This document shows, one piece after another, positions 1 through 64,000 of a stretch of 64,000 nt of DNA; within the stretch, counting starts at the first letter, position 1, and each line of letters begins with the position of its first letter. The stretch is taken from the NCBI GenBank assembly GCA_963711155.1, contig CAVQDB010000003.1, positions 97,358 to 161,357 on the forward strand. The letters run 5' to 3'. The position numbers and the translations under genes are program-made. The notes beneath the pieces are model-generated. The model was not told the DNA's origin and searched no databases. It saw only the letters and a program-made list of their open reading frames with translations. Source of the DNA: an uncultured Armatimonadetes bacterium (GTDB taxonomy: Bacteria; Armatimonadota; UBA5829).

Positions 1-548
1 GTGCTTCAGGCCATCCCACGGCGCGGGAGGCGGTTTCAGCCCGGGCGGGCGCGCCACCTTTGTGACCGACATATCGTCCAGCCACAGAACCGTCTCGCCC
101 TTCGCTTCGAACGCAATCTGGCACGAAACCGCGCTCGATGGCGGCATGAACGGCTCGCGAATCTCCGTCCAGCCCGAGGAATCCGCCTTGCCTGGAAGGA
201 TAGCAATCACCTTGGACCCGGCGCTGCGGTGCCCGCCGCCCTTTGCGTTGTAGTTGAGCGCGACCTGCGCGTTCGGGTTCGCGCCTCCGAGGCGATAGAA
301 GAATCGAATCTCGTACGCCTGCTCGGCCTGCATCGGCACATCGACACAGAGCGCGTTGTGCCCGGCCTGGACGCGCGCGGAGCTCTTCCCTGAGTGCGCA
401 ATCTTGGAATCGACGGTTATCAGGTCGGCGTTGCGACCCCACGCGGTCCATCGGTCGAGTCCGTTCTCGAACCCGCCGTTGGAGATCAGGTCGTCATTCG
501 CCGCCAGTCCCGGCGCACAGGCCGCGCACATAACCGCAATCACCAGCC
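1..548 (-). CDS. secreted CBM_4_9-like carbohydrate-binding protein; partial, C-terminus cut by the window edge
   Basis: My own reverse-complement translation from the ATG at 548 gives MTRIWLVIAVMCAACAPGLAANDDLISNGGFENGLDRWTAWG..., a signal peptide followed by the GGFE..W motif of CBM4/9-type modules. It is absent from the ORF track because it runs off the edge. Confidence 0.5.
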
Positions 549-557
549 ATATCCGTG

Positions 558-2328
558 TCATTGCGCGTCCGCTGCCTCCGCAATTACCTTGATCTGATCC
601 TCAGTGAGCTGCGCCGAGCAGAACAATGCAAACCCGCGATAGCCCTCCTCGCGCAGCACGTTGAGCTGGTCGCGCAGCACGCCTGCGTCCTGCGACGCTG
701 TCTGCTTCTTGCCGTCGACGGTCTTTCTCGTATAGAGCCCCAGGCCCGGATATATGCTCGCGAGCTTTCCGGCGGGGACATCTGCCTTATGCGCGGCCAG
801 GTCGTATCGCAGATCCTCGATCGTGTCGCAATAGTCCATCGGATTGCCGAAATCGAGCAGGTTCTGGCTCATCCAGCGATGCCCATCGCGCATGCACGTG
901 TAGTACTCCGCGCCGCCGAACCCGCCCGCCACCGACACCTCCAGCTTCGGGTCCTTCGCTTTCACGGCGTCATGCACCCGCCGCACGAGATCGGTCACGC
1001 AATCCGCCCGCCACTTCAGCCACTCCGCCCGCTTGACGGCCATGTTATCGCGATCCATCTTCACGCCGGAATCCGACCTCAGCCAATCGACGATCGCATG
1101 CACAAGCCGCGGCGGACCCTCTCCGGTGCTGCCGCCCGCGTTGAAGCACACCAGCGCGGTCCTGCCCGCGCCGTAGTGGTTCACGATCACCGCCGGCTGC
1201 CCGGAATCGAACCGCGCGACGATGATCCCACCGTCCGTCTCAGGCGCATATTCGCACGATGCCTTGAACGGGCTCTTCGGCACGAGACGCGACAGCGGAT
1301 GATCGCCGACCGCCTCGAGCTTCCGCCACCGCTCCGCCATCCAGCGCGCATCGGGCTTGATCCCGAGCACACCAGCAAGAGCCGTGTTCTTCCCAACGGT
1401 CGGCGCATCCAGCCACAGCACGCTGCCGCCGCGTTTGACGAAGCGCTCTATCGCATCGGTCATCTCGGGTCCGACGTCGTAGTAACGGCTCAACACAAGT
1501 GCGCCGGGCGCGCGGAGCGCATCTATATTGGCCGGCTTTTGAGTAATGAACCCGAACCCAACGCCCGCGCGGTCCATCAGGCTCTCGACCCAGGTCGTCT
1601 CCCACGGCCTGCCCTTTGAGCTATCGGTGTGCAGGACGCGCACCGGGAACGGATCCTTGTCGGCTGGAACGATCCTCTCCGCGTGATCCATGAGATCCGC
1701 CGGATCGAAGCCGTGTGACGCAATGAACGGCTTGCGGCCCGCCTCGGAGTAGTCGTAGAAGCTGCCGTAGTAGCGAATGTAGTCGAGCTGGATGCCGTCG
1801 ATGTCATAGGCAAGCGAGTCCTTCATCACCGACAGCAGGTAGTCGTTGACGCCCGGAATCTGCGGCGACAGGAAATAGGTTTCGCTCATCCGCACGCCAT
1901 CGATGTCCGTGCACAGCCACTCCGGCCTCGCGGGAGGCAGTCCCTTCGCGCCCTCGTAGTAGCACGCACTACCACGGGTGAACCTGAATACCAGACGCGT
2001 GCGCCTTCTCGATCACGTAGGCCAGCGGATCGTACTTGTCGTTGGCAACGACGGTGTGCAGGAAATGCGTGGACTTGTGCATCAGCGCGCCGTGCGCCAT
2101 CACGTTCGGGAGGATGACGTTGATCTTTGCGCGCCGGCAGTTGTCCAGCATCTTGTCAGCGGCCTGGGGCGTGCCGAACGAGCCCGCATCGACCCACATC
2201 GCGCGTACGGCGAACTGCTGATCCTTCGCGTGGACTGGGGCTGCGGCGCCGATCAGCGCCGCCGTCATCAGGAGGTACGCTGCAGTCTTCATTCGCTGAG
2301 TATAGGATAGACAGTCAGGGGCTGTCAA
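558..2328 (-). CDS. GHL10 family (YddW-like) glycoside-hydrolase-like lipoprotein; apparent frameshift between 1895 and 1969
   Basis: The 119-aa N-terminal ORF (signal peptide, RAMWVD, INVILPNV, GIQVHPW) and the 445-aa ORF (YDIDGIQLDYIRY) are two halves of one GHL10 protein in different frames. Confidence 0.6.
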
Positions 2329-4333
2329 CGTCCCCTGTAATGCGCATGTCGATTCTCAGCGGCGGCGTAAGCTCGCCGCGGACCCTCGCATTCAGCTCAT
2401 CATCTATGGGGATGCCCTCCCGCTCGCTGATGAGCTTCGCCTGCCACGCGAACCACAGGTCCGTGAGTGTGACCTCGCCCTCCCGGATAGTGGCAAACTC
2501 GTGGCTCAGAATCTCCTCCACGCCGCTGAGATCATTGAAGCGCAGCGCGAGTCTCGCCACAACGATCAGAATCCGCTCGTGGCGGCGTATCGCCGGCGGC
2601 ACCCCAGCCACAAACGCGCGGAGTTCATCCCACCTGCCCGCTCTCTCCAGCATACCGGCATACTCTATCGCAAGCGGCGCGATCTTCGGCCCGATCTCCC
2701 ACGCCTGACGCATGAGGCCGATTGCCGCCTCCAACTCGCCCTCTCTTTCCGAGAGCGCGGCCAGGTTCCGATACGCCCACCCCGACGGCCTGCGCTCGAT
2801 CGACCGCGTCCACGCTTCGCGCGCGCCCGTCGGGTCAAGATCCTCCATCCGCATAACGCCCAGATGCAGCCAGCCCAGCCAGTGGTCGCTCGCCCTGCCG
2901 GCAATCGATTCCTCCAGCAGCGCGCGCCACTCCGGACCGGTCATATACTGCCCCGGCTCGTCCAGCACATCGCGCTCGGGCAGCCCACCATCCCTCAGCA
3001 GCGCCAACCACGGCTCCTGATCGGGCCCAAGATCATCGCCAAACGGCATCCCGCGCGGTCGGTGGTGCGCCCGCTTGTCATGCTGAACTCGTTTCAGCAC
3101 CCATTCCAACGCGCCCCACGCTTCTCCAGCGGACAGAACCTCCTCCGGCGCCCTCTCGGCAACCGCAGCGAACTCCACGTCCAGCCGTTCCAACTCATCG
3201 CCCGGCAGCATATCGTCCAGCGCGCTCTCGACCGATCCTCTCGCCTCACTCCAATCTCGCGATTGCGCCTTGGCAGGATCGACGCGCATCAGGCCGAACG
3301 CCTCCGTCCACGCCCATTCCGTGTTGGCGGGCATCGGCACGGACTCCAACTGCGTCCGAGCAAGGCCGCCCTGTATCTCCAGATAAGCCCGGCCCGGCCC
3401 CAGCAGGTGCTCCTGCCAGCGGCGACCGCCCCGGCCCGACCCCCACGCGAACATCTTCCGCCCGCGCAGCCTCGACGTGGACGCGTGAACCAGCCCCTCG
3501 CCGCGCCCGTCCACGCACGCCACCCACGGCCTGCGGCCCTCATCCAGGCGGAAGAACATCTCCCGGGAGCGGCTGATGCTGGTCGGGCAGGTGAGATCGC
3601 GACCGTCGAGCACCGGCAGCTCCGCGCACGACAGCCCGCCCTTGGCGTCATGGATCGCCGAATCCGCCGGCGCGATCACCCTGCGGTCAGGACTCTCCGG
3701 CACGGCGATATTCGTCCACCAATACATGGGAATCTCCGTGTCGTGGGGGTTGATGACGCGAACGCGCGCGAACAGGAATTCCGAGCCCGAGGGCAGATGA
3801 AAGTCGATCTGATATGGAAACCTCTTCACCCGCTCCCACGCATACAGCCTCAGCACGGGCCCACCATTCGCCGCCACTCTCGCCGCGAACATCGGCCCGC
3901 AGGTGAGGTAATGGTGCCCGCACAGCGGCGTGTTCCACTCGACCCCGCCCGCGATCCACGCGCTTCTCAGCGCCACGTTCGCCGGCTGGAAATGCTTGAC
4001 CGGTTCGAGAAGCTCGATTCCGGTGGGCTTATGCGCCAGCGACGCCAGCCGCCCACCTATCTCCGGCAGCACGACCGCCCTCAGGTGCTCGTTTTCCAGC
4101 GTGATCGCAACGAACTCGCGGGGCCGCAACTCGCGGTCAAACCCGTCCTGCATCCGGTAGGGCAGCACCCTGAACCTGATCTCCCAACCCAGATGAGTCC
4201 GGTCCGCCTCGGGTACGCTGTCGTCAACCTTGACCTGCGTGCTGGGGCTTGCGTGCCTGAAATGCGGCAGGGGATTCTCGGGGCCAAGACCGGCCGCGGG
4301 CAATGCGAGGCGATCGACAGTCAGTGTGGTCAT
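2315..4333 (-). CDS. large conserved hypothetical protein, DUF5107-like N-terminal region plus a C-terminal TPR-like helical region
   Basis: The 672-aa ORF has normal amino-acid composition. The C-terminal third is helical-repeat-like. It contains an in-frame copy of the ATGCTGAAC palindrome (peptide EWVLKRVQHD). Confidence 0.5.
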   Translation of the reverse strand: MTTLTVDRLALPAAGLGPENPLPHFRHASPSTQVKVDDSVPEADRTHLGWEIRFRVLPYRMQDGFDRELRPREFVAITLENEHLRAVVLPEIGGRLASLAHKPTGIELLEPVKHFQPANVALRSAWIAGGVEWNTPLCGHHYLTCGPMFAARVAANGGPVLRLYAWERVKRFPYQIDFHLPSGSEFLFARVRVINPHDTEIPMYWWTNIAVPESPDRRVIAPADSAIHDAKGGLSCAELPVLDGRDLTCPTSISRSREMFFRLDEGRRPWVACVDGRGEGLVHASTSRLRGRKMFAWGSGRGGRRWQEHLLGPGRAYLEIQGGLARTQLESVPMPANTEWAWTEAFGLMRVDPAKAQSRDWSEARGSVESALDDMLPGDELERLDVEFAAVAERAPEEVLSAGEAWGALEWVLKRVQHDKRAHHRPRGMPFGDDLGPDQEPWLALLRDGGLPERDVLDEPGQYMTGPEWRALLEESIAGRASDHWLGWLHLGVMRMEDLDPTGAREAWTRSIERRPSGWAYRNLAALSEREGELEAAIGLMRQAWEIGPKIAPLAIEYAGMLERAGRWDELRAFVAGVPPAIRRHERILIVVARLALRFNDLSGVEEILSHEFATIREGEVTLTDLWFAWQAKLISEREGIPIDDELNARVRGELTPPLRIDMRITGDVDSP

Positions 4334-4415
4334 TTGTCAATTGTAGCACATAGCAAGAGCGCAGCGAAGAACCACGTAGATTCTTCGCTGCGCTCAGAAT
4401 GACAGAGCCCAGTGG

Positions 4416-5391
4416 CTATTTGGGCTTCTTGCCCGCGCCTGGCTTCACATTCGGCGCCGGCATCGGATACTGCATCGGCGGAGGCGGGTTCTTGATCTGA
4501 TCCACCATATACTTGTACTGAGGCAGCTCGATCTTGATGTCGGACTTCTTCCTCTGTGCCTCGAGCTTCTTCTGGAAGTCGGTATCGGTCATGGTCTTCT
4601 GCAGCGCGGCAATGCCCTTGACCTCGGACTTGACCTTCTCGAAGCTCAGGTCGAGCTTGGGCTGGGTGCCCAGAACATTTAGAACCGCATACAGCGTACC
4701 GTACGGAGGCAGTTCCATGGTAAACGGCTTGCTTACCTTCCCCACCTTCAGCGGCTTGGCGGCGTCCCACAGGGCCGGCAACTTCCCGTTATCCTCGACG
4801 AAGGCCTTGGGAGTGCCTGTTACGGCAAACTCCTGGTCGGCATACTTTCCGACCGCCGCATCGAAGTCCATCCCGTTCTTGATCGCCTTTGCGGCGTCAT
4901 CGACCTTCTTCGAGGACGTGCTCAGCAGGACAGCCACCTGCTTGCGCGGCCCGTGCACGAAGCGAGGCTTGAGCTGGTTATACAAGGTCATCAGCTCGTC
5001 GTCCGTGAACTTATACATCTTTTCGCCGAGATTCATCCTGGCCTGCTGTTCGCGCAGGGTGCCCATGAAAGCAGCCTCACCGCCGGAATTCCGCACGCGG
5101 TCCTCATAGTTGCCATCGCGCTTGACAACCTCTATCTGCTTGTCGAGCTGCTCATCGGTTACCGGCACCTTCTCCTTCTCGGCCCAATTGAGCAGAACTT
5201 GCTGGTCGATGATCACCGGCAGGATCTGCCTGCCGAAGCCCATGCTCGAGGTACTCGCGGTACTGAGTTCCCGAGATCGGCTTTCCATCGACGGTCGCCA
5301 CCGTCTTTGGCAAGCCGGTTTCCTTGCCCCCACACCCCGCCAGCGCGAACGCCAGCATCGCAACCAGTATCAGGGCGGCTGTTCTCTTCAT
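4416..5391 (-). CDS. SurA/PpiD-like periplasmic chaperone lipoprotein (SurA N-domain type); frameshift near 5240
   Basis: The N-terminal ORF starts MKRTAALILVAMLAFALAGCGG, a lipobox. It continues in the 315-aa ORF, which resembles the SurA N-terminal chaperone domain. Confidence 0.5.
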
Positions 5392-5581
5392 AGTTGGTGT
5401 TTGCTCCTTTGAAATCGATGTCCGAGGTCGGAGGTCCTCTCGGCTCCGCCAGACGGCCACACGCAAGTCTTAGCCACGGTGCGTCTGTATTCCTGCCCGC
5501 CTGAGCAAACTACCCACTAAAGAAGAGCTTCAAACCACGGTTGGGAATAGTGGAACAACCGATATGGCGGCCAAATTCGGG

Positions 5582-5610
5582 TTGACTGCCCGCGGATTGG
5601 CTGCTATATT
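5582..5610 (+). promoter_or_regulatory. sigma70-type promoter, TTGACT-17bp-TATATT, upstream of amidase paralog 1
   Basis: The sequence gttgactgcccgcggattggctgctatattgg sits about 50 bp upstream of an AGGGAGA RBS and the ATG at 5663. Confidence 0.5.
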
Positions 5611-5662
5611 GGAGTTGTGACACGCCACTGTTCACAGTGTTGTGATACAAGGGAGAAGTATA

Positions 5663-8482
5663 ATGCATTGCCGCATCGCCACTCGCGTGCTCACGCTGAC
5701 CGTGAGCGCATGCCTCTTTCTCACCGCTTTGCCCGCGTTCTCTGCAGTAGTATGCTACCTTGACGCCGGCAATTCGCCTTATCTGATGGACTTGCCGGCC
5801 ATCACATCGCCGGTCGCGGCGCTCGACGCCCTCGCGTCTCCGCCCGCCGGGTTTGGCTCAGCCATTCCGCCCGGCACGCACGTCGTGTCGTTCATCGCCG
5901 AGCAGGACTACACCGAGGTGGACTTCTCCCAGGCGATCCTTGCCAACGGAATGGGCGAGTCGCGCATATCGAACATCTTCGACCAAGTGCGCATGACTCT
6001 CGAGCAGTTTGGCCTTTCGCGCAGCATAAGAATGACCGCTCAAGGCACACCGCTCTACGAGTATCTGCCACCGGTGCAGCCCGTCGAGCCGAGTCCTGAG
6101 GCACAGGCGGAGACCCCGCCACAGCCGTCCACCACCGGACTGGCCGGCAGGAAGATCACGCTGTCGCCGGGACACGGCCAGCGCTGGGCCGGCAGCAGTT
6201 GGCTATATGAGCGCCCCGTCTACTGCTCTTTTCCCTGTGAGGACGACCATAACGATGAGATCGTTCGCTACCTCGATATCTACCTGCGCCAGGACGGCGC
6301 GACCACCAAGCTCTGCAGGTGTATCGACAAGAGCTACGGCAACTACTCCAACGGCAACGCGTGGTGGAGAATGTCGGCTCCATACTGGCTCAAGAACATG
6401 GGCTATCCCTGTTCGGTATACGGCAGCTTGACCGGCTGCACTCTCGGCTCCGGCGCAGACGAGACTGATGACGGTATTCGAGCACGGCCGCTGGCCTCCG
6501 ACTACGACAACTCCGATATCTACATTTCCAGCCATACTAACGGCAACGCAGGCAACTGCTACGGCACCGGCTGCGCCACCGGAACCGCGACATACTACGA
6601 TACGTGCGCCGAGCACGCCACCTGGGGCGCCATAAGCAAGACGCTGGCTCAAGACGTCGAGGCCGCTATCGTCAGCGCGATCAGGACGAAATACGCCGAC
6701 TCCTCCTGGCGCGACAGGGGCACCGCCAACTCAAACGGCGGCTTCGGCGAGATCCGCATACCGAACCGCGCCGCCATTCTCATCGAGTTTGCGTTCCACG
6801 ACAGTTGCGACGGCGACGCCGTCTATCTCAAGGACAACTTCTTCAGGTCTACGTGCACGTGGGCCATGTATAAGGGCGTCTGCGACTACTTTGGATCCAC
6901 GCCCACCTGGGACTACTACTCCTACGAGATCGTGAGCAACGACATACCGGACACCATGAACCGCAACGAGACCCGTACCGCCCACATCACGCTTCGCGAC
7001 CGAGGCGTGCTGTGGAACGAGGCCAGGCAGTTCCGTCTCGGCGCGGTCGGCGACTCCGATCCGTTCTCAGCCTCGACCCGCTACACAATCACCGGAGAAG
7101 TCGAGCCCAGCGCGACCTACACGTTCACGCTCACCCTTACGGCACCCAGCACGGTCGGCGCCTACACCACCGACTGGAGAATGCTTCGCGAAGGCGTCAC
7201 CTGGTTCGGGCCGACCATCTCGAAGACCGTGACGGTAGTCGATCCGAACCCCGACGACGAGCCGCCCACCAAGCCCACCAACCTGACCGCAACGCTCGTG
7301 GGCCAGAGCCAGATCGATCTGGCATGGACGGCATCCACCGACAACCAGGGCGTCATGGGCTACAAGATATACCGCAACGGGTCGTTCCGCACGACCACCA
7401 CATCGACATCCTATTCCGATACAGGGCTGAGCTCCGGCGACACGTTCACCTATCAGGTATCGGCCTATGATTCGCACGACAACGAGTCCGAGCTATCCGA
7501 TCCGGCATCGGCCACCACGCCCGTCATCACGAACATCATCATAGACAACACCAGCGCCTCATTCGTCGGCAGTTGGTCGACCGGAACCGACGGGACCACC
7601 AAGTATGGCGCCGACTACCGCTATGGCGCCTGCTCTCCGAGCACCGGCCGCATCGCGAGGTGGGTCCCGGACGTGGACGTGCCCGGCATGTATCTGGTCT
7701 ATGTGTGGTACGCCAGCGACACCAATAGATCGACCAGAGCCCCGTACACCGTCGTCTACAGCGGCGGATCGACTATCGTGCAGGTGGACCAGACCGCCAA
7801 CGGCGGAAAGTGGGTCACGCTTGGCATGTTCCCGCTTATCGCGGGCATCAACGGCTACGTTCAGCTCTCCAATGGCACCGGCGAATCGGCCTCGACCTAT
7901 GTGGTCGCCGATGCGGCCAGATTCTTCTACGTGAGGCCGTTTGACACGACCGCGCCGACCATCAACTCGGTTCTCACCACGCCGAGACTCGTCTCGGGCG
8001 GTGTGCCGATTTCGGTCAGTGTTTCGGCCACTGACGACGTCGGAGTAACCGGCGTTACGGCCTGTGGTACCACTCTTTCGCTGACGGGCAGTTCGTGGAC
8101 CGGCAGCATCAGCACCGATCCGGCACTCGGAGAGCACACCGTCACGGTGACCGCCGCCGATGCCGCCGGCAACGAGGTGACAAACAGCGATCAGACCTAT
8201 GTGACCGCGCCGGTCTACGGAATCCCGAACGCCGGCCTGACCACCGGTGACGCGGCGGAGTACGCGGCCAGCAAGTTCCTGTTCAAGACCTGGGGGTCGG
8301 TCACTTTCGTGGACGCCAGTCATTTCGACATCAACGACGGCTCGCCAACGTCCGTGAGGGTCTATTGCCCCAGCCACAATCTCACCTCGGGCAGATTTGT
8401 GACGGTGATCGGTGTCTGGAACACGACGACCAGCCCGGCGCAGCTCGAGGTCCAACCGAGTCAGGTGACCGTAGTGTATTAG
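5663..8482 (+). CDS. secreted multidomain N-acetylmuramoyl-L-alanine amidase, paralog 1 (SP / GerMN-like / Amidase_3 / NBR1-like / FN3 / golvesin-C-like / Ig-like / OB-like)
   Basis: Signal peptide. The GerMN-like pattern is PVAALDALASPPAG..GSAIPPGT. Amidase_3 motifs are ITLSPGHG, SSHTNG, GTATYY and IPNRAAILIEFAFHDS, in a Cys-rich context. The FN3 segment is KPTNLTATLVGQSQIDLAWTAS. The golvesin-like segment is ASFVGSWSTGT..YGADYRYG. Confidence 0.75.
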   Translation: MHCRIATRVLTLTVSACLFLTALPAFSAVVCYLDAGNSPYLMDLPAITSPVAALDALASPPAGFGSAIPPGTHVVSFIAEQDYTEVDFSQAILANGMGESRISNIFDQVRMTLEQFGLSRSIRMTAQGTPLYEYLPPVQPVEPSPEAQAETPPQPSTTGLAGRKITLSPGHGQRWAGSSWLYERPVYCSFPCEDDHNDEIVRYLDIYLRQDGATTKLCRCIDKSYGNYSNGNAWWRMSAPYWLKNMGYPCSVYGSLTGCTLGSGADETDDGIRARPLASDYDNSDIYISSHTNGNAGNCYGTGCATGTATYYDTCAEHATWGAISKTLAQDVEAAIVSAIRTKYADSSWRDRGTANSNGGFGEIRIPNRAAILIEFAFHDSCDGDAVYLKDNFFRSTCTWAMYKGVCDYFGSTPTWDYYSYEIVSNDIPDTMNRNETRTAHITLRDRGVLWNEARQFRLGAVGDSDPFSASTRYTITGEVEPSATYTFTLTLTAPSTVGAYTTDWRMLREGVTWFGPTISKTVTVVDPNPDDEPPTKPTNLTATLVGQSQIDLAWTASTDNQGVMGYKIYRNGSFRTTTTSTSYSDTGLSSGDTFTYQVSAYDSHDNESELSDPASATTPVITNIIIDNTSASFVGSWSTGTDGTTKYGADYRYGACSPSTGRIARWVPDVDVPGMYLVYVWYASDTNRSTRAPYTVVYSGGSTIVQVDQTANGGKWVTLGMFPLIAGINGYVQLSNGTGESASTYVVADAARFFYVRPFDTTAPTINSVLTTPRLVSGGVPISVSVSATDDVGVTGVTACGTTLSLTGSSWTGSISTDPALGEHTVTVTAADAAGNEVTNSDQTYVTAPVYGIPNAGLTTGDAAEYAASKFLFKTWGSVTFVDASHFDINDGSPTSVRVYCPSHNLTSGRFVTVIGVWNTTTSPAQLEVQPSQVTVVY

Positions 8483-8494
8483 CAGAACCTCCTT

Positions 8495-8526
8495 GCTTCC
8501 GAGACCGCAATACCGGTCTCGGAAGC
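8495..8526 (+). terminator. hairpin immediately after amidase paralog 1; no strong T-tract
   Basis: gcttccgagaccg caata ccggtctcggaagc. Confidence 0.3.
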
Positions 8527-8572
8527 TACTCGTCTGCAGGTCATGGTATACTGAACTAGGAGGTTGATCAAT

Positions 8573-11400
8573 ATGCACTACAGCCTACTGGATCGCGGTC
8601 TCATTCTGGCCTTCATTCTGGCCTGTATTCTCGCAGTAGCGGGTCCATCGTCGGCGGCCGTAGTATGCTACCTGGACGCCAACAACTCACCTTATCTTAT
8701 GGACATCCCGAGCATAACGTCGCCGGTCGAGGCGCTGGACGCTCTCGCCTCCCCGCCGGCCGGGTATAGCTCCGCCATTCCGCCGGGCACGCACGTCGTA
8801 TCCTTCATTGCCGAACAGGACTACACCGCCGTAGACTTCTCGCAGGCAATCGTTGCGCTCGGAATGGATGAAGTTCGAATATCGAACATCTTCGATCAGG
8901 TGCGCAGCACGCTCGAGCAGTTCAGTCTTTCGCCGAACATAAGGACAACCGCGCAGGGCACGGCGCTCTACGAGTACTTGCCGCCGGTACAGCCCATCGA
9001 GCCGAATCCGCAGGCGCAGGAGCAGACCCCGCCGCAGCCGTCCACCACCGGACTGGCCGGCAAGAAGATCACGCTGTCGCCCGGACACGGCCAGGTATGG
9101 CTGGGCAGCTACTGGGGCTACGAACGCCCCGTTACCTGCGGGCTCGCCTGCGAGGACGATCACAACGACGAGATCGTGCGATTCCTCAACATCTACCTGC
9201 AGCAGGACGGCGCCACAACCAAGCTCTGCAGATGCATCGACAAGAGCTACGGCAACTACGCCAACGGCAACGCCTGGTGGAGAATGTCCGCGCCGTACTG
9301 GCTCAAGAGCCTGGGCTATCCGTGCTCCGTCTACGCCAACTCCACCGGCGACTGCAATCTTGGCTCCGGCGCCAGCGAAACCAGCGACGGCATCCGGTCC
9401 CGGCCGCTGGCCTCGGACTACGACAACTCCGACATCTACATTTCTCATCATACCAACGCTCTTTCCGGCTACTGCACAGGCTCCGGCTGTCCGAACGGCA
9501 CGATTACCTACTATGACACCTCCAGCGAGCACGCCACCTGGGGCGCCATAAGCAAGACCCTGGCCCAGAAGGTCCAGTCCGCGGTCATCAGTGCGATCAA
9601 GACCAAGTACTCGGATTCGTCGTGGCGCGACAGGGGCACGGCTGACTCAGACGGCGACTATGGCGAGATTCGCATTCCCAACCGCGCCGCCATCCTCATA
9701 GAGCTGGCCTTCCACGATACCTGTGACTGGGATGCCGAGTATCTCAAGGACAACTTCTTCAGGTCTACATGCATGTGGGGCATATACAAGGGCGTCTGCG
9801 ACTACTTCGGCACGACGCCCACCTACGACTACTACTCCTACGAGATCGTGAGCAATGACATACCCGACACGATGAACCGCAACGAGACTTATACCTGTCA
9901 CATCACGCTTCGCAACCGAGGCGTGCTCTGGTCGGAGGCCAGGCAGTTCCGCCTGGGCGCGGTCGGCGACTCCGACCCGTTCACGACCGCGACGCGCTGC
10001 ACCATCACCGGAGAAGTCGATCCCAGCGCGACCTATACGTTCACGCTCACCCTCAAGGCACCCAACACGGTCGGCGCCTACACGACCGACTGGAGAATGC
10101 TTCGCGAGGGCGTTTCCTGGTTCGGCCCGACCGTTTCCAAAACCGTTCTCCGTGGTCGATCCAACGCCCGACGACGAGCCGCCCACCAAGCCCACCAACC
10201 TGACCGCAACGCTCGTGGGCCAGAGCCGAGATCAACCTGGCCTGGACCGCTTCCACCGACAACCAGGGCGTCATGGGCTACAAGATATACCGCAACGGGT
10301 CGTTCCGCACGACCACCACGGTGACATCGTATTCCGACACCGGGCTGAGTTCCGGTGACACGTTCACCTATCAGGTATCGGCCTATGATTCGCACGATAA
10401 CGAATCCGAGCTGTCCGATCCGGCATCGGCCACTACGCCGGTCGTCACGAACATCATCATAGACAACACCAGCGCCTCATTCATCGGCAGTTGGTCGACC
10501 GGAACGGACGGGACCACCAAGTATGGCGCCGACTACCGCTACGGCCCCTGTTCGCCGAGCACCGGCCGCATCGCGAGGTGGATCCCGGACGTGGACGTGC
10601 CCGGTATGTATCTGGTCTATGTTTGGTACGCGAGCGACACCAATAGATCGACCAAGGCTCCATTCACCATTGTCTACGACGGTGGATCGACGACCGTGGA
10701 GGTGAACCAGACCGCCAACGGCGGAAAGTGGGACCCGATTGGCATTTTCCCGTTCATAGCGGGCATCCACGGTTACGTTCAGCTCTCCAATGGCACAGGC
10801 GAATCGGCCTCGACGTATGTGGTTGCCGATGCGGCCAGATTCTTCTACGTGAGGCCGATCGATACGGCCGCGCCGACCATCAACTCGGTTGTCGCGACGC
10901 CGCGCCTGGTCTCCGGCGGTGTGCCGATTGCGGTCAGTGTCTCGGCGACTGACGACGTCGGAGTAACCGGCGTTACGGCCTGCGGCGCCAGTCTCTCGCT
11001 GACGGGCAGTTCGTGGACCGGCAGCATCAGCACCGATCCCGCGCTCGGAGAGCATGTCGTGACGGTGACCGCCACCGACGCCGCGGGCAACGAGGCGACG
11101 AACACCGATGAGACCTACGTGACCGCCCCGGTCTACGGAATCCCGAACGCCGGCCTGACCACCGGTGACGCGGCGGAGTACGCGGCCAGCAAGTTCCTGT
11201 TCAAGACCTGGGGGTCGGTCACTTTCGTGGACGCCAGCAATTTCGACATCAACGACGGCTCGCCAACGTCCGTAAGGGTCTTCTGCCCCAGCCACAACCT
11301 GACCACGGGCAGATTTGTAACGGTGATCGGTGTCTGGAACACGACCACCAGCCCGGCGCGGCTCGAGGTCCAGCCGAGTCAGATATCTATCGTGTATTGA
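8573..11400 (+). CDS. multidomain amidase paralog 2, same architecture; frameshifted between about 10140 and 10275
   Basis: ORFs 8564..10324 and 10273..11400 are collinear with paralog 1 at about 85-90% identity. The frame changes inside the NBR1/FN3 junction. Confidence 0.65.
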
Positions 11401-11403
11401 ACC

Positions 11404-11475
11404 GAAACACGCATCGTTGTCCGCTCGTCCAGTCCAGGGAGCGCCGGCGATGCGTGTTTCTTTGATTATTCGGGG
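11404..11475 (+). terminator. long inverted repeat gaaacacgcatcg...cgatgcgtgtttc followed by a T-rich tract, after paralog 2
   Basis: A 13-bp perfect inverted repeat, then tttctttgattatt. Confidence 0.4.
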
Positions 11476-11537
11476 CTGCGGTTCGGCCTGAGACATCATC
11501 GTCCGATCGGCGATGACTATAATGGGGGAGGTATTCG

Positions 11538-14360
11538 ATGCGTTGCTGCGTCTGCTGCCGGCTTCTGACCGCTCTAATCGTCCTCATGTCCGTTCTTATA
11601 ACCTCGGGGCCGTCGTTCTCGGCTATCGTGGTCTACCTCGACGACGGCGGCTCGCCCCACGGCGTTAGTCTGCCCGGGATAGTCTCGCCCGTCGCGGCGC
11701 TCGACGCGCTCGCGTCGCCGCCGGCCGGGCTGAAGTCCGCGATACCGCCTGGTACGCGCGTGCTGTCGTTTGCGGCCGGCCAGGAGTATACCGACGTTGA
11801 CTTCTCGCAGACCATCCTCTCGCTGGAAATGGACGACGCGCGTCTCGAAAACATCTCCGAGCAGGTGCGCGGCACTCTGGAGGGAATGGGACTGACGGCG
11901 AGCGTAAGGATGACCGTACAAAACGCGCCGCTCTGCACCTACCTTCCGCCAGATCCTCACGTTGCGCCGCGCGCCAGGGCCCAGAGCGAGCCACTGCCAT
12001 CCGTGGGAGCGCTCTCGGGCAAGACGATTTCGCTCTCGCCCGGCCACGGTCTGCGCTGGAACGGCGGTTCCTGGGTCTACGATCGCCCTGTAACGTGCGG
12101 ACTGGCGCGCGAGGACGATCACAACATCGAGATCACGCGCTATCTGGACATCTATCTCCGGCAGGAGGGCGCCACCACGATCAACTACAGGTGCCTGGAC
12201 AAGAGCGCCGGGACCTACGCCCCGGCCAACACGCCCTGGTGGCAGATGGGCGGATCCTACTGGCTCCAGCACATCGGCTATCCCTGCTCGGTATACGCCT
12301 GCGATTCCGGTGACTGTGAGCTTGCCGCCGGAGACGACGAAGCAACCGACAACATCCGCTCCCGCCCCGTCGCCTCCGACTACGACGATACCGATGTCCA
12401 CATAGCCATGCATACCAACGCCTTGTCCGGCGACTGCTACGGCACCGGCTGTCCAAACGGCACGGAGACGTTCTACGACAATGGCGCCGAGCACTCAGAT
12501 TACGGCCCCATAAGCCGCACCCTCGCGCAGGATATCCAGACCCAGCTTATAGACGTCATAAGAACGAAGTACGCGGACTCCTCCTGGCGCGACAGGGGCG
12601 CGAAGGACGCCAACGGCGACTACGCCGAGACACGCATCCCGCACCGGCCCTGCGCACTCGTGGAACTCGCATTCCACGACAGTTGCGACAGGGACGCCGC
12701 CTACCTCAAGGACAACTGCTTCAGGTCGATGGTAACCTGGGCGATCTACAAGGGGATCTGCAACTTCTTCGGCGTCACGCCCACCTGGGACCTCTACTCG
12801 TACGAGATAACCAGCGACGACATTCCCGACGTCATGGACAAGTTCGAGACCAGGGATGTACACGTCACGCTGCACAACCGCGGTTGTCTCTGGAACGAGG
12901 CGCAGAGGTTCCGTCTGGGGGCCGTAGACGAGAGCGACCCGTTCACCACTCTGACCAGGGTGACGATCCCGACGGAGGTCGAACCCGACCAGGACCACAC
13001 GTTCACGATACCCTTCACGGCGCCCGGCCAGGTGGGCACCTATCACACGGACTGGCGGATGGTGCGCGACTACGGCGTCTGGTTCGGCCCGACCGTCTCC
13101 AAGGATGTACAGGTGCTCGACCTCACTCCGGACACGGAGGCGCCGTCAGTTCCGGCCGATCTGTCCGCAAACGTTGTCAGCATCAATCAGATCGACCTGT
13201 CCTGGTCGGCGTCCACTGACAACATCGGCGTTGTGGGCTACAAGGTCTACCGCAACGGCGTTCTTCTCACCACCACCACGGCCACGTCCCACTCCGACAC
13301 GACGGCCACTTCCGGCAGCGTCTACGCATACCAGGTGTCGGCTTACGATCTCCACGGCAACGAATCGCCCAAATGCGACGCTGTCGTGGTCGGAACGTCG
13401 CAGGTAACCGACTTCATCATCGACAATACCGCCGCTCTGCTCGTCGGCTCATGGTCCACCGGAACCGCCGCCGGCCAATACGGCGACAACTACCGCTACG
13501 GCACCTCTGCCTTCAGCGCGGGCCGCATCGCCAGGTGGATCCCCGATATCGATGTCCCCGGTGTCTACTCGGTGTCCATCTGGTATCCGCAGGCCGCGAA
13601 CCAGTCCACTATCTCTCCGTTCACGGTCATCTACGACGGCGGATCGACCGTCGTACACGTCGATCAGACGACCGGAGGAGGCGCGTGGCTGGAGATCGGC
13701 CAGTTCCCGTTCGCCGTCGGCAGAACCGGATATCTCCAGCTAACCAACGCTACCGGCGAACCCGGCACGACCTATGTGGCCGCGGACGCGGCGCGCTTCA
13801 AGCTGCTGATCCCGACGGACACGACTCCGCCGGCCATCAACTCGGTCACGGTTTCCCCCACCCTGGCCGCCGCGGGCCGTCCGGTGGACGTGTCCGTTTC
13901 GGTAACGGACAACGTCGCGGTCACGGGCGTAACGGCCAACGGCGCCGCGCTGGCGCTCAGGGCAATCGACACCTGGGGCGGCACGCTCACGGCTGATCCC
14001 GAACTTGGCGAGCATACGGTCGCCGTCGTGGCCCACGATTCGGCGAGCAATGAGAGCACGGACGCGTCCGCGGGCTATCGGACGGCGCCTGTCTTCGGAC
14101 TGAACAACTCGGCGCTGCTCGTGGGCGGGGCCGTGCGGGAAGGCGCGGCGAGATACCTGTTCAAGACGTGGGGCTATACGACGGTCGTGGACGCCGATAA
14201 CTTCGAGGTTGCCGATGGGTCCATGACGCCCGTGAAGGTCCACTGTCCGGGCCACGGACTGACGACGATGAAGTTCGTTGCGGTGTTCGGCATCGCCAAC
14301 TTCGCGGCGACTCCGCTCCAACTCGAAGCGCAGCCCGGACAGGTTCAGGTGGTCTACTGA
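11538..14360 (+). CDS. multidomain amidase paralog 3, a more divergent copy, 940 aa, intact
   Basis: Same domain order. Amidase_3 motifs are ISLSPGHG, AMHTNA, GTETFYD and IPHRPCALVELAFHDS. It ends with the shared C-terminus ...LQLEAQPGQVQVVY. Confidence 0.75.
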   Translation: MRCCVCCRLLTALIVLMSVLITSGPSFSAIVVYLDDGGSPHGVSLPGIVSPVAALDALASPPAGLKSAIPPGTRVLSFAAGQEYTDVDFSQTILSLEMDDARLENISEQVRGTLEGMGLTASVRMTVQNAPLCTYLPPDPHVAPRARAQSEPLPSVGALSGKTISLSPGHGLRWNGGSWVYDRPVTCGLAREDDHNIEITRYLDIYLRQEGATTINYRCLDKSAGTYAPANTPWWQMGGSYWLQHIGYPCSVYACDSGDCELAAGDDEATDNIRSRPVASDYDDTDVHIAMHTNALSGDCYGTGCPNGTETFYDNGAEHSDYGPISRTLAQDIQTQLIDVIRTKYADSSWRDRGAKDANGDYAETRIPHRPCALVELAFHDSCDRDAAYLKDNCFRSMVTWAIYKGICNFFGVTPTWDLYSYEITSDDIPDVMDKFETRDVHVTLHNRGCLWNEAQRFRLGAVDESDPFTTLTRVTIPTEVEPDQDHTFTIPFTAPGQVGTYHTDWRMVRDYGVWFGPTVSKDVQVLDLTPDTEAPSVPADLSANVVSINQIDLSWSASTDNIGVVGYKVYRNGVLLTTTTATSHSDTTATSGSVYAYQVSAYDLHGNESPKCDAVVVGTSQVTDFIIDNTAALLVGSWSTGTAAGQYGDNYRYGTSAFSAGRIARWIPDIDVPGVYSVSIWYPQAANQSTISPFTVIYDGGSTVVHVDQTTGGGAWLEIGQFPFAVGRTGYLQLTNATGEPGTTYVAADAARFKLLIPTDTTPPAINSVTVSPTLAAAGRPVDVSVSVTDNVAVTGVTANGAALALRAIDTWGGTLTADPELGEHTVAVVAHDSASNESTDASAGYRTAPVFGLNNSALLVGGAVREGAARYLFKTWGYTTVVDADNFEVADGSMTPVKVHCPGHGLTTMKFVAVFGIANFAATPLQLEAQPGQVQVVY

Positions 14361-14379
14361 GCTCGTGCCTACGGGACCC

Positions 14380-14470
14380 GTTAGCCCTGAGTAGCCCCGT
14401 CCGCGCGCAGGCCGAGCTTATCGAAGGACGGGCCGTATCGAAGGGCGGTGGCCCCGTAGACCGTCCCCGG
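14380..14470. repeat. GTAG-type REP-like hairpin element between convergent genes
   Basis: gccctgagtagccccgtcc...ggacgggccgtatcgaagggcgg. It shares the CCTGAGTAG and GTATCGAAGGGCG cores with the loci at 23360, 26390-26530 and 33925-34375. Confidence 0.5.
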
Positions 14471-14489
14471 GCTGCCGGACACACACGGC

Positions 14490-17144
14490 TCAGTCGAACG
14501 GAGTGATCCACGCGGGCGCGGCGTCCAAACGCATCTGCGAGCCGTAGAGGCTCAGTATTCCGCGCACCCGCACGTACTGCCCGCTGGTCAGGCCGTGACC
14601 GTTCACGTACGTGTCGATCGGCTCGCCGGAACCGTCGTCGAGACGGAAATGCCCGGTGTCAACAACGGTCACCCTGCCACAGAGGGCAAACTGGTACTTC
14701 GACGCGCCCGCTATCGTAACCGCATCCCGTGCCGCCCGGTTCGTCACCGCCATGACGGTCGTTGTCGCGTAGCTGCCGCTGGAGTTGAGCGCTGTGTTGT
14801 CGAACACGTCCGTCGCCACGATACTGACTGCATGCGGCCCCATCTGGCTGCTGGCAGGCAGCGAACCGATCCACGTGGACCCCGCGCCCTTCGACAAGTC
14901 CGCGCCGTTCGCGGTCACCGACGCAACTCCCATATTGTCGCTGACCATCGCCAGAACACTCACGTTGTCGCCCGGAAGCGCCAGCTTGGTCGGAACGATC
15001 ACGACCGAGATGACCGGTGGCGTGATGTCGCCGTATAACTGCGAACTGGCCTTCGTCCAACCCGTCCATCCACCGCCGGTCTGCGACTTGCACCACAGAA
15101 AGCCGTCCGACTGAGGTATGAACACCTGCAGGGTCCCGTCCTCGTTGTGGCCGACGGTTACCCCGCCGGTGCTCGCTCCGCCGAACGATTCCCAGCCCGA
15201 GAAACCGCCGTCGGTGGACGTCTGATACTTGTGCCAGACCTGACCCGCGCTGTCGCAGTAGAACACGTCCTGGTTGTAGCCGACGCCCATGACGATCGTG
15301 CCCGGCCTGCGGCCCACAGCCGGATCGGAGGCAGCCGAGCCGCCCAGCGACGTCCAGCCGCTCCAACTCGTCCCGACAGTAAGCCCGTTCTGCTGATTGC
15401 GCCGGATCGTGCCGTCCGAGAACCTGCAGTAGACCTCCAGGCGGCCGTCGAAGCTCTTTCCCATCACCGGGTCGCCGCCGAGCGTGCCGCCAAGGCTCGA
15501 CCAACCAGACCAGGCGCCGTCGTTGAGCTGCCACTTGTGATAGAGCTGATTGTCCGTCCCGCGAACGAACACCTCCTCGCGGCCCTCCCAGTTGAGCGCG
15601 ACCACCGGATCGGCCGTGACGCTTCCCCCAAGCGACTCCCACGCCTGCCAACTGCCATCGTAGTTCTGCCATCTGTGCTGAATCGTCCCATCAGCCATCC
15701 GGCAGAACACGTCCAACCGTCCATCAGGGCTCTTGCCGACCGCGGGCCTGCCCGCGACCGCGCCGAGGCTCGTCCAGCCCGGCTGGCCACTGCCCCCCCA
15801 GCTCCCGTTCGGCCCATCGCTCTGTCCGGCGTAGTAGAGATCGCCATCCGTAAAGCGAGCAAAGACCGAGTCGCCGCCGCTGCGGTTAATGACCGCCACC
15901 GGATCGCAGGCCGCCGTGCCGCCCATATCGACCCAGTTCGGCCATGAGCCGTTCGCCGAAGCCTGCCTGGCACGATACACCTTGCCGGTCACGCCCTTTG
16001 CGAACATCTCCATCTGCCCGCTGCGGTTGATGGCAATCGGATCGCGGGACTTATATGGGAAGTAGGGAAAGCGCCAGTAGACGTTGTTCGGAATGCACGG
16101 GATCGTCGTTCCGCCGTGCCCCAGCCACACATTCGCGATCTCGTTCTTGTCGTATATGACGTGATCCCACGTGCTGGTTGAGCCGGCGGGGTCATTGCAA
16201 ATGTAATTGCCGTCGGAGGTGATCCCCACGACGAGAACAAGGTGACCGGAAGTGGATGAGATCGGCGAATGGGTCAGTTGGCCGGCGCTGTAGGCCATTC
16301 CGAACTCGACCGGACAGCCCTGCGCGATGAGATCGCGCAGCGGCTGCTGGCCGTTCGACCGGGAGTAGTATGACTTGAATCCATACTTTGCCGCCTCTTG
16401 CGCGATGAACGGCCAGTTGCCGTACATATCGTTGTAGCTGTCGTACTCTTCGGTAACGACATACTCGGTGGACAGGAACGCGCCGCAGTAGGCCATCGCC
16501 ATCGACATGGACGTCGGACCGCAGATGCAGCAGGGATCGACCGTTGACCAGTTCTGCGATCTGAACGGCACGGCCAGCGAGGCCGTATACCCCGGATTGG
16601 GCAGCGGAACGTAGGGGACCGGCGTGCTGGTGTCAGCGTAGCAGACCGACATGAGCCTGAGCGTGGGCGTGACGCCGACCGTGTTGGTATAGAGCGTCAC
16701 CCGATATTCGACGCGCGAGTGCAGCGACGGCAGCATGAGCGTATCGTCGTCGATTCCGTTCGACCTGCTGCCCTTGACGCGAGAGATGCCCCCCGGAATC
16801 GTCCCCTGGCGCGCTATCTCGAACCACGACGTCCACGATCCGTTGTACGCGCGCACCTCGGTGCGAAAGCCCGTCCCGGGCGGCATATCGACATTCCACG
16901 AGCAAACCACGTTGTTGACCCCGAACGGCGCATTGGTCCCGTAGAAACCCGCCGTGCCGCTGGTAGCCGAGTTCGCCAGCCGGACTCCCGTGCCGGAGAC
17001 ATAGATCGTGTTGGAGTCGAGCTGGATCGGTGACAACTGCTCCTGCAGGTCGAAGACGGTGGTGGAGGTCTTGTATGAAGACTGTGCGAACGCGGCAGGC
17101 GCGGCAACAGCCGCGACAGCCAGTATAATGCATACTGCTCTCAT
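14490..17144 (-). CDS. secreted peptidase_C39-like (C39_2/BtrH-like) protein with a 7-blade PLL/tectonin-like beta-propeller lectin region and the shared C-terminal Ig+OB-like module
   Basis: Signal peptide MRAVCIILAVAAVAAPAAFA. The peptidase motif is DPCCICGPTSMSMAMAYCG...GHLVLVVG..NDP. Seven W..LGG....DP.V blades follow. The C-terminus aligns with the amidase paralogs. Confidence 0.65.
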   Translation of the reverse strand: MRAVCIILAVAAVAAPAAFAQSSYKTSTTVFDLQEQLSPIQLDSNTIYVSGTGVRLANSATSGTAGFYGTNAPFGVNNVVCSWNVDMPPGTGFRTEVRAYNGSWTSWFEIARQGTIPGGISRVKGSRSNGIDDDTLMLPSLHSRVEYRVTLYTNTVGVTPTLRLMSVCYADTSTPVPYVPLPNPGYTASLAVPFRSQNWSTVDPCCICGPTSMSMAMAYCGAFLSTEYVVTEEYDSYNDMYGNWPFIAQEAAKYGFKSYYSRSNGQQPLRDLIAQGCPVEFGMAYSAGQLTHSPISSTSGHLVLVVGITSDGNYICNDPAGSTSTWDHVIYDKNEIANVWLGHGGTTIPCIPNNVYWRFPYFPYKSRDPIAINRSGQMEMFAKGVTGKVYRARQASANGSWPNWVDMGGTAACDPVAVINRSGGDSVFARFTDGDLYYAGQSDGPNGSWGGSGQPGWTSLGAVAGRPAVGKSPDGRLDVFCRMADGTIQHRWQNYDGSWQAWESLGGSVTADPVVALNWEGREEVFVRGTDNQLYHKWQLNDGAWSGWSSLGGTLGGDPVMGKSFDGRLEVYCRFSDGTIRRNQQNGLTVGTSWSGWTSLGGSAASDPAVGRRPGTIVMGVGYNQDVFYCDSAGQVWHKYQTSTDGGFSGWESFGGASTGGVTVGHNEDGTLQVFIPQSDGFLWCKSQTGGGWTGWTKASSQLYGDITPPVISVVIVPTKLALPGDNVSVLAMVSDNMGVASVTANGADLSKGAGSTWIGSLPASSQMGPHAVSIVATDVFDNTALNSSGSYATTTVMAVTNRAARDAVTIAGASKYQFALCGRVTVVDTGHFRLDDGSGEPIDTYVNGHGLTSGQYVRVRGILSLYGSQMRLDAAPAWITPFD

Positions 17145-17323
17145 CGATACTACCTTCTGCGCCTTCTGCCTGCCCGCACGGCGCCAACACTTGCATTCTA
17201 CCACATTATCCACGGTCTGTGGGGGCAGGTCGTGGGATACCGCCCTGAGCCTGCCGGGTCTCCGGCACTCGCGCGGCCCGACCAGGTATTCTTACCAGTT
17301 TACCAGAGGTTTCCCCGATAGCC

Positions 17324-17352
17324 TTGACAAACGTCGGATATCGAGCTATCCT
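17324..17352 (+). promoter_or_regulatory. sigma70-type promoter TTGACA-17bp-TATCCT for PEP-CTERM paralog 1, followed by a conserved leader of about 100 nt
   Basis: An identical promoter architecture and an about 80% identical leader sit upstream of paralog 2. Confidence 0.5.
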
Positions 17353-17456
17353 GCAAGTAACTCAGCTATTTGAGCGCCACAACGCACATGGGAACGCTAA
17401 GATTCCCGCAACGCCGGGCGATGCCGCCCGGCCAAAGTGAAAGGAGGGAAAGTTAG

Positions 17457-18833
17457 ATGACCCTTAGGAAACCTCTTCTTGTCGTCTCCCGTTCTGGTGA
17501 TGGCGGCTTTCGTCGTCGGGTTGGCTGTGCCGGCCTCGGCGAACGTCTACGCGTCGTCGCTGCAAGTGACCGGAGACAAGTCCTTCAGCTACACCCTCAA
17601 TGAGAATGCCAGCACGAACGTGCAGATGCAGGTGTGGCAGGTCGGCGGCGGAATGGTCTATTCGCAGGACCTCGGCGCGCAGACCAAGGGCGTCCAGAAC
17701 TGGACTTGGAGCGGCGCTGGCGCTGTCGCCGGTAACAGCTACAAGGTCAAGATCGTAGCTACCGGCACAAACCAGACGCGGTTTGCCAAGATCAGCACCG
17801 ACAGCAACACTGCGATGTGCTATTGGCTGCCGACTGGAGTCTCTGTCAACAAGGACCAGAACAGCGCCGAGTTTGGCAAGATCTTCATCTCCAACGGCCA
17901 GGCTGGTACCGACCACCTCGGCACGTATACCGGCGATGGCTTCTTCAGAGTAAACGCCGACTATACGGCCGACATCTTCGGCAACGGCGGCCGGGGCTGG
18001 GGCGGCACCACTGAGACGCACAACTTGAGGAGTACCGTCGGACCTGACGGCCACCTCTACTTCTGCGACGCGTGGGACGACACTGTGTGGGAGTTGAACG
18101 ATGACTTGTCGACCGTCACTCAGTTGATCGACCTGAGCAACAAGAGCAACGGCTCCACTCAGTGGTGTTCAGCCATCGTTGTTGAGGGAACACAGGCAGA
18201 GGGCAATCGCAAGATCTACGTCTGTGACAGCAACTACGATGACACAACCCACAAAGGTCTGATGATGTACGACCTCGGCGCAAACGCCACGGCTACGCAC
18301 AACGACCATGGCACGCAATACATCGGCCCGGGTTACTTCAACTACTTCCCGGTGGACGTCGACCGTGACGCCGCCGGCAACTGGTACATGAACAACTACC
18401 GGTCTTCCACTACCCAGGCTCCGTTCTTGATGAAGTTCAACGACAGCGCGTCGCTGCCCATCAACACCGCTGCTTGGGAAGCTCCGAAGAGCTACACCTA
18501 TTGCGATTCAGTCGCCGTTGACGACAAGGACGGATGGGTAGCCGGGATAACTTACACCAACGGTATGACCTACGTCTTCAACAAGGAGACCGGTACCTCG
18601 TCGGCAGCTTCGACAGCGGCAATCACGCAGACGACATCACGTTCGACGCAGCCGGCAACATCCTTGTCTGCGACAACTACAATGAGTACGTAAGGGTGTT
18701 CTCGCCGGGCGGAACCAACGAGTTCACCACCACGTCCTACTTCGCGTTCGACGTGGTTCCTGAGCCGTCCTCGCTGCTGGCCCTGCTGATTGGCCTGCCT
18801 GGACTGCTCATCTTCAAGCGACGCAGGCACTAG
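17457..18833 (+). CDS. PEP-CTERM-anchored secreted protein, paralog 1; two apparent 1-bp frameshifts (near 17490 and near 18600)
   Basis: The ATG at 17457 gives MTLRKPLL.., collinear with the paralog-2 N-terminus. The C-terminal ORF ends VVPEPSSLLALLIGLPGLLIFKRRRH. Confidence 0.55.
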
Positions 18834-18865
18834 GCGCTTTACACAACATACTACTCGATGCTGAG

Positions 18866-18898
18866 TGGGGCGGGGTCATCAGACCCCGCTCTTTGTTC
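18866..18898 (+). terminator. rho-independent terminator
   Basis: ggggcggggtc atcag accccgctc, then tttgttctt. Confidence 0.6.
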
Positions 18899-18943
18899 TT
18901 ACGAGATTCCGACGCACAACACGTATTCTTTCACGCCAGGGAC

Positions 18944-18972
18944 TTGACAACGGCCGATTGTGGAGGTATCCT
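18944..18972 (+). promoter_or_regulatory. sigma70-type promoter TTGACA-17bp-TATCCT for PEP-CTERM paralog 2
   Basis: gacttgacaacggccgattgtggaggtatcctgcaa. Confidence 0.5.
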
Positions 18973-19075
18973 GCAACTGACTCAGCAACTTGAGCGCCAC
19001 GATACGCAGGGGAACGCTAAGATTCCCACGACGCCGGGTGTGCACGCCCGGTGAAGTGAAAGGAGGGAAAATCAA

Positions 19076-20473
19076 ATGACTCTAAACAAACCTCTGTTCG
19101 TCGTCTCCGTCTTGGCGATGGCGGCATTCGTCGTCGGGCTGGCAGTGCCGGCTTCGGCGAACGTATATGCCTCCGGCCTCACGGTGACGGGTGACAAGTC
19201 CATCAGCTACATACTCAACGAGAATGCCGATACAGGCATTCAGATGCAGGTGTGGCAGGTCGGCGGCGGTATGGTCTATTCGCAGGACCTCGGCGCCTTG
19301 GACAAGGGCACCCACAACTGGACATGGAACGGCGCTGGCGGCGTCGCGGGCAACAGCTACAGCATCAAGATCGTAGCGTCGTCCGCGGGCCACACCGGCT
19401 GGACGAAGATCAGCGACGACAGCACCTTGTGCCAGTTCGAGAACCCGCGGGGGTTAGCTGTCAACACCTACCAGAACACTGCCAACTTCGGCAAGATCTA
19501 CGTGTCGAACGTCCGAACCAGCCCAACCGCTACGGGAAGAGCAATGCAGAACGGAACCTACGCCCTGAACGCCGATTGCACAGACGACGGCTTCCACACG
19601 GGCGGAGTGGCGTGGACCAACACTAGCACTACCACTGCCGCGCGGCACGGCTGCGTTGGACCGGACGGCCACCTCTATCTGGCGGACTACAGCAATGACC
19701 TGGCCTACGAGTTCAGCGAGGACATGTCAACCGCCACGCTGCTGATCGACGGCACCAACAAGACCGCCAACCAGTGGGTGCGCGACATCTGTGTGACCGG
19801 AACCGGCGCAGATCGCAAGATCTATCTGGCTAACCCCTACTGGGTATCAGGTGGAGATCTTTCCAGGACCGGCATCGTCGGATACGATCTCGGCACGAAC
19901 ACTAGGGTTACACCCGGCGACACCGGCACGGAGATCATAAACTTCGCTGACAACGGCCTGCTGTATCCCTATGATGTCAAGCGGGACAGTGCCGGAGACT
20001 GGTATTCCTCCCAGTACCGGGCGACTGCGGGTACTGGAGCGCCGCTCATCAAGTGGCAGGACGGCTCGGCGCCGATCGGTCCAGGGAACATCATGTGGCA
20101 GGCCGACCAAGCCTACACCTACAACAATGGCTTCGACATCTACGAGCCGGGAAACCTCATAGCGTACTGCAACTTCTACTCCGGCGACGGTAGCGTGTAT
20201 ATCTTCGACATGGCTACCGGCGCGTACGTCGATCAGTTCGCCACGGGCACTGAGACTTACAAGACGCCCAGGGACATCGCGTTCGACGCGGCCGGCAACA
20301 TCGTGACCGTGGACAACTACACTGAGCGCATGCGCATCTGGTCGCCGGGTGGAGAAAACAGCTTCACTACCACGTCCTACTTCGCGTTCGACGTCGTTCC
20401 CGAGCCGTCCTCGATGCTGGCCTTGCTGGCCGGTATTCCCGGACTGCTCATCTTCAAGCGACGCAGGCACTAG
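19076..20473 (+). CDS. PEP-CTERM-anchored secreted protein, paralog 2 (465 aa)
   Basis: Signal peptide. The C-terminus VVPEPSSMLALLAGIPGLLIFKRRRH is the PEP-CTERM exosortase sorting signal. Confidence 0.7.
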   Translation: MTLNKPLFVVSVLAMAAFVVGLAVPASANVYASGLTVTGDKSISYILNENADTGIQMQVWQVGGGMVYSQDLGALDKGTHNWTWNGAGGVAGNSYSIKIVASSAGHTGWTKISDDSTLCQFENPRGLAVNTYQNTANFGKIYVSNVRTSPTATGRAMQNGTYALNADCTDDGFHTGGVAWTNTSTTTAARHGCVGPDGHLYLADYSNDLAYEFSEDMSTATLLIDGTNKTANQWVRDICVTGTGADRKIYLANPYWVSGGDLSRTGIVGYDLGTNTRVTPGDTGTEIINFADNGLLYPYDVKRDSAGDWYSSQYRATAGTGAPLIKWQDGSAPIGPGNIMWQADQAYTYNNGFDIYEPGNLIAYCNFYSGDGSVYIFDMATGAYVDQFATGTETYKTPRDIAFDAAGNIVTVDNYTERMRIWSPGGENSFTTTSYFAFDVVPEPSSMLALLAGIPGLLIFKRRRH

Positions 20474-20506
20474 GCGCTTCGCAATACGCTTAACGGTGCT
20501 GAGTAG

Positions 20507-20537
20507 TGGGCGGGGTCGATAGACCCCGCCCTTTGTT
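20507..20537 (+). terminator. rho-independent terminator
   Basis: gggcggggtc gatag accccgccc, then tttgtt. Confidence 0.6.
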
Positions 20538-20561
20538 CGTCTATGTGGTATTATGTAGTCC

Positions 20562-21998
20562 ATGCAGACAACCGAGCAACTATACAGCCAGCGCCTCGCG
20601 CGCTACGTCACGGCGATGCGCAACGGCAAGCCGGACATGATACCGATCCGGCCGTTTGTCGCCGAGTTTGTCGCCTCCTACGCCGGCTACACCTGCCAGG
20701 AGGTCACCCACGACTACCACAAGGCATTCGCCGCCGCCCGCAAGTGCGCCTGCGAGTTCGACTGGGACGCCGTGGTCGCGAACATGGTCTACGTCTGGAC
20801 CGGCCTGACCCAGGCGCTCGGACTGCGCTACTACGCCGTGCCGGGCGTCGATATCGGCCCCGATGTCGGCTTCCAATACATCGAGCCGACCGAGGACGAG
20901 GCGTTCATGAAAGCCGACGAGTACGACCAGCTCATCGACGACCCGACCGCATTCCTCTACACCGTCTGGCTCCCGCGCGTGTCGCGCGAAGTGAGCGCCA
21001 TCGGCGGGCCGGCGACTTATCGCAGCCACGTCGCGCTCACCAAGTCGGCGATGGCGATGATGCAATACTTCTACGACTTCGGCCCCCAGGTCGAGGCGCT
21101 GCGCACCGAATGCGGCACCGTGTCGGCCATCGCGGGCATCCTCAAGGCTCCGTTCGACATCCTCGCCGACAAGCTGCGCGGCTACATCGGCCTGACAATG
21201 GACATGATCGAGCAGCCCGACAAGGTTCTGGCCGCGTGCGAGGCGCTGATGCCGCATCTCTATCACGTCGCCGCGACGACCGCCGATCCGGCCTGCACGG
21301 TCCCAGTCGGCTATTGGATGCACCGCGGATGCGTGCCGTTCGTCTCGAAAGGCCAGTTCGAGTCGCACTACTGGCCCACGGTCAAACCGATCATCACGCA
21401 GCTCTGGCGCAACGGCCACCAGACCCTTATGTACGCGGAGGGCGACTGGAACGCCCATCTATCGAGCTTCGCCGAGCTGCCGGACGCCAGCATCGTCTAT
21501 CACGTGGACCGCGGCGACATCTTCGAGGTTCACCGTGCAATCGGCGGTCGGTTCTGCCTCAGCGGCGGCATTCCGAACGTGCTGCTGTCTCACGGCACGC
21601 CTGACGACGTCCGCGCCTGCGCGAAGAAGGTGATCGACGGTGTCGCCCGCGACGGCGGCTACATCCTCGACGCGAGCGCGATCATGCAGAACGACACGAG
21701 GGCCGACAACCTCCGCGCCCTCACCGACTTCGCCCGCGACTACGGCGTCTACCCATCCTCGGCCACACCGCTCCCTTGTCATGCTGAACTTGTTTCAGCA
21801 TCCGCGCGGCCACGTGCGTGTCATGCTGAACTTGTTTCAGCATCCAGTTCGTGTGAGCCGGGGACGTGCATCCCCTGGTCTGTCAAGCGCTCCGAACTCG
21901 GCAACATCCCCGGTGACGCCGACCTCGTCGAGCGCATCTGGCGCGAAGCTGACTCGCTGGGCAACACGTTCATCTGGCAGATTCTGGTCTCATTCTGA
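20562..21998 (+). CDS. uroporphyrinogen-decarboxylase (URO-D/MtaA-like) family protein; the C-terminal about 70 aa read through two palindromic repeats
   Basis: URO-D-family-like sequence runs to ...FARDYGVYP. After that the ORF runs across two GTCATGCTGAACTTGTTTCAGCATCC copies, translated CHAELVSAS twice. Confidence 0.5.
   Translation: MQTTEQLYSQRLARYVTAMRNGKPDMIPIRPFVAEFVASYAGYTCQEVTHDYHKAFAAARKCACEFDWDAVVANMVYVWTGLTQALGLRYYAVPGVDIGPDVGFQYIEPTEDEAFMKADEYDQLIDDPTAFLYTVWLPRVSREVSAIGGPATYRSHVALTKSAMAMMQYFYDFGPQVEALRTECGTVSAIAGILKAPFDILADKLRGYIGLTMDMIEQPDKVLAACEALMPHLYHVAATTADPACTVPVGYWMHRGCVPFVSKGQFESHYWPTVKPIITQLWRNGHQTLMYAEGDWNAHLSSFAELPDASIVYHVDRGDIFEVHRAIGGRFCLSGGIPNVLLSHGTPDDVRACAKKVIDGVARDGGYILDASAIMQNDTRADNLRALTDFARDYGVYPSSATPLPCHAELVSASARPRACHAELVSASSSCEPGTCIPWSVKRSELGNIPGDADLVERIWREADSLGNTFIWQILVSF
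21786..21852. repeat. two tandem copies of the palindromic element GTCATGCTGAACTTGTTTCAGCATCC
   Basis: Other copies lie at 3077-3102, 23408-23432 (degenerate), 48921-48945, 61509-61533, 61545-61568 and 63822-63846, in both orientations. Several sit at intra-operon gene junctions. Confidence 0.85.
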
Positions 21999-22116
21999 CG
22001 TGCCGCGCCGGAACAATCTGATCTATTGTTGCATTTTGGGAACCGCCGGGGCGCCGGTGTGGGGTATACATGGCAGTGGTCTCCGACCGCGAGTTGGAAT
22101 CGGAGGAACTGAGTAG

Positions 22117-23368
22117 TTGTCAGACGACGAGTCAGTGGCAAGTGGAGAAGGCATGAGGTCGAACGAGTTTCTGGGCAAAGCCCTGGAAGCCAGGGCTATG
22201 CAGGAGATGCTCCAGCTCGTCATGGACAACATCCCCCAGCAGATCTTCTGGAAGGACCGCAACTCCGTATTCCTCGGCTGCAACCGCAACTTCGCCCACG
22301 ACGCGGGATTCGACGATCCCTCCGAGCTGATCGGTAAGACCGACTACGACATGCCCTGGACGAAGGAGCAGTCCGATGCCTACGTCGAATACGACCGTCG
22401 CGTGATGGAAGCCGACACGCCCATACTGCACATCAGCGAGACGCAGCTTCAGGCAGACGGCAGGGTGGCCTACGTAGACACCAACAAGATCCCGCTCCAC
22501 GACTCGGAGGGCAACGTGGTCGGTATCCTCGGAACCTACGAGGACATCACGGAGCGCAAGCTGCTCGAGATCGAGAGGGAAGAGGCGCGCAGAGCGCTCG
22601 AGGAGGTCTACGAGCGCGAGCGCAGGATCGCGGAGACCCTGCAGCGGAGCTTCCTTCCCGAAGCGGTCCCCGAGATCGAAGGCTACCAGGTCGCCGAAGC
22701 CTACTACCCCGCCCTCGACGAGGCCGCGATCGGCGGCGACATGTATGACGTCTTCGCTCTGCCGAGCGGCAAGGTAGGAATAGCGATCGCTGACGTGTCG
22801 GGCAAGGGGCTGCGGGCCGCGCGTTACGGCGCGATGGTGAAGTATATGCTTCGCGCGTATTCCTATCGCACCGAGGACCCCGCCGAAATTCTGACGCTTC
22901 TCAACTCATCGGTCTGCCAGGACCTGGACATCGACAGCTTCGTCACGTGCTTCTTCGGAATCCTCGACCCCGGAACGGGCGAGTTCGTATACGCAAACGC
23001 CGGCCACAGCGAGCCGCTGTATCTCCCACGCGCCACCGGAATCCCGGCCAGGATGCTCGTCACCGGCCCCGTGCTCGGGTTGGACTCGTCGTGGACCTAC
23101 GGTTCCGCGCGCATCGCCCTCGGCGACGGAGAACATCCTGTTTCTCTACACCGACGGCGTCACGGACGCAAGAGGCGAATCGGAACGCATGTATATCGAG
23201 GGCCTTGAGGATCATCTGATCGCCAACTGCATCCTGACCGCCGATGAACTCGTGGAATGCGTGCTCGGTGAAGTAAAGCGCCGCTCCGGTGACCGACTCG
23301 CCGACGACGTAGCCATGATCGCCCTCCAAGTGACCAGACGGCCGCCCAGTCCCCCCGCGAAGTCCTGA
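22117..23368 (+). CDS. PAS-domain PP2C-type (SpoIIE/RsbU-like) serine phosphatase; frameshift near 23130
   Basis: PP2C motifs are GGDMYDV and ADVSGKG. The C-terminus (...[15 protein letters not shown]...[10 protein letters not shown]) is in another frame. Confidence 0.55.
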
Positions 23369-23431
23369 GTAGCGAGGAACGAGCGTATCGAAGGGCGGAG
23401 CGTCTCAAGCTGAACTTGATCCAGCATCCAC

Positions 23432-23971
23432 TCAGATCAGCTTATCCACCTTCTCCCGGCTGGCCTCGTCCAACGCCTCCGGACTCAGCTCGTAGCGGTT
23501 GCCGTCAACGTCGGTGATGATGTAGCGGCCGGGCTCGATCTCGGTCATGGTGTCGTGGACGCCGCGCGTAATGAGCCTCTTGGACCCACGATCGGTCAGC
23601 ACGTGCCACTCAACGCCCCCGAACCGGTGCCTGATCTGGGTAATCGCCTTCACCTGTGGCGTGAAGTAGCGCCGCTCCAGGTCGTCCTCGATCCATCGCC
23701 TGTATTGCTTGCTGATCTCGCCGAGGTCGCGAATGATGCCGATCTCCTCATCCGCGCCACTACGGATCGAGATGTACTTGCCGCCGAACGAATAAGGGAA
23801 GCACCGCCGGGCCTTAACGCGCAGCACGGACTTGTCGCCGGTGAGCGTCAGCCGCAGCCCGCCGCCGTCGCTTCGCATCAGCTCGAAATCGCCCGGCTCG
23901 AGGTACCTGACCTTCGCCGCCTCATCGAGCGTCTTCTCCGTATTCGGTTGGGTTGCGGCTTCGTCATTCAT
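23432..23971 (-). CDS. DUF1854 domain protein
   Basis: 179 aa. This family is typically encoded next to an ABC exporter, as it is here. Confidence 0.5.
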   Translation of the reverse strand: MNDEAATQPNTEKTLDEAAKVRYLEPGDFELMRSDGGGLRLTLTGDKSVLRVKARRCFPYSFGGKYISIRSGADEEIGIIRDLGEISKQYRRWIEDDLERRYFTPQVKAITQIRHRFGGVEWHVLTDRGSKRLITRGVHDTMTEIEPGRYIITDVDGNRYELSPEALDEASREKVDKLI

Positions 23972-23973
23972 CG

Positions 23974-26259
23974 CTATCCACCCACGGCCACCAGCCCGGT
24001 AAGCTCGGTCTGCATCTTCACGAGATTCGCGTAGGTGCCGTTCTTGGCGACCAACTCCTCATGCGTGCCGAGCTCGACCTGCTTGCCCTTGTCCAGCACG
24101 AGCAATCGACTGGCGTTGTGCAGCGTCGAAAGCCTGTGCGCGATCGCAAACGTCGTGCGGTCCTTGACCAATCGCATCAGCGCTTCCTGAATCTGCTTCT
24201 CGGTGGCGGTATCAACCGCGCTGGTTGCCTCGTCGAGGATCAGTATCTTCGGATTGTGCAGGATCGCGCGCGCGATCGCAACCCGCTGCCTCTCGCCGCC
24301 CGAAAGCGACTGTCCGCGCTCCCCGACCTGGGTTTCGTAGCCGTCCGGGAAGCTGACGATGAAATCGTGCGCGTTGGCGGCTTTCGCTGCCCGAATGATC
24401 TCCTCCGGGGTCGCATCGGCCTTGGCGTAGGCGATGTTCTCCGCGATCGTGCCGGAAAACAGGTACGATTCCTGCGGGACCACCCCGATCTGCCTGCGCA
24501 AATCCTCCAGGCTCAGCTCCCGAATGTCCACCCCGTCGATCTCGATCGAGCCTTCCTGCGCGATATAGAACCGGCACAGCAGGTTGATCATCGTGGACTT
24601 CCCCGCGCCCGACGGCCCCACCAGCCCGATCATCTCGCCCGGCTGGACGTCGATGTCGATCTCGTGCAACACCGGGCGGTTCTTGTCATAGCCGAACGTG
24701 ACCTTGTTGAACCTGACGTGACCCTTGACATCAGCCAGATGCGTCTTGCTCTCCGGCTGCTCCTCCTCCAGCGGCGAGTCCATCACCTCGAACACCCGCT
24801 CCGCCGCTGCCAGGCACCGCGCGGTCCAGTCCCACATTCGGGTCACGATCTGCATCGGGCCATAGAGCATGCCCAGGTAGCCGATGAACATGATGAGCGT
24901 ACCCGTGCTGACGCCCGAGTTGATCACGCCGAGGCCGCCCACATACCATACGACGAAGCTGCCCGCGGACATCAGGAACCACATCAGCGGCCAGAGCGTC
25001 GCCCAGGTCTGTTCCGCTTCCATGTCGGCGACGTATACGCCTTCGCTTCGGCGCTCGAACCTATCCACCTCGCGACCCTGCTGCGCGAATGCCTTCACAA
25101 CGCGCAGGCCCTGCAGCGAGTCCGACATCACCGAGTGCAGCTTCGACCATCTATGCCAAACCCGGCTGAACATCCACCGGAACCGCTTGAAGATGAACGT
25201 CGCCACAATTGACGCGATCGGCGCCGGGATGACCGCCCACGCGGCCAGCTTCCAGTTCTGCTGGAACATGATCGCGAGGACCAGCACCAGATTCGCGAGG
25301 TTCGCGACGATATACTGCACGTCGAACGCCAAAAACTCCTGCAGCGAGCTCGTGTCCTGCGACACGCGCGAGATCACCGCACCTGTTTGCCGTTTATCGA
25401 AGAAGCCGACGGTGAGACGGTGAAGGCGGGCGTAGAGTTCCATACGAATGTTGTGAACCGCCTTCGAACCGATGCGAGCCGTAATCCGTGACTGGAAGAC
25501 ACCCAGCACCATGGAGATAACGCTCGTTGCCAGCAGCGCAAGAACTATATGGCCGAGCATCGTAACCAGGTGGTGCGCCTGTGCACCGTGCAGGTGTCCA
25601 CCCGACTTTTGCGCTTTGTCCAGCACGTCGTCAAAGAGGATCTTGGTCAGATATGGCGGCGCAAGACCGGCTACCTTGGAACCGATCAGAAGCAGCGACG
25701 TGATGACTATCTGTGTCTTGAACGGTCTGAGATACGCAAGCAGCCTTCGAATGGCGCGCGACGCATTGACGCAGTTCGGGCAGGCTTCGGAGCCGTGTTC
25801 GAGTGGAAATCCGCATTTGAGACAGCGGCGGGTGACGTCCTCCTCGGTCGTGGTGGGCGGGTCCTCACCCTTGATCGCCGCCTGCAGACGCCGCGCCGCG
25901 TGGCCGAACTCCTTGCCGACGGCATTGGTATAACGGATCAGCGGAACATACTCGCCCTTGACGTTGGCCACCAGGCAGCCGTTGCCGACCTCGGTCTCGG
26001 CATTGATCTCGGCCAGGTCCTTCACCGACAGGTCGTGCCGAACGATAGGCTCCCCGGAATCCGGCGAGACCACGAGCAGCCGGCCCGGCCGGTCGTCAGC
26101 GGCGCCGGTCGGCCGCTCACCAGCGGCTCTCGTCGTCACGAGCCATTGCTGCCCCATAAGCCCGTCCGGGCCGAGGTCGCTCTCGACTACCGTGTCTATC
26201 TCGCAGCCTTCAAGAAGCGCGCCGATCTTGCTTTTGACGTTGTCAGGAAGGGAATGCAT
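23974..26259 (-). CDS. ABC transporter permease/ATP-binding protein (MsbA-like exporter) with an extra N-terminal about 180-aa domain containing a zinc-ribbon (CLKCGFPLEHGSEACPNC)
   Basis: Six TM segments, then Walker A GPSGAGKST, the ABC signature LSGGERQR and Walker B ILILDEATSAVD. Confidence 0.8.
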   Translation of the reverse strand: MHSLPDNVKSKIGALLEGCEIDTVVESDLGPDGLMGQQWLVTTRAAGERPTGAADDRPGRLLVVSPDSGEPIVRHDLSVKDLAEINAETEVGNGCLVANVKGEYVPLIRYTNAVGKEFGHAARRLQAAIKGEDPPTTTEEDVTRRCLKCGFPLEHGSEACPNCVNASRAIRRLLAYLRPFKTQIVITSLLLIGSKVAGLAPPYLTKILFDDVLDKAQKSGGHLHGAQAHHLVTMLGHIVLALLATSVISMVLGVFQSRITARIGSKAVHNIRMELYARLHRLTVGFFDKRQTGAVISRVSQDTSSLQEFLAFDVQYIVANLANLVLVLAIMFQQNWKLAAWAVIPAPIASIVATFIFKRFRWMFSRVWHRWSKLHSVMSDSLQGLRVVKAFAQQGREVDRFERRSEGVYVADMEAEQTWATLWPLMWFLMSAGSFVVWYVGGLGVINSGVSTGTLIMFIGYLGMLYGPMQIVTRMWDWTARCLAAAERVFEVMDSPLEEEQPESKTHLADVKGHVRFNKVTFGYDKNRPVLHEIDIDVQPGEMIGLVGPSGAGKSTMINLLCRFYIAQEGSIEIDGVDIRELSLEDLRRQIGVVPQESYLFSGTIAENIAYAKADATPEEIIRAAKAANAHDFIVSFPDGYETQVGERGQSLSGGERQRVAIARAILHNPKILILDEATSAVDTATEKQIQEALMRLVKDRTTFAIAHRLSTLHNASRLLVLDKGKQVELGTHEELVAKNGTYANLVKMQTELTGLVAVGG

Positions 26260-26384
26260 CCGTGGGTTCCAGTCCGTAGGCTATTGCCATACACATTATA
26301 GCCATGACTGCTTGAGACGGCAAAAGGTTCAGTGCAAATCGCCAAGAATCTGTTCAGTCGTGCGGAAACGCTCACTCCGACAGC

Positions 26385-26530
26385 CCTGAGTAGGCCCGTC
26401 CTGAGCATCCTGAGCTTGTCGAAGGGCCCTGCGGGCAGCGCACTCCGTTAGCCCTGAGTAGGCCCGTCCTGCGCATCCTGAGCTCGTCGAAGGATGCTCA
26501 GGACGGGCCGTATCGAAGGGCGGTGCTCCG
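26385..26530. repeat. two tandem GTAG-type REP-like hairpins
   Basis: gccctgagtaggcccgtcctg(a/c)gcatcctgagc..gtcgaagg...; the second copy forms cccgtcctgcgcatcc/ggatgctcaggacggg. Confidence 0.5.
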
Positions 26531-26553
26531 CGCGAACTTGACTGATCAGCCCT

Positions 26554-27702
26554 TCACCGCCCCGCGTATGCCTTCTCATACACCGTCTTCAAATACGACG
26601 TGTCCCTGCCATCCTTCGTAATCGCCCAGCAGTAGACCCCGGCGCCGTCCGTGCGGAGCTCGCGCGCCTTGACGATCTTCTCGACCGTTGACTCCGCCGT
26701 GATCAGATAGCTGCCGATATTGGGGCACACCGGCACGCCGCTGCTGGCCGCGATGGCATCTTTGCAGTACTTGACAAACGTGTCCGTGCTCTTCGTGTAG
26801 GCCATAGGGAACAGAATATCGAGCTTGCCGTCCGCCAGCCACCGCTTCCAGTCCTGCATGCGGTCGTTATACGCGCCGCTGCCGCTGGCAAATACCGATG
26901 CGGACAATGCCACATCAGGCCGGGCCGCCTTGATCGCGTCGTGAATCATGTAGACCTCGTCGGTGACGCGCTGCCGGCGGAAATCCCCCCACTCCTTCGG
27001 ATACGCCTGCACGTACGCGAGCCGGTCCGGATTCGCCTTCAGCTCAGCCTTCTTCTCAGCCGAGATCCTGGTATTCATCTCCGCCGCGAACCTCGCCAGG
27101 CACCAGTCGCAATAGCAGAAGCTGGAGTCCGGGTAGCGGATGAAATCGAACGACACCCCGTCCACGTCGTAGTTGGTGACCATATCGACGAACACGTCCC
27201 TGAGGTAGTTGCAGTACGCCCTGTGGCTGGGGCAGCTAAAGCAGCCGTCGTAGTAGGCCGTCCCCACCATCACGACCTCGTTTTTCTTGTTGCGCATCAG
27301 CCACCACGGGTGCGAGTTGACGATATGGCTGGGGGCCTTCGGCGGAGTGTTCGATCCCCACGTATAGTTCGCGTTGAGCCACGCATGCACCTGAATCCCC
27401 GCCGCGTGCGCCTCTTTGAGAATCGTGCCGAGCGGGTCGTAATCCGCCGGCTGATCGGCGAGGTCCTGCGCCCGCGGCTCGATATTGGACTTGTAGAATG
27501 CATCCCCGCGCCCGCGAACCTGCACCACCAGGCAGTTGAACCCATACTGCTTCGCCGCATCCACTATTCTCTTACAGCGCTCCGGCGACGTAATATCCCA
27601 CCGCTCCACCCACAGCACCCGCATCTCCGGCGCCTTCGTCGCCGCATGACACGCCGATAACAGCAGCACAACCAGAATCAGCCCGACAGCAATGTACCTC
27701 AT
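26554..27702 (-). CDS. GHL10 family (YddW-like) glycoside-hydrolase-like lipoprotein, intact
   Basis: Signal peptide plus Cys, then RVLWVERWD, GIQVHAWLNA and DGVSFDFIRYP. Confidence 0.7.
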   Translation of the reverse strand: MRYIAVGLILVVLLLSACHAATKAPEMRVLWVERWDITSPERCKRIVDAAKQYGFNCLVVQVRGRGDAFYKSNIEPRAQDLADQPADYDPLGTILKEAHAAGIQVHAWLNANYTWGSNTPPKAPSHIVNSHPWWLMRNKKNEVVMVGTAYYDGCFSCPSHRAYCNYLRDVFVDMVTNYDVDGVSFDFIRYPDSSFCYCDWCLARFAAEMNTRISAEKKAELKANPDRLAYVQAYPKEWGDFRRQRVTDEVYMIHDAIKAARPDVALSASVFASGSGAYNDRMQDWKRWLADGKLDILFPMAYTKSTDTFVKYCKDAIAASSGVPVCPNIGSYLITAESTVEKIVKARELRTDGAGVYCWAITKDGRDTSYLKTVYEKAYAGR

Positions 27703-27713
27703 ACGATTTCCTC

Positions 27714-30330
27714 CTACCGCCCCACAACTACTTCATACCACAGCGTCTTCCACTGCGGCCCAAGATCGATCCCGAGCCTGCCCGAGGCAACGTCGCACGC
27801 AACAGGCCGCGCGCGTCCACCTCCGCCGTCGAGCGCGAACACCTCCGCCCGCTTTGCCTTCGCATCGAGCGCAATCCGCGCCCTGACGCCTTCGGCTACA
27901 ACCGGCGCCCCACCCCATTTCCTTCCGACGCTCGTCCGATCCGCGTTCCATTCCATCCCCGTATTCTCAACGCGACCCACAGCCGAGATCAGCAGATGAT
28001 CAGACGTCTCCAGCGGCTTCCCATCCAGGGCAACGACCGTAATCGCCGCGAACTTCCCCGAATCGCCGCCCGGCTCGATCGTCAGGCTCCCCAGCTTCAC
28101 ATTCCGCCCCGAGGCGAACCCCACCACGCCCCTCGACGCGGGCGAGTTGATGACGAACGTCGCGTCCTTCTCATTGCCCTTCGCGCACTGCCACGTCACG
28201 CCTGCGGACGCGGCCGGTTCGCCGCGCCTGATGATGGCCTTGTCACCCGTGTCGGTGAACCGAACTGCGGACCTCGTCGCCACCGCCTCCGGCGCCGCGA
28301 AACCAAGCGCCTGCCACGCTCCGCCCACGTTCGCCCCGCGCGTGCGAAGCTCTTCTGGGATCAGCTTGATCGGGAATTCCAGCACGGCCGATTGCGACGC
28401 CCGCGCGACATCCGCCCTTCGGAACATGGCGGCCGCCGCGGGCATGAACGCGATCTTGGCCGGGTGGGAGTCGATTGAGAAATAGCCCGATATGCGATCT
28501 CTGTCCCAGTCGCCGATCGACGAGTGATAATCGAACAGGAATATGCCGTCCCAGTCCTGCTGCGCTGCAAACGCGGCCAGCATCGGCACGCACTCGGCCG
28601 AATAGTCGCTGGGCGCGGGGTGGTTATACTCAGTCACCGTGAACGGCTTACCAAACAGCCGGCAGGCCGCCAGCCGCGTAAGCGTATCCGATCCCAGCGA
28701 GCGCACCATTGGCGTGTTACCGATGGTCCAATCCGCCGGGTCCCACGCCTTGTGCGGAAAGCTGGGATGCTGCCAGTAGGCGTGGATGTCGCCGAAGTCC
28801 AGCAGCGACTCGCGATACAGCCCCGCGATCCCGCCGTAGGTCACCTGCGTATCGACCACCAGCGCCTTCGCCCCCAGCGTCTTCTTGATGAAATCGTGCA
28901 TACCCAGCGCGTACTTCCGCTCCGTCTCAGCCGCGAACGCAAGGAAATCCTCCCGCTGGGCGGCGACGTACGAGTCCGCCGGAATGTCGATATTCCCCGC
29001 TTCCAGGCTTGCGGAATCCGGAAGCCTCCCGCCCGACCCGCGCCGAAGTTCGACACCGGCTATCCACGCCTCACCAATCGTGCTCTGCAGGTTGAAGCTC
29101 ACGCGGTTATGGTCTTTCCGCGTCTGGTTGGCCGTGAAGCTGAACTCGTAGTGCTTCCATGTCACCGGCAGCTCGATGCTTCTGGACAGCCCCACCGAAG
29201 TCCATGGGTCCTCATCGAGCCGGACGTCGATGTTGACCCGCCGAGGTTGGTTCGCGCGCGCCCAGAACCCCAGCACGTACGGCTTGCCATCGACAAGGTC
29301 CAGACCCGTCTGATGAACCTGGAAGTCCCACGACCGCAGCCCCTCGTGAGTCAGAACGGCGTGCAGGCACTTCATGCCCGGCACGGGCCCATCGTCCTCG
29401 ACCTGCATCGTAGCCTTCGCGGGACTGGGCGCTTCAAGCGTCCAGTGATCCGTTCCCGCGGAGAAGTCCGAGTTGGCAAGGATGTTGCTGCCGACCGGCT
29501 CGCTGCCCGCCTCCCACGCCCCGCGCAGCGCCGCCGTCGTGGAGTACTTCGCCTTCAGCCACTCGTTCCACTGCTTCTTGAACTCCGACAGGTAGTAGTC
29601 GGGAATGCCGTAGATCGTGCCGTCCATGCAGTAGTTGACGAGGCTGTTCTCGTTATTGATCTCGATAATTGCGACCGCCGGCTCATCGACGTAACGTGTC
29701 TTTGTATACGCATTGACGTGCGTCAGCAGCCCCCGCGCGTAGTCCTTCTGCAGCTGCGATCATGCGCGGCTCGAAGTTGTCCACGCCCTTGTCGTACTTG
29801 GTCAGCCCGGCCGTATCGGGAAAACCGTCCGCCTCACCAAACTGCCGCGAGACGTGCAGGTTCACATCCACGTAGATTCCGTGCCGTTTGAGCGCGAATA
29901 TGAGGTAATCGAGCTTGTCGAGCTGCCCTGCGTCGAGGTGCTGCCTGTCCTTGTAGGCCGGGTCCCAGATCCCATAAGGCGAAAACCCGTTGTCCATGTG
30001 ATGAAGCCGCACGCAGTTGACGCCGAGTTTGGCCAGCCGCGCCGCGACCTTATCGGCATCGGCGTGCTCGGGAAACGCCCCGCCCGCGCACAGGTTCACG
30101 CCGAGAAACCGAATCCGCTTCCCCGCGCCGTCAACGAAGTGGCTGCGGTTCGCGGTCACGAATCCGTTCTTGCCCGCCGGGCACTCATTGAGCCCCGACA
30201 TGTCCGTGGCGTCGTGGTTCGCATTAAGCGTCTGGATCGCGAACGGGAACATGTCCTCTGCCGCCCGACCCGGCCACTGCATCACCAGAACAACCGCCAA
30301 AACCGCCAGTCCAAGCTCAACAGGTCTCAT
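27714..30330 (-). CDS. secreted GH5-like (clan GH-A) glycosidase with an inserted CBM4/9-like module, paralog 1; frameshift near 29650
   Basis: N-terminal signal peptide. RFLGVNLC...NCVRLHHMD. The IEINNENS motif lies across the frameshift, and the C-terminal part has TVTEYNHPAP. The CBM-like stretch is SDFSAGTDHWTLEAPS. Confidence 0.55.
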
Positions 30331-32948
30331 CGTTCTATCGTCACCTCATACCACAGCGTCTTCCATTGCGGCCCAAGGTCGATTCCCAGCCTGCCCGACT
30401 CGACATCGCACGCGACCTGCCGCGCGCGTCCACCGCCGCCGTCGAGCGCATACACCGCCGCCCGCTTCGCCTTCGCATCGAGCGCAATCTTCGCCTCGAT
30501 CCCTTCGGCAATGACCGGCGCCCCACCCCACTTGTCGCCGACGCTGGTCCTATCCGCGTTCCAACCCATCCCGGTATTCTCCACGCGCCCCACTGCCGAG
30601 ATCAGCAGATGATCGGACTTCTCCAGCGCCTTCCCATCAAGGGCAATGACCGTGATCGCCGCGAACCTGCCCGAATCGCCGCCCGGCTCGATCGTCAAGC
30701 TCCCCAACTTCAGATTCCGCCCCGAGGCAAACCCAATCACGCCTCTCGAAGCCGCCGAGTTGATAACAAACGCCGCGTCCTTCTCTTGCCCTTCTCGCAC
30801 TCCCAGACCACGTCCGGGATCGATGTCGCCGGCGTGCGTTTCACCACCGCCTTCTCGCCTTTATCAACGAACCGCATCGCCACCCTGGCATTCATCGCCT
30901 CGGTTCGGGTGAACCCGCACGCCTCCCATGCGCGGGGATACTCGTCGCCGTGATCTCGCAGGTCAGCAGCGATCAGCGCCGAGGGGAACTCCATCACGGT
31001 GGACGCCGACAGCGGCGCGACGTCGCCGCGTCGGAATATCGCCGCCGCCGCGGGCATCAGCATGATCTTCGCCGGGTGCGAATCGATGTCGAAGTAGTTG
31101 GCGATATGGTCCCTGTCCAGATCATCGACGCTGTAGTGATAGTCGAAGATGAAGATGCCGTCCCAGTCCTGCAGCGCGGCGAACGCGGCGGCCATCGGCA
31201 TGCACTCCGCGGAGTAGTCATTCGGCGCGGAATGGTTGTACTCGGTAACGGTATACGGCTTGCCCGCCACCCGGCACATGGCCAGACGCGTGAGCGTATC
31301 GGTTCCCAGCGCCCCGACCATGGGCGCGTTCGCGATCCTCCAGTTTGTCAGGTCCCACTGCTTGCCCGCGAAGCTCGGATGCTCCCAGTACCCGTGAATG
31401 TCGCAGAAATCCAGCAGGGACTCGCGATACACGCCGCCGATCCCGCCAAACTGCGTCTGCGTATCCATAACCAGCGCCTTCGCCCCAAGCGCATTCTTGA
31501 CGTAGTCGCGCATGCCAAGCGCGTAGTTCCGCTCCGTCTCCGCCGCGAACTCCAGGAAATCGGTGCGCTGTGGCGCGGTGTGCAGATCGCCTGGCAAAGC
31601 GATATTGCCGTCCTCGAGGCTCGCGGAATCCGGCAATCCCGGTCCTCCACCCGACCGAAGCTCGACATCCGCGATCCAGACGTCGCCCACGAAGTTCTGC
31701 AGGTTGAAGCTCACCCGCGTGTGGTCCTTCTCCGGCTGCGTGGCGACGAAGCTGTATTCATAGCTCTGCCACGCCGGCTTCAGCTCGATATACTTACTCA
31801 GCCCGACCGACCGCCACGGGTTCTTGTCCATCACCACCTGGATGACCACCTTCCGAGGCTGGTTCGCCCGCGCCCGGAACCGCAGGATGTAGGGCTTGCC
31901 CTCGACGAGATCGAGCCCGATCTGATGGACCTGGAAATCCCACCTATGGCTTCCTTCGTGCGTCAGCGCGGCGTGCATGCATTTCACGCCCGGTTCCGGC
32001 CCGTCGCCCTCCACCTTGATCGAGGCCTTCGCCGGACTCGGCGCTTCCAACAGCCAACGATCCGTCCCCGAGGCGAAGTCCGAGTTCGTCAGGATATTGT
32101 CGCCGATCGGCTCCGACCCGCCTCCCCACGCCTTCCGCAGCTCGGCCGTCGATGAGTAGCGCTTCCGGAGCCAGTCGTTCCACATCCCGCGCAACTGCGA
32201 GAGGTAGTAGCTCCGGCAGCGTGTCGATCGTGCCATCGATGCAGTATTCCAGCAGGCTGTTCTCATTGTTGATCTCGATAATCGCGACCGCCGGCTCGTC
32301 GGCGTAGCGCGTCTTGGTATAGGGGTTGAGATGCGTCAGCAGTTCGCGCGCGTAGACCTTCTGCAGCTCGATCATCCTCGGCTCGAAGTTGTCCACGCCC
32401 TTGCAGTACTTGGTGAGCTTGTCCGCGTCCGGAAAGCCGTCGGCCTTCGTGAACTGCCGCGAGACGTGCAGGTTCATATCGACGTAGATCCCGTGCTTCT
32501 TCAACTGGGCTATGAAGTAGTCCAGCTTGTCTAGCTGGCCCGCGTCCATGTGCTGGTAATCCTTGTAGGCCGGGTCCCATATCCCCATGGGCGCGCGAAG
32601 CCCATCCATGTGGTGAAGCCGGACGCAGTTGAACCCCAGCTTCGCCAGCCTTGCCGCGAGCACATCGGCCTCGGCGTGTGTGGGAAACGCGGTGGCGTAG
32701 CACACGTTGACGCCCAGGAATCGGACGCGCTTGCCCGCGCCATCCGCGAAGTGGCCGTCCTTCACCTGCACAAACCCGCTCTTGCCCGCGGGGCAATCGT
32801 TCATCCACGACATATCGGTGGCGTCGTCATTGACATCGAGCGTCTGCACCGAAAACGGAAACATCTCGCCCTCGGCCCCGCCCGCGGCCCCCGCCGCACT
32901 CAGCACCACCACGGCGACCGCCACGATCCACAACTCCAGACCCCTCAT
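30327..32948 (-). CDS. GH5-like glycosidase with CBM, paralog 2; frameshifts near 32230 and 30790
   Basis: Three collinear ORFs (31944..32948, 30737..32266, 30327..30800) are about 70% identical to paralog 1. The stop overlaps the paralog-1 start (ATGA). Confidence 0.55.
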
Positions 32949-33099
32949 GCATAATCCTCCTCGATTATCTGGCCCTCATTCATGAACTGCGACGCCGGCC
33001 CTTCCGTTACCTCCTGCGAGCCGCGTCGAAGGAACGCCCGATGCACGTGGCGAAGAGGTCAAGGTCGCCTGTCCGTCGGCTCGCAGGCAAGGAGCAGGA

Positions 33100-33940
33100 A
33101 TGAGACACTTGATCGGAATAGCCACTTGGAACTACGGCGAGGGCACGCTCGCCCAGCGCATCGACCGCTTCACGGAGATGGGCTACAACGCGGTCAGCTT
33201 GAGCGCCGCGGACGCCCGCGCGATGTGCAAGGGCGAGACCCCCGAGGTCGAGGCCGCGATCCGCCGGCACAACCTCCCCATCACCATCCACACCGGCTTT
33301 GCGCCCCAGCGCGAACCATTGCCGCACGACGCGGTCCTCGCCGATTTCGCGCTCTTCGCCCAATGGCACAAGCGCACCGGCGCGCTGCTGAGCATCAACT
33401 ACGACGCCGCCAAGATCGAGAAGCCGGGCGGCGGGATGGAGTTCCAGTCCGCGGCGATGGTCCGCGTGCTCGGCGATATGCTCGCCATGTCCCGGGGGGG
33501 CCGACTTCAGCGTCGGCGTCGAGGACTGGCCGCGGGACGCGGAGCAGGCGGCACTCATCGATCATCTTCGCCGCTACGAGCACTACGGCGTGCTCATCGA
33601 CCTCGGCCACCTCAACATACGGATACCCAAACCGGCCGGCGAGAGCACCTTCTCCATCGACGCGGCCCGCGAGTATCTCGACCGCTTCGACCTGCCCGTC
33701 AACGAGCTTCACGTCCACAATAACGACGGCAGGGCCGACCTGCACGCCCCACCGACCACAGGCACCGCCGATATGGCCGCCATAGCCAGGCTGCTGATCG
33801 AGAAAGGCGTCAACTGCGTATCGACCATCGAGATCGTGCCGCGCTGGTGCGGCCTCACCGAACAGCAGGGACTCGACGCCGCCCGCGAAGCCCTCGACTT
33901 CTGGCACAACGCATTCGTGGATCCGCGAAGTCCTGAGTAG
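33100..33940 (+). CDS. sugar phosphate isomerase/epimerase (xylose-isomerase-like TIM barrel); frameshift near 33500
   Basis: Two collinear ORFs, 33100..33723 and 33590..33940. The stop codon lies inside the first CCTGAGTAG repeat unit. Confidence 0.5.
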
Positions 33941-34375
33941 CGGAGCGTATCGAAGGAAGTAGCGCAGCGTATCGAAGGGCGAAACCCGCGAAGTCCTGAG
34001 TAGCGCAGCGTATCGAAGGAAGTAGCGCAGCGTATCGAAGGACGAAACCCGCGAAGTCCTGAGTAGCGCAGCGTATCGAAGGACGAAACCCGCGAAGTCC
34101 TGAGTAGCGCAGCGTATCGAAGGGCGAAACCCGCGAAGTCCTGAGTAGCGCAGCGTATCGAAGGGCGAAACCCGCGAAGTCCTGAGTAGCGCAGCGTATC
34201 GAAGGGCGAAACCCGCGAAGTCCTGAGTAGCGCAGCGTATCGAAGGGCGAAACCCGCGAAGTCCTGAGTAGCGCAGCGTATCGAAGGGCGAAACCCGCGA
34301 AGTCCTGAGTAGCGCAGCGTATCGAAGGGCGAAACCCGCGAAGTCCTGAGTAGCGCAGCGTATCGAAGGACGTCA
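33925..34375. repeat. 41-bp tandem array of about 10.5 copies: CCCGCGAAGTCCTGAGTAGCGCAGCGTATCGAAGG(G/A)CGAAA
   Basis: Exact 41-bp period measured at 34089, 34130 and 34171. The units are near-identical with no spacers. The unit is a GTAG-type REP-like sequence. Confidence 0.85.
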
Positions 34376-35061
34376 CTTCACCGCGCTTGGGTCCCAGAGC
34401 TTCCTGTCGTAGGCGATCTTACTGTAGATCATCCATCCGGCATGCCCGTCGCACCACGCCACATTCGCGCCTCCATTGTGGCAGTCGGAGACCTGGTAGG
34501 TCTTGTCGGGGTCGCTGCTGACCAGGTTATACGGGCACACGAGGTCGCTGTAGATGTAGGGCCCATACGGTCCCTCGGGCTCACCGCCCATTATCCTGCG
34601 GCCGCGCGCGTCAGTCAGAAACACGGTCCTGGAGGGCGTCTTGATCTCGCTCGCCATTATGCCGTTATACCCGGGCTGGCCGGCATAAGGGCTGCCGAGG
34701 TAGTAGTAGTTGAGGCCGTAGCCAAGGGTACCTGACACGAGAATGTCCCCTTGGGCCGCGACGGGCAGATGAACACGTTCTTGTTCCTCACGTAGACCTG
34801 GATGTTCTCCATCCAATAGACCCAATCGGGGGCCAGGCGCCCCGTCGGGATATTCTGTGCGTATGGGGTAAAGCGGCCGTGGTGGTCATCGCAGTAGCGC
34901 GTGAATGCCAGAGCCAACTGGCGCACGTTGCTCAGGCAGGCCGCCTGCTTGGCTCGGGCTTGCGCGTTCACAAAGACAGGAAACAATATCGCCGCGAGAA
35001 TGGCGATGATGGCAATAACTACCAGCAGCTCTATGAGAGTAAAGCCGCCCCGTTTGTTCAA
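34373..35061 (-). CDS. DUF1559 (H-X9-DG) prepilin-type N-terminal cleavage/methylation domain protein; frameshift near 34760
   Basis: The N-terminus is GFTLIELLVVIAIIAILAAILFPVF. The C-terminus has SDCHNGGANVAWCDGH. Confidence 0.65.
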
Positions 35062-35179
35062 CCCGCACCCCCTCGTGCTCTGTCACTTCTGCTGGCAGTA
35101 TAGCTTGCAAGTGGCGTGGTGTCAACGAAGCGTGGGGCGGTGTGCTATAATAACCCATAGACCACACCGGAGGTAGACC

Positions 35180-35785
35180 ATGTCGTTTCTGTCGTACGTT
35201 TTGATCGGAGTCGCGCTCGCCGGTTCGGTCCTGGCCGCAGAGACTCCCAAGGATACCAAAGACACGAAGCCCGAGCTGGGCCGGACAGTCATCATCGAGA
35301 CCAACAAGGGCACGATCAAGTTCGGCCTCTATGAGAAAGACGCGCCCATCACCACCGCCAACTTTGTCCAACTTGTCGAGCGAGAGTTCTACGACGGGGT
35401 CAAGTTCCACCGCGTGATCCCCGGCTTCGTAGCCCAGGGCGGGGACCCCACCGGAACCGGCCGTGGCGGTTCCGAGCACGCGATCAAGCTGGAAGTGTCG
35501 CCGAAGCTCAAGCACGACGCAACGGGAGTCGTCGCGATGGCGCGCAAGCCTGATCCCGACATCAACAGCGCTACGTCCCAGTTCTACATCACCCTCGCCC
35601 CGCTGCCCGGGCTCGACATGGGTTACGCCGTCTTCGGCCGGGTAACCGAGGGGCTGGACGTGGTCAAAAAGCTTGAGGTCGGCGACGTAATGAAGACCGT
35701 CCGCATCCAGTCCGAACCGAAGCCCGAACCGGCCAAAGAAAGCCCCAAGGAAGACGCGTCGAAACAACCACCCGCAAAGCCCTGA
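35180..35785 (+). CDS. ppiB: secreted cyclophilin-type peptidyl-prolyl cis-trans isomerase
   Basis: [22 protein letters not shown]; signal peptide; RBS ggaggt. Confidence 0.85.
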
Positions 35786-35904
35786 GCAGGCGGGAACTGA
35801 CCGCCGTATCGAAGAGCCCAAGGTGCAAGGTGTCTCGGGAGTTGAGCGCAGCGGAAATCCCGAAACATCGGCAGCGCTGCCGTTCGGAAGACCGGCAACA
35901 AAGA

Positions 35905-35941
35905 ATCGGGACACATCCGGCTAGACCGGATGTGTCCCGAT
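35905..35941. terminator. bidirectional hairpin terminator between the convergent ppiB gene and the adhesin gene
   Basis: atcgggacacatccgg ctaga ccggatgtgtcccgat. Confidence 0.6.
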
Positions 35942-35966
35942 GTCTTAGTCATCGTGCGTCAGATAT

Positions 35967-38900
35967 CTAGAAGCTGAAGCTGACGCCTACGTTCGTCGTG
36001 GTATGGTCCTTAGCAAAACCCACACCAGCAGCCACAGATACGCTGCTCTCCGGTATATTGGCCTTTATTCCCAGCGCAATTGCGCTCTCTGAGTTGTAGT
36101 TGCCAAAGCCCAGACCCACGGAAGTGTTCTTTCCGGGGATAGGGTTCGGAATGGCAGCCAACGCCGCGATAGAGGCAATGCCTGAACTGAGAGAACTCTC
36201 CAGCCCATCGAGCTGGCTCTTGTTCACCGCGTCGTAAGCCGCGACACCGTTGGCTACGCCGGTAACTGTCGCCGGACCGCCCGTAACTGTGTTCCCGAAT
36301 TCAGCTCCGGCATTAGTGAGGGTCAGCGTTGTGGAGTTGGTTCCGCCGGACAGGATTGTCCGGTTCTGATTGATATAGAGACCGTGGTCCGCACCGCCAA
36401 CGGCATCGACCGTGAAACTGGCCGCCGTCCCGGCATTGTTGATCGTCAGGCCGGCATTGGCATTGCTCAGATCGATTCCGCCGGCGGTGTCAACGAAGAG
36501 CCCGGCGCCTGCATTGCCGGCGAACACGCCGGCGTCGCTCACGTCGAGGGTCTGCGTGCCATCGGCACTGACAAACCGCGAACTCGCCGCGTCAATGACC
36601 ATAGAGTTGCCTACCCCGGCGCCCGAGAAGACGGACGCACCGTTGTAGGCAGCAATCCCCGCCGCAGGCAGGGCAGCGCCGCCGACCGCAAGGACGGTCG
36701 TGTCAACGGAAGCAACGCCGCTCAGCGCGCCGGCATTGAGAGTGGCAACACCGTCGGTGATCGTTCCACCAGTAACGGTGCCGGCCGCAGTGATGTCGTT
36801 GGCGCCGGTCAGATCGCCACCAGTCAGAGTGGCTGTGCCGTCGGTAATCGTTCCACCGGTCACGGTACCGGCCGCAGTGATGTCGTTGGCGCCGGTCAGA
36901 TCGCCGCCAGTCAGAGTAGCCGTCCCGTCGGTCAAAGATCCGCCGGTGATCACGCCACTGGCGTTGATCGTGGTCGCGCCGGCAATAGCGCCGCCATTGA
37001 TCGTGGCGATACCGTCGGTGAGCGTATTACCGGTAACGGTTCCCCCTGCAGTGATGTTATTGGCGCCGGTCAGATCGCCACCAGTCAGAGTGGCCGTGCC
37101 GTCGGTGATCGTTCCACCGGTCACGGTGCCGGCTGCAGTGATGTCATCGGCGCCGGTCAGATCGCCGCCAGTCAGAGTGGCTGTGCCGTCGGTGATCGTT
37201 CCACCGGTCACGGTGCCGGCTGCGGTGATGTTGTTGGCGCCGGTCAGGTTTCCACCGTTCAGGGTGGCCGTGCCGTCGCTCAGGGATCCGCCGGTGATCA
37301 CGCCAGTGGCATCGATCGTGGTGGCGCCGGCTATAGCGCCGCCATTGATCGTGGCGATACCGTCGGTGAGCGTTCCACCGGTGATCACGCCAGTGGCAGT
37401 GACGGTTGTGCCGTTGAGATTGCCAGTGACATCGCCGGTGAGGTTGCCCGTGACATCGCCAGTGACATCGCCAGTCAGTACGCCACCCGTCAGAGTGGCG
37501 GTGCCGTCGGTGATCGTTCCACCGGTGATCACGCCAGTGGCAGTGACGGTTGTGCCGTTGAGATTGCCAGTGACATCGCCGGTGAGGTTGCCCGTGACAT
37601 CGCCAGTGACATCGCCAGTCAGTACGCCACCCGTCAGAGTGGCGGTGCCGTCGGTGATCGTTCCACCGGTGATCACGCCACTGGCAGTGACGGTTGTGCC
37701 ATTCAGATTGCCAGTGACATCGCCGGTGAGATTGCCAGTGACATCGCCAGTCAGTACGCCACCCGTCAGAGTGGCGGTGCCGTCTGTGAGCGTTCCACCG
37801 GTGATCACGCCAGTGGCGGTGACGGTTGTGCCGTTCACATTGCCGGTGAGATTGCCAGTGACATCGCCAGTCAGTACGCCACCCGTCAGAGTGGCGGTGC
37901 CGTCTGTGAGCGTTCCACCGGTGATCACGCCAGTGGCGGTGACGGTTGTGCCGTTCACATTGCCGGTGACATCGCCGGTGAGATTGCCAGTGACATCGCC
38001 AGTCAGTACGCCACCCGTCAGAGTGGCGGTGCCGTCTGTGAGCGTTCCACCGGTGATCACGCCAGTGGCGGTGACGGTTGTGCCGTTCACATTGCCGGTC
38101 AGGTTGCCGGTGACATTGCCCGTGACATTGCCCGTGACATCGCCAGTGACATCACCAGTCAGGTACACCACCCGTCAGAGTGGCGGTGCCGTCGGTGATG
38201 GTCCCACCGGTGACTGTGCCAGTGGCGGTAACGGTTGTGCCGTTCACATTGCCGGTCAGGTTGCCGGTGACATTGCCCGTGACATCGCCAGTGACATCAC
38301 CAGTCAGGTACACCACCCGTCAGAGTGGCGGTGCCGTCGGTGATAGTCCCACCAGTGACTGTGCCAGTGGCGGTGACGGTTGTGCCACTGAGGTTGCCCG
38401 TGACATTGCCGGTGAGGTTGCCCGTGACATCGCCAGTGACATCACCAGTCAGCACACCACCCGTCAGAGTGGCAGTGCCGTCGGTGATGGTCCCACCGGT
38501 GACTGTGCCAGTGGCGGTAACGGTTGTGCCGTTCACATTGCCGGTCAGGTTGCCGGTGACATTGCCCGTGACATCGCCAGTGACATCACCAGTCAGCACA
38601 CCGCCCGTCAGCGTGGCCGTCCCGTCGGTGATGCTTCCGCCGGTGATCGCGCCAGTGGCAGTCACGGTCGTGCCGTTCACGTTGCCGGTTAGGTCACCCG
38701 TGAGATCGCCGGTGAAGCCTGTAGCCGTGATCGAGCCGGTCGAAGTGGTATCGCCGATTATGCTGATCGTGCCACCACCGCCGACGTTGGCGTCAAGCGT
38801 GATGCCCACGGTTCCACTGGTGGCTACAGGATTGACGCCACTCGCATCGAGGTCCTGTGCGCCCAGACCGTCGTCAACGTTGATAGCCTGCGCCAGTACC

Positions 38901-38992
38901 GCTGGCTGGACCAGCACCGCGAGGCAGGCCAGAGCGATCAGGACATGAAACACTCGCCTTTTCAGAATCTCCATTTCTGTCTCCTTTGTCAT
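35967..38992 (-). CDS. trimeric autotransporter adhesin (type Vc) with a YadA-like C-terminal anchor and a long TG(D/N)VTG / TATGVITGGTLTDGTATLTGG repeat stalk; two 1-bp frame changes near 38165 and 38295
   Basis: Signal peptide in the 38297..38992 ORF. The C-terminus VNKSQLDGLESS..SIAALAAIPNPIP..SVGLGFGNYNSESAIALG..NVGVSFSF matches the YadA anchor consensus. The long + strand ORFs here are antisense artefacts of the repeats. Confidence 0.7.
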
Positions 38993-39153
38993 AAGTCGTA
39001 GCAGTTGCGCTCGCCCAAGTGCTCTTCCCTCTGCCGCGCCCCGCTACACGGGCACGGTCGCACTGTCGCCGCTTCCCGTCGGCAGTCTGGCGCGACAGCG
39101 CCGCAAACCCGCAAGATCCATGACCGTTCACCTCCGTGTGGAATGTGTCTTGC

Positions 39154-39809
39154 TTATTGAACCACTTGTTTCTTGATGACCACGCACCCTGACCCGGCAG
39201 GCATCAGGAATATAGTCACCGAACCCCCGTCGAGCATGACGATGTCCTTGCCGAGCACTCCCTTGCGCTTCAGGTTCTTGAGGGCCTTTGTCTCCACGTC
39301 GGAACAGGACATGGCCACATACTCGACCGTATCGTAGACCGCGGCGCACTGGCCGTTTGTGGTTGGGGCAAAGCTGGCGCTGGTGTACCTCGTCGTCTTG
39401 CTGTCCTCCAGGCTCAGAGAGACAGAGAACAGGCTCTGATCCGGCTGCTTCTGCGGCAGGAACAGGTACGCCGAGCTCTTGACGTTCGCGGTCAGAAACG
39501 TCACTACCTGATTGATCCGGCTCACACACGCAAGCACACCCGCCTTCACCACGGCCTCGGTGATCGGGTTGACGTTCGACGCAGCCGGCCGCGCGATAGG
39601 TTTGGGCGCGGGCGCGGGAGCAGGCTGGGACGCCGCCGGAGCGGCCGGAGATGCCGGAGCGGCTGCGGCGGCACCAGGGGCAGGCGGCGGCGGGTTGGGC
39701 TTCGCCTCCTCCGCGCCAAACGCCGGCAGGGCCAGGAGCACGAGACAGACAACCAGAAACGGAATGATGAGGAATCGACCTGAGGATGAAATAGAGTTGC
39801 GCATGAGCA
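39154..39809 (-). CDS. hypothetical membrane-anchored or secreted protein with a Pro/Ala-rich linker, immediately upstream of the adhesin gene
   Basis: MLMRNSISSSGRFLIIPFLVVCLVLLALPAFGA, then a (PA)n linker and an about 130-aa C-terminal domain. No family recognised. Confidence 0.45.
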
Positions 39810-40021
39810 TGTCGTGTGCCTTTCGAGAGATATGACGCGTTGTTGTCTGGTTGCCAGATGACTTATAGACTTCGGGCAGACAACCTCCCAAAGGAGCGGC
39901 AGCGGCCCCGTGAAATTCGCTCCCCATGCGACAAAGCCCGCCCGGCATCGCCGCTTCAGTGCCTAAAGCATAACCCAGCCTGAACAGTATGTCAAGTCGG
40001 AATCTTCGGGTACCGGCAGAA

Positions 40022-41033
40022 TCACCCGCCGCCGCTCGTGGCGGGCAGGGTTACGCCGGTCGCACCAATGGTGAAGATCACCTGGCGGATGGCGGAGTTC
40101 TTGCCCTCTTCGTAGTAGACGCACAATATGCGGCCGTCGGGCAGCTCGGCGAAGCCGGGATACGCCCCAATGCAGGAGTCGAGCTCGACGGGGCCCTTCC
40201 ACGTGGCGCCGTCGTCGAGGCTGTAGTGCAGCGCGGTATTGGGCAGGCGGTGGCCGACGATCAGGATGCCGCCAGAGGTCCGCAGGAAGCAGGCAGCGTG
40301 GCCCTCCCAACCGACCGGCTTCGTGTCCGTCCAGGTGAGGCCGCCGTCGTCGGAGGTGGTCTGGCACATGCACGGCCTGATCAGCGCCAGTATCCGGCCG
40401 GAGGGGAGCTGGATCATATCGGTCTCGTCGTGGGAGTGGCCGCCTGGGTTCGGGAACATGATCCGGGGCCGACCAGGTCGCGCCGTTGTCGGTGGAGCGC
40501 ACGACGCCGGATGCGCGGAAGGGCTGGCCGTCGATGGTCTTGCAGTTGTAGACGCCCAGCAGGAGCGTGCCGTCGCGGAGCTGGCGGACCTTGGCGGACA
40601 TCGCGAACCCCTTGGCGGCCATCACGGGCAGGTTGTCCCAGGTCGCGCCGTTGTCGCGTGAGCGCAGGACGTAGCTGTTCACGTAACCCGATTCCAGCCG
40701 CGTGAAGAAGCTGAGCATCACGGTTCCGTCCGCGAGCTGGGTGATGTGGGGGTCGCGGTCGTCGAGCGGCGTGTCGATCACGATATCGGGTGCGGACCAC
40801 GTCTCGCCATTGTCTTTCGATCGCATCGAGACGACTCGGCCGCCGCGGGGCAGCGCCTCGTTGGGCAGCGCGACGTGGCCGTAGCCGGCGTAGAAGACCG
40901 TGAGCAGGTCGCCGTTTGACAGCCTCGTCACGTCCGGGAAGGCCTGGTAGCCGCCCGCGCCGGCGTCGGCACAGATCACGCGTGGGCCGGCAGGCGCGGC
41001 AGCAATCAGAGCGGCAGCGAGTAGGGTCAGCAT
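40022..41033 (-). CDS. BNR-repeat sialidase-like glycosyl hydrolase; frameshift near 40450
   Basis: Repeated S.DNG.TWS Asp-box motifs (SKDNGETWS, SRDNGATWD, STDNGATWS, DDGGLTWT, DDGATWK). Confidence 0.6.
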
Positions 41034-41494
41034 AGTTCAAACCTCATAGGTGGAATCCTCTGCGGTAGAGTTCGACATCGCGCCGCGCATACCTGCCTGG
41101 CGGAATTAACGCATTTGCACGGTCAGGAAACCGTTTTTCTGCAAAACAGTCTCGTGCTCAATTCGAGCGTGGCCGGAAACTGTTTTGCGGGTCTTTGATT
41201 GGTTGTCCGATGTCCGAGGTTCGAAGTCCGACCGGCGAGCGGCGGCAGGTGTATTGTCTGGATGGATATGGGCATGGCGGCTGCTCCTTTCATGTGTCCA
41301 CTACTATTAGACGACACGTGGGCGGAAATATCAAGGAACGGGGTGTGGTATTTCAGTTAATTGTTGTTCACCTTTAGTGGAGAGGGCAAGCACGGAAGGG
41401 GGATCGCGGAGGCGCGGAGAGGGCGGAGACGCGGAATGCGAGGGAATAGGGAACAGGGAATAGAAGGGAAGGGAGCGAGGCGGCGCTCGGTACC

Positions 41495-42130
41495 TTACCG
41501 CCTTCGGCGTGGGCCGGCGAGCAGTCCGCCGATGCCGCAGAGCAGCGCCAGGATGGGCGCAGGTTCGGGAACGGCGCCGTATTCGACCAGATAGCCGGCC
41601 GATGGCTGCGACATCGGAGTCGTGGCAGGATACGCGTCGTTCCAGCCGGTTGGCGAGTTCGTGTACAGGTGGCAGATGATCTCCAGGTAGTCCTCAGGAT
41701 ACTTGAAGAAGGAGTCGCTGCAGTTGTTCGGCTCAGTGACTGACGAGGAAACGCCCCAGTTCGTGTAGGACCAGGCCTCGCCGGTCACCCATAGCCATCC
41801 GCCCGCGGGCTCCGAGTAGTCGGGAGCCGCTGTGTCCTGATAGCCACCCAGCCACAAGCGAAAGGACTCGGCGTACGATCCCAAGATGTTCTGGCTGATC
41901 CAGGCGTTCTCGTCCGCGGACGTTATGGTCGCCAGGTAGCCCTGCTGTCCCTGCCAGGTGCTTGAAGCAGCGGCATCTCCGGCCTCAGACCAGGCCAGGC
42001 CGGTCGTCTGGACGTACTCATACCAGTGTCCGTTACCACCCAAACCGGCTTCCCACTGGATCGGCGAGGCAATCGCGATCCCGCCCGCTGCAATCAGCAG
42101 GCAGACTGAAAGCATAGCAGTGCAGCGCAT
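41495..42130 (-). CDS. C-type lectin-like domain protein with a PEP-CTERM anchor
   Basis: Signal peptide MRCTAMLSVCLLIAAGG. CTLD-like pattern WYEY..W..A...A...GG.LATITS..EN.WI. The C-terminus is VPEPAPILALLCGIGGLLAGPRRRR. Confidence 0.6.
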   Translation of the reverse strand: MRCTAMLSVCLLIAAGGIAIASPIQWEAGLGGNGHWYEYVQTTGLAWSEAGDAAASSTWQGQQGYLATITSADENAWISQNILGSYAESFRLWLGGYQDTAAPDYSEPAGGWLWVTGEAWSYTNWGVSSSVTEPNNCSDSFFKYPEDYLEIICHLYTNSPTGWNDAYPATTPMSQPSAGYLVEYGAVPEPAPILALLCGIGGLLAGPRRRR

Positions 42131-42330
42131 GTGGTTCTCCTTCGCCCGCTTCGTGGCTTCTTGCTGCAAAATAGCATGAGACCACAGTGTTGTCAAGCCT
42201 TACTCACGGCCCCGGCGACTGAAGTCACCGCAACACAAGGGCACGAAGTCCCCCTCCGGGGACTGGGAAGTGGGTCGGCGGGGGTTGGGGCGGTCGTCCG
42301 GCGCAGAAGCGCGGGACGACCGCAGGAACA

Positions 42331-43086
42331 TCACTGTTCAGTGGATTCGGTGGTAGTGCTGACGGAACCAAAAGTGCCGCCTGCGCTGCCTGAGATTGAG
42401 AAGACTCGCCCGGAGGAGCCTTCGGCGGCCGCCGGAGTGGAATCCTCGGCGGCGACGAGAGGCTTCGAAAGCTCCGGCGTACCGCTCGACGAGACAGTCG
42501 AGCGGTGGCCGTCCTTGCCCCAGGTGTAACGGAAGTCGTAGACGCCGGTGCTGGTGGAGTAAGTGGCGCCGCCGTCATCGGCCTGGTTTGCGGCGAGGTA
42601 GTCCAGTACGAACGCCGACATCATCGCGGTCAGCTCGGCCTTGAGCACCCAGCCATCCTGCTCCTTGACCGTGTCGGAGAACTCCCGCTGCCAGATGGTC
42701 AGCAGCAGGCGATGGTGAGGGTCGCGGTCGATGCCGGCCGTATCGACGAGTTTCGCGGTCAGCCGGCAGAGGAAGCTGTCGTGACTGGTCCTGGTGCAGT
42801 CGACGTCGACCGTGAGCCTCGGCGCGGGCGGCTCCGACCATGGTATGCCCTGCTGGGCGAACTTGAGGCCGATGTTTGTGAGCGGCTGCTCGACGATGTT
42901 GGAAATGTCGCTCGTTCTTAGGCCTGGGAACTGGTGGAACTGGAACGGGCCGCTCTCCACCGAGACCGCGATCTCCTTGAGGCCGTGGAGTCCGCCGAGG
43001 TATTTGCCTGCCCGCACACCCGCCGACGACGCCACGCAGAGGAGAAGAAGCAACGTTACGACTACCGCAGTTCTAGCGCATTTCAT
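42331..43086 (-). CDS. hypothetical secreted protein (251 aa)
   Basis: RBS GGAGG, then MKCARTAVVVTLLLLLCVASSAGVRA. No family recognised. The ORF-track start at 43413 is an upstream artefact. Confidence 0.45.
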   Translation of the reverse strand: MKCARTAVVVTLLLLLCVASSAGVRAGKYLGGLHGLKEIAVSVESGPFQFHQFPGLRTSDISNIVEQPLTNIGLKFAQQGIPWSEPPAPRLTVDVDCTRTSHDSFLCRLTAKLVDTAGIDRDPHHRLLLTIWQREFSDTVKEQDGWVLKAELTAMMSAFVLDYLAANQADDGGATYSTSTGVYDFRYTWGKDGHRSTVSSSGTPELSKPLVAAEDSTPAAAEGSSGRVFSISGSAGGTFGSVSTTTESTEQ

Positions 43087-43267
43087 CTCGATCCCTCCAG
43101 AGTCAGATTCCCTTCCACCCTCTGGCGGCTGCGCCTGCTGGTCCGGTTGACGCTTCGTATACCGGTCAGACGGCGGGCGGCGGGGAATTGTTCCCGCGGG
43201 CACCCGGCGACTGAAGTCGCGGCAACGAAGGCGCGAAGTCCCCCCTCGGGGACTGGGGCTGTGGCGA

Positions 43268-43645
43268 TCAGTACGTCTTCTGCTGGTAGGACTCCTTGCG
43301 GAAGGCGAGGTAGCCCATGTAGATAAGGTTGACGCCGGGGATGACGATGAGGTACTTGCTCGCGTCGTCGACTCCCAGGGCGTTGGGCAGGCTGAGCATG
43401 AGATAGAGGACAACGATGCCGCCGATATACGGAACGAAGCACGCCAGGACCAGCCAGCCCGTTTGCTCGGTCATCTCGCAGAGGAGCCAGAGGTTGGCAA
43501 TCGGAACCCACGCCATCCACGCGCTGTCGTCACCCACCTTGCGCGCGATGAGATATGTGCACAGGGCGGGGTATGCGTAGACCAGCGCAATCAGCAGGAT
43601 GAACAGGAACAGACCACCGTCAGAGCTCGATTCGGGCATGGACAC
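43268..43645 (-). CDS. small integral membrane protein (3-4 TM)
   Basis: Hydrophobic segments: LFLFILLIALVYAYPAL; WMAWVPIANLWLLCEM; WLVLACFVPYIGGIVVLYLML. Confidence 0.45.
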   Translation of the reverse strand: MSMPESSSDGGLFLFILLIALVYAYPALCTYLIARKVGDDSAWMAWVPIANLWLLCEMTEQTGWLVLACFVPYIGGIVVLYLMLSLPNALGVDDASKYLIVIPGVNLIYMGYLAFRKESYQQKTY

Positions 43646-43685
43646 CTCCGCGTTGTTGCTCCATTATTCGACGTGGCGTGGCAGA

Positions 43686-43740
43686 ACCCCTTTCATTTTG
43701 GATTTGGGATTTGGGATTTGGGATTTTGGATTTTGGATTG
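43686..43740. repeat. (GGATTT)n / (GGATTTT)n microsatellite
   Basis: ggatttgggatttgggatttgggattttggattttggattggg. Confidence 0.8.
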
Positions 43741-43889
43741 GGCGGGATCCGGGGGATCGCGGGATTCGCGTTTCCATGGGGGCTGGTGGGCGGGAACCGT
43801 CGTCGGTAGGCTTGTGGTTATGCTTCGGGGCGAAAGGCGAGCCCACGAAGCATAGTGAGGGCTGGACGGGCGGTTGGAGGCCGCTCCCC

Positions 43890-44265
43890 CCGGGGCGGGA
43901 GCGGCCGTTGAGGGCGGTGTGCCGAGGCATAGAACACTGTCTTTGAACAGGTTCTCAAGGTCGGCGCCACCATCCTTGCGGAAACGAGCTATCGTGTTGT
44001 GATCTGGCGCAAGACCACCGGCAAGCCAGATGAAGCGAACATCTATGTGCAAACACTCCTCAATCCTCCGGCTGCTTCGGATGCCCTTAGAATACGCGTA
44101 ACCCAAGACCTTCACCATGGTCTTCGGCGAATAGGCTGGGCAGCCCATGTCAGAGTAACGAGACTCCAGGGCTGAATAGTCCAGGTAGTCCATGACCTCG
44201 CTGAACACGCGCACGTCGTTGTCCTGCGGCAGCGCATCCTCGACACTCTGACCATACAACATCAA
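43890..44265 (-). mobile_element. IS5/IS1182-family transposase remnant: N-terminal InsH/DUF772 domain only; truncated pseudogene
   Basis: YSDMGCPAYSPKTMVKVLGYAYSKGIRSSRRIEECLHIDVRFIWLAGGLAPDHNTIARFRK. There is no DDE domain; the ORF then reads through the microsatellite. Confidence 0.6.
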
Positions 44266-44425
44266 CTGGCTCGGTGGCCATCGGCATCTCTTTGAATCGT
44301 GGCACGGCGAATCCCTCCCACAAAGGAGAATTCGCCAGCGCCCAACAATATACCTGTACGTTCACGAGTCTTGAGACAGCCTGTCAAATCCCGAAACACC
44401 GACACCGGAGATTCGGTTATGCATG

Positions 44426-46349
44426 TTACCGGGTGCAATCCGGTGGAGTCAGCATGTTCGCCAGGAGATCCCAGTCGACGCTAGAATGCCTGCCGTCTCT
44501 CGCAAGGCTGTTCCGGATCGTCTGCAAGGACTTGCGGCACCCTGCGGCAATGTCGTGGGCAAGCCGTCCAAATCGGAAGAGGTCGTGGATTCTTCGACCT
44601 TCCGGGGAAGTGTACGACGCTTCGGCTTCACGTTTCTCGTCCGACTTGATCTGTGCAACCAACGCGGCTGCCGACTGCACACCGTGAGGAAGCTCACCGA
44701 CTCGCCAAGGCCGAATCATGTTTCTGAAAGGGTCTTGCAGGCTGGTTACGATGGACATATGTTGCACATACGTGAGCTGCTTGATAAGGCGCCTCACATA
44801 GTACAGCCCTGCAGAGGTACATCTAAGGTGATAATAGCCCGGAACCTCAGCGTCAGTCAGGAAGTCCGCTGGCAGTGGCCCTTGCAGCGAATCCAGTAGC
44901 ACCGCGGCCATCAGCTTGTTAACACACTTCCGCACGGCAGGTTCCGGGTATCCGATAGTCGTAAGGGTGTCGATCACCTCGACGAGTGCGGCCTCGCCTC
45001 CCATCGCATCAATGACCGCCAGAATGCGGGGCATGCACAAGGAGTTGCAGAAATTCGTGCACAGGGTACCCGCCTTCGAATACGTTGAGGACAAGAGAGT
45101 TGTCGTCCCCGAACTCTCTTGGGTACATGTAGTCCCCGCAGATGATCGCCTCCATGAAGCTGCGCCACGATAGCCGCAGGCCATCAGCCCGATCGTAATG
45201 TGCCCTCACCATATCAGCAATCAGTTGAGTCGGAACATGTCCTGAACGCAGCGTATGCTGCAGCATGTTCAGCTGCGTGCGCACGTTCTGGGCAGAGATT
45301 GCGCAGAGCGCCTCCTCAATCTCCCGGATCTTCAGGCTTTCCAGGACTGCCGTAAGGAAATGATCGGGGCGAGTGATGTTCGCCGAGACGCGGTCAGCCA
45401 CTCTGACAGTTGTGGAGGGTGCATGTATGTACTCCGTTGCAGTGTCGGCCCGCCGCCTGAGAACAGAATGGACGTCGGGAGGAAAGAGCTCCTGGTCAGA
45501 CACGCGGTACGCGGCGGGGGCAATCCCAGCAAATGCCAGGGGCCGAGTCGTTTCCCTTACACTGAGGATCACCTTCGCTCCGGGCATCCACGAGAGCTTG
45601 TGGCAGGCGAGCTGGAGAGCCTTGTGTTGTACTTCCACGCTTGCATGGTCCAGGTTGTCCCACACCATGACCGGCTTGTATCCCTGCTTGACCAGGTAGT
45701 TGATGCGCACCCTGTTGAAGTCATGGGGGTCCTCGCGGCGTGGCTTTATGATCTCCTGCTTCTCCCGCTCCGTGTCTGCGGCAGACAGCGGGGCCCAGAG
45801 ACGAATGTAGAACAGCTTGTCAAAGTCACATTCCTCGGTCCACATATTCATGAAGTGCGGAGCGTCCTCAAGCCAGGGAACCTGCCTCCGCAGATCGGCA
45901 TGTGTACGCCGATCCACATCCTGCTCAAGGTCGTTCGGTGATACGGCCGCCTCCGCACAGTCTATGATGATCGGGATGATCTGCTTGAAAAGCTCTGGTT
46001 GCTTCTCCCGCAGGTAGACTTCGAAGAAATGCTTGATAAACGTTGTCTTGCCGCAGCCGATCGGGCCGTAGATCAGGCGAAGACTGCGGCGGCTCCCAGG
46101 GCTCTCAGACGTCAGGAACTCCATTAGCCGCCGTTCAGGGTCTTCTTCTTCCGCAAACGCGCGTGCTCTGCTGTCCCACCGCTTCGCGACATACCAGTCC
46201 TTCTGATGGTCTGCTCGTGGCACACCGTTGAAATCCTCAAACATCAGGCGAAACGCGTTGTCGTACGCATGGAATATGGGATTTCTTTCCAATCGATAGT
46301 CGCGGCCGATCTCAACGTCCGATAGGTAACGCTTCCGCTCCTCGCTCAT
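44426..46349 (-). CDS. P-loop NTPase (about 640 aa; Walker A GPIGCGKTT, Walker B VMVWDNLD) with a long alpha-helical C-terminal region; frameshift near 45100
   Basis: ORFs 45009..46538 (true start MSEERKRYL at 46349) and 44426..45184 are collinear. The composition is AT-richer (K/I/F/Y/N) than the neighbours. Confidence 0.55.
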
Positions 46350-46827
46350 TTGTGTCAACCTCCCAGCACAGGTGGCGTCGCTTCTCCACTCTGCGTGCCC
46401 CAACGTAGTAGGTGTAACGCAGTTCGATCTCATCTGCAAGGTCGGCTCCACGCTGAATTCGGGTGATAGGTATCCGCAGGAACTCGTGCCCGCGCAGGCA
46501 GTAGAGGTCGGTTGGGATCTCGTAGGTGCTGGTCTCACTACGTCTGGACACTACGCAGACAGAACTGACGCATGTCTCAATGGCACCCACGTTATAGAAA
46601 AGAAGCGTTCGCTTGCTGCTTCGCCCGTCAGCTTTGATAATGCCCACAAAACGGGGCGCAGCCTCGCGCAGGTTCATCTGCCAAGCCGAGTACACAGCGA
46701 TGCAAGCGCTAGTAGCGGAAAGTGCTAACCCGGCACTCACCTTGGATAGACCGCACAAGATGTATACGCACACTGCAACCACAACCAACAGTGCGCCAGC
46801 GAAAAGCACGGTGGTGTAGATACGCAC
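46312..46827 (-). CDS. small two-TM membrane protein with an about 120-aa soluble domain, translationally coupled (38-bp overlap) to the NTPase gene
   Basis: MRIYTTVLFAGALLVVVAVCVYILCGL..ALSATSACIAVYSAW. No family recognised. Confidence 0.5.
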   Translation of the reverse strand: MRIYTTVLFAGALLVVVAVCVYILCGLSKVSAGLALSATSACIAVYSAWQMNLREAAPRFVGIIKADGRSSKRTLLFYNVGAIETCVSSVCVVSRRSETSTYEIPTDLYCLRGHEFLRIPITRIQRGADLADEIELRYTYYVGARRVEKRRHLCWEVDTNERGAEALPIGR

Positions 46828-47008
46828 CGTCTCCTCCTCCAGATCCAGGCCTTAGCCCAGTTGCCCGGATGGTATATCCGTATTCGGAGTAGAGTCTATG
46901 AGCTTGCTAACCATTTGTACCCCATTGCTGACATATTGTCAAGGGGCAAGAGAAGCGGCCTGCAAACATGGCGTGAGTTGGAAAGAAAGGGCCCAAACGC
47001 GGCAAGAA

Positions 47009-47041
47009 ATGCCCGTTGCTTAACAGAGAAGCAACGGGCAT
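47009..47041 (-). terminator. hairpin downstream of hydrogenase operon A
   Basis: aatgcccgttgctt aacagag aagcaacgggcatt. Confidence 0.45.
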
Positions 47042-47118
47042 TCACGTGTGGGAGTGGATTCCCCGCCGGAAGGGACAGAACGACATCACTCCTCCCCAGA
47101 CGTCGATTGGGTTGGCGC

Positions 47119-48903
47119 TTACTCCACCTTCACCTTCTTCGCCTCCTCCGCCTTCGCGGTTTTGGTCGCGCGGGGGGTGTAGGTGGTGTGCAGGAGCTCG
47201 TGGCACTTGTGCGAGAGCGGTTCGCCGAGGAACTCCTCGTAGAGCTGCCTTGACGGCTGGGTTCTCGTGCGAGCTTGCGGATCGCCATTGCGCTGCGTCT
47301 TCGGCGTAGATGCCTGCGATGCGCTTTGCGCGGATCTCCTCGTTGGTCGGTTGAGGCTGGCCGCCGCCTCCGATGCAGCCGCCGGGGCAGGCACATGATC
47401 TCGATGAACGCGTAGTCCTTGAACCGGCCGCTCTTGATGCCTTCGAGCACCTCGCGAGCGTTGGCTAGCCCGTGGGCTACGGCTGCCTTGACGGGCAGGT
47501 CGCCGACTTGGATCGTCGCCTCGCGGACGCCCTCCATGCCTCGGACGGCCTCGATGTTCACGTTATCGAGGGTCCTCGCCGGTGATCATCGCGTAGGCGG
47601 TTCGCAGCGCCGCCTCCATAACACCGCCGGTGTTGCCGAAGATGACCGCCGCGCCGGTGGTGATGCCCGAACGGATCGTCGATACTCGCCGTCCTCGAGG
47701 TTCGGCAGGTCGATGCCGGCTTCCTTCATCATGCCGGCGGCCTCGCGGGTGGTGAGGACGTAGTCCACGTCCTTGTAGCCGCTGTCGTACATCTCGGGCC
47801 GGTCGCACTCGAACTTCTTCGCGACACACGGCATGATCGAGACCGAGACGATGTCCTTGGGGTCGATGCCCGCCTTCTCGGCGTAGTAGGTCTTTGCGAG
47901 CGCGCCGAACATCTGCTGCGGGCTCTTGCAGCTAGACACGTGCGGCAGACAGCTCGGGGTAGTAGTACTCGATGAACTTGATCCAGCCCGGCGAGCAGCT
48001 CGTGATCTGGGGCAGCACCCCGCCCTTGGTCACGCGCTCGATAAGCTCGCTGCCCTCCTCCATGATGGTGAGGTCGGCGGTGAAGTCCGTGTCGAAGACC
48101 TTGTCGAAGCCGAGCATCCGCAGCGCCGTGACCATCTTGCCGGTGACGCGGCTGCCGGGCGGCATGCCGAACTCCTCGCCGATGGTCGCGCGAACGGCGG
48201 GGGCGGTCTGCACGATCACGTGCTTGGTCGGGATCGTAGATCGCGTCCCAGATCTTCGGCGCGGGGTCGTTGCCCTTGAGCGCGCCGGTGGGGCAGCGGT
48301 TGATGCACTGGCCGCAGTTGACGCAGACGGCGTCGGCCAGGTCGCCGCCCACTCCGCGGCACGATGATCGAGTCCCAGCCGCGGCCCGCGCGTGCAGCGC
48401 GCCGACGCTCTGGATGTCGTCGCAGGTGCGGACGCATCGTCGCGCAGAGGATGCACTTGTCGGGGTCGCGGATGACCGAGCAGCTGGTGCGTCCATCGGT
48501 CGTAGCTTGCGCGCTCGCCCTTGAAGCGCACGTCCTGGATGCCAAGCTCCTTAGCCAGCTTCTGCAGCTCGCACTTCTGGTTCTTGGCGCAGGTCAGGCA
48601 CTCCTGCGGGTGGTTGGCAAGCATGCAGCTCGACGATCATCCGGCGCGCCTCGCGGACCTTGGGGGTGTGCGTCTGGACTTCCATTCCCTCGGTAACCGG
48701 ATAGCGCAGGCCGCGCAGAGCGTCCGCTGGCCCTTGACCTCGACCGAGCAGATCCGGCAGACGCCGTCGGGCATGAGGTCGGGGTGGTAGCATAGGGTCG
48801 GGATGTAGATCCCGGCCGATGTGCGCGGCCTGGAGGATGGTCGATCCCGGCTTCGGCGCGACAGGTCTGGCCGTTTATTTTGATGTTACTTTAGCCATAA
48901 TTG
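47119..48903 (-). pseudogene. hndD: [FeFe]-hydrogenase catalytic subunit HndD/HydA-like, operon A; at least 5 frameshifts
   Basis: N-terminal MAKVT.. 2Fe-2S ferredoxin region. HydA segments LANHPQECLTCAKNQKCELQ, TSCSPGWIKFIE, VSIMPCVAKKFE and IEIMC-LP (frame lost before GGGQP). C-terminus YEEFLGEPLSHKCHELLHTTYTPR. Confidence 0.7.
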
Positions 48904-48910
48904 TTACCTT

Positions 48911-50543
48911 TCAGCTGATCTGGTGGATGCTGAAACGTTCAGCATGACCCTCTCGCATGAGACGGCTAGCTGCAGTTGACCTCCTCCTGCGACCTTGTCC
49001 ATTGTGCAGACGCCTGCGGGGCAGGTCTTGTCCTTTAGGTGGGCCTTGTATTCCGTCCTCGAACAGCGGCAGGCTGCTCTTGAACGCGACTGCGGCGAAC
49101 TGGCCGAGGCCGCAGTTGGAGACAGCGGCCATCGTGTCGCCGAGGTGACTTCGAGAAGCTGGAGGTCGGCCTCGCTGCCCGCGCCGGCGGTCCACCAGTT
49201 GAAGTGTCTCGAGCATGCGCTTGGTGCCCTCGCGGCACGGCACGCACTGGCCGCAGGACTCGTGATAGAAGAACTGGGCGAGTTCTGCATCAGATCGACG
49301 ATGCACTTGCCCTCGTCGAGCGACGATCAGCGCGCCCGCGCCGGGGCTGAGATCCTCGCCGCAGAGCTTGCGGTCGAGCGCTTCCTCGCCGACGAGCACG
49401 CCGCTGCGGTCCGCCCATCAGCACGGCCTTGAACTTGCGGCCGCTCTTGATTCCGCCGGCCATGTTGAAGATGATGTCGCGCAGCGTGGTGCCGAACGGG
49501 ACCTCGTAGACGCCCGGGATACTGCACGTCGCCGCAGGGCGAGAAGATCTTCGTGCCCTTGCGACTGCGCGGTGCCGATGTCCGGATACCACTCCGCGCC
49601 CTTTGCGATGATGTGCGGGACGTTGGCGAGCGTTTCGACGTTGTTGATGACCGTCGGCAGCGCCCGTGAAGGCCGTAGGTCGGCGGGAACGGCGGCTTCA
49701 TCTGCGACTCGCCGCGCTTGCCCTCGAGGGATTCGAGCAAGCGCGGTTTCCTCGCCGCAGACATAGGCGCCCGCGCCCTTGAAGACCTCGATATCGAAGT
49801 CGAAGCCGCTGCCCATGATGTCGGTGCCGAGCAGGCCCATCTCGCGGGCGACGGCGATGGCGCGCTCGGTGTGCGCGACGCGACTGCTGATACTCGCCGC
49901 GGATGTAGATGTAGCCCTTGCTGCGCGCCGACCGCGTAGCCGGCGATGATCATGCCCTCGATGATCTGGTGCGGGTCGCCCTCCATGATCAGGCGGTCCT
50001 TGAAGTTGCCGGGCTCGCCCTCGTCGGCGTTGCAGACGATGTACTTGCCGTCGCCCTCGGCCTTGGAGGCGAACTCCCACTTCAGGCCGGTCGGGAAGCC
50101 CGCGCCGCCGCGGCCCTTGAGGCCGGACGCCTTGATCTCGGCGATGACCTCGTCGGGCTTCATCGTGGTGAGGGCCTTGCCGACGCGCTTCGTAGCCGCC
50201 GAGCGCGATGTATTCGTCGATGGAGGTCGGGTCGATGACGCCGATGTTCTTGAGAATGACCCGCGACTCGCGCTCCGCGCGGGTGCGGCGGCGGCCTCGA
50301 CGACCTTGGCGGCGTCGCCTTTGTAGACCAGTCGCTTGACCTGGCGGCCCTTGAGCAGGTGCTCCTCGACGATCTCGGGGATGTCGGCGACGGTGACGTT
50401 GGCGTAGGTGACGCCCTCGGGGTAGATGACCAACGCCGGGCCCGCGCCCGGCAAGCCCGAGATCGCCGGTCTCGACGACCTTGATCTCCTTGTCGAGACC
50501 CGCGCTGCTTGATCTCGTCGATCAGAGCGCTGCGAACGGCCAT
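48911..50543 (-). pseudogene. hndC: NuoF-like flavoprotein subunit HndC/HydB-like, operon A; multiple frameshifts
   Basis: [34 protein letters not shown] and HESCGQCVPCREGTKRM, spread over three frames. Confidence 0.7.
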
Positions 50544-50607
50544 CGCGCCCTTGAGAACGGCGGGGGTGCCGGTGTCAACTAATACGTGTGCTCTGTAATA
50601 ATGCCAT

Positions 50608-51122
50608 CTACTTGCCCTCCTTGCCGACGGCAACGGCGGCTCTGTATTTGGCGAGGATCGACGGGACGGCCTCGGGGGTGAGGTTGCCGTAGACGTCGTC
50701 GTTGACCATGATCGCCGGGGCGACGCCGCAGAGGCCCATGCAGCTCACGATCTCGAACGTGAAGTTGCCGTCCTCGGTGGTCTCGCCGGGCTTGACGCCG
50801 AGCGCCTTGGAGATGGCGTCGCGGATGGCCTTGCTGCCCTCGATGTGGCAGGGCGGCGAGTCGCAGAGCCTGATGACGTTCTTGCCGTGCGGCTTCAGTG
50901 TAGAAGAGCGAATAGAATGTCGCGGTGCCGTGGACACTGTCCGATCGGGACGCCCAGCTCAGCGGCGACTGTCTCCATGGCTTCGTTCGATATGTAGCCC
51001 ATCGACGCCTGAAGCTCATGGAGGATAGGAATCAGGTTGGTCTCGGCTCGGCCGCATTTCTCGACGATCTCGACGACCGCGGCCTCGCACTCGACGCAAC
51101 CATTAGAATCACTTGATCCCAC
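50608..51122 (-). pseudogene. hndA: NuoE-like 2Fe-2S subunit HndA/HydC-like, operon A; frameshifted
   Basis: VIRLCDSPPCHIEGS...IVSCMGLCGVAPAIMVND. The N-terminal part is in another frame (50895..51122). Confidence 0.65.
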
Positions 51123-51242
51123 GATTTGCCTCCGATTGTAGTTTCTTTGTTTTCAGTCATATAACATGCCGTCTGCTTTCGGCCCTCAGCGTTCAGCGGG
51201 CGGCGGGAGAATTACGAATTATGATTCACGAATCTGGCTCTA

Positions 51243-51641
51243 TCACAGCAACTGCAGCGGGCAGAAGCGCGAGATGTGCTCGAAATCCTGATCATCTGTC
51301 AGGAGAGCGCAGTTGTGTTCTATGCACGCCGCCGCAATCTGGGCGTCCACGGTCGATACCTGCACACCGTTTGCCCGGCACAGGTTTCTCAGCTCTGCCG
51401 CAGCAATGTAATCATCGCGCTTCAGTATCAGCATTCGGAAAACGTCAAGCTTGCTCTTGACCCGGTCAAAACTGCCAGAACACCTCATACCATGCAGGAT
51501 CTCCTGAAGAATGACGCCAAGAAGGAGAACAGTGTGCCCTTCGCGAAGCAGCTCAGCCACCTTGGCAGCTTGGGCATCCGGCTCGACTCCGCGACGCCTG
51601 AGAGCGTGCGACCAGACAGATGTATCGATGACGATCCTCAT
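51243..51641 (-). CDS. vapC: PIN-domain toxin VapC
   Basis: MRIVIDTSVW...LLTDDQDF, with the PIN acidic residues. It overlaps the upstream antitoxin by 4 bp. Confidence 0.75.
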   Translation of the reverse strand: MRIVIDTSVWSHALRRRGVEPDAQAAKVAELLREGHTVLLLGVILQEILHGMRCSGSFDRVKSKLDVFRMLILKRDDYIAAAELRNLCRANGVQVSTVDAQIAAACIEHNCALLTDDQDFEHISRFCPLQLL

Positions 51642-51838
51642 CGAGCGCGCCTGTCGGCCTTGTAGTCCCAGTCCGGATCGAAGTCGATTGTCCCAAACAG
51701 CTCGATGATGTCAGCCTGAGACTGCATTCTATCTAGCTGGGCTAGCGCTTCGTTGACAGCCGCCTTCTTTGTGCGAAAGCCCCCACGCTTTACAACCTTC
51801 TCCAGCAAGTCCTTGTCAATATCTATGTTGGTATGCAC
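51638..51838 (-). CDS. vapB: VapB-family antitoxin (GTG start)
   Basis: VHTNIDIDKDLLEKVVKRGGFRTKKAAVNEALAQL is a typical VapB N-terminus. The longer ORF-track start is probably upstream read-through. Confidence 0.65.
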   Translation of the reverse strand: MHTNIDIDKDLLEKVVKRGGFRTKKAAVNEALAQLDRMQSQADIIELFGTIDFDPDWDYKADRRAR

Positions 51839-51949
51839 TGCGCTCACCTCTGCACAATTATACCGCAATAGCTGCACATAATCAAGCATATTGCTGCACA
51901 TCGGTGCTTCGTGGTGTGGGGGTCGGACTCGCCCTCGGTGGTTCGGGAC

Positions 51950-53189
51950 TCACGCGTTGTCAGCGTCGGCTGCCAGTTGCCGGCGTGCAGACACGCGCAG
52001 TATCCTGTCCCTGATTCGGGCCGGCCAGTGCGGCTGCATGCACGGTTTCTCGATAGCGACAAACAGAAGCGCGCATACTACCAGTATGGGCACATACGCG
52101 ATCAATGCGAACACGGCCACGTCGATAGCCAGCAGGCCGGTCTTGGGCAGGTGAACGAGGCCGGGCATGATCGCATAGACCACCCTGCCGTGGTAGAGAT
52201 AGAGCGTGTAGCACATCCCTCCGCAGATCACAGGCAAACGCCTGGACATCAGCCAGCTCAGCGTCCTGCCCCGGAACGCTCCGATATACGCCAGCAGGAT
52301 GAGCGCCGGCACGGCAAACTCCCGATAGAAGTGAAACCACAGCACCGGCACAAGGCCGAGCCAGCACAGGCCCGAGATGATGTCCCACGTGATGCCCTTG
52401 GCCGGATTCTGCTTCCAGTCCATCAGGAACACATCCACCAGCAGAAACCCCATTAGGAAGTACCTGCATGCTGTAGACGATGCTCAGTTGAAAGTGACTG
52501 TGGAACCAGCCGCCCTTGGTGATCCAGCACTGCAGGCCACAGAAAACCGCCGCCGTGCCTACGATCGTGAGCCGGCGCGCGAGCTTCGACCGAATCATGA
52601 ACACGGTCGCGATCAGCGGCGCCAGAATGTAGAACTGTACCTCGATCTCCAACGACCACGCCACGATATTGATCGTGCTCATCGACTGATACGCTATGTT
52701 GTGCACGTAGAACATGCTTGCCAGCAGGTGCGGCACGATAGCGCCAACCGGCCTGTGCGCGATCACGATCAGCATCAACGTGAACAGAATCAGATTCGCG
52801 ATATATGGCGGTTCGAGCCTGGTCAGCCTGCGCAGGAAGTACTTGCGCAGCTTCGGCTTGGGCCGTTTGCACAGATGATGCTGCGCAAACGGCAGAGCAA
52901 GCACGAACCCGCTTATGACAAAGAACAATGGAACGCCAATCGCTCCGTTCTGAAACAGCCAGTTCCAGAACCGATTGACTCCGCCCGCCGGATTATACAG
53001 GCCGGGCGCTTTGGCCAGAAGGTCATTGTCGACGTGACACACGACCACGCACGTGACGGCGATGAACCTCAGTCCATCGATCTCTCGCACAAACTGGCCG
53101 CTCGACGTAACCCGAGACAGCTTCTCACACAGCCAGTCGCTCAACCGGCGCATTCTGCCGCCGGACTTGGCTTTCAGATCATCACTCAA
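51950..53189 (-). CDS. acyltransferase family 3 (OafA/YrhL-like membrane acyltransferase); frameshift near 52455
   Basis: REIDGLRFIAVTCVVVCHV, GVPLFFVISGFVL and multiple TM segments, over two collinear ORFs. Confidence 0.6.
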
Positions 53190-53289
53190 CGGTGGCTCCG
53201 GGGTAACAGCGTTAGTCGGTGGTTGCCAGCCATCCGAACATCCTCGATATTACCCGAAAGCCATCAGCTTTGCACAACCCCCCGTTCAG

Positions 53290-53345
53290 GTCAGATTTGC
53301 AATCTGACCTGCATAGGCAACCACGGAATCTGCGATTCCCCTCCC
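53290..53345. repeat. REP-like hairpins on the left flank of the RAYT gene
   Basis: caggtcagat ttgca atctgacctg, and ggaatc tgc gattcc. Confidence 0.6.
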
Positions 53346-53348
53346 CTG

Positions 53349-53900
53349 CTACAGTTCCAGCACATCGATCTCAAGCGGACCATCATTACGCCCGCTCACG
53401 TATACCCACGCACTTGAATACCGCCAGTGCTCCGGCAGCCAGACCAGACCCTTTCGCACCGGATTGTCGTGCAGATAACCCAGCTTCTGCACAGCAAACG
53501 CTATCGACTCAATCGTCTCCGGGTGCATGCCTGCTTGCCAAACCTTGTAGCTGCCTTCCGGTCTACCGGCCTTGCGTGCGGCATCTCTGAACACCCAATC
53601 GAACAGCCGATTTCCGTCCTCGCATAGCTGCCGCACTATCTCTTTCGCCATGTGCTTGCGCGAGTCTCGGATTATGCCGGACAGGTCGCCTCCCTCCCGG
53701 GCAGCCAGAATCGCGTGCACGTGCGTGAGCATAACGACATACGCGTGCACGAGCAGTCCCTTCTCCGCGCGACAGTACGCCAGACTGTCGGTAACGATCC
53801 GACAGTAGCGCTCCGCTGAGAACACAGGAAGCCATTCCGTCAGCGACCACGTAACGAAATGAGGAGACACGCCTCCCTCGACTATCCTGTAGCCATCCAT
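53349..53900 (-). mobile_element. REP-associated tyrosine transposase (RAYT, IS200/IS605 TnpA-like Y1 HuH transposase)
   Basis: 183 aa with the HVHAIL HuH motif and a C-terminal Y motif, flanked by inverted REP-like hairpins. Confidence 0.65.
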
Positions 53901-53914
53901 CTCTGCTTCCTCAG

Positions 53915-53975
53915 TTCCGGACGGGAATCACAGATTCCCTGATTGCCCCTGCGGGTCAGATTGCAAATCTGACCC
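53915..53975. repeat. REP-like hairpins on the right flank of the RAYT gene, in inverted orientation to the left flank
   Basis: gggaatc aca gattccc, and gggtcagat tgcaa atctgaccc. Confidence 0.6.
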
Positions 53976-54019
53976 GAACCATGAGACTGCAGCCCTGACC
54001 GAACATGAGCCCTCTGCTC

Positions 54020-54135
54020 TTCGGTCTCTGCCCTCAGCTCTTCGCCCTCAGCTCTCCACTCTCCACTCTCAGCTTCGCTCTCCACTCTCCACTCTCAGCT
54101 TCGCTCTCCACTCTCCACTCTCGGCTCTTCGCTCT
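54020..54135. repeat. tandem repeat of about 24 bp (CTCTCCACTCTCAGCTTCG) downstream of hndD-B
   Basis: ctctccactctcagcttcgctctccactctccactctcagcttcgctctccact... Confidence 0.6.
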
Positions 54136-55882
54136 CCACCATCCCTACAGGCCAGGGGGAGCGCGGGGTGTAGTGCGTGTGCAGCAGCTCGTGGGACTTG
54201 TGCGAGTTCGGCTCGCCCAGGAACTCCTCGTAGAGAGCCGTTACGACAGCCGGGTTCTCGTGCGACTTGCGCATCGGCAGGCCCTCGTCCTCGCGGTAGA
54301 TCGCCTCCATTCGAGCCTTGCGGACCTCGTCGGTGGTCGGGATCGGCTGACCGCCTCCTCCCAGACACCCGCCGGGGCAGCACATGATCTCGATGAAGTG
54401 ATAGTCCGCCTTGCCCTCCATGATGAGGTCCATCAGCTTGCGGGCGTTGGACAGGCCGCTTGCGACGGCGACCTTCACGTCCAGATCGCCCACCTTGACG
54501 GTGGCTTCCTTCACGCCTTCGAGCCCGCGCACGGCTTCGAAGTCGACGTTGGCCAGAGTCTCGCCGGTCACCACTTCATATACGGTTCGAAGAGCAGCTT
54601 CCATAACGCCGCCGGTCGCGCCGAAGATGACCGCAGCGCCGGTGGAGATGCCCAGCGGCTCGTCGAACTCCTCGTCGGGCAGGTTCGACGAAGTCCACGC
54701 CCGCCTCGCGCATCATCTGAGCGGCCTCGCGGGTGGTCAGGACCGCGTCAACGTCGGGGATGCCCTCGTTGACCGACATCTCCTCGCGGCCCGCCTCCAG
54801 CTTCTTGGCGGTGCAGGGCATGATCGAGACGCAGTATACATTCTCCGGCTTGACGCCGATCTTCTCCGCGTAGTAGGTCTTTGCGAGCGCGCCGAACATC
54901 TGCTGCGGGACTCTTGCACGTCGAGAGGTTCGGCAGAAGCTCGGGATAGAAGTGCTCGATGAAGTTGATCCAGCCCGGGCTGCACGAGGTGAGCATCGGC
55001 AGCGTGCCGCCGTTCTTGAGCCGACCCAGAAGCTCCGTGCCCTCCTCCATGATCGTCAGGTCGGCGGTGAAGTCGGTGTCGAAGACCTTGTCGAAGCCGA
55101 TCGCCTGAGGCCGGCGACCATCTTCTTCGTGACAAGGCTGCCGGCCGGCATACCGAACTCCTCGCCGATGGCCACGCGGACAGCCGGGGCGGTCTGCACG
55201 ATCACGTGCTTGTCGGGGTCGGCGAGCGCGTCCCAGACCTGCTGGATGTGGCTCTTTTCCGTCAATGCGCCGACCGGACACGCCGTGACGCACTGCCCGC
55301 ACGCGACGCACGCGACCTCGCCAAGCTCCTTCTTCGCCGACGGCGCGATCACGGTGTCGAAACCTCGCTCCACCGGGAACAGCGCGCCCACGGACTGCAC
55401 GTTCTGGCAGACCTCGACGCAGCTCCGGCAGAGGATGCACTTGCTCGAATCGCGCACGATTGCCGGCGAGCTCGTGTCCACTATCTGCGGCGGCATCGCG
55501 CCCGCGAACCGGCTCTCCTGAATGCCCAGCCGCTTGGCAAGCGCCTGAAGCTCGCAGTTGAGCGTTGCGGCGCAGGCGTTGCAGTCCTGCCGGTGCGCGG
55601 AGAGCATCAGCTCGACTACGGTTTTGCGCGCGTTGTGGACGCGGCGGGTGTTGGTGTGGACGACCATGCCGTCGGCCGCCGGGAAGGCGCAGCTCGCCTG
55701 CAGCCCGCCGCGCCGCCCTCGACCTCGACCAGACACACCCGGCACGCGCCGAGCGGCTTGTGGCCTTCCATATAGCACAAGGTGGGAACGTGGACCCCGG
55801 CGGCCTTGGCCGCGTCGAGGACCGTGCTGCCTTTGGGCACGCTCACCTTGATTCCGTCTATTGTAACGTTGATGTTCTCCAT
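54095..55882 (-). pseudogene. hndD: [FeFe]-hydrogenase catalytic subunit HndD/HydA-like, operon B; at least 4 frameshifts
   Basis: N-terminal MENINVTIDGIKVSVPKG..LCYMEGH 2Fe-2S region; 4Fe-4S binding CILCRSCVEVC and CVACGQCVTACP; H-cluster motifs TSCSPGWINFIE, VSIMPCTAKKLE and HFIEIMCCPGGCLGGGGQP. Confidence 0.8.
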
Positions 55883-55902
55883 TACTCGTCCTCTTCGAGC
55901 TT

Positions 55903-57470
55903 TCAGCCCTCAGCCGTCAGCTTCCGGGTCAGTCGGAGTGCTGTCGGATCGTGGACCGTTCCGTTACCGTTGACGCTATCGTACCTGAGTCGCAGCGCAG
56001 GCAGCGGGCGGCTTCCCGCAGGGCCTGCTCGCGGGTGTAGCCAAGATCGACCTCGGTCATTGCCGACGCGCTTCTCGACAGCAAGCAGATTCTCGCACAC
56101 GCGCGGAGTCTCGACGATGTCGTCAACGTCCTCCGGCGCGGGCGGAATCTCGATGTTCGCTGTGTCGATGGCAAGCTCGCCGGTCCCGCCGAGATAGCGG
56201 TCGATCGAGATCGCGGCCTTGATGCCGTCGCCGATCGCGCCGATCACGGTCCACGGGCCGTTGACTACGTCGCCGCCGGCGAACACGCCGTCGGCGCTGG
56301 TCTTCATTGTCGACCCGTCGATCTTGACGGTCCCGCCCTTGCGTTGTCTTGACCGTGTCGCCGAGATACTCGACGTCCGGCTCCTGGCTGAGCGCGGTGA
56401 TGACCGTATCACACCGGCAGATCGAACTCGCTGCCCTCGATGGGCTTGCGGCTTGCGGCGGCCGCTCTTGTCGAACTCGCCCAGTTCGAGAAGCTGGACC
56501 TTGAGGGACTTGAGCTTGCCGTTCTCCCCGATTGCCTCGGTGGGAACGGCGAGGTAGCGAATCTCGATGCCTTCGAGCTCGGCCTCGTGGATCTCCTCGG
56601 GCGCGGCGGGCATGTCCGCCTTGAGGCGGCGATAGAGGATCGTGACCTTCTTGGCGCCTTTGCGAAGGGCGGTGCGCGCGGCGTCGATGGCGGAGTTTCC
56701 GCCGCCGACCACGGCCACTTTCTCGCCGATCTTGATCGTGTTCTTGCCCGAGGTTCACGTCCTTGAGGAACGTGATCGCGTCGTAGACCCCGTCAAGTCC
56801 TCGCCCGGAATGCCCAGGGTCCAGCCCTTGTCGGCGCCGGTCGCGACGAAGACCGCATCGTAGTCTTTCTTGATCTTCTCGAACGATGTCCTTGTCGACC
56901 CGGCTGTTGAGCCTGATCTCAACGCCCGAGCGACTTGATCATCTCGATCTCCGCCGCGATGACGTTGCGCGGCAGACTGATACGGCGGGATCGCCGTAAC
57001 CAGCATTCCGCCCGCCACGCTCTCGGCCTCGAACACGGTCGGCTTGTAGCCCATCCGAGCGAGGTGATACGCGCAGGTCAGACCCGCAGGGCCCGCCGCC
57101 GATGATGGCGACCTTCTTGCCGGCCGCCTTTGACATCGATCGTGCACGGCATCGGAAGCTCACCGCGCTCGGCCTGGTCGGCCGCGAATCGCTTGAGACC
57201 GCGGATCGAGAGCGGCTCGTCGATCTGAGCCCTGCGGCACTTGGCTCTCGCACGGCGCGTTGCAGACGCGGCCGCAGACCGAGACGAACGGGTTGTGGTC
57301 GCGGATCAGCCGCAGCGCGTCGGTGAATCGGCGGTGGCCGATCAGCGCGATATACTTCGGCACGCTCGTTCCGGCCGGGCAGGTGTGAGAGCACGGCGCC
57401 TCGAAGAGCGCGTTGCACACGCACGCCGGGCATTTCTTGTCCCGGATGTGCGCCTCATACTCGTGCGCGG
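55903..57470 (-). pseudogene. GltD-like NAD(P)H-dependent FAD/Fe-S oxidoreductase (NfnB/SudA-like), possibly fused to or immediately downstream of hndC-B; frameshifted
   Basis: CPAGTSVPKYIALIGHRRFTDALRLIRDHNPFVSVCGRVCNAPCE; KKVAIIGGGP..LTCAYHLARMGYKPTVFEA; VVGGGNSAIDAARTALRKGAKKVTILYRR. The boundary with hndC is not resolvable because of the frame changes. Confidence 0.6.
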
Positions 57471-59009
57471 AAGTAGCGGATGGTCGAGAGGACAGGGTTC
57501 GGCGCCGTCTGGCCGAGCCCGCAGAGCGCCGAGTCCCTGATCTGCGTCGCCGAGGTCGATCAGAAGCTCGATGTCGCCCTCCTGACCGAGGCCGTGCGCG
57601 ATGCGATCGAGGATCTCGAGCATGCGCTTGGTGCCGACTCGGCACGGGGTGCACTTGCCGCAGCTTTCGTCCTGGATGAAATCCAGGAAGTAGCGGGCAA
57701 GGTCGACCATGCAGGTGTTCTCGTCCATGACGATCAGACCCGCCGGAACCCATCATCGCGCCGAGTTCCTTGAGCGAGTCGTAGTCCATCGATACGTTCA
57801 GGTGCTCGGCCGGGATGCAGCCGCCGGAAGGTCCGCCGGCCTGCGCGGCCTTGAACTTCTTGCCGTCGCGCACGCCGCCGCCGATGTCGAAGATCAGATC
57901 GCCGAGCGTGCGTGCCCATCGGGACCTCGACGAGACCCGGTGTTGCTGCATTGCGCCGGCGAGCGCGAAGACCTTGGTGCCCTTGCTGCCCTCGGTGCCG
58001 ATCTTGGCGAACTCTTCGGCGCCGTTCAGGATGATCCAGGTGATGTTGGCGTAGGTTTCGACGTTGTTGAGCAGCGTCGGGCTCTCCCAAAGGCCGCGAG
58101 ATCGCGGGGAACGGCGGCCTCGGCCTCGGCTCGCCGCGCTTGCCCTCGATGGAGGCCATCAGCGCGGTCTCCTCGCCGCAGACGAACGCGCCCGCGCCGA
58201 TGCGGATGTCGAGGTCGAACCCGAAACCGGTGCCGAGGATGTCGTGGTTGAGGAAGCCCCACTCGCGGGCCTGCTGGATCGCGCGGGTGAGCCGCTCGAT
58301 AGCCAGCGGATACTCCGCTCGGACGTAGACGTAGCCCTGGTGCGCGCCGATGGCGTAGCCGGCGATGGTCATGGCCTCGATCACGGAGTGCGGGTCGCCC
58401 TCGAGGACGCTGCGGTCCATGAACGCGCCGGGGTCGCCCTCGTCGGCGTTGCAGAGGACGAACTTCTCGATCGCCCTTGCGCGTCCGCGGTGAACTGCCA
58501 TTCAGTGCCGGTGGGGAATCCGCCGCCGCCTCGACCGCGCAGGCCGGAGGCTTCTTGATCTCGTCGATCACCTGCTGCGGCGTCATCTCGCCAAGGCACT
58601 TCGCGAGCGCGCTGTAGCCGTCGCGAGCGATGTATTCCTCGATGTTGCCGGGGTCGATGATGCCGCAGTTGCGCAGCACGATCTTCTTCTGGAGCTTGAA
58701 GAACGGAAGGTCTTCCATCTTGCGGTAGACCTCGTCCTCGCCGGCCTTGTGCATGAACTCCTCGACCACGCGGCCCTTGAGAAGATGCTCTTCGGCGATG
58801 CTTCTTGACGCCCTCGGGGGTCAGCCTCTCGTAGAAGACTCCCTCGGGAACGACCGCCGCACGGGTCCGAGGTTGCACGAACCCATGCAGCCGGTCAGAA
58901 CGACTTTGACCTCGTCTGCAAGGCCAAGTCGGTCGATTTCAGCTTGAAGCGTCTGCGCGACTTCCTCGCAGCCGCAGCTTACGCAGCCCGCGCCCGCGCA
59001 GACAAGCAC
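57470..59009 (-). pseudogene. hndC: NuoF-like subunit HndC/HydB-like, operon B, with an N-terminal thioredoxin-like 2Fe-2S domain; frameshifted
   Basis: MLVCAGAGCVSCG...GCMGSCNLGP; [15 protein letters not shown]; [28 protein letters not shown]; ESCGKCTPCRVGTKRM; [16 protein letters not shown]. Confidence 0.7.
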
Positions 59010-59045
59010 GTGCGCTCTGTAGGTCTGTTGTTCATCTCGCTCATC

Positions 59046-59600
59046 CTATTGTCCCGCCTCGCCGTTCTTGTACTTCGCGATGATCTCGGGGATCTTGTCT
59101 ACCTTGACGCGGCGGTAGATGTCCGGCCCGACGGTCACGACCGGCGCAAGGCCGCACGCGCCCACGCAGCGGTTGATCTCCAGCGAGAACTGCCTGTCTT
59201 CGGTGGTGTCGTTCACGCCGATGCCGAGCTCCTTCTCGAACTTCTCAAGCACCTGCTTGCCGCCGCGGACGTAGCACGCGGTTCCCAGGCACACGCGAAT
59301 GGTGTGCTTGCCGCGCGGGACGGTCGTGAAGAACGAGTAGAAGCTCAGAACGCCGTGGACCTCGCTCAGCGGCACGTCAAGACCCTTGCGCGATGCTGGA
59401 CCTGAGCCTGCTCCGGCAGGTAGCCGAACAGCTCCTGGGCCGCGTGCAGGACCTGGATCAGCGGCCCGCGCACGTCTTTGTGTTTTTCGATGATCTTGTC
59501 CAACTGCTCGTAGAGCTTAGCCTCTTCGGTCTGCGGCTTGTTTCGCCAGCTCCTCGCAGTCGCATGTATGTGTTGCCAAAATGCATTACCTCCTCGCTCC
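59046..59600 (-). pseudogene. hndA: NuoE-like subunit HndA/HydC-like, operon B; N-terminal frameshift
   Basis: HTIRVCLGTACYVRGGKQV...INRCVGACGLAPVVTV, plus the upstream fragment LYEQLDKIIEKHKDVRGPLIQVLH. Confidence 0.65.
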
Positions 59601-59708
59601 GTCGGCCCCCTCAGGGTCGCCGGAGCAGTTCGAAAGTTGAAAGTTGAGAGTTGAAAGTTCGGTACCGAGCTGCGGTCGCTCGACTCTCCGCTCTCGACAC
59701 TCTCCAAC

Positions 59709-60075
59709 TCATTGCACTTTGACGTTACGACCCACTCGCCGACGATGTTGCCGTTGACCAGATGCTGGGCGACGATCTGGCGGGCTTTCTCCGCGTCGAC
59801 ATAGCCGTAGGTGACGGTCTGGTTGTCCTTGATCGACGTCGACGGTCGGCTCCTGCTCGCACAGGCCCTTGCAGCCGGTCTGCGTGACGCGACACGTCGG
59901 TGATACCGCGCTTGTCGAGCTCGTCAAGGATGGCGGTCATGACTTCGCGCGCGCCGGCGGCGATGCCGCAGGTTCCCATCGCGACTACTACCTGTGCGGA
60001 GAACTTGCCCTCGCGGATCTTCATCTGCTCGAGAGCCTTCTCGCGGACTTTCTTCAGATCTTCTAGTGTTTTCAT
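59709..60075 (-). pseudogene. hndB: small thioredoxin-like 2Fe-2S ferredoxin, HndB-like; frameshifted
   Basis: MKTLEDLKKVREKALEQMKIREGKFSAQVVVAMGTCGIAAGAREV..., with the second half (..VTQTGCKGLCEQEPTVDV) in another frame. Confidence 0.55.
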
Positions 60076-60143
60076 TCGGAACTCCTTTAGTTAGCAAGTT
60101 ATCAGTTATCAAAGTTGAAAGTTGAGCTGTCAGCCCTCAGCTT

Positions 60144-60800
60144 TCAGCTATTCGCGTCATTCGCTGTCATTCGCGCCATTCGCTGTTCCGGCACATATTC
60201 CCCTATCCACTTCAGCACTGCGTTCTCGTTGATCGGGACGCCGTCGAGCTGGGTTTTGATCTCGCGGGTGTCGAGAGTGAACTCGCTGGCGTCCACTTGC
60301 TGCCTGTATACAATGTCAATGTCCGGGTTTGCGGCTATCAGGGCGATCAGCGTTGACGCCATGTCGCCTAAGGGCGCGCGGTCGATGTGAGTCAGCCTGA
60401 AACGTCGCCTCGACCGATGTGCCTTTGCCCTGCTCTGACTGCACGGTCAGGTCGCCATCGCACGCTCGCGCGGCTTCGGCGAACATCGGGATGCCCAGGC
60501 CTACCCGGCGGGTCGTGCGGGTGGTTGTGAACGGGTCCCGCACGTTCGCCAAGAAACTCCGGCGACATGCCCTTGCCGTTGTCTCGGATCGCGATCGTGA
60601 GCGTGTCGGCGGCAGTGTCGGCGATCACGTCGATCTCGATCAGCGTCGCGTCGGCGCACTATCGAGTTCTGCGCCAGGTCCAGGATGTGCATCGAGAGCT
60701 CACGCATGGCTCCACTGCTCCGGCCGGCATTCGCGCGCGGCACGCCAGCTGCTGATTCGGCGACGGTCCGATGCTCCATGTGCAACGACGTCCGCCTGCT
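60144..60800 (-). pseudogene. histidine-kinase-like ATPase (HATPase_c; anti-sigma/Ser-Thr kinase-like), Hfs-type regulator; frameshifted
   Basis: IRDNGKGMSPEF, QGKGTSVEATF and an N-box-like segment are spread over three ORFs. Confidence 0.5.
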
Positions 60801-61014
60801 CGCCTATCGCGGCTCAGCCAGTGCGCATCGGAGTTGCACAGGATCGCGCGGTCTGCCGATGCTTGGGTAGGTCGCTCGGGCCTCCTGCGGCGTCAGATTG
60901 CGCGAGATCTCGACCGCGGGGAAGTCCGGCTCGTCCGGCACCATCCCCAGCACGTCGCAAATCCCGGTTCCAGGTCTGTCAATGTGCGATGGGATCAGAA
61001 TCCCGTTCAGATCT

Positions 61015-61458
61015 TCAACCCGCTCCCAGATCTCGATCGATGCTCAGTCGAGGTCGGGAGCGCGAGATGCCTTTCGCAATAGCCCACGAACTCGTCGCGG
61101 CGAGTCCACGATCATCTGCTCCTGTGCAGAGCTTCGCCGACGGGCAGGCTCCGGCATGCTCTGCGTAGACCAGATCCTGCAGCCCATGCGCCTGATCGAT
61201 CTCGTCGAACAGGCAGAGCAGGTGCACGCCCTCCACCGACTGCACCTCCAGCCCCGGCAGGACTCTCACGCCACTGTCTTCAGCGGCCTCGATCACCGCG
61301 CCCGCGTTCTCGCAGGAGTTGTGATCGGCGATCGCGATAATATCCAACCCCGCCCGCGCCGCCGCCTCGATGATCAGCGAGGGGATCATCTCGATCTCCC
61401 CGCAGGGCGAGAGCAGAGTGTGAATGTGCAGGTCGGCTTCGTACCTCTGGACGGTCAC
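61015..61458 (-). CDS. PHP-domain phosphoesterase
   Basis: EADLHIHTLLSPCGEI...IIAIADHNSCENAG...VLPGLEV. The longer ORF-track N-terminus runs through palindrome copies and is unlikely to be real. Confidence 0.6.
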   Translation of the reverse strand: MTVQRYEADLHIHTLLSPCGEIEMIPSLIIEAAARAGLDIIAIADHNSCENAGAVIEAAEDSGVRVLPGLEVQSVEGVHLLCLFDEIDQAHGLQDLVYAEHAGACPSAKLCTGADDRGLAATSSWAIAKGISRSRPRLSIDRDLGAG

Positions 61459-61582
61459 GCCCTCACGCCAACCCTCTCCCCGAGAGGTAGGTTGTGCCCG
61501 CACTCCAGGCTGATGCTGAAACAAGTTCGGCATGACATGCCTCACGCGATGCTGAACAGTTCAGCATGACGTGATTCCAAGC

Positions 61583-61850
61583 TCATACATCCTGCCGACG
61601 AGTCTCGTAGAGCGTCATATCGGTTGTATATAAAGGAACGTTTTCCTCGATTGCTTTCTCGAGGGTGCCCGGGTCGGGTTCTATGCCGCCGGCGATTACT
61701 ACTCCCGCAAGATTCAGCATCACCGCCACGCCGATGATGTTGGTGTGCTTGTGGTTGGTCACCCACAGCGTGCCGTTCTTCGCCTTCGCGAGCACATCGC
61801 TGAGCAGGTCGGACGCGTAGCCGCGACGTGACTTCGACATCGGCCGTCGA
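61583..61850 (-). CDS. DRTGG domain protein; its N-terminus may extend, frame unclear
   Basis: LWVTNHKHTNIIGVAVMLNLAGVVIAGGIEPDP..VPLYTTD. Confidence 0.45.
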
Positions 61851-63301
61851 GCTTCAGTCTTTGGCTTTCAGGCCCAGGCTTCTGGGCTATGCTCTCCAAT
61901 AGCATTGTCTTCCGCCGGTTTCTTGTCTGTATGTCCCATCGCGGGCGGGACCTTCTCTGATAAGCTCGCAACATCTCGCCCGCAAGCTGCCGGACGCTCT
62001 CGCGGAGCTTGAAAACGCAGTCCATCTCGGTTGCCAGCCCGCGAACCACGTCCTCCGCCAGCGCCTGGCAGTTCGGCGCGCCGCAGCTTCCGCAGTCCAG
62101 GCCGGGCAGCGATTCGAGAATCTGCTCCATCTGCTCCATCTTGCGCATGGCAATGGCCATGTCGTCGTCGAGCTTGAGCGTCGGCCGCGGCTCGATGGGC
62201 TCGATCGTGCTTGAACCAGTCCGGGTTCGCTGGCTTCGACTTCCGGCAGTCAGCTTGTCGCGCTCGGCGAGCTCGTGCCTCGCTCGGGTTCGTCCTGTCG
62301 CAAGAAGCCTGATGCGCCTGCGGGTGATGAACGGGTTCTCGACCGTCAGCACACCGCCCACGCAGCCGCCGACGCACGCCTGGGCCTCGATATAGTCTAT
62401 ATCCGAGAGCTTGCCGCGCTCCACGTCCTCAAGAATCTGAATAACGCTGTGGATGCCGTCGACCGCGATCTGCCTTCCGCCGCCGATGCTCTGGTTCTCG
62501 CCGCCGGAACGCGCCCAGCCGACGCCCAGGCCGGTGCCGCGATGCAGGTCCTTTGTCAGCCGTTCGATCTCCGCCGGGTCGCGCGACGCAGCTTCTCGCG
62601 CAGGAGCGGGTAGACCTCGGCAATCGGGATCGCGCCGGTGATGATCGCGTCCTCATAGCCGGCGGGCTCGTTGATCGCGCTGACCTTGCCCGGGCACGGC
62701 GTTATGAACCACATCCCGATGCGCTCCTCGGGATGTCGAACTCCTTGCTGCACCTGCGGCTTCGCGATCTTGGCCGCCGCGCGCATCGGAGAGATGATCG
62801 GCAGCACGTGCTCGACGAGGTTCGGGAAGCGTACCTGGATCAGCCTGACCACCGCCGGGCACGCCGAGATGATCAGCGGCCGATCCGCGCTCGACGTTTC
62901 TATCGCCTCGCGGATCTTCTCGCCGACCAGGTCCGCGCCGAACGCGACGTCAACGACGTAGTCGAACCCGATCGCGCGCAGCGTCGCAAGAACCTGCTCC
63001 GGGCCGGGTTCCCTCACGGAACTGGCTGTAGATCGCGGGCGCGGGCAGCGCGACGTTGAACTTGAACGTCTGCGAGCCGCTCGAGCGTATCGGCGACGAC
63101 GGTCTTGGCCTGGTTCGGGCAGATGCGCACGCACTCGCCGCAGTCGATGCACCGTGCCTCGATGATGTGAGCCTTGCCGTCACGCACGCGAATGGCCTCG
63201 GTGGGACAGCGCTTGATGCAGTTGACGCACCCCTTGCACTTGTCCTCCAGCAGGTGGACCGAGTGGAAGTATTCGGTTATCTCGGTTTCAAGCATTGGCA
63301 T
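61759..63301 (-). pseudogene. sensory [FeFe]-hydrogenase-like protein (HydS/HfsB-like): N-terminal 4Fe-4S ferredoxin, hydrogenase large-subunit domain, C-terminal Cys4 motif; several frameshifts
   Basis: CKGCVNCIKRCP/CIDCGECVRICP; FDYVVDVAFGADL...IISACPAVV; GLDCGSCGAPNCQALAEDVV. Confidence 0.6.
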
Positions 63302-63351
63302 AACTCATCCGCCGTTGCTTCGGCGCGAAAAACATCCCGAAGCATCGGCTA

Positions 63352-63800
63352 GGCCATCAAGCATTGTCGAAAGTCATCCGGACCGTCGTGCCCACACCTT
63401 TGACGGACTCGATGTGGAGCTCGCTGGAACAGCTCTTCATGTTGGGCAGGCCCATCCCCGCGCCAAATCCCATCTCCCTGTATCGAATCGGGCGCGGTGG
63501 AGAATCCCGGCGTCATCGCCGGTCGATGTCCTCGATGCCCGGCCCTTCGTCCTCGACTGTGACCGCGATCCGCCGCAGGTCGGCGTCGAGCGTGACCGTT
63601 CCGCCGTGCGCGTGGATCACCACGTTCATCTCGGCTTCGTAGCAGGCGACCGCGACGCGCCGACGATCTCCGGCCCCGCGCCGATCTGCTGCAGGATCCT
63701 CTTCACCTTGCTGGAGGCGTCGCCTGCTTTGGCGAAGTCCCCGCCCTGCACGTCAAACGTATAGTGAAGCGATGTCGCCGAACCTGCGTCCATCGGTATC
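63352..63800 (-). pseudogene. second HATPase_c anti-sigma-regulatory-factor-like kinase; frameshift near 63660
   Basis: My own translation of the minus strand gives FDVQGGDFAKAGDASSKVKRILQQIG..., then in the next frame VACYEAEMNVVIHAHGGTVTLD...EDEGPGIEDI...GMGLPNMKSCS. The + ORF 63174..63764 is the antisense artefact. Confidence 0.5.
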
Positions 63801-64000
63801 ACGCCTGTACTGCCTGATCGTCCTCACTGGGTGCTGAATCAAGTTCAGCATGACACGTGTCAGGTGCGTCCTGGCAGCCGCCCAAGCCCGCCGTGTACAG
63901 CCTGCCGCAGCTCTCGTAGAGCGGATGCGGCGACAGGATGATAACCAACTGCAGCGACTCGGCCATCTTGATCGTGCGCTCGTCCGGTCTCTTGCTGCGC

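Follow-up and report, generated by a model that had tools for sequence, protein, structure and literature searches.

A hairpin repeat inside a DUF5107–TPR gene

The window (the whole 64-kb stretch of DNA from an uncultured Armatimonadetes bacterium that was analysed) contains a gene for a 672-residue protein in which a linker joins a beta-rich domain to a TPR domain. A sequence-only reading had described a palindromic element at 3077–3102 of this gene, in frame as ..EWVLKRVQHDK.., and both the window search with the 26-mer GTCATGCTGAACTCGTTTCAGCACCC, which locates it at 3077–3102 on the + strand, and the open reading frame agree with that description. The complete element is 28 nt long, has the layout TGTC-ATGCTGAA-CTCGT-TTCAGCAC-CCA (Table 1) and lies within the interdomain linker. 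Its DNA hairpin has a folding energy of -6.2 kcal/mol, compared with -1.0 ± 1.0 kcal/mol in shuffled sequences. With the single stem change of this copy, the mRNA-sense strand still pairs as G.U, whereas the opposite strand has an A.C mismatch.

The named relatives of the host protein, at ~50% identity, belong to Hydrogenedentes, Armatimonadota, Verrucomicrobia and Planctomycetota. Identity to the related contig L001 at the three codon positions is 0.877/0.899/0.655, so that the gene, as judged from its codon positions, is under purifying selection. In the structure model (pLDDT 88), residues 410–418 are predicted to end a helix (residues 406–416), with a lower-confidence loop next to it.

Table 1. 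Repeat copies and their host genes in the window.
Feature	Position	Strand	Description
Host gene, 672-aa DUF5107 + TPR protein	2315..4333	-	Intact; colinear with >100 orthologues
Intragenic copy, probable CGTC-2-type REP	3076..3103	+	Antisense to host gene; read W V L K R V Q H D, residues 410-418; tag TGTC 3076-3079; stem ATGCTGAA 3080-3087; loop CTCGT 3088-3092; stem TTCAGCAC 3093-3100; tail CCA 3101-3103
Related hairpin with TGTC head and other stem	4379..4404	-	Stem TGTCATTCTGAGCGCAGCGAAGAATC; PPIase-to-DUF5107 spacer
Host gene, 478-aa URO-D-family protein	20562..21998	+	Carries two copies, CHAELVSAS twice in frame
First copy in URO-D-family gene	21777..21804	+	TGTC ATGCTGAA CTTGT TTCAGCAT CCG; sense; read CHAELVSAS
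Second copy in URO-D-family gene	21819..21846	+	TGTC ATGCTGAA CTTGT TTCAGCAT CCA; 42 nt past the first; read CHAELVSAS
Copy with 3-nt loop	48924..48949	-	GGTC ATGCTGAA CGT TTCAGCAT CCA; between NuoF-like and [FeFe]-hydrogenase genes
Intergenic copy with one stem mismatch	61510..61537	-	TGTC ATGCCGAA CTTGT TTCAGCAT CAG; between DRTGG-domain and PHP-domain genes
Intergenic copy with 3-nt loop	61546..61571	-	CGTC ATGCTGAA CTG TTCAGCAT CGC; direct orientation with the 61510..61537 copy
Copy at ORF 3' end	63828..63855	-	TGTC ATGCTGAA CTTGA TTCAGCAC CCA; ORF leaves the window (..CHAELDSAP..*)

Further copies in the window

Besides the copy at 3076–3103, the window holds six further copies and one stem variant, with a chance expectation of about zero. 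The half-site GTCATGCTGAAC occurs seven times (3077+, 21778+, 21820+, 48937-, 61525-, 61559- and 63843-) against 0.37 expected, and the 26-mer with up to three mismatches matches four times against 0.00 expected from 100 shuffles. In this part of the genome the density of copies (7 + 1 in 64 kb) is thus about one per 8 kb. The copy at 48924–48949 overlaps the final codons of the upstream ORF (..VMLNVSAS..*), and that at 63828–63855 belongs to a sub-variant identical to that of three copies in the relative L128. The variant at 4379–4404 belongs to a 15-bp inverted repeat with perfect arms (4357–4371 / 4381–4395).

Seven of the eight window copies lie in the sense orientation of neighbouring genes, which with n = 8 may be due to chance. 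This orientation was counted against a DNA-level explanation and could hint at a role at the RNA level.

Membership in the CGTC-tagged REPs

The element is a real and already known kind of selfish DNA, and its family is very widespread in bacteria. We assign it to the CGTC-tagged REP superfamily, CGTC-2 type (~28 nt; in newer terms, an Ssn-related hairpin repeat), with a probability of about 0.8, a value that applies to the best explanation as a whole (family, insertion history, nuclease link and inferred DNA-level role). CGTC-tagged REPs are defined by a terminal CGTC tag (TGTC and CCTC are frequent alternatives) that only one of the two ends carries, by an 8-bp stem with complementary A/T at its first and second positions, and by a short unpaired tail with the consensus CCA; the loop is 5 nt long in families 2–4, and the many dispersed copies per genome are chiefly extragenic (PMC3733652). 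In the window the tag is TGTC six times (the variant counted), CGTC once and GGTC once. The stem ATGCTGAA / TTCAGCAT, which starts with A-T/T-A, is found in all seven copies with at most one mismatch, and its predicted DNA folding energies range from -6.2 to -7.1 kcal/mol in six copies, with -2.4 in the mismatched 61536(-). The loop is CTYGT or CTTGA in five of seven copies and 3 nt long in the other two; the tail is CCA in four, and CCG, CAG and CGC in the rest.

The same 24-mer is found in more than 120 stretches from many phyla. Among 138 instances in other genomes, the tag is CGTC in 64% and TGTC in 33%, C occupies position +1 in 99%, and CCA is the commonest tail. The match extends to predicted peptides: the published intragenic CGTC-2 peptide, RHSELVSGS of Sulfurovum SUN_0512 (PMC3733652), matches CHAELVSAS in the window as well as RHAELVSGS and RHPELVSGP of the DUF5107–TPR orthologues P0006 and P0008, respectively. 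As in the survey of Di Nocera, De Gregorio & Rocco (2013, BMC Genomics 14:522), copies are found mostly between unidirectional or convergent genes, with some in frame within genes. Unlike in that survey, the host belongs to an uncultured lineage outside its scope, two window copies have 3-nt loops, and head-to-tail pairs occur (21777/21819 and 61571/61537), whereas direct dimers were called negligible there (PMC3733652).

The sequence-only reading had likened the element to the Rickettsia palindromic elements (RPEs), taking it for a dispersed palindrome that enters coding genes in frame. Orthologues, matches in intergenic DNA and the CGTC-REP definition all bear this out: in both cases the repeat sits at tolerant positions of conserved protein genes and is missing from orthologues. 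In sequence family and length the element differs from RPE-1, its ~28 nt coding for ~9 residues, fewer than the RPE-1 insert. Classic RPE-1 is longer than 100 bp. Unlike Rickettsia, the host is free-living and not obligate intracellular. The relation to RPEs runs only through RPE-4 and RPE-6 of R. conorii, which belong to the CGTC superfamily; intragenic copies are on record for that superfamily (PMC3733652).

Insertion history in the DUF5107–TPR gene

In a tree of orthologues built without the linker, those bearing the element form one clade, and sister lineages are without it. Outside this clade the residues and the DNA at the element position are unrelated (LARDGANALPE in P0009). Within it, the window and P0002 carry an intact element; the element has decayed in P0003, P0004, P0005 and P0007, all of which retain the host gene. 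A second or nested copy was gained in P0006 and P0008, where a forward copy stands beside the old one, and one element is nested within another in P0008 and L001. The window and L001 share the codon position, frame and orientation of the element. The comparison shows, as reconstructed from these orthologues, that the element entered the hypervariable interdomain linker once, in an ancestor shared by the whole clade. The element went into a stop-free frame (three of its six frames are open) and, as its predicted translation shows, was then read as ~9 linker residues, which according to the structure model would prolong the helix at the domain boundary.

A clean insertion of 24–27 nt, anticipated from the sequence alone, did not appear on alignment because linker length varies; an empty site that would define the insertion boundaries was sought among the orthologues and none was found. 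The linker of P0009, without the element, is as long as that of P0002, with it (11 aa each). Between the window and L001 the element is identical at 28 of 30 nt and at 10 of 10 third positions, with a gene-wide identity of 65% at four-fold degenerate sites; statistically, this conservation against a relative has only modest support (p ~0.015 for third positions), and selection on the hairpin, gene conversion or re-insertion could each explain it.

The URO-D-family gene

The two in-frame copies reported for the URO-D-like gene are present, each read as CHAELVSAS, but their proposed location in a C-terminal extension does not hold. All 25 aligned homologues, with 99–100% coverage of the query, share the final ~45 residues of the protein (PGxCIPW...FIWQxLxSF) as a conserved segment, and the copies therefore lie in an internal linker. 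This linker is hypervariable and is bounded by ..DYGVY.S on one side and PGxCIPW..FIWQxLxSF on the other. L128 carries three tandem 42-nt units here, against two copies in the window gene; other close relatives include P0241, with a single copy, and P0242, with no copy. Within this linker, all copies of a given genome share a sub-variant, CTTGT/GCAT in the window and CTTGA/GCAC in L128, and in other phyla the linker is occupied by other repeat families. The gene thus repeats the pattern of the DUF5107 gene, with a variable linker in which copy number and sub-variant differ among close relatives.

Some of these data would also fit repeated, recent and site-preferring insertions at the same hot spots in separate lineages, in place of single old insertions. 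The genome-specific sub-variants of the URO-D linker, the completely different linker contents of close relatives, the nesting and the forward copies in the DUF5107 gene, and the other repeat families found in the same linker in other phyla all point this way. On the other hand, the DUF5107 carriers form one clade and share codon position, frame and reverse-copy orientation, and the graded decay in four of them fits vertical inheritance. The identical spacers of the three L128 copies argue for tandem duplication and against separate insertions. We consider repeated insertion unlikely, although it is the least improbable of the alternatives.

Association with GIY-YIG nucleases

All-against-all clustering of 770 ORFs near the element gave a GIY-YIG protein as the neighbour that recurred most across 120 loci bearing the element; no other ORF family adjoined the element in more than four of the 120 loci, and no recurrent transposase (Y1/IS200, IS110 or other) was found among the 770 ORFs. 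In 80 metagenomic loci selected only by protein similarity, a hairpin is present within 150 nt upstream of the small GIY-YIG gene in 70 and within 200 nt downstream in 73. Hairpin density at these genes is 7.7 and 6.8 per kb, versus 0.30 per kb farther off, i.e. about 25-fold over background. The flanking hairpins number 195, of which 131 are of the window's type and 65 have its exact stem, and hairpin class goes with protein identity (66.5% vs 59.0%). Exact-stem repeats thus bracket small single-domain GIY-YIG genes (putatively cd10448-like) in other genomes and metagenomes, with their tags pointing outward, in the same way as in the published NTS-ssnA-NTS arrangement. Among the relatives are genes with canonical NTS sequence on their flanks.

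We do not present this association as new, since it has been in print since 2025: Chenal et al. (2025, Nat Commun 16:2388, PMC11893778) described Ssn nucleases that cleave single-stranded DNA adjacent to repeats of this kind. Ssn binds these hairpins only as single-stranded DNA and cuts only the strand that carries the tag, a few nucleotides upstream of it; it is inactive on RNA and duplex DNA, and strand-specific binding and cleavage were described for the Neisseria and Wolbachia homologues only (PMC11893778). The window element shares with NTS and other Ssn-related motifs (SRMs) the CGTC head and an orientation set by non-palindromic flanks, but its stem is ATGCTGAA with a 5-nt loop, whereas NTS has a ATTCCCGC stem with a 4-nt loop. 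The published SRM pattern, HGTCWYN(0-2)YYVSBRHN(0-5)WNVSBRGN(0-2)RNCYNB (PMC11893778), matches none of the eight window copies and misses 164 of the 195 hairpins flanking Ssn-like genes, and is therefore too narrow for this stem type. In-frame intragenic copies, present here, are not discussed in that work (PMC11893778). Unlike NTS-ssnA, the repeats of the 64-kb window are not accompanied by an ssn gene; tblastn gave no match to a GIY-YIG gene either in the window or across ~50 kb from related contigs (L001–L007 and L128), so the cognate Ssn of this genome stays putative.

DNA site or RNA element

In the explanation preferred here, the element would be a DNA-level recognition site for an Ssn-type nuclease. 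Its spread and its homogenisation within a genome would depend on such an enzyme or on recombination between copies, and the encoded peptide, as predicted from the reading frame, would be a tolerated by-product with no function of its own. The route by which solitary copies reach new sites has been demonstrated for no CGTC REP (PMC3733652, PMC11893778).

The hairpin could instead be primarily a functional RNA element that stabilises mRNA 3' ends, marks a processing site, resembles a terminator or makes translation pause at a domain boundary, and the intragenic copy would be kept for that role. The predominance of sense copies in the window would fit, as would their position, mostly in spacers inside operons or at the 3' ends of ORFs, and the G.U pair that the 3077 copy keeps in the mRNA sense. 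Furthermore, the 4379–4403 variant forms its 15-bp perfect hairpin at a place where the relatives carry a terminator-like hairpin rich in GC, and REPs are known to modulate mRNA stability, according to the CGTC-REP survey (PMC3733652). However, among the 138 instances in other genomes, those between unidirectional genes show no orientation bias (18 sense vs 20 antisense). Conservation across phyla extends to the asymmetric tag and tail, features that a strand-specific DNA-binding protein would need and a simple RNA hairpin would not. SsnA binds no RNA (PMC11893778), Rfam at gathering thresholds gave no match in the whole window, and the copy has decayed in four orthologues that kept the gene. 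A primary role in RNA is thus improbable.

A DNA-level site could also serve a further purpose. In-frame copies might be maintained at interdomain linkers as boundaries of recombination modules at domain junctions: Ssn-type nucleases would cut single-stranded DNA close to each copy as it enters the cell or is replicated, and copies could recombine with one another. This would account for hairpins that stay intact across ~35% divergence at four-fold degenerate sites, for the homogenisation by each genome of its own sub-variant, and for the gathering of different repeat families in the same linkers of different phyla. If true, it would allow domains to be exchanged or linkers to be rebuilt without loss of frame; we regard it as a long shot.

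The element resembles classical REPs mobilised by RAYT, an IS200-like tyrosine transposase (REPtron, REPIN), in size, hairpin form, asymmetric tag, dispersal with clusters and dimers, position near gene ends and a repeat-flanked gene for a single-strand-specific nuclease. That identity is contradicted by the tag, (C/T)GTC where those repeats have the defining GT[AG]G head (GTAG), and the recurrent neighbour is a GIY-YIG protein, unrelated to the HUH Y1 transposase of REP/RAYT, which makes it very improbable. A fortuitous match of an ordinary coding segment, which could appeal only to a linker no longer than in some element-free orthologues, is refuted by the unrelated residues of sister orthologues such as P0009 (the sequence-only reading had named shared residues there as the sign of chance), by the absence of expected chance matches, by the recurrence of the 24-mer across phyla, and by DNA identity to intergenic copies, synonymous positions included, an identity that selection at the protein level cannot yield.

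Mobile hairpins of ~21–27 nt, inserted in genes and nested in one another, reportedly also occur as the small dispersed repeats of cyanobacteria (Elhai and colleagues are said to have described them in 2008). These differ from the present element in sequence family and host range, and to our knowledge no nuclease is associated with them.

Implications

The known picture is unchanged in kind by these findings. They provide a well-resolved case from a free-living uncultured lineage, in which one insertion can be traced through retention, decay, duplication and nesting, with variable interdomain linkers as landing zones for hairpin repeats. Their main use is in annotation and interpretation: WMLKQVQHD, CHAELVSAS or VMLNLFQH in a predicted protein marks a DNA repeat rather than a motif of the protein, and the repeat can produce false start codons and false C-terminal tails. 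The published Ssn-related-motif pattern misses the CTGAA-stem class, which is the commonest around the sampled Ssn-like genes, and the reach of the Ssn-repeat system may therefore be underestimated.

Identity and copies of the element

CGTC-tagged REPs, which are short dispersed hairpin repeats, have a CGTC (often TGTC) tag, a stem of 8 or 9 bp whose first residues are complementary A/T, a loop of 4 or 5 nt and an unpaired tail with the consensus CCA (Di Nocera et al. 2013, PMC3733652). The window copies display every one of these features, and the element is a CGTC-2 REP, which can also be described as an Ssn-related hairpin repeat. An intragenic CGTC-2 copy of Sulfurovum encodes the peptide RHSELVSGS (supplement, PMC3733652), a signature also seen in the window. 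The resemblance to in-frame Rickettsia palindromic elements proposed in the sequence-only reading is borne out, as RPE-6 and RPE-4 of R. conorii are CGTC-1 and CGTC-4 (PMC3733652). Intragenic REPs are recorded in several species, and in-frame copies of this kind have a known precedent; Di Nocera et al. found no dedicated transposase for CGTC REPs (PMC3733652).

The 26-mer GTCATGCTGAACTCGTTTCAGCACCC was found at 3077-3102 (+) and has four window matches with up to three mismatches (0.00 expected from shuffles). Its half-site GTCATGCTGAAC occurs seven times (0.37 expected), and a hairpin scan picked up loop-length variants. Folded as DNA, six of seven copies give -6.2 to -7.1 kcal/mol and the stem-mismatch copy, 61536(-), gives -2.4, compared with -1.0 ± 1.0 for shuffles. 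Stop codons occur in three of the element's six reading frames, as read off the sequence, and the other three are open; every in-frame copy uses an open one.

Copies of the hairpin element in the window
Feature	Position	Strand	Setting
Element copy	3076-3103	+	in ORF 2315..4333(-), DUF5107 + TPR; antisense to gene
Element copy	21777-21804	+	in ORF 20562..21998(+), URO-D-family; sense
Element copy	21819-21846	+	in ORF 20562..21998(+), URO-D-family; sense
Element copy	48924-48949	-	extreme 3' end of ORF; in frame before stop, ..VMLNVSAS..*
Element copy	61510-61537	-	operon-internal spacer, 61.5 kb; stem mismatch
Element copy	61546-61571	-	operon-internal spacer, 61.5 kb
Element copy	63828-63855	-	extreme 3' end of ORF; in frame before stop, ..CHAELDSAP..*
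TGTC-headed hairpin, different stem	4379-4404	-	operon-internal spacer, 4.4 kb

The ATG within the element (GTCATGC) yields spurious long ORF starts such as MRHVMPNLFQHQ.. and MLNLFQHPAS.. (window 61015-61545(-); position 2413 of L080, a stretch of another genome), and can mislead automatic start-codon calling. The variant element underlies a perfect 15-bp inverted repeat (GAGCGCAGCGAAGAA / TTCTTCGCTGCGCTC) at 4357-4395; its place in the related stretches L001, L005 and L006 is taken by a GC-rich hairpin, GGGCCGGGGA..TCCCCGGCCC, directly followed by a conserved TGCTACAATTGAC box that precedes the DUF5107 gene. A different perfect palindrome, GGTCAGATTTGCAATCTGACC, occurs at 53290-53308 and 53955-53973, about 665 bp apart, bracketing ORF 53349..53900(-), and may be a paired operator or recombination site. 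Finally, [FeFe]-hydrogenase and NuoF-like genes (47700-50500 and 62500-63300) are broken over reading frames: Complex1_51K profile positions 1-73 fall in ORF 49327..50454 and 84-150 in ORF 49418..50080, and the hydrogenase starts MAKVTSK* in place of the expected MAKVTIKINGQ. Either the genes are pseudogenes or the breaks are homopolymer indel errors from long-read assembly.

Insertions in protein-coding genes

Both 21.8-kb copies are read as CHAELVSAS, as first noticed, but not in a C-terminal extension. Homologues span 99-100% of the 478-aa URO-D-family protein and its last ~45 residues are conserved in every one aligned, so the copies lie in an internal linker. The linker of a relative (L128) holds three perfect 42-nt tandem units, each of sub-variant CTTGA/GCAC; that of the window holds two CTTGT/GCAT copies with the same 42-nt spacing and unrelated spacers. 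Among close relatives, P0241 has one copy plus other repeat-like peptides and P0242 none, and remoter homologues have markedly different repeat-like peptides. The linker turns over fast, and recurrent insertion at a hot spot is plausible here, given the genome-specific sub-variants and the copy numbers that differ among close relatives. In the alignment of homologues, P0122, P0241, P0126, P0150 and P0175 carry unrelated repeat-like peptides (SPPCKGGAGGG x4, ISGFEQSGNPEIPG, PPYEGGVGGG, MGPMGHMGPMG) in this hypervariable linker and in a second loop near residue 150 in other lineages, which suggests a landing zone shared by other repeat families.

The 3077 copy is read as WVLKRVQHD in its 672-aa host, which has more than 100 full-length orthologues (655-690 aa). 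The element-coded residues lie within a hypervariable segment flanked by the conserved motifs ..GWGALE and ..LPF..LGPDQ. In orthologue DNA compared at this site (window, GGGTGCTGAAACGAGTTCAGCATGAC; P0002 in L001, GGATGCTGAAACAAGTTCAGCATGAC), the element begins directly after the GALE codons in identical frame and orientation. Decayed versions occur in P0003, P0004, P0005 and P0007. P0006 and P0008 have an extra forward copy with the compensatory stem variant CCCTGAA/TTCAGGG, and in P0008 another element is nested within the reverse copy. P0009 (68% identity) and all remoter orthologues show no trace of the element at the linker, so the match is not fortuitous. The clean 24-27-nt insertion anticipated against orthologues was not seen; linker length varies, and that of P0009 is as long as that of P0002. 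Recurrent insertion is less plausible here: in a neighbour-joining tree with linker columns left out, all carriers form one clade with element-free sisters, and a single insertion in their ancestor accounts for this most simply.

Purifying selection acts on the host gene (identity between window and L001 by codon position 0.877/0.899/0.655). The element block is identical at 28 of 30 nt, with 10 of 10 third positions unchanged, compared with 65% identity at four-fold degenerate sites; this hints at constraint or homogenisation (p about 0.015) without being decisive. In the AlphaFold model (pLDDT 88), residues 410-418 end helix 406-416, which leads to a lower-confidence loop between the beta-rich and TPR domains.

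A hairpin-in-hairpin composite, GATGCTGAAAC[ATCCTGAATCAAGTTCAGGAT]CAGCATGAC, occurs in L001 (about 2868-2912) and in L003, in the linker of P0008. Found in two contexts in two genomes, it represents either a distinct repeat sub-family or insertion of elements into elements.

Distribution and orientation

Scanned across one genome per species, the exact 24-mer occurs in at least 120 stretches; hosts among the matches listed include Sphingomonadales, Bacteroidota, Ignavibacteria, Nitrospirota, Treponema, Elusimicrobia, Melainabacteria and Rickettsiales. The 138 instances among these matches have a CGTC (64%) or TGTC (33%) tag, C at +1 (99%) and most commonly a CCA tail. By a crude gene model, flanking ORFs among the matches listed are unidirectional in 38 cases, convergent in 22 and divergent in six, and ~10% of instances lie inside long ORFs. 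The sense orientation of seven of the eight window copies and the terminator-like setting of the 4.4-kb variant hint at an RNA-level role. Against it, this bias is absent elsewhere (18 sense versus 20 antisense among the matches listed, same crude gene model), the asymmetric tag and tail are conserved, and a copy has decayed in four orthologues that keep the gene. GTAG/RAYT membership is ruled out by the tag, and chance origin by the expected copy numbers (0.00 and 0.37) together with the orthologue alignment.

The exact 24-mer is also present in 47 viral-contig stretches (L209-L255, IMG/VR) and in L014, from a contig in a MAG with the label Nanoarchaeota; these may be genuine phage or archaeal copies, but may equally lie in prophage flanks or reflect binning errors. 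In L054 (117-872; Melioribacteraceae MAG), a tandem array of 143-176 bp period has two hairpin stem variants per unit, GTCATCCCGAACTTGTTTCGGGATC and GTCATGCTGAACTTGTTTCAGCATC.

Association with Ssn-like GIY-YIG proteins

When the 770 ORFs next to the element in 120 listed loci were clustered, the only standout family was a protein of 90-125 aa matching Pfam GIY-YIG (E about 1e-15). Eight listed loci contain this gene; five of them have the 24-mer 0-70 nt upstream of it and in the gene's orientation, and three of those five have a second one just 3' of the gene. As an independent test, 80 metagenomic loci (L129-L208) were picked by protein similarity alone. A GTC-tagged 8-bp hairpin lies within 150 nt upstream in 70 and within 200 nt downstream in 73 of them, at 7.7 and 6.8 per kb, respectively, versus 0.30 per kb beyond 300 nt. 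Typically, a forward hairpin ends 25-37 nt 5' of the start codon and an inverted one lies 0-26 nt past the stop, both tags outward. Among 195 flanking hairpins, 131 combine the window-type xxxCTGAA stem and a 5-nt loop, 65 have the exact stem ATGCTGAA/TTCAGCAT, and 37 are of the Neisseria NTS type; hairpin class follows protein identity (66.5% vs 59.0%).

This association is already published: Ssn proteins consist of a single GIY-YIG domain (cd10448) and have CGTC-headed hairpins, NTS/SRM, on their flanks (Chenal et al. 2025, PMC11893778). SsnA binds the hairpin in single-stranded DNA alone and cleaves only the strand with the tag, a few nucleotides 5' of it, leaving duplex DNA and RNA untouched. 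In Neisseria the enzyme restricts integration of transforming DNA, and the authors describe NTS-ssnA-NTS as insertion-sequence-like in appearance (PMC11893778). The published degenerate SRM pattern matched no window copy and only 31 of the 195 flanking hairpins (L129-L208), so it under-detects the CTGAA-stem class, none of whose hairpins it picks up there. The 64-kb window contains no GIY-YIG gene; the element would likely work through a link to an Ssn-type GIY-YIG enzyme, putative for this genome. Useful by-products are a resolved insertion history, linkers as landing zones and a gap in the published motif definition.

Follow-up and report, generated by a model that had tools for sequence, protein, structure and literature searches.

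A tandem array of predicted secreted peptidoglycan amidases and a neighboring peptidase-lectin in Armatimonadota share a C-terminal Ig+OB module

Examination of the open reading frames of a 64,000-nucleotide stretch of DNA from an uncultured Armatimonadota bacterium (hereafter, the window) revealed a locus of four large ORFs: three tandem paralogs (P1, P2 and P3) and, on the opposite strand, a gene for a C39-like peptidase fused to a lectin-like propeller (Table 1). We interpret this locus, with confidence that is close to even, as a tandem-expanded set of secreted peptidoglycan hydrolases which share a localization tag and are likelier to act on exogenous or detrital cell wall. Armatimonadota are widespread and barely cultured, and we know of no information on how these bacteria build, remodel or attack cell walls.

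Table 1. Features of the locus and its surroundings (positions in the window unless given as residues of the respective ORF)
Feature	Location	Strand	Remarks
GHL10 gene	near 1950		frameshifted
SurA-like PPIase (Rotamase_2 + SurA_N_3)	4416..5363	-	transcribed divergently
Promoter candidate, sigma-70-like	5582..5610	+	TTGACT, 17 nt spacer, TG-TATATT; upstream of P1
P1 (P1-type amidase)	5663..8482	+	likely start ATG 5663; AGGGAG at 5650-5655 precedes
P1 mechanical ORF	5642 (GTG) to 8482	+	946 aa
P1 Germane	residues 57-138		Pfam
P1 Amidase_3	residues 172-414		Pfam
P1 N_BRCA1_IG	residues 476-532		Pfam
P1 fn3	residues 544-623		Pfam
P1 Golvesin_C	residues 632-761		Pfam
P1 Big_13	residues 796-850		Pfam
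P1 OB-fold domain, C-terminal	8198..8479 (residues 853-946)	+	sequence comparison and structure model
P2	8573..11400	+	recent duplicate of P1; interrupted by two single-base insertions
P2 OB equivalent	11107-11397	+	end of P2
P3 (P3-type amidase)	11538..14360	+	940 aa; module order as in P1
P3 OB equivalent	14067-14357	+	end of P3
C39-like peptidase-lectin	14490..17144	-	ORF of 907 aa starts at 17213; begins with signal peptide
Peptidase-lectin CBM-like β-sandwich	residues 44-205
Peptidase-lectin Peptidase_C39_2	residues 214-343
Peptidase-lectin propeller, PLL/PHL type	residues ~385-725		seven-bladed
Peptidase-lectin Ig	residues 726-812
Peptidase-lectin OB	14493-14777 (residues 813-907)	-	end of C39 gene
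NHL paralog	near 18600		frameshifted
PAS-SpoIIE gene	near 23132		frameshifted

The amidase paralogs consist of a signal peptide followed by GerMN, Amidase_3, NBR1/FW, fn3, Golvesin_C, Ig and OB modules; the initial annotation counted eight modules, of which seven can be named. Its calls from GerMN to Ig agree with the Pfam matches: Germane (E-values of 5e-7 to 2e-5), Amidase_3 (8e-10 to 2e-14), N_BRCA1_IG (4e-7 to 8e-6, which is close to or at the cut-off), Golvesin_C (2e-33 to 7e-30; 104-116 bits against a gathering cut-off of 31.6, with the profile covered nearly in full) and, in P1, fn3 (5e-6). The Ig domain is matched by Big_13, weakly on the whole proteins (about 1e-3) and with an E-value of 1e-5 on the 90-residue segment alone. 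The motifs that had been quoted, namely, a Cys-rich amidase core, a W-rich NBR1 domain and the ASFxGxW..YGxDYRY signature, are indeed present in the sequences. The match to Amidase_3 (PF01520) spans profile positions 1-173/174 and scores 39.5, 44.7 and 54.4 bits in the three paralogs, against a gathering cut-off of 27; the core, which contains Cys-rich insertions, occupies about 245 residues compared to the 174 positions of the profile. In an alignment of 20 diverse homologues, H170, E192, H292 and E376 (P3 numbering), located in the GHG, ED, HTN and ELAFHD motifs, respectively, are invariant, as are five cysteines. By the canonical motif assignment, the first three of these residues are predicted to form the His-Glu-His zinc triad and E376 to be the catalytic Glu, and P1-P3 are predicted to be Sec-exported, disulfide-rich zinc N-acetylmuramoyl-L-alanine amidases. 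A lipoprotein signal was considered and rejected upon inspection given that the Cys residues of the signal peptides lie inside the hydrophobic core and not at its end. GerMN, the NBR1/FW β-sandwich, fn3 and Golvesin_C (of the CBM6/35/36-like class) are putative glycan- or wall-binding modules; peptidoglycan binding has been proposed for GerMN (PMC2732212), and Golvesin_C has been assigned to a class of carbohydrate binders, lectins among them (PMC9166713). The NBR1/FW and fn3 extension is fixed in the family; the modules that follow it toward the C-terminus are variable.

The description of three paralogs of about 940 aa in a row holds for P1 and P3, which are intact ORFs, but not for P2, which is split by single-base insertions near 10146 and 10228 into ORFs at 8564-10324 and 10273-11400. 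Removal of both bases yields a stop-free ORF of 944 codons. Since frameshifts also affect at least three other genes nearby, the insertions probably arose in assembly. It appears improbable that P2 is a true pseudogene, such that the array would consist of two working amidases and a decaying copy, even though the two frameshifts are 82 nt apart, neither lies within a long homopolymer, and the source annotation calls only a 583-aa N-terminal fragment (P0020). The absence of in-frame stops after the removal of the two bases argues against decay, as does the dN/dS of 0.19 between P1 and P2, which is the same upstream and downstream of the frameshifts and reflects strong purifying selection. Furthermore, the frameshifted genes listed in Table 1 are unrelated and lie within 24 kb, fragmentation also affects the hydrogenase genes at 48-58 kb, and a frequency of about one frameshift per 5 kb, on a contig of 1.67 Mb, is typical of errors in long-read assembly.

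The identity between P1 and P2, initially estimated at 85-90%, is 84% at the DNA level, and 79% and 89.5% for the N-terminal and C-terminal halves of the protein, respectively; the claim that this duplication is recent stands, and the tree shows it to be lineage-specific. P3, which was aptly described as much more divergent and long maintained, is 57% identical to P1, and the P1-type and P3-type amidases diverged long ago, as other genomes contain orthologues of each type; the P3 orthologues in the tree are P0007 (L007_b), P0008 and P0012 (L003_b). The database protein P0011 is identical to P3, and P0060 represents a fourth paralog. The architecture had been considered unusual and was not recognized as a described system; within its phylum, it is not rare: one search of the amidase family returned 268 matches and another one 159 relatives, at least seven copies are present in one genome, most of the relatives are already annotated as N-acetylmuramoyl-L-alanine amidase, and a fusion of GerMN with an amidase was noted in 2008 (PMC2732212). 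The hundreds of relatives come from uncultured MAGs, mainly of Armatimonadota, with several copies per genome and recurrent tandem rows of two or three genes, including triples that are orthologous between genomes (L054, L066 and L067). Our literature searches found no report of this amidase architecture or of predatory Armatimonadota; the enzyme family is common in this phylum yet uncharacterized.

The product of the opposite-strand gene, for which a C39-like peptidase and a seven-bladed PLL-like propeller had been claimed, contains both: Pfam identifies Peptidase_C39_2 (PF13529; E-value of 5e-15) and DUF346, and the propeller matches the PHL/PLL lectins with E-values from 1e-81 to 1e-68, the best matches being PHL (5MXE; 1.6e-81) and PLL3 (6e-76). 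What that description missed is the CBM-like N-terminus and the Ig+OB end. The assignment of the peptidase rests on the profile match, a papain-like fold and a Cys/His dyad, with Cys188 and His281 (342-residue query numbering) conserved in alignment A6. Seven W-rich blades can be counted in the propeller sequence, and the precomputed annotation of the orthologues includes Beta-prop_PLL; with the NCBIfam lectin models, the propeller stays below the cut-offs (47 vs 200 bits). The N-terminal CBM-like β-sandwich, of about 160 residues, obligatorily accompanies the C39_2 domain, and does so in the stand-alone proteins (about 350 aa) of Armatimonadota as well. The fourth protein, annotated at the source as 884 aa (P0129), is predicted to combine a papain-fold C39_2 cysteine peptidase with a CBM-like domain and a putative sugar-binding propeller of the PLL/PHL type. 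Peptidase_C39_2 is listed among the catalytic domains of phage lysins (PMC8223927). A bacteriocin-processing C39/ABC system was rejected: the protein carries a signal peptide and lacks an ABC fusion, and the nearest ABC transporter gene (23974-26259), 7 kb from the C39 gene, lacks a C39 domain. The full fusion of C39 with the PLL propeller is confined to the clade of the window; no relative emerged when genome contigs were scanned with the C39-lectin alignment, and a scan of metagenomes found two contigs, both from the same clade, and nothing else.

All four proteins of the locus end in the same Ig+OB module, with the OB copies ending 0-2 residues from the C-terminus and 35-37% identity between the end of the C39 protein and those of the amidases. 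The OB-like domain proposed initially is borne out by the structure model, in which the last 97 residues adopt an OB fold, a five-stranded closed β-barrel that matches solved OB domains and is of the RPA/Stn1/anticodon-binding type. The module, which is autonomously folded and comprises about 95-185 residues, is not in Pfam or NCBIfam. When the OB alignment was used in a word-indexed search of proteins, only 4 matches were obtained; an exhaustive profile search, used instead, identified carriers in about 500 representative clusters, with the domain located at the extreme C-terminus in almost all of them. The carriers include RCC1, LVIVD and FG-GAP propellers, subtilases, a GHL10 glycosidase, CHAP and Amidase_2 proteins and a matrixin, and 3 of the 40 tag carriers sampled are C39_2 peptidases; thus, Ig+OB is not specific to wall hydrolases. 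Given its C-terminal position on many unrelated exported proteins of the phylum, we read the module as a common localization tag and not as a part of catalysis. Tentatively, and with less confidence than we place in the locus as a whole, Ig+OB could be an undescribed, Armatimonadota-specific sorting or anchoring signal that would have a function comparable to that of the T9SS C-terminal domain or dockerin and would direct exoproteins to the surface or to a common scaffold, so that the amidases and the peptidase-lectin would form one surface-displayed wall-degrading battery; the cargo, on this reading, comprises wall amidases, C39 peptidases, subtilases, glycosidases and lectin-like propellers.

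Upstream of P1, the promoter candidate matches 10 of the 12 consensus positions and has an extended -10 element; it can be considered only a candidate because the count of such sites in the region is not above that in shuffled sequence. An Rfam scan of the window returned no match, and no convincing intrinsic terminators were found in the intergenic spacers of the four-gene locus. The SurA-like PPIase gene is a conserved neighbor of the amidase array within the clade of the window and is also found some 6 kb away from a pair of tandem amidases in locus L074. A phage or mobile-element origin of the locus was rejected given that the flanking genes are ordinary chromosomal ones and synteny extends across genomes.

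Whether the four genes form a functional unit is a separate question. That the amidase array and the C39-lectin encode independent secreted proteins, adjacent through shared ancestry, and that the tag marks a general exoproteome, is a serious possibility that falls somewhat short of even. The two sets of genes are convergent and therefore not co-transcribed; their adjacency, also seen in at least two related genomes, L001 and L007, and on syntenic contigs from hot-spring or digester communities (JGI 3300009503 and 3300031463), is syntenic in relatives with one, two or three amidase copies, but these are all close, with 70-85% identity, and the whole neighborhood, including the GHL10, DUF5107, SurA, NHL, URO-D and PAS-SpoIIE genes, is syntenic too. 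Accordingly, the linkage could be inherited gene order and not the result of selection. The restriction of the C39-PLL fusion to one clade and its absence as a neighbor at 75 more distant amidase loci point in the same direction, and since many non-wall enzymes carry the tag, sharing it is no proof of cooperation. Against mere coexistence stands locus L081 of a distant Armatimonadota genome, which independently has a Peptidase_C39_2 gene between Amidase_2 and Amidase_3-family genes, with the same C-terminal tag on all three; in addition, 5 loci have Amidase_2 genes no more than 10 kb away from family members, and C39_2 peptidases recur among the sampled tag carriers. The L081 row lends some comparative support to the peptidoglycan-targeting toolkit that was suggested initially, although the Ig+OB end that unites its components is not confined to wall hydrolases. 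The predatory or competitive lysis that was part of this suggestion is overstated: the results would fit such lysis, scavenging of dead cell walls and housekeeping autolysis alike.

Lineage-specific tandem expansion has raised the number of amidase copies from one to two to three. If the four proteins do act together, the amidases would strip peptide stems off the glycan strands, the C39_2 peptidase might cooperate with them by cutting stem peptides or cross-links, and the lectin and CBM modules would pick the target surface. Ig+OB may serve as a surface or matrix anchor or as an export signal. Under this scheme, the proteins may be exported beyond the periplasm, and exogenous or detrital peptidoglycan is a likelier substrate than the septum of the producer itself. 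Purified Gram-positive peptidoglycan has been shown to enrich uncultured Armatimonadetes (PMC7511781). The window encodes a YadA-type anchor and a SurA-like chaperone, so the organism is probably diderm. A Sec signal by itself would then leave these proteins in the periplasm, a natural place for autolysins, and no route by which they could cross an outer membrane was identified. We nevertheless regard it as less likely than not that the GerMN-Amidase_3 proteins are housekeeping periplasmic autolysins for cell separation or wall remodeling, with GerMN providing targeting as AMIN does in AmiB/AmiC and with paralogs specialized for septum, elongation or morphogenesis. Apart from the Sec signal and the probable diderm envelope, such a role is consistent with the link of GerMN to envelope morphogenesis (PMC2732212), the near-universal, multi-copy presence of the family in these MAGs, the strong purifying selection, the conserved neighboring gene for a periplasmic chaperone, the housekeeping function of LytH, the closest relative of solved structure, and the lack of any immunity-like gene; indeed, markers of T6SS, T7SS and CDI effectors and immunity or secretion genes were all absent from the four proteins and the 10-kb flanks at the Pfam thresholds used. 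However, division would require far fewer amidases than the seven or more, equipped with CBM-like and lectin modules, that a genome can carry; the presence of a PLL/PHL-type lectin and of Golvesin_C suggests glycans different from the cell's own murein (PMC9166713); and the tag is common to subtilases, glycosidases and propellers that resemble exoproteins. Moreover, AMIN is absent from the paralogs (no Pfam match at E ≤ 0.1), and the 84 residues between the third zinc ligand, H292, and the catalytic E376 would leave little room for an AmiB-type autoinhibitory helix.

Taken at face value, the locus implies that Armatimonadota hold a large, diversified family of predicted secreted peptidoglycan amidases that carry lectin-like modules and are often arranged in conserved tandem sets. 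Bacterial necromass is a large pool of carbon and nitrogen, and the amidase family fits a role in its recycling; these enzymes could also be of practical use as modular lysins. Of broader interest is the Ig+OB module, strictly C-terminal and present on hundreds of unrelated exoproteins: should it prove to sort or anchor proteins, it would define the phylum's surface proteome and imply a partner machinery.

Among the known Amidase_3 enzymes (CwlV/CwlD/LytH and AmiA/B/C), the paralogs share the Pfam match and the positions of the His-Glu-His triad and the catalytic Glu; the closest solved sequence, Staphylococcus aureus LytH (7TJ4), is matched with an E-value of only 9e-4. They are not of the sporulation type, with a score of 32 bits for the CwlD equivalog TIGR02883 against a cut-off of 221.55, and they differ from the AmiA/B/C-type division amidases, which are defined by AMIN and by an autoinhibitory helix with a LytM activator; no LytM/M23 gene is found in the flanks of the array. 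Instead of AMIN, LysM, SPOR or SH3b, the paralogs contain an N-terminal GerMN along with NBR1/FW and fn3. The Ig+OB module resembles the T9SS C-terminal domain, dockerin and SLH in logic only, being likewise C-terminal on unrelated exoproteins; it is an OB barrel and not a T9SS β-sandwich, dockerin or SLH, and we claim no membership in these families. The closest solved structures to the C39_2 domain include Bacillus anthracis 3ERV and the pseudomurein endoisopeptidase PeiR, at about 19-20% identity. The propeller aligns with PHL, PLL2, PLL3 and PLL of the PLL/PHL and BP39L family, with the same seven blades, but each known PLL/PHL lectin stands alone as a protein of about 370 aa, whereas here the propeller is internal, between a cysteine peptidase and the Ig+OB tail. 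The nearest precedent for the amidases themselves is the GerMN-Amidase_3 fusion of Halothermothrix orenii, noted in 2008 by Rigden and Galperin as a hint of peptidoglycan binding by GerMN (PMC2732212). The likeness lies in the pairing of the two domains as described there; the H. orenii fusion is a single two-domain protein, whereas the Armatimonadota proteins combine seven modules, number in the hundreds and occur in tandem arrays.

The domain assignments of the initial annotation for this four-gene locus proved correct. In the three tandem amidase paralogs (P1, P2 and P3), Pfam supports the Germane (GerMN), Amidase_3, N_BRCA1_IG, fn3 and Golvesin_C domains, the last very strongly (104-116 bits), and the Ig domain matches Big_13 weakly; in the peptidase-lectin, Peptidase_C39_2 and DUF346 are likewise supported, and the propeller, with seven blades countable in the sequence, aligns to the Photorhabdus lectins PHL, PLL, PLL2 and PLL3 (E 1e-81 to 1e-68). 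We count seven modules in the paralogs rather than the eight proposed, and find that the Ig+OB pair closing the amidases also closes the peptidase-lectin (35-37% identity across ~180 residues), which had been overlooked. The unit formed by its N-terminal domain and C39_2 also occurs alone, in stand-alone Armatimonadota proteins of ~350 residues. Across 20 aligned homologues, the most distant at 36% identity, H170, E192, H292 and E376 (P3 numbering), located within the motifs GHG, ED, HTN and ELAFHD, are invariant, as are five cysteines, with two more nearly so; the invariant cysteines fit a disulfide-bonded extracytoplasmic enzyme. The peptidase retains the Cys (ICGPTS) and His (GHL) residues, and all four proteins, by inspection, start with a signal-like hydrophobic stretch whose last residues are small.

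Coordinates of the locus, of other window genes discussed and of a comparable gene row in a distant genome
Feature	Position	Strand	Remarks
Amidase P1	5642-8482	+	likely true start ATG 5663, seven bases past AGGGAG
Amidase P2	8564-10324 and 10273-11400	+	two ORFs; two extra bases relative to P1
Amidase P3	11538-14360	+	940 aa
Peptidase-lectin	14490-17213	-	source annotation (P0129) begins at internal ATG, 884 aa
GHL10 gene	558-2328	-	frame shift near 1950
NHL-repeat paralog of PEP-CTERM protein	17479-18830	+	ORF 17479-18693; matching C-terminus in another frame, 18633-18830; shift near 18600
PEP-CTERM protein (FlgD_ig/NHL)	19076-20473	+	secreted
PAS-SpoIIE gene	22117-23251	+	frame shift near 23132
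GHL10 glycosidase-like and CBM_4_9 genes	26554-32266	-	several genes, together with 558-2328
YadA-like anchor protein	35967-38171	-	734 aa
[FeFe]-hydrogenase/NuoF-like genes (48-58 kb)	47900-57950	-	fragmented; fragments at 47932-57951
L081 row (JBMNES010000001.1)	3704-17286	same strand	consecutive: Amidase_2 (1453 aa), Peptidase_C39_2 (1110 aa), Amidase_3-family (1819 aa)

Three paralogs of about 940 residues in a row had been described; P1 and P3 are indeed single ORFs, but P2 is split by extra bases near 10146 and 10228 into three successive reading frames. Removal of both bases yields a 944-codon ORF with zero stops, and dN/dS between P1 and the repaired P2 is 0.19 both upstream and downstream of the frameshifts, indicating that selection on the P2 frame either continues or ceased only very recently. 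Several unrelated genes of the window are frameshifted or fragmented as well, which suggests that indel errors are frequent in the assembly; roughly one frameshift per 5 kb in unrelated genes of the 1.67-Mb contig has the look of long-read assembly error, and for this reason we consider P2 very probably intact in the organism. Among the affected genes, the paralog upstream of the FlgD_ig/NHL protein has a matching C-terminus in another frame; the FlgD_ig/NHL protein itself ends with VPEPSS, a hydrophobic helix and KRRRH, a PEP-CTERM sorting signal, so an exosortase system is expected in this organism. The fragmented genes encode the large subunit of an [FeFe]-hydrogenase, a NuoF-like flavoprotein, ferredoxin-like domains and a pyridine-nucleotide oxidoreductase, a combination suggesting that the hydrogenase is electron-bifurcating and that the organism lives anaerobically or by fermentation.

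Related contigs share the flanks of the locus, with GHL10, DUF5107-TPR and SurA-like PPIase genes on one side and the peptidase-lectin, an unknown or NHL protein, URO-D and PAS-SpoIIE on the other. The number of amidase copies varies from one (L001) through two (L007 and L003) to three (the window); the L003 contig stops past the second amidase, and the peptidase-lectin is found on a separate contig (L084) from the same metagenome. In the phylogenetic tree, P1 and P2 group with L007_a, P0001, L001 and L003_a, and P3 with L007_b, P0008 and L003_b, so the P1/P3 split is old and both types have been kept, in agreement with the long maintenance of P3 (57% identical to P1) that had been proposed. 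The P1/P2 duplication, by the tree topology, is private to the lineage of the window and was rightly considered recent; the reported identity of 85-90% holds for the C-terminal half (89.5% of the protein) but not for the N-terminal half (79%) or the DNA (84%). Between P1 and P2, dS drops from 0.69 in the 5' half to 0.26 in the 3' half, and P0060, a fourth family member outside the window on the same 1,672,289-bp source contig, is identical to P2 in the NBR1-fn3 region, without the two P2 frameshifts and with a different one further on; its N-terminal half is divergent, at 56% identity to P1. This pattern points to gene conversion among dispersed copies or to some assembly chimerism.

The architecture itself, initially regarded as unusual and undescribed, is common within its phylum and already annotated in databases. 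A search with P1 gave 268 matches among the scored candidates, mostly with a Germane, Amidase_3 and N_BRCA1_IG (plus fn3) core followed by variable C-terminal modules and, where named by the source, annotated as N-acetylmuramoyl-L-alanine amidase in Armatimonadota MAGs. When one genome per species was scanned, 159 relatives in 75 loci were identified, every one of them in an uncultured MAG labelled Armatimonadota, Verrucomicrobiota, Phycisphaerae or Planctomycetales. Individual genomes encode several copies: the closed chromosome OY970325.1 has at least seven loci, and there one member (L006/L018, ~1.14 Mb) adjoins an Amidase_2 protein and a second protein that contains multiple Golvesin_C repeats. 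Two or three tandem copies are present in 14 of 82 loci, several of which overlap or duplicate each other. In the tree, the three tandem genes of L054, L066 and L067 are orthologous position by position, so conserved tandem sets are a recurring feature of the family.

The Ig+OB module lies 0-2 residues from the C-terminus in every strong match from the fetched loci, where it is carried by Amidase_3-family, Amidase_2 and C39_2 proteins. Among 1.84 billion representative proteins, a profile search detected 500 clusters at E <= 1e-3, of which 273 reach E <= 1e-10; with few exceptions, the module occupies the extreme C-terminus of proteins of 200-1700 residues. According to Pfam, 40 such carriers include propellers (RCC1, 7; LVIVD, 4; FG-GAP, 3), C39_2 peptidases (3), subtilases (2) and one each of GHL10, Amidase_2, CHAP, matrixin, FGE-sulfatase and ChW. 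All module-bearing fetched loci with a named phylum (16 of 18 GTDB-derived) are labelled Armatimonadota or Armatimonadetes, and the module is absent from family members in MAGs labelled Verrucomicrobiota or Planctomycetota; the genome of the window encodes at least one further carrier, the DUF5122 propeller P0157. Substrate-binding modules usually change position within architectures. Because this folded module keeps a fixed C-terminal position on unrelated exoproteins in one phylum, we infer that it may behave as a sorting or anchoring tag rather than as a substrate-binding module. A GHL10 enzyme outside the window, P0125, combines two Golvesin_C domains with Ig+OB, so accessory modules are common to wall amidases and glycosidases.

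Adjacency of the amidases and the peptidase-lectin is present in three genomes of the clade of the window, where the whole neighbourhood is syntenic, so that inherited gene order explains it. A distant Armatimonadota genome (L081, MAG SBF912LR0HQ0044; ~40% identity) provides more telling support for amidase/peptidase pairing: Ig+OB ends all three proteins of its gene row. Also in favor of pairing are five distinct loci with an Amidase_2 gene no more than 10 kb from a family member and the C39_2 peptidases among the sampled carriers (3 of 40); against it count the restriction of the C39-PLL fusion to the clade of the window and the convergent orientation of the array and the peptidase-lectin.

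With respect to the target, it is well supported by sequence comparison that the amidases are exported, catalytically competent enzymes with several predicted glycan-binding-type modules, adjoining a putative cell-wall-type cysteine peptidase with a sugar-binding-type propeller. The carbohydrate-binding class to which Golvesin_C is assigned also contains lectins (PMC9166713), GerMN is a proposed peptidoglycan binder (PMC2732212), and C39_2 is catalogued among phage lysin catalytic domains (PMC8223927). Purified Gram-positive peptidoglycan as sole substrate enriched uncultured Armatimonadetes (PMC7511781), which makes wall scavenging plausible for the phylum. We would give even chances to the proposal that the amidases and the peptidase act on exogenous walls. 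The organism is probably diderm, since the window encodes a YadA-type anchor and a SurA-like chaperone; the former, a trimeric autotransporter adhesin feature, implies an outer membrane in the lineage. If so, Sec export alone would keep the enzymes in the periplasm, the natural site of autolysins; we rate a housekeeping autolysin role as the less likely of the two readings. A search for an export route and an immunity gene for the four-protein locus found none, and literature searches found no report of predation by Armatimonadota.

The initial observation was essentially right, with a very good domain reading; the proposed undescribed system is more aptly seen as a local expansion within a large Armatimonadota wall amidase family that databases already annotate, with a clade-specific peptidase-lectin neighbour. 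Secreted multi-domain amidases would not surprise a specialist, but the module and the tandem sets conserved across genomes offer concrete, testable leads in an experimentally untouched family, from a phylum with almost no experimental biology. A fusion of GerMN with an amidase had been reported in 2008 (PMC2732212); what is new is the Ig+OB module, shared and strictly C-terminal.

Follow-up and report, generated by a model that had tools for sequence, protein, structure and literature searches.

The locus described here raises the question of why several secreted proteins of an uncultured Armatimonadota bacterium end in the same module, and what this module does for them. Armatimonadota are a widespread and poorly studied diderm phylum, and to our knowledge almost nothing is known about the ways in which its members bring proteins to the surface or release them. 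One recognisable tail shared by hundreds of secreted proteins would provide a sequence handle for surface-proteome prediction and open the way to its receptor or machinery through phylogenetic profiling; it may also serve as a portable surface-display tag. The tails were found in a stretch of 64,000 nucleotides, referred to below as the window.

Four homologous tails in one locus

The tails, each composed of an Ig-like and an OB-fold half, are encoded by four genes:

5642..8482, plus strand: gene A1, 946 aa (from the ORF and Pfam domains)
7937..8212, plus strand: A1 tail, Ig-like half, 92 aa; HMM ig54 E 1.8e-31; weak Big_13 match of 23.0 bits (cutoff 27)
8213..8479, plus strand: A1 tail, OB-fold half, 89 aa, up to the stop codon; HMM ct54 E 8.2e-31; without a Pfam family
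8564..11400, plus strand: gene A2, frameshifted tandem copy of A1 (ORFs 8564-10324 and 10273-11400)
10855..11130, plus strand: A2 tail, Ig-like half; HMM ig54 E 1.6e-31
11131..11397, plus strand: A2 tail, OB-fold half; HMM ct54 E 5e-30
11538..14360, plus strand: gene A3, 940 aa, of A1-like architecture; identical to database protein P0154
13815..14090, plus strand: A3 tail, Ig-like half, model residues 1-92; predicted beta-sandwich (AlphaFold2, pLDDT about 97); HMM ig54 E 1.1e-34
14091..14357, plus strand: A3 tail, OB-fold half, model residues 93-181 (AlphaFold2; Foldseek OB matches); HMM ct54 E 2.6e-29
14490..17144, minus strand: gene C, 884 aa from ATG (the ORF reaches a GTG at 17213), convergent with A3; 100% identical to P0002
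14757..15032, minus strand: C tail, Ig-like half; HMM ig54 E 8.6e-30
14493..14756, minus strand: C tail, OB-fold half, up to the stop codon; HMM ct54 E 4.4e-29; weak RMI2, tRNA_anti-codon and DUF5818 matches

According to Pfam, the A1 product consists of a signal peptide followed by Germane (GerMN), Amidase_3, N_BRCA1_IG, fn3 and Golvesin_C (115.9 bits) domains and the Ig+OB tail, and the heads of A1, A2 and A3 are all members of Amidase_3 (PF01520; 39.5, 44.7 and 54.4 bits, respectively, cutoff 27). In the product of gene C a signal peptide is followed by a predicted Peptidase_C39_2 head (PF13529; 56.7 bits over residues 214-343, cutoff 24), a DUF346/beta-propeller lectin region and the tail. 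Gene A2 shares 86% nucleotide identity with A1 and, having two frameshifts near 10150-10270, is either a pseudogene or an assembly error; it is missing from the syntenic locus L090, in which the cluster of amidase and C39-peptidase genes is kept. No Rfam or tRNA match was obtained in the window. The window also encodes a YadA-type anchor and a SurA-like gene, and a true PEP-CTERM protein (TIGR02595, 26.4 bits, cutoff 16) lies 2 kb away at 19076-20473. As judged by sequence, the host appears to be diderm.

The four tails align by BLASTP over ∼178-181 aa with 35-39% identity, those of A1 and A2 being 89.5% identical. With composition adjustment, the comparison of the C tail with that of A3 gave an E-value of 5e-30 (35% identity), and with that of A1 7e-25 (37% identity). 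The four-way alignment contains 45 invariant columns scattered along the full length, and every motif cited in an earlier sequence-only reading of this DNA is present (D.TPP.I.SV, VTA.G, W.G, G.H.V, A.D..N, F...G.VT.VD..F...DGS and GHGLT.G.FV.V.G). The span given there for the shared module (13850-17213) takes in the A3 tail and gene C and leaves out the other tails at 7937-8479 and 10855-11397. A tblastn search of the window with each tail retrieved exactly four copies and nothing more below E=0.3. The same reading described the catalytic heads as unrelated; as three of the four are paralogous, the window alone offers only two distinct heads, and it is only the family-wide data presented below, with their unrelated heads, that make this claim a strong one. 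Among orthologues, the tail (71-80%) and the heads (78-86%) are about equally conserved.

Fold and family assignment

When AlphaFold2 was given only the four window sequences, the pLDDT of the OB half stayed below 50; an alignment of 54 homologues resolved this half and yielded a model of the A3 tail with pLDDT 97.1 and pTM 0.86. In this model an Ig-like beta-sandwich, as anticipated from sequence, is followed by two short helices and five strands, the predicted five-stranded barrel with a capping helix being that of the OB structural class. The pTM value suggests that the two halves form a rigid pair. The top Foldseek matches of the barrel are OB folds, namely RPA14 of P. abyssi (8aaj_C; TM 0.63, rmsd 2.2 Å) and Stn1 (3kf6_A). 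The RPA14 match is a weak one (Foldseek E 1.6e-2, sequence E 0.15), and the top PDB sequence match is the same RPA14 chain. Recurrent weak Pfam matches are also all to OB families, tRNA_anti-codon (PF01336), RMI2 (PF16100), DUF5818 and DUF5666, none of which reached its gathering threshold (12.3 vs 27, 12.7 vs 29.4 and 13.0 vs 27 bits); among 12 relatives the best E-value was 0.0016, with RMI2 matched in four. The predicted OB assignment is based on these three lines of evidence: Foldseek, PDB sequence and recurrent Pfam matches. Of the earlier suggestion of a tRNA_anti/BOF-type domain, the OB fold and a weak tRNA_anti-codon similarity were borne out, and the BOF part was not: hmmscan gave no match of the tails to BOF (PF04076) or tRNA_anti-like (PF12869) at E≤10 or E≤5.

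The Ig half is likely, on sequence grounds, a distant relative of Big_13 (PF19077), whose cutoff of 27 bits was not reached by the A1 tail (23.0) or the A3 tail (15.2), the C tail giving no match. Its Foldseek matches include the PKD domain of ColG, the BIg domains of SiiE and the MG domains of alpha2-macroglobulin. Neither half of the tail reaches the threshold of any model in Pfam (models up to 2025 included) or in NCBIfam, for which release 20.0 of June 2026 was used, and our literature searches found no description of an Ig+OB tail module. The OB half, having no such model, could be defined as a new family. Its conserved positions include W, H/Y, R and D. A basic-charge signature was looked for in the OB domain and not found, the domain being near neutral (median pI 6.0).

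Size, position and carriers of the family

An exhaustive profile search retrieved 1266 protein clusters at E≤1e-3, 364 at E≤1e-10 and 84 at E≤1e-30. The complete Ig+OB pair was found in 95 of the best 150 of the 1266 clusters, and in 87 of these 95 it ends within 12 aa of the C-terminus. Seven others represent a single orthologous family of ∼1060-aa PEGA-rich proteins, in which the pair directly follows the signal peptide and about 860 aa lie downstream; the remaining one is a short protein of 226 aa with the pair ending 20 aa before the C-terminus. None of the 95 pairs occupies a central place in a long protein. In the DNA loci examined, 66 out of 66 OB domains of this type (class 1) end at most 15 aa before the stop codon. 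A hand-built degenerate DNA pattern of the OB motif was used to search for loci, as patterns derived from the Ig half had brought up mainly proteins with the Ig domain only, from ANME archaea among other organisms.

The heads found across the family comprise LVIVD, FG-GAP, RCC1, Golvesin_C, Amidase_3, C39_2, S8, GHL10, SASA and NosD, most tail carriers begin with signal-peptide-like N-termini, and the sources named so far are Armatimonadota metagenome-assembled genomes only. Overall, the Ig+OB tail is a mobile module that forms the C-terminal end of many Sec-exported proteins with no relation to each other, and it constitutes a large, uncatalogued family.

There is, in addition, a divergent second class of OB tails (class 2; hhalign probability 96.4%, E 1.2e-9), which occurs together with class 1 on one genome fragment in three cases (L002, L025 and L044) and three domains of which are not terminal. 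A comparison of 120 homologues of the amidase core showed that 19 of them carry the OB tail described here, 24 the divergent OB tail, 15 dockerin-like tails (those named being from Phycisphaerae) and 21 an FYRLR-type end (Verrucomicrobiota where named), and that others have no tail. One amidase core that bears OB, dockerin-like or other tails depending on the phylum clearly illustrates how lineages swap localisation modules.

Possible functions of the tail

Most likely the tail tethers or sorts its carriers to one site of the cell envelope. The specific form of this idea that we tentatively prefer, at a probability of about 45%, is that of a lineage-specific retention module that keeps diverse secreted proteins at one place in the envelope or on the surface. 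After Sec export, the folded, conserved and non-catalytic pair would act with its acidic Ig-like sandwich as a spacer, and the ∼88-aa OB domain, with which the polypeptide ends, would bind one common envelope or surface ligand, glycan or partner protein. Peptidoglycan amidases, the C39-like peptidase/lectin, S8 proteases and GHL10 hydrolases, along with beta-propeller proteins, could thus be retained together, as with SLH or the CWB2 modules of the Clostridioides difficile Cwp proteins. The Cwp and SLH families combine a common wall anchor with a similar repertoire of Amidase_3, cysteine peptidase and GHL10-type heads. The occurrence of the module at either protein end, as seen in the N-terminal family, is easier to reconcile with a binding module than with an export signal of the C-terminus.

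On the other hand, several observations speak against retention. The almost absolute C-terminal position (66/66) characterises sorting signals more than binding modules, the latter also being found internally; the near-neutral OB domain carries no charge signature for binding an anionic wall polymer; and the nearest structural relatives, RPA14 and Stn1, are OB folds that bind proteins or nucleic acids rather than glycans. For a diderm host, retention would also leave the crossing of the outer membrane by the tailed proteins unexplained. The sequence-only reading had proposed a common targeting, anchoring or secretion-recognition function, which gains from the strictly terminal position, signal-peptide carriers, unrelated heads and alternative amidase tails, but not from a partner gene: the sortase- or secretion-like gene that might have accompanied the tails is absent from the window, and our analysis identified no ligand, receptor or partner gene for the tail.

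The terminal position can also be read as the mark of a signal for sorting or secretion, a folded C-terminal domain similar to the T9SS CTD; a putative translocon of the outer membrane, or a processing enzyme, would recognise it and possibly cleave it off or use it for covalent attachment. The pairs ending within 12 aa of the C-terminus (87/95) and the class-1 domains within 15 aa of the stop codon (66/66), the Sec-exported appearance of all carriers, the need for an outer-membrane crossing step in a diderm-looking host, a variety of unrelated heads resembling T9SS or PEP-CTERM cargo and the presence of two tail classes on one genome fragment are all consistent with it. We nevertheless consider it unlikely, since the ∼1060-aa family has the module right after the signal peptide with a long polypeptide beyond, three class-2 domains are non-terminal, genes adjoining the tail genes in the window, L090 and L092-L096 include no candidate machinery, NCBIfam provides no match to T9SS or PEP-CTERM sorting domains, and the predicted OB barrel is not the T9SS sandwich. 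An extension of this idea, by which class 1 and class 2 tails together mark the cargo of an undescribed Armatimonadota sorting or surface-attachment system with its own receptor or machinery recognising the OB fold, seems doubtful on present evidence; if true, such a system would have a scope similar to that of T9SS C-terminal domains or of PEP-CTERM/exosortase.

Another function with rather low odds is that of a CBM- or lectin-like module bringing the enzymes to an external polymer or to the surface of other cells. Some OB folds bind oligosaccharides, the OB half has conserved W, H/Y, R and D positions, proteins of this kind already combine glycan-binding domains (Golvesin_C and the beta-propeller lectin in the window, ChW in L001), and the amidase and C39-peptidase cluster conserved in L090 could represent a lytic set against foreign walls. 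However, a single ligand is hard to envisage for RCC1, FG-GAP and LVIVD propellers, S8 proteases, amidases and esterases alike, the more so as carriers already have other binding domains; CBMs are commonly internal or repeated, whereas the OB tail domain is single and terminal, and neither Pfam nor PDB yielded a CBM or lectin similar to it.

A dockerin-like docking module, pairing with the N-terminal module of the ∼1060-aa PEGA-rich protein or with other tails into a surface scaffold, is improbable. It would account for one conserved family having the module at the opposite end, for the dockerin-like tails at the same position of homologous Phycisphaerae amidases, and for the relatedness to RPA14, Stn1 and RMI2, which act by OB-OB heteromerisation. 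Nevertheless, the RPA14 similarity is weak, the scaffold candidate has one module only instead of a receptor array, and its genomic context is unrelated to the tail genes. Finally, a chance or low-complexity likeness without a common fold, conceivable for sequences in which T, V, A, G and S abound, has a practically negligible probability given the composition-corrected BLASTP E-value (5e-30), HMM E-values of about 1e-29 for each half, a confident AlphaFold2 model (pLDDT 97) and 364 clusters at E≤1e-10 in the profile search.

Comparison with known systems

By its five-stranded barrel and capping N-terminal helix, the OB half resembles RPA14, Stn1, RMI2 and tRNA_anti-codon domains, and its beta1-beta2-beta3 motif, G[RK]V..vD...F.LDDG.G, aligns with P. 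abyssi RPA14. Unlike these, it scores far below the family thresholds (12 bits vs 27), is extracytoplasmic, fused to an Ig domain and placed at the extreme C-terminus of signal-peptide proteins, and contains nothing that we found to point to nucleic-acid binding. The Ig half has the beta-sandwich of Big_13 and PKD-like domains, begins like them with D-T-x-P-P and also shares their TDN.GV and A.D.AGN motifs. Ig domains of this type are found in long tandem arrays elsewhere (10 copies in P0001, 7 in the Methanosarcina locus L006), whereas that of the tail is a single copy below the Pfam cutoff, rigidly paired with OB in the model (pTM 0.86).

T9SS CTD (TIGR04183) and PEP-CTERM (TIGR02595) are likewise found at the far C-terminal end of varied Sec-dependent cargo proteins in diderm hosts. 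The difference is in the predicted OB barrel, as opposed to a seven-strand sandwich or a transmembrane helix, in the additional N-terminal occurrence of the module and in the lack of visible cognate machinery. TIGR04183 had no match in whole proteins (E≤0.01) or tails (E≤1), nor did TIGR02595 match the tails, which end in a beta-strand (..VQVVY, ..ITPFD).

A parallel in architecture exists with SLH, CWB2 and dockerins, in which one non-catalytic module at either terminus is common to unrelated heads, including Amidase_3, cysteine peptidase and GHL10. There is no kinship in sequence or fold, the tails being OB barrels with no Pfam match, so that the architectural logic alone is shared; in the case of dockerins, dockerin-like modules replace the OB tail on homologous amidases of another phylum.

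Tail-bearing genes of the window

The ORF listing combined with Pfam scans defined the gene content and placed four large genes, three amidase paralogs (A1, A2 and A3) and a C39-peptidase/lectin gene (C), at 5.6-17.2 kb:

5642-8482, + strand: A1, 946 aa
8564-11400, + strand: A2, tandem copy of A1 (86% nucleotide identity)
11538-14360, + strand: A3, 940 aa
14490-17144, - strand: C, 884 aa from ATG, convergent with A3

A1 and A3 have a common Pfam architecture (signal peptide, Germane/GerMN, Amidase_3, N_BRCA1_IG, fn3, Golvesin_C and an unannotated end of ~180 aa), and C combines a signal peptide, Peptidase_C39_2 (56.7 bits) and a DUF346/beta-propeller lectin region with the same kind of unannotated end. 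The reading of A2 is broken by two frameshifts near 10150-10270, its read-through requiring two +1 frame changes inside ~100 nt, and its only entry in the protein database is a 583-aa fragment (P0185). A syntenic metagenome locus (L090) carries orthologues of A1 (77%), A3 (79%) and a likewise convergent C (83%), with tails about as conserved as the upstream heads. Because this locus has no A2, the latter looks like a recent tandem duplicate, either decaying or affected by assembly errors.

A conserved two-domain tail

The four tails align over ~178-181 aa, with 35% identity between A3 and C (BLASTP, E=5e-30), 37% between A1 and C (E=7e-25) and 45 invariant columns distributed along the entire four-way alignment; these were the only copies detected by tblastn in the 64 kb. 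As this similarity is not compositional, an objection from low complexity fails, and the single C-terminal module proposed in the sequence-only reading is confirmed. The interval proposed for it (13850-17213) holds one amidase tail and gene C, but the other amidase tails fall outside.

In Pfam, the first half of the tail gave only sub-threshold Big_13/Big_7 matches (23.0 and 15.2 bits vs a cutoff of 27) and the second half only OB-family matches at E~0.1 (RMI2, tRNA_anti-codon, DUF5818), OB families also accounting for the weak Pfam matches in 12 relatives. NCBIfam returned zero matches for the tails (T9SS and PEP-CTERM models were also silent), and none of the PDB sequence profiles was significant. 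AlphaFold2 resolved the Ig half alone from a four-sequence input; with 54 homologues the model reached pLDDT 97.1 and pTM 0.86, the latter indicating that the predicted Ig-OB arrangement is fixed. Residues 1-92 form a beta-sandwich similar to PKD, BIg and MG domains (Foldseek), and residues 93-181 fold into a pair of short helices and a five-stranded barrel, for which the Foldseek matches are OB folds, bearing out the OB-like final part suspected from sequence. The closest are P. abyssi RPA14 (8aaj_C; 93 columns, rmsd 2.2 A, TM 0.63) and Stn1 (3kf6_A). The same RPA14 chain was the top PDB sequence match of an OB-only profile (motif GRV.KVD..F.LDDG.G, E 0.15). The whole Ig+OB unit had no match in PDB (Foldseek TM at most 0.40). 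Overall, the tail combines an Ig and an OB domain in one conserved, folded module. Terminal modules without catalytic activity are well known from secreted proteins; the OB fold in this role lies outside the Pfam and NCBIfam releases searched, and our literature searches turned up no description of it.

Family size, position and heads

An exhaustive profile search over 1.84 billion cluster representatives recovered 1266 proteins at E<=1e-3, of which 364 reached E<=1e-10 and 84 reached E<=1e-30; the OB tail family is large, comprising hundreds of clusters in two classes. With the profile cut into Ig and OB halves and domain layout scored on the best 150 of these 1266 proteins, 95 had a single Ig half directly before a single OB half, the remainder having the Ig half only, frequently in long tandem arrays. 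In 87 of the 95, no more than 12 residues separate the end of the pair from the C-terminus; in seven the pair comes immediately after the signal peptide, and in one short protein (226 aa) it stops 20 aa short of the C-terminus. In none of them does it lie mid-way in a long protein.

The seven N-terminal cases (P0037, P0039, P0040, P0044, P0060, P0069 and P0098) form one orthologous secreted family of ~1060 aa (31-52% identity over full length), in which Ig+OB is followed by ~860 aa of PEGA/CarboxypepD_reg-like repeats without a C-terminal anchor. Its loci (L092-L095, e.g. L092:8544-11726) come from activated-sludge metagenomes, and their gene neighbourhood gave no functional clue. Proteins of this family may partner the tailed enzymes as a scaffold, as a fibre or in an S-layer-like role.

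The heads, described as unrelated in the sequence-only reading, are of just two kinds in the window but very diverse across 54 tail-bearing proteins surveyed with Pfam (LVIVD 7, FG-GAP 7, RCC1 6, Golvesin_C 6, Amidase_3 4, Peptidase_C39_2 3, S8 2, GHL10 2, others), and the majority of N-termini are signal-peptide-like. The tail is a mobile terminal unit of many unrelated exported proteins.

In a genome-collection scan, the complete module occurred only in two Armatimonadota MAGs, joined to C39_2 + ChW (L001) or to a GerMN-amidase (L002), and Ig-only relatives in ANME archaea and other organisms. With a degenerate DNA pattern of the OB motif, 77 loci were collected from metagenomes, every one of which encodes the OB domain. 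Full-length class-1 (window-type) matches there lie behind a window-type Ig in 26 cases and behind another domain (by inspection, e.g. IPT-like) in 26; since the preceding domain varies, the OB domain is the constant element. Tail genes are frequently clustered (two each in L050, L052, L077 and L025). A conserved secreted family of ~350-367 aa (L028:1740-2840, L048, L033, L079) joins an unannotated ~240-aa domain to an OB tail without the Ig half, and adjoins an N_methyl/DUF1559 prepilin-like gene in conserved synteny at four or more loci.

A second tail class and tail exchange

A search with whole A3 yielded 120 homologues (P0154-P0270 range) of its GerMN-Amidase_3-N_BRCA1_IG core, which we sorted by C-terminus.

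C-termini of 120 amidase-core homologues (named sources in brackets)
OB tail, window type (class 1): 19
OB tail, divergent (class 2): 24 (Armatimonadetes; P0203, P0209)
FYRLR-type end (..FYRLRY): 21 (Verrucomicrobiota)
Dockerin-like tail (DxDxDVD..C..G), Dockerin_1 match weak: 15 (Phycisphaerae)
End at Golvesin_C: 11
End at fn3-like domain: 8 (Armatimonadetes; P0179)
Unclassified or truncated: 22 (mixed; Verrucomicrobiota P0242, Phycisphaerae P0251)

On one enzyme core the tail is exchangeable for other terminal modules in other phyla. Class 2 (..NNIGLLV..G.iT...F.yvDDGS...DGSG.GirV...vvTGIs...R.D.DV.., with a longer beta2-beta3 insert; e.g. P0193, P0203 and P0209 within P0190-P0264, and L002:1808-4405(-), L015, L046 and L096:6001-9849) is absent from Pfam, and profile comparison with hhalign (probability 96.4%, E 1.2e-9) shows that it is homologous to the OB domain of the window. 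Such domains account for 26 partial OB matches in the metagenome loci. Among all loci collected, the OB domain ends no more than 15 aa before the stop codon in 66/66 class-1 and 28/33 class-2 cases, three of the 33 being non-terminal; both classes share a genome fragment in L002, L025 and L044.

Host envelope and neighbouring features

Envelope-related genes of the window are:

4416-5363: SurA-like chaperone
19076-20473: PEP-CTERM protein (TIGR02595 signal at the C-terminus, 26.4 bits)
35967-38171: YadA-anchor trimeric autotransporter

The YadA-anchor and SurA-like genes indicate a diderm host, and Armatimonadetes are among the diderm Terrabacteria with OmpM homologues (10.1101/2021.05.31.446380). 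The sequence-only reading had suggested looking for a co-occurring sortase- or secretion-like gene; within the 64-kb window, sortases, exosortases and dedicated secretion genes are all absent. The PEP-CTERM protein and 17479-18693 are a paralogous FlgD_ig + NHL-type pair adjoining the tail cluster; the latter may be truncated, since it lacks PEP-CTERM and has a Ser/Thr-rich end.

Several repeats were also observed. The YadA-anchor gene contains extensive internal tandem repeats (periods 87, 144 and 261 nt) reaching ~38715. An intergenic array at 33923-34369 (41-nt unit AGTAGCGCAGCGTATCGAAGGGCGAAACCCGCGAAGTCCTG, 8.5 copies, 99% identity), flanked by related 63-nt and 22-nt periodicity, had no match in Rfam, and a CRISPR reading was rejected, spacers being absent. 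Within the 3' end of a URO-D-like ORF (20562-21998), a 27-nt element, TGTCATGCTGAACTTGTTTCAGCATCC, occurs twice without mismatch, 42 nt apart (21777-21803 and 21819-21845). By inspection, each of the two copies has a short inverted repeat of its own (ATGCTGAA..TTCAGCAT), and the element looks like a small palindromic repeat.

Function of the tail

We infer that the tail confers a common localisation. The reading we prefer, with a probability of roughly 0.45, is that it would retain proteins at the envelope or surface through ligand binding; a basic-charge signature was sought in the OB domain and was absent. The near-absolute C-terminal position speaks for a sorting signal, which we nevertheless consider unlikely, and retention is favoured because the module occurs at either protein end. 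Binding of external targets by the tail is similarly improbable, and we would give little credence to a sorting or attachment system of Armatimonadota, so far undescribed, whose cargo the tail would mark. Docking on a scaffold through OB-OB pairing, for which the ~1060-aa family might provide the partner, is the most doubtful.

Retention at the envelope is also favoured because homologous amidases elsewhere have dockerin-like modules in the same position, and because the head repertoire resembles that of wall-anchor-sharing families. SLH proteins and the C. difficile CWB2 proteins are families with a common wall anchor, and it is their repertoire that the heads of the tail-bearing proteins resemble.

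Follow-up and report, generated by a model that had tools for sequence, protein, structure and literature searches.

In the 64,000-nt window analysed here (the whole stretch of DNA, taken from a contig of an uncultured Armatimonadetes bacterium), three minus-strand features lie together in an islet of low G+C content: a fragment of an IS1182-family transposase, a gene for a P-loop ATPase (gene B) and a small gene for a protein with two transmembrane (TM) helices (gene A). What might such a coupled pair of a membrane protein and an ATPase do? A preliminary description, made from the sequence alone, had proposed a defence-like module without being able to name it. Our comparisons indicate that the pair matches no named system, and the sequences of its relatives and neighbours point to anti-phage defence. 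The features to which we refer are these:

43695..43739, no strand: tandem array (ATTTGGG) x 6.4 (TRF: period 7, 94% matches), left edge of the islet
43930..44250, minus strand: N-terminal fragment of an IS1182-family transposase, about 23% of the full transposase, inside ORF 43693-44265
44426..46349, minus strand: gene B, ORC/Cdc6-like (STAND-like) AAA+ P-loop ATPase, 640 aa after removal of one extra base
44819..45049, minus strand: winged-helix domain of gene B, residues 434-510, encoded after the frameshift (predicted structure)
45050..45053, minus strand: one-base insertion in TTTC, between F433 and C434 of gene B (three-frame translation)
45648..45671, minus strand: Walker B of gene B, VMVWDNLD, residues 227-234
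46041..46067, minus strand: Walker A of gene B, GPIGCGKTT, residues 95-103
46312..46827, minus strand: gene A, small membrane protein, 171 aa, GTG start, ORF with GGAGGAGGAG ribosome-binding site
46678-46731, minus strand: TM2 of gene A, residues 33-50, conserved and Ala/Ser-rich (hydropathy, family alignment)
46750-46815, minus strand: TM1 of gene A, residues 5-26 (hydropathy)
46914..46942, minus strand: weak promoter-like site of the gene pair, TTGACA, 17 nt, TACAAA (read by eye)
47008..47042, minus strand: candidate terminator hairpin, perfect 14-bp inverted repeat, 100% complementary, with a 7-nt loop, then TTTCTT

Composition and borders of the islet

A GC window analysis bore out the low-GC islet of the preliminary description: it forms the lowest-GC 3 kb of the entire window (0.567-0.569 vs. 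a window mean of 0.622, sd 0.019), and the GC3 of its genes is 0.62-0.69, compared with roughly 0.68-0.87 in the flanking ORFs. The accompanying claim that K/I/F/Y/N-rich proteins stand here against Ala/Arg/Gly-rich neighbours did not hold. Both proteins fall inside the range of ten other ORFs of the window, for K+I+F+Y+N (18.7-19.1% vs. 11.9-24.0%) as well as for A+R+G (22.8-27.5% vs. 17.6-33.1%). The compositional shift resides in the third codon positions and in a low Gly+Pro content.

At the left edge, the tandem repeat had been read as a (GGATTT)n tract; a repeat is indeed present, with a unit of seven nucleotides rather than six, and it is unique within the window (five overlapping matches in a pattern search vs. 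0.17 expected). The transposase beside it is truncated, as had been noted: it matches Pfam DUF772 (5.7e-18) and NCBIfam NF033551 (5.4e-27), the latter over profile positions 12-126 of 488 and with 94.8 bits vs. a cut-off of 270. A full-length match that included the DDE catalytic domain was not obtained, so that only a fragment is present and no functional transposase, and the remainder of its ORF is out-of-family sequence. At the right edge, the hairpin is likely the terminator of the upstream hydrogenase gene. The promoter-like site was missed by a consensus promoter scanner because the scanner demands a T as the sixth base of the -10 hexamer. Direct and inverted repeats were sought in the flanks as possible ends of an element, with matches at chance level only; an Rfam scan of 42.5-47.5 kb returned nothing, and no tRNA genes were found as an integration site.

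The frame change in gene B

A frame change had been suspected at 45100. It is real in the sequence, but it lies at 45050-45053, where the junction reads CAC GAA TTT C followed by TGC, that is, HEF followed by CNSLCMPRIL; homologues read HEF- or PAF-CNSLCMPRIL straight through. Gene B is a single gene split by this change, and its halves are otherwise intact and stop-free. Once stitched, the 640-aa protein can be aligned almost entirely (98-100% of its length) with five homologues of 643-656 aa, to which it is 49-51% identical; for a sixth homologue, truncated at the N terminus, the figures are 93% and 47%.

Is the break a property of the organism or of the assembly? Housekeeping genes in the window are also broken: Fe_hyd_lg_C is split into 1-91, 95-187 and 190-236, Complex1_51K into 1-73 and 84-150, and a second hydrogenase operon is likewise split by frame breaks. 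Because these nearby hydrogenase genes are frameshifted too, the one-nucleotide error in gene B is most likely an assembly indel. We consider it unlikely that the window carries a decaying remnant, with a genuine frameshift in a gene that is dying beside a dead IS. The broken frame itself would suit such decay, as would the public annotation of the contig, which calls just the 446-aa N-terminal part (P0001), the truncated IS next door and a homologue at locus L008 that is split as well. However, assembly indels explain more simply why conserved housekeeping genes show the same breaks, and decay accords poorly with two halves that lack stop codons and retain about 50% identity to the very end.

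Motifs and fold of the ATPase

Both nucleotide-binding motifs recognised at the outset are present, and their key residues are conserved across 56 relatives. In Walker A, G98, G100 and K101 are invariant; in Walker B, which has D-N-x-D and not D-E, D231 is invariant and N232 and D234 are conserved in at least 90%. A conserved Arg follows strand 4. We predicted the structure with AF2 from the 56-sequence alignment; this model replaced an earlier one made from 8 sequences (pLDDT 65, poor at residues 277-420). The predicted protein comprises an N-terminal region (1-85), a P-loop core (about 86-275), a lid or helical region (about 290-405), a winged helix (434-510) and a helical bundle (512-632). 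Within the winged helix, the secondary-structure elements follow one another as H-E-H-H-E-E, and 10-residue blocks have pLDDT values of about 87-98. The C-terminal region had been described as roughly 350 helical residues; helical parts do exist, but "helical" is too simple a term for a succession of lid, winged helix and bundle, in which the region after the lid (winged helix plus helices) accounts for about 200 aa.

In Foldseek, the model's alignments to ORC/Cdc6 chains extend over about 475-570 columns, and these chains, too, have a winged helix at their end. The general features of AAA+/STAND-type P-loop proteins are in place (Walker A GxxxxGK[ST], Walker B hhhhD, a five-stranded core and a helical lid), and the fold and motifs thus support the original assignment to the AAA/STAND-like NTPases.

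Sequence profiles yielded no such placement. No family could be assigned to either protein from Pfam, NCBIfam, PADLOC or PHROGs, and no Pfam or NCBIfam cut-off was reached. For gene B, the Pfam scores and cut-offs were 25.6/27 (AAA_22), 23.1/33.2 (ATPase_2), 20.5/32.6 (AAA_16), 19.1/26.7 (NACHT) and 14.7/34 (nSTAND5), with nSTAND6 also sub-threshold. PADLOC returned only mad8 (E 0.0097) and PDC-S53 (E 0.021) for the ATPase, both in the P-loop region, and nothing for gene A at E <= 1; the early impression that the pair fits no named system therefore stands. A PDB sequence-profile search with gene B produced P-loop noise only. The sole significant family match of the ATPase is PHROG 14719, of unknown function.

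The small membrane protein

The two N-terminal TM helices first described for gene A were both found, although the second is merely moderately hydrophobic. They are followed by a beta-rich domain of about 120 aa, which the charge distribution predicts to be cytoplasmic. Ten positions are invariant in the family alignment: S40, A41, A44, Y46, W49, K72, N79, G81, A82 and P120. In neither Pfam nor NCBIfam did the protein reach a family cut-off. Profile searching of the PDB found nothing beyond a chance match (E 0.44) and no Cap15 at E <= 10, and a word-index search returned gene A itself only.

Conservation and setting of the pair

The ATG of gene B, at 46349, sits 38 nt inside the 3' end of gene A, and both genes have GGAGG-type ribosome-binding sites. 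Homologous pairs overlap or abut in the same manner, which upholds the proposed translational coupling. A gene A homologue lies directly upstream of the ATPase gene in 8 of 11 subfamily loci (the window, L001, L006, L007, L008, L009, L010 and L014), down to the 30% ATPase identity of L014. A similar ORF with two TM helices and a beta domain occupies the same position in L027 (24-26% ATPase identity) and also in L022. The divergence of gene A is correlated with that of gene B (r = 0.69). In L003 and L011, both close loci, the ATPase occurs but gene A does not; gene B can thus exist alone.

The module's GC content is below that of its flanks in eight of eight loci, and its close homologues come from two phyla or more (Phycisphaerae and Armatimonadota). 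Together with the GC minimum and the adjoining IS fragment, these findings sustain the view of an accessory, horizontally acquired islet. The close family is very rare and patchy, with about 10 close members from unrelated phyla among 5.8 billion clusters. In the genome collection, close homologues were present in two Lac Pavin MAGs only, and none was found in viral contigs or in the phage record collection.

About a dozen gene contexts were seen, and a statistical defence score is not computable from so few. Some of the genes next to the pair or its relatives support a defence role indirectly. Dsr1 (PADLOC 6.7e-76) is such a neighbour in L014, MntA/HepT in L006, a type I R-M system and IS66 on plasmid CP049030, RelE/ParE and a recombinase on pP51_d, and DUF4238 in L022; integrases are nearby in L003, L007 and L009. 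On the other hand, several neighbours are housekeeping genes (UvrA, TyrRS, LeuA-like, 6PGD). No third gene or pathway context is conserved across the homologous loci.

Effector exchange among distant relatives

Beyond the close family, the ATPase belongs to a superfamily of more than 1,000 cluster representatives (roughly 1,168), the best 150 of which were used for the effector counts. Applying the criteria of Lee et al. 2026 (PMC13581612), we found nuclease or phosphoesterase N-terminal domains in 64 of these 150: a fused PD-(D/E)xK/HSDR_N domain in 62 and Metallophos in 2. By the same criteria, Dsr1, R-M and TA neighbours appear in a handful of loci, too few for a statistic. The 62 N-terminal domains (about 300 aa) are mutually homologous by BLAST clustering, and 61 of them have a D...(E/D/Q)xK motif, typically EAK. 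All three nuclease-fused relatives tested match Pfam HSDR_N or HSDR_N_2; a jackhmmer search from one N-terminal domain found nothing. The two Metallophos relatives match PADLOC PDC-S60 and "Effector endonuclease" and, in part, the NCBIfam anti-phage families DS8 and DS9_1. These fused effectors lie on the N-terminal side of the ATPase, and gene A has the corresponding place in the window. At L026, the stop of the ATPase gene is overlapped by an independent ORF that has a D..ECK motif. Other additions are a C-terminal cold-shock nucleic-acid-binding domain in one plasmid relative and a TPR plus a peptidoglycan-binding domain in the distant relative P0018.

The HsdR-N-domain ATPases of about 800 aa that make up PHROG 14719 (e.g., WP_102856471.1 from the Phaeobacter plasmid pP51_d) are homologous to the window ATPase across ATPase, lid, winged helix and bundle (18-22% identity, profile E-values about 1e-18 to 1e-30). 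Unlike it, each has a PD-(D/E)xK domain (about 300 aa) fused to it. PHROG 14719 finds both the nuclease-fused relatives (2e-82) and P0003 (1.5e-26). When the A-family profile was run over eight distant-relative loci, seven of them nuclease-fused, no gene A homologue was detected upstream.

Comparison with known systems

By its predicted fold (AAA+ core, lid and C-terminal winged helix), gene B belongs with the ORC/Cdc6 family. By sequence it does not: identity to archaeal Orc1/Cdc6 and eukaryotic Cdc6, Orc1 and Orc4 is 10-16%, and TIGR02928 scores 15.5 bits vs. a cut-off of 181.3. These proteins have D-E in Walker B, whereas the window ATPase has D231-N232, and the latter is extended by 85 aa at the N terminus and by a helical bundle of 120 aa at the C terminus. 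The window gene is, moreover, bacterial; it lies in an accessory islet, has a membrane protein as its partner and shows no replication context. Within the ORC/Cdc6 clade, BrxC of the BREX systems has been described with a winged helix after the AAA+ core (PMC12839542); it is a protein of 1200-1300 aa with further domains, compared with 640 aa here. Neither of the two window ATPase ORFs matched BrxC in PADLOC, and PglZ, PglX and BrxA/B were absent from the Pfam-scanned flanking ORFs (about 36-53 kb) and from the gene calls of the homologous loci, which places the pair outside BREX.

Avs and bNACHT proteins share with the module a common logic, a nucleotide-switch core between a variable effector and a recognition part, and Avs proteins have N-terminal nuclease or phosphoesterase effectors, as do relatives of the window ATPase. 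In our own reading of published motif definitions, the D-N-L-D of Walker B and a "VR" after strand 4 resemble NACHT/NB-ARC. However, they score below ORC/Cdc6. No Avs model in PADLOC was matched, and in place of a C-terminal sensor of at least 400 aa there are about 200 aa after the lid. Where Avs proteins have a large repeat sensor and a fused effector, the window has a winged helix and helices (end part about 130 aa) and, presumably, its effector in a separate gene.

The CBASS effector Cap15 has two TM helices and a small beta domain, and it kills once a ligand has induced it to oligomerise in the inner membrane (PMC10419184). Gene A appears to be alike in architecture, with its pair of TM helices at the N terminus and small, beta-rich, putatively cytoplasmic domain; compared by sequence, it has no detectable similarity to Cap15. 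With no Cap15 match, and no cyclase among the Pfam-scanned flanking ORFs of the window, gene A was not assigned to CBASS or Pycsar.

The TnsC/TniB/MuB regulators differ from the window pair in having a partner transposase: no rve-type transposase adjoins the pair in the window or in the homologous loci, and matches are sub-cut-off (TniB 14.1 vs. 22.4 bits). Nor is the window ATPase's combination of winged helix and C-terminal bundle what one would expect of these regulators, and the same goes for its membrane partner and its nuclease-fused relatives. A functional link of the ATPase to the IS, in the manner of TniB/TnsC, was rejected, as the IS is an IS1182 fragment and the homologous loci have no transposases. 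The IS1182 family is not known to need an AAA+ helper.

A proposed function for the pair

With evenly divided confidence, we read the islet pair, from its sequence, as an unnamed two-gene abortive-infection (anti-phage) module that consists of a sensor ATPase and a membrane effector. The proposal builds on the anatomy and fold of the pair, its conservation, the effector-swapped relatives and the accessory context. Gene B would be a cytoplasmic, ATP-dependent switch, with the lid, winged helix and short bundle recognising an invader cue, which may be a nucleic acid or a protein. Gene A would be the effector: an inner-membrane, N-in protein whose two helices form a hairpin that packs through a conserved face of small residues, and whose beta-rich domain lies in the cytoplasm. 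Once the cue was bound, ATP-bound gene B would oligomerise, and its subfamily-specific N-terminal 85 residues would engage the cytoplasmic domains of gene A. The TM hairpins would be clustered in consequence, and the membrane would be depolarised or permeabilised, such that the infected cell would stop supporting phage growth. By analogy, an effector role for gene A gains support from its position, which nucleases or phosphoesterases occupy in relatives, and from its Cap15-like architecture. The short C-terminal "sensor" (about 130 aa), unlike that of typical Avs, counts against the proposal, as do the sub-cut-off profile matches, the two close loci that have the ATPase alone, the housekeeping neighbours, the lack of close homologues among the viral contigs and phage records searched, gene A's lack of sequence similarity to Cap15 and the frameshift of the window copy.

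Could the roles be reversed? Gene A would then be a sensor or anchor that responds to membrane perturbation or DNA injection, and gene B an executor that binds invading DNA through its winged helix and then blocks or marks that DNA. We judge this version of a defence module improbable. The winged helix does follow the AAA+ core as in ORC/Cdc6 and BrxC, and ORC/Cdc6-like ATPases such as BrxC, by analogy, scaffold DNA-directed defence; gene B without gene A in two loci, the cold-shock domain of the plasmid relative and the lack of a recognisable toxic domain in gene A are also compatible with it. Yet it is effectors that relatives place at gene A's position, the ATPase is the sole catalytic domain of gene B on its own, and small TM proteins coupled to cytoplasmic sensors, Cap15 among them (PMC10419184), act as effectors.

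It is decidedly improbable that the pair serves the maintenance of a mobile element, with gene B as a TnsC/TniB/MuB-like target selector or as an ORC-like replication initiator of an integrated element, and gene A as an accessory membrane protein; the IS fragment and the integrases would then be traces of that element. The weak Pfam matches to AAA_22 and TniB and the integrases or IS elements near several loci would agree with such a role. Against it, no locus has a cognate TnsB/TniA/MuA-type transposase with the pair, the sole transposase being the IS1182 fragment; TniB and TIGR02928 (15.5 vs. 181 bits) stay below their cut-offs, no flanking repeats delimit an element, and nuclease or phosphoesterase fusions are unexpected for target selectors or initiators.

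As for an ATPase that works at the membrane in housekeeping or regulation (an ExeA/GspA-type envelope factor or a MalT-like STAND regulator with a membrane partner), we regard it as very unlikely. In its favour, AAA_22 and AAA_16 are the best, sub-threshold Pfam matches, MalT is among the Foldseek matches, P0018 carries its TPR and peptidoglycan-binding domains and some of the adjacent genes are of the housekeeping kind. However, members of the family are extremely rare and patchily distributed, the module's GC is always below that of its flanks, no third gene or pathway context is conserved and nuclease-fused relatives dominate.

Returning to the sensor-ATPase and membrane-effector module, its wider placement is a matter on which we would lean slightly towards doubt: the pair may found a family of anti-phage systems that has no name as yet, one in which an ORC/Cdc6-like sensor, separate from Avs, BREX and the PADLOC candidates, exchanges effectors. 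Held just as tentatively, the effector in such a family would be a fused nuclease in most members, Metallophos in a few, and a separate Cap15-like two-TM protein in the subfamily of the window.

The practical value of the finding is probably modest, as many candidate systems of like logic exist and the close family, so far as its sequences tell, is very rare. Provided that the pair does function in defence, it would add a new sensor lineage to bacterial immunity, structurally between ORC/Cdc6, BrxC and the NLR-like STANDs. It would also provide an effector-swap series (membrane protein, nuclease, phosphoesterase) on one conserved ATPase-winged-helix chassis, which would help one to ask how immunity came to employ ORC-type ATPases and by what means a soluble switch turns on so minimal a membrane effector. 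Should the pair indeed be the founding example of its family, PHROG 14719 and the rest of the superfamily (more than 1,000 representatives in all) would amount to a widespread, hitherto unrecognised defence lineage.

Layout and composition of the islet

The low-GC islet carries, on the minus strand, a gene for a membrane protein with two transmembrane (TM) segments (A), a P-loop ATPase gene (B) and a transposase remnant. The features of the region are as follows (window coordinates).

43268-43645: native DUF5684 gene, left neighbor of the islet
43695-43739: heptamer array (ATTTGGG) x 6.4, closing the islet between the DUF5684 gene and the transposase fragment
43693-44265, minus: ORF with an IS1182-family transposase fragment in its first ~112 residues, 160 nt past B
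46349 (ATG, 38 nt inside A) to 44426 (final stop), minus: B, P-loop ATPase gene
46312-46827, minus: A, 171-aa ORF with a GTG start and a GGAGGAGGAG ribosome-binding site
46914-46942, minus: promoter-like TTGACA-17-TACAAA site, read from the sequence
47008-47042: hairpin, the likely terminator of a hydrogenase gene and right border of the islet
47130-50454 and 54748-58769, minus: two [FeFe]-hydrogenase/NuoF-like operons with many frame breaks

A preliminary description of this islet was largely right but needed three corrections, which concern a repeat, amino-acid composition and the position of a frame change. The ORF past B does contain a truncated transposase: it matches Pfam DUF772 (5.7e-18) and covers only positions 12-126 of the 488 in NF033551 (94.8 bits vs. 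a cut-off of 270). The adjacent repeat, reported as (GGATTT)n, is instead the heptamer array, which is unique in the window. A window analysis bore out the GC deviation: no other 3-kb stretch has a GC as low as the islet (0.567-0.569 vs. a mean of 0.622, sd 0.019), and its GC3 is 0.62-0.69, compared with roughly 0.68-0.87 in flanking ORFs. The module also lies 2.5-8.6 GC points under its flanks in all eight loci where this was measurable. The proteins themselves, described as K/I/F/Y/N-rich against Ala/Arg/Gly-rich neighbors, fall within the range of ten other window ORFs (K+I+F+Y+N, 18.7-19.1% vs. 11.9-24.0%; A+R+G, 22.8-27.5% vs. 17.6-33.1%). An Acyl_transf_3 gene (51960-53189) lies in a second low-GC stretch (50500-54000; 0.572-0.58 in 3-kb windows), possibly a further accessory islet.

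The interrupted reading frame of B

The first frame of B encodes 446 aa before a stop at 45009, and a second frame runs on to the final stop. Stitched between HEF and CNSLCMPRIL, the protein has 640 aa; 98-100% of its length aligns with five homologues of 643-656 aa (49-51% identity) and 93% of it with a sixth homologue that is truncated at the N-terminus (47%). The homologues read uninterrupted through the junction. B is therefore a single gene carrying an extra base at 45050-45053 (TTTC), and not at 45100, where the frame change had been placed.

Conserved housekeeping genes of the window are broken as well. In the first hydrogenase operon, the Fe_hyd_lg_C profile is split over three ORFs (1-91 / 95-187 / 190-236); the Complex1_51K profile is divided 1-73 / 84-150; and the second operon (54.7-58.8 kb) is also split (Fe_hyd_lg_C, 1-36 / 36-110). 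These breaks point to pervasive indel errors in that region of the assembly or, less probably, to true decay. An assembly indel is thus the simplest explanation for B as well, and we do not read its break as pseudogenization; that it is genuine seems unlikely. Elsewhere in the window, a BNR/sialidase-like gene (39963-41033, minus) reads well for ~190 residues and then passes into Arg/Pro-rich out-of-frame sequence, probably another frame error. Two homologous modules from public assemblies are interrupted too: the ATPase of L008 (115-2157) is split at residue ~168, and the membrane gene of L007 (1718-3983) runs into the ATPase N-terminus. Either such genes decay frequently, or those assemblies also contain indels.

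B is an ORC/Cdc6-like ATPase

The earlier failure to match the module to a named system held up. B has no curated family in Pfam, PADLOC or NCBIfam. In Pfam, AAA_22, ATPase_2, AAA_16, NACHT and nSTAND5/6 all remained under threshold; PADLOC returned P-loop-level noise only, and NCBIfam nothing useful. The close family is small: when 5.8 billion protein clusters were searched by word index, only 10 members came up, the window's own included, and two of these derive from MAGs of Lac Pavin sediment (one Phycisphaerae, one Armatimonadota). Searching 1.84 billion representatives exhaustively with a profile yielded 1,168 proteins at E <= 1e-3, 493 at <= 1e-10 and 52 at <= 1e-30.

An AlphaFold model of B (56-sequence alignment; pLDDT 91.3, pTM 0.90) comprises the following regions.

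Residues 1-85: N-terminal region
Residues ~86-275: P-loop core
Residues ~290-405: lid with a beta-hairpin
Residues 434-510: winged helix
Residues 512-632: helical bundle

Foldseek retrieved ORC2 with this model (7e-6), with NOD2 and MalT lower in the list. Six residues are invariant in the superfamily (G98, G100, K101, D231, R300, Y527), and a further five (N232, D234, R265, R357, N422) reach at least 90% conservation. Judged by motif definitions in the literature, Walker B (D-N-x-D) and the Arg that follows strand 4 appear closer to NACHT/NB-ARC than to ORC. We therefore class B as an AAA+ ATPase that is ORC/Cdc6-like but has STAND-like motifs, and assign it to no named family.

The membrane protein and its pairing with B

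A matched nothing in Pfam (DUF6338, 14.7 bits vs. 26.5), PADLOC, NCBIfam, PHROGs or the PDB, and a word-index search recovered A alone. A profile built from locus translations did detect homologues. They lie immediately upstream of the ATPase gene in L001, L006, L007, L008, L009 and L010, and the same holds in L014 (E 1.4e-9; hhalign probability 90%, E 1.5e-6), despite an ATPase identity of just 30%. The described coupling of the two genes is conserved: they overlap or abut in every locus that has both. In two relatives more distant still, L027 (24-26% ATPase identity) and L022, an ORF of 177-178 aa with 2-3 TM segments and a beta-rich domain occupies the same position; these ORFs share an hhhhxNxGxxxT-like motif, their similarity not being significant (E 0.043 and 0.076). 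Three close-subfamily loci (L003, L011, L026) lack an A homologue, and the same profile found none upstream in eight more distant loci (seven nuclease-fused, one not).

TM1 of A (residues 5-26) is strongly hydrophobic; TM2 (33-50), rich in Ala/Ser, is the most conserved segment, S40, A41, A44, Y46 and W49 being invariant. Because the inter-TM loop is acidic and the segments preceding TM1 and following TM2 are basic, the 120-aa C-terminal domain is predicted to be cytoplasmic. A diverges faster than B (14-39% vs. 26-55% identity), and their divergence is correlated (r = 0.69, over pairs that are not independent).

Relatives of B with other putative effectors

Among the best 150 representatives from the profile search, two main architectures occur: B-like proteins of ~600-700 aa, and proteins of ~800-870 aa whose ATPase starts near residue 300. 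Of the longer proteins, 62 have N-terminal domains that cluster together as homologues. A D...(E/D/Q)xK motif, usually EAK, is present in all but one (61/62), and all three tested matched HSDR_N or HSDR_N_2 in Pfam; by these motifs and matches, the domains are classed as PD-(D/E)xK nuclease-like. PHROG 14719, whose function label in PHROGs is unknown, is this nuclease-fused form (2e-82). Metallophos domains occur in two relatives; in PADLOC these domains match PDC-S60 and 'Effector endonuclease', and in NCBIfam they partly match DS8 and DS9_1, both anti-phage models. One other has TPR and peptidoglycan-binding domains, and a plasmid copy an extra C-terminal cold-shock domain. In L026, a 256-aa ORF (2556-3326) with a PD-(D/E)xK-like D..ECK motif overlaps the stop of a 35%-identical ATPase (P0011). 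It has no credible Pfam match (best E 0.003, below cut-off), and the 378 nt available upstream of the ATPase hold no membrane gene; the ORF may be a candidate nuclease effector acting in trans.

Genomic neighborhoods

The following genes were found next to the various loci.

L014, 3434-6931, minus: Dsr1 homologue (1165 aa, SIR2_2 + DUF4020; PADLOC 6.7e-76), convergent with and adjoining the membrane-protein/ATPase pair
Plasmid CP049030: type I R-M system and IS66
L006: MntA/HepT
pP51_d: RelE/ParE and a recombinase
L003, L007, L009: integrases, with or without an excisionase-like HTH_17 gene
L022: DUF4238, which we take to be a named phage-satellite hotspot defense gene
Several loci: housekeeping flanks (UvrA, TyrRS, LeuA-like, 6PGD)

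The defense context looked for was found at some loci, and several loci have housekeeping flanks. No third gene is conserved beside the pair in the loci compared.

In the window, a 57-nt element occurs in two copies 992 nt apart (42211-42267 and 43203-43257; 85-92% identity), with no others (0 expected by chance). The element, which in both copies lies directly downstream of a minus-strand gene and includes a palindrome of the GGGGACTTCG type, may be REP-like or a terminator. Two host genes, for a YadA-anchor autotransporter (35967-38171) and for a C-type-lectin protein whose tail is PEP-CTERM-like (41495-42196), are of a kind typical for Planctomycetota/Verrucomicrobiota-like organisms.

Interpretation

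The proposed defense-like reading survived all in-silico tests run. The pair is coupled and conserved, nucleases or phosphoesterases take A's position in relatives, the switch fold is ORC/BrxC/NLR-like and the context is accessory; taken together, this suits a conflict module of a sensor ATPase and an effector, and we put the chances of such a defense module about even. A comparison of BREX-related systems notes that ATPases of the ORC/Cdc6-like type recur in anti-invader systems along with wHTH domains that evolve fast and with effector nucleases (PMC12839542), and a STAND survey called clades defense-associated by just two such criteria, effector domains and defense neighbors (PMC13581612). 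Beyond the anatomy of the pair, which is shown, the mechanism we favor infers a trigger, an A-B contact and a phenotype: the winged helix and bundle of B would recognize a cue, B would oligomerize in an ATP-dependent manner, its subfamily-specific N-terminal region would engage A, and the TM hairpins of A would cluster and cause membrane failure like that described for Cap15 (PMC10419184).

The roles might be reversed, with A sensing and B acting on DNA, which we consider improbable. A transposition or replication helper fits worse, as no locus holds a partner transposase or origin and every relevant family model is under threshold. A housekeeping or regulatory ATPase also fits worse, being at odds with the rarity, patchy distribution, low GC and effector fusions.

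Many candidate systems follow such logic, the close family has very few members and the window copy may be broken. NTPase-switch conflict systems with membrane effectors are an already known kind of module, and this one belongs to no named family. Its attraction lies in a series of effector swaps on an ORC-like chassis and in the tie to a large unannotated superfamily.
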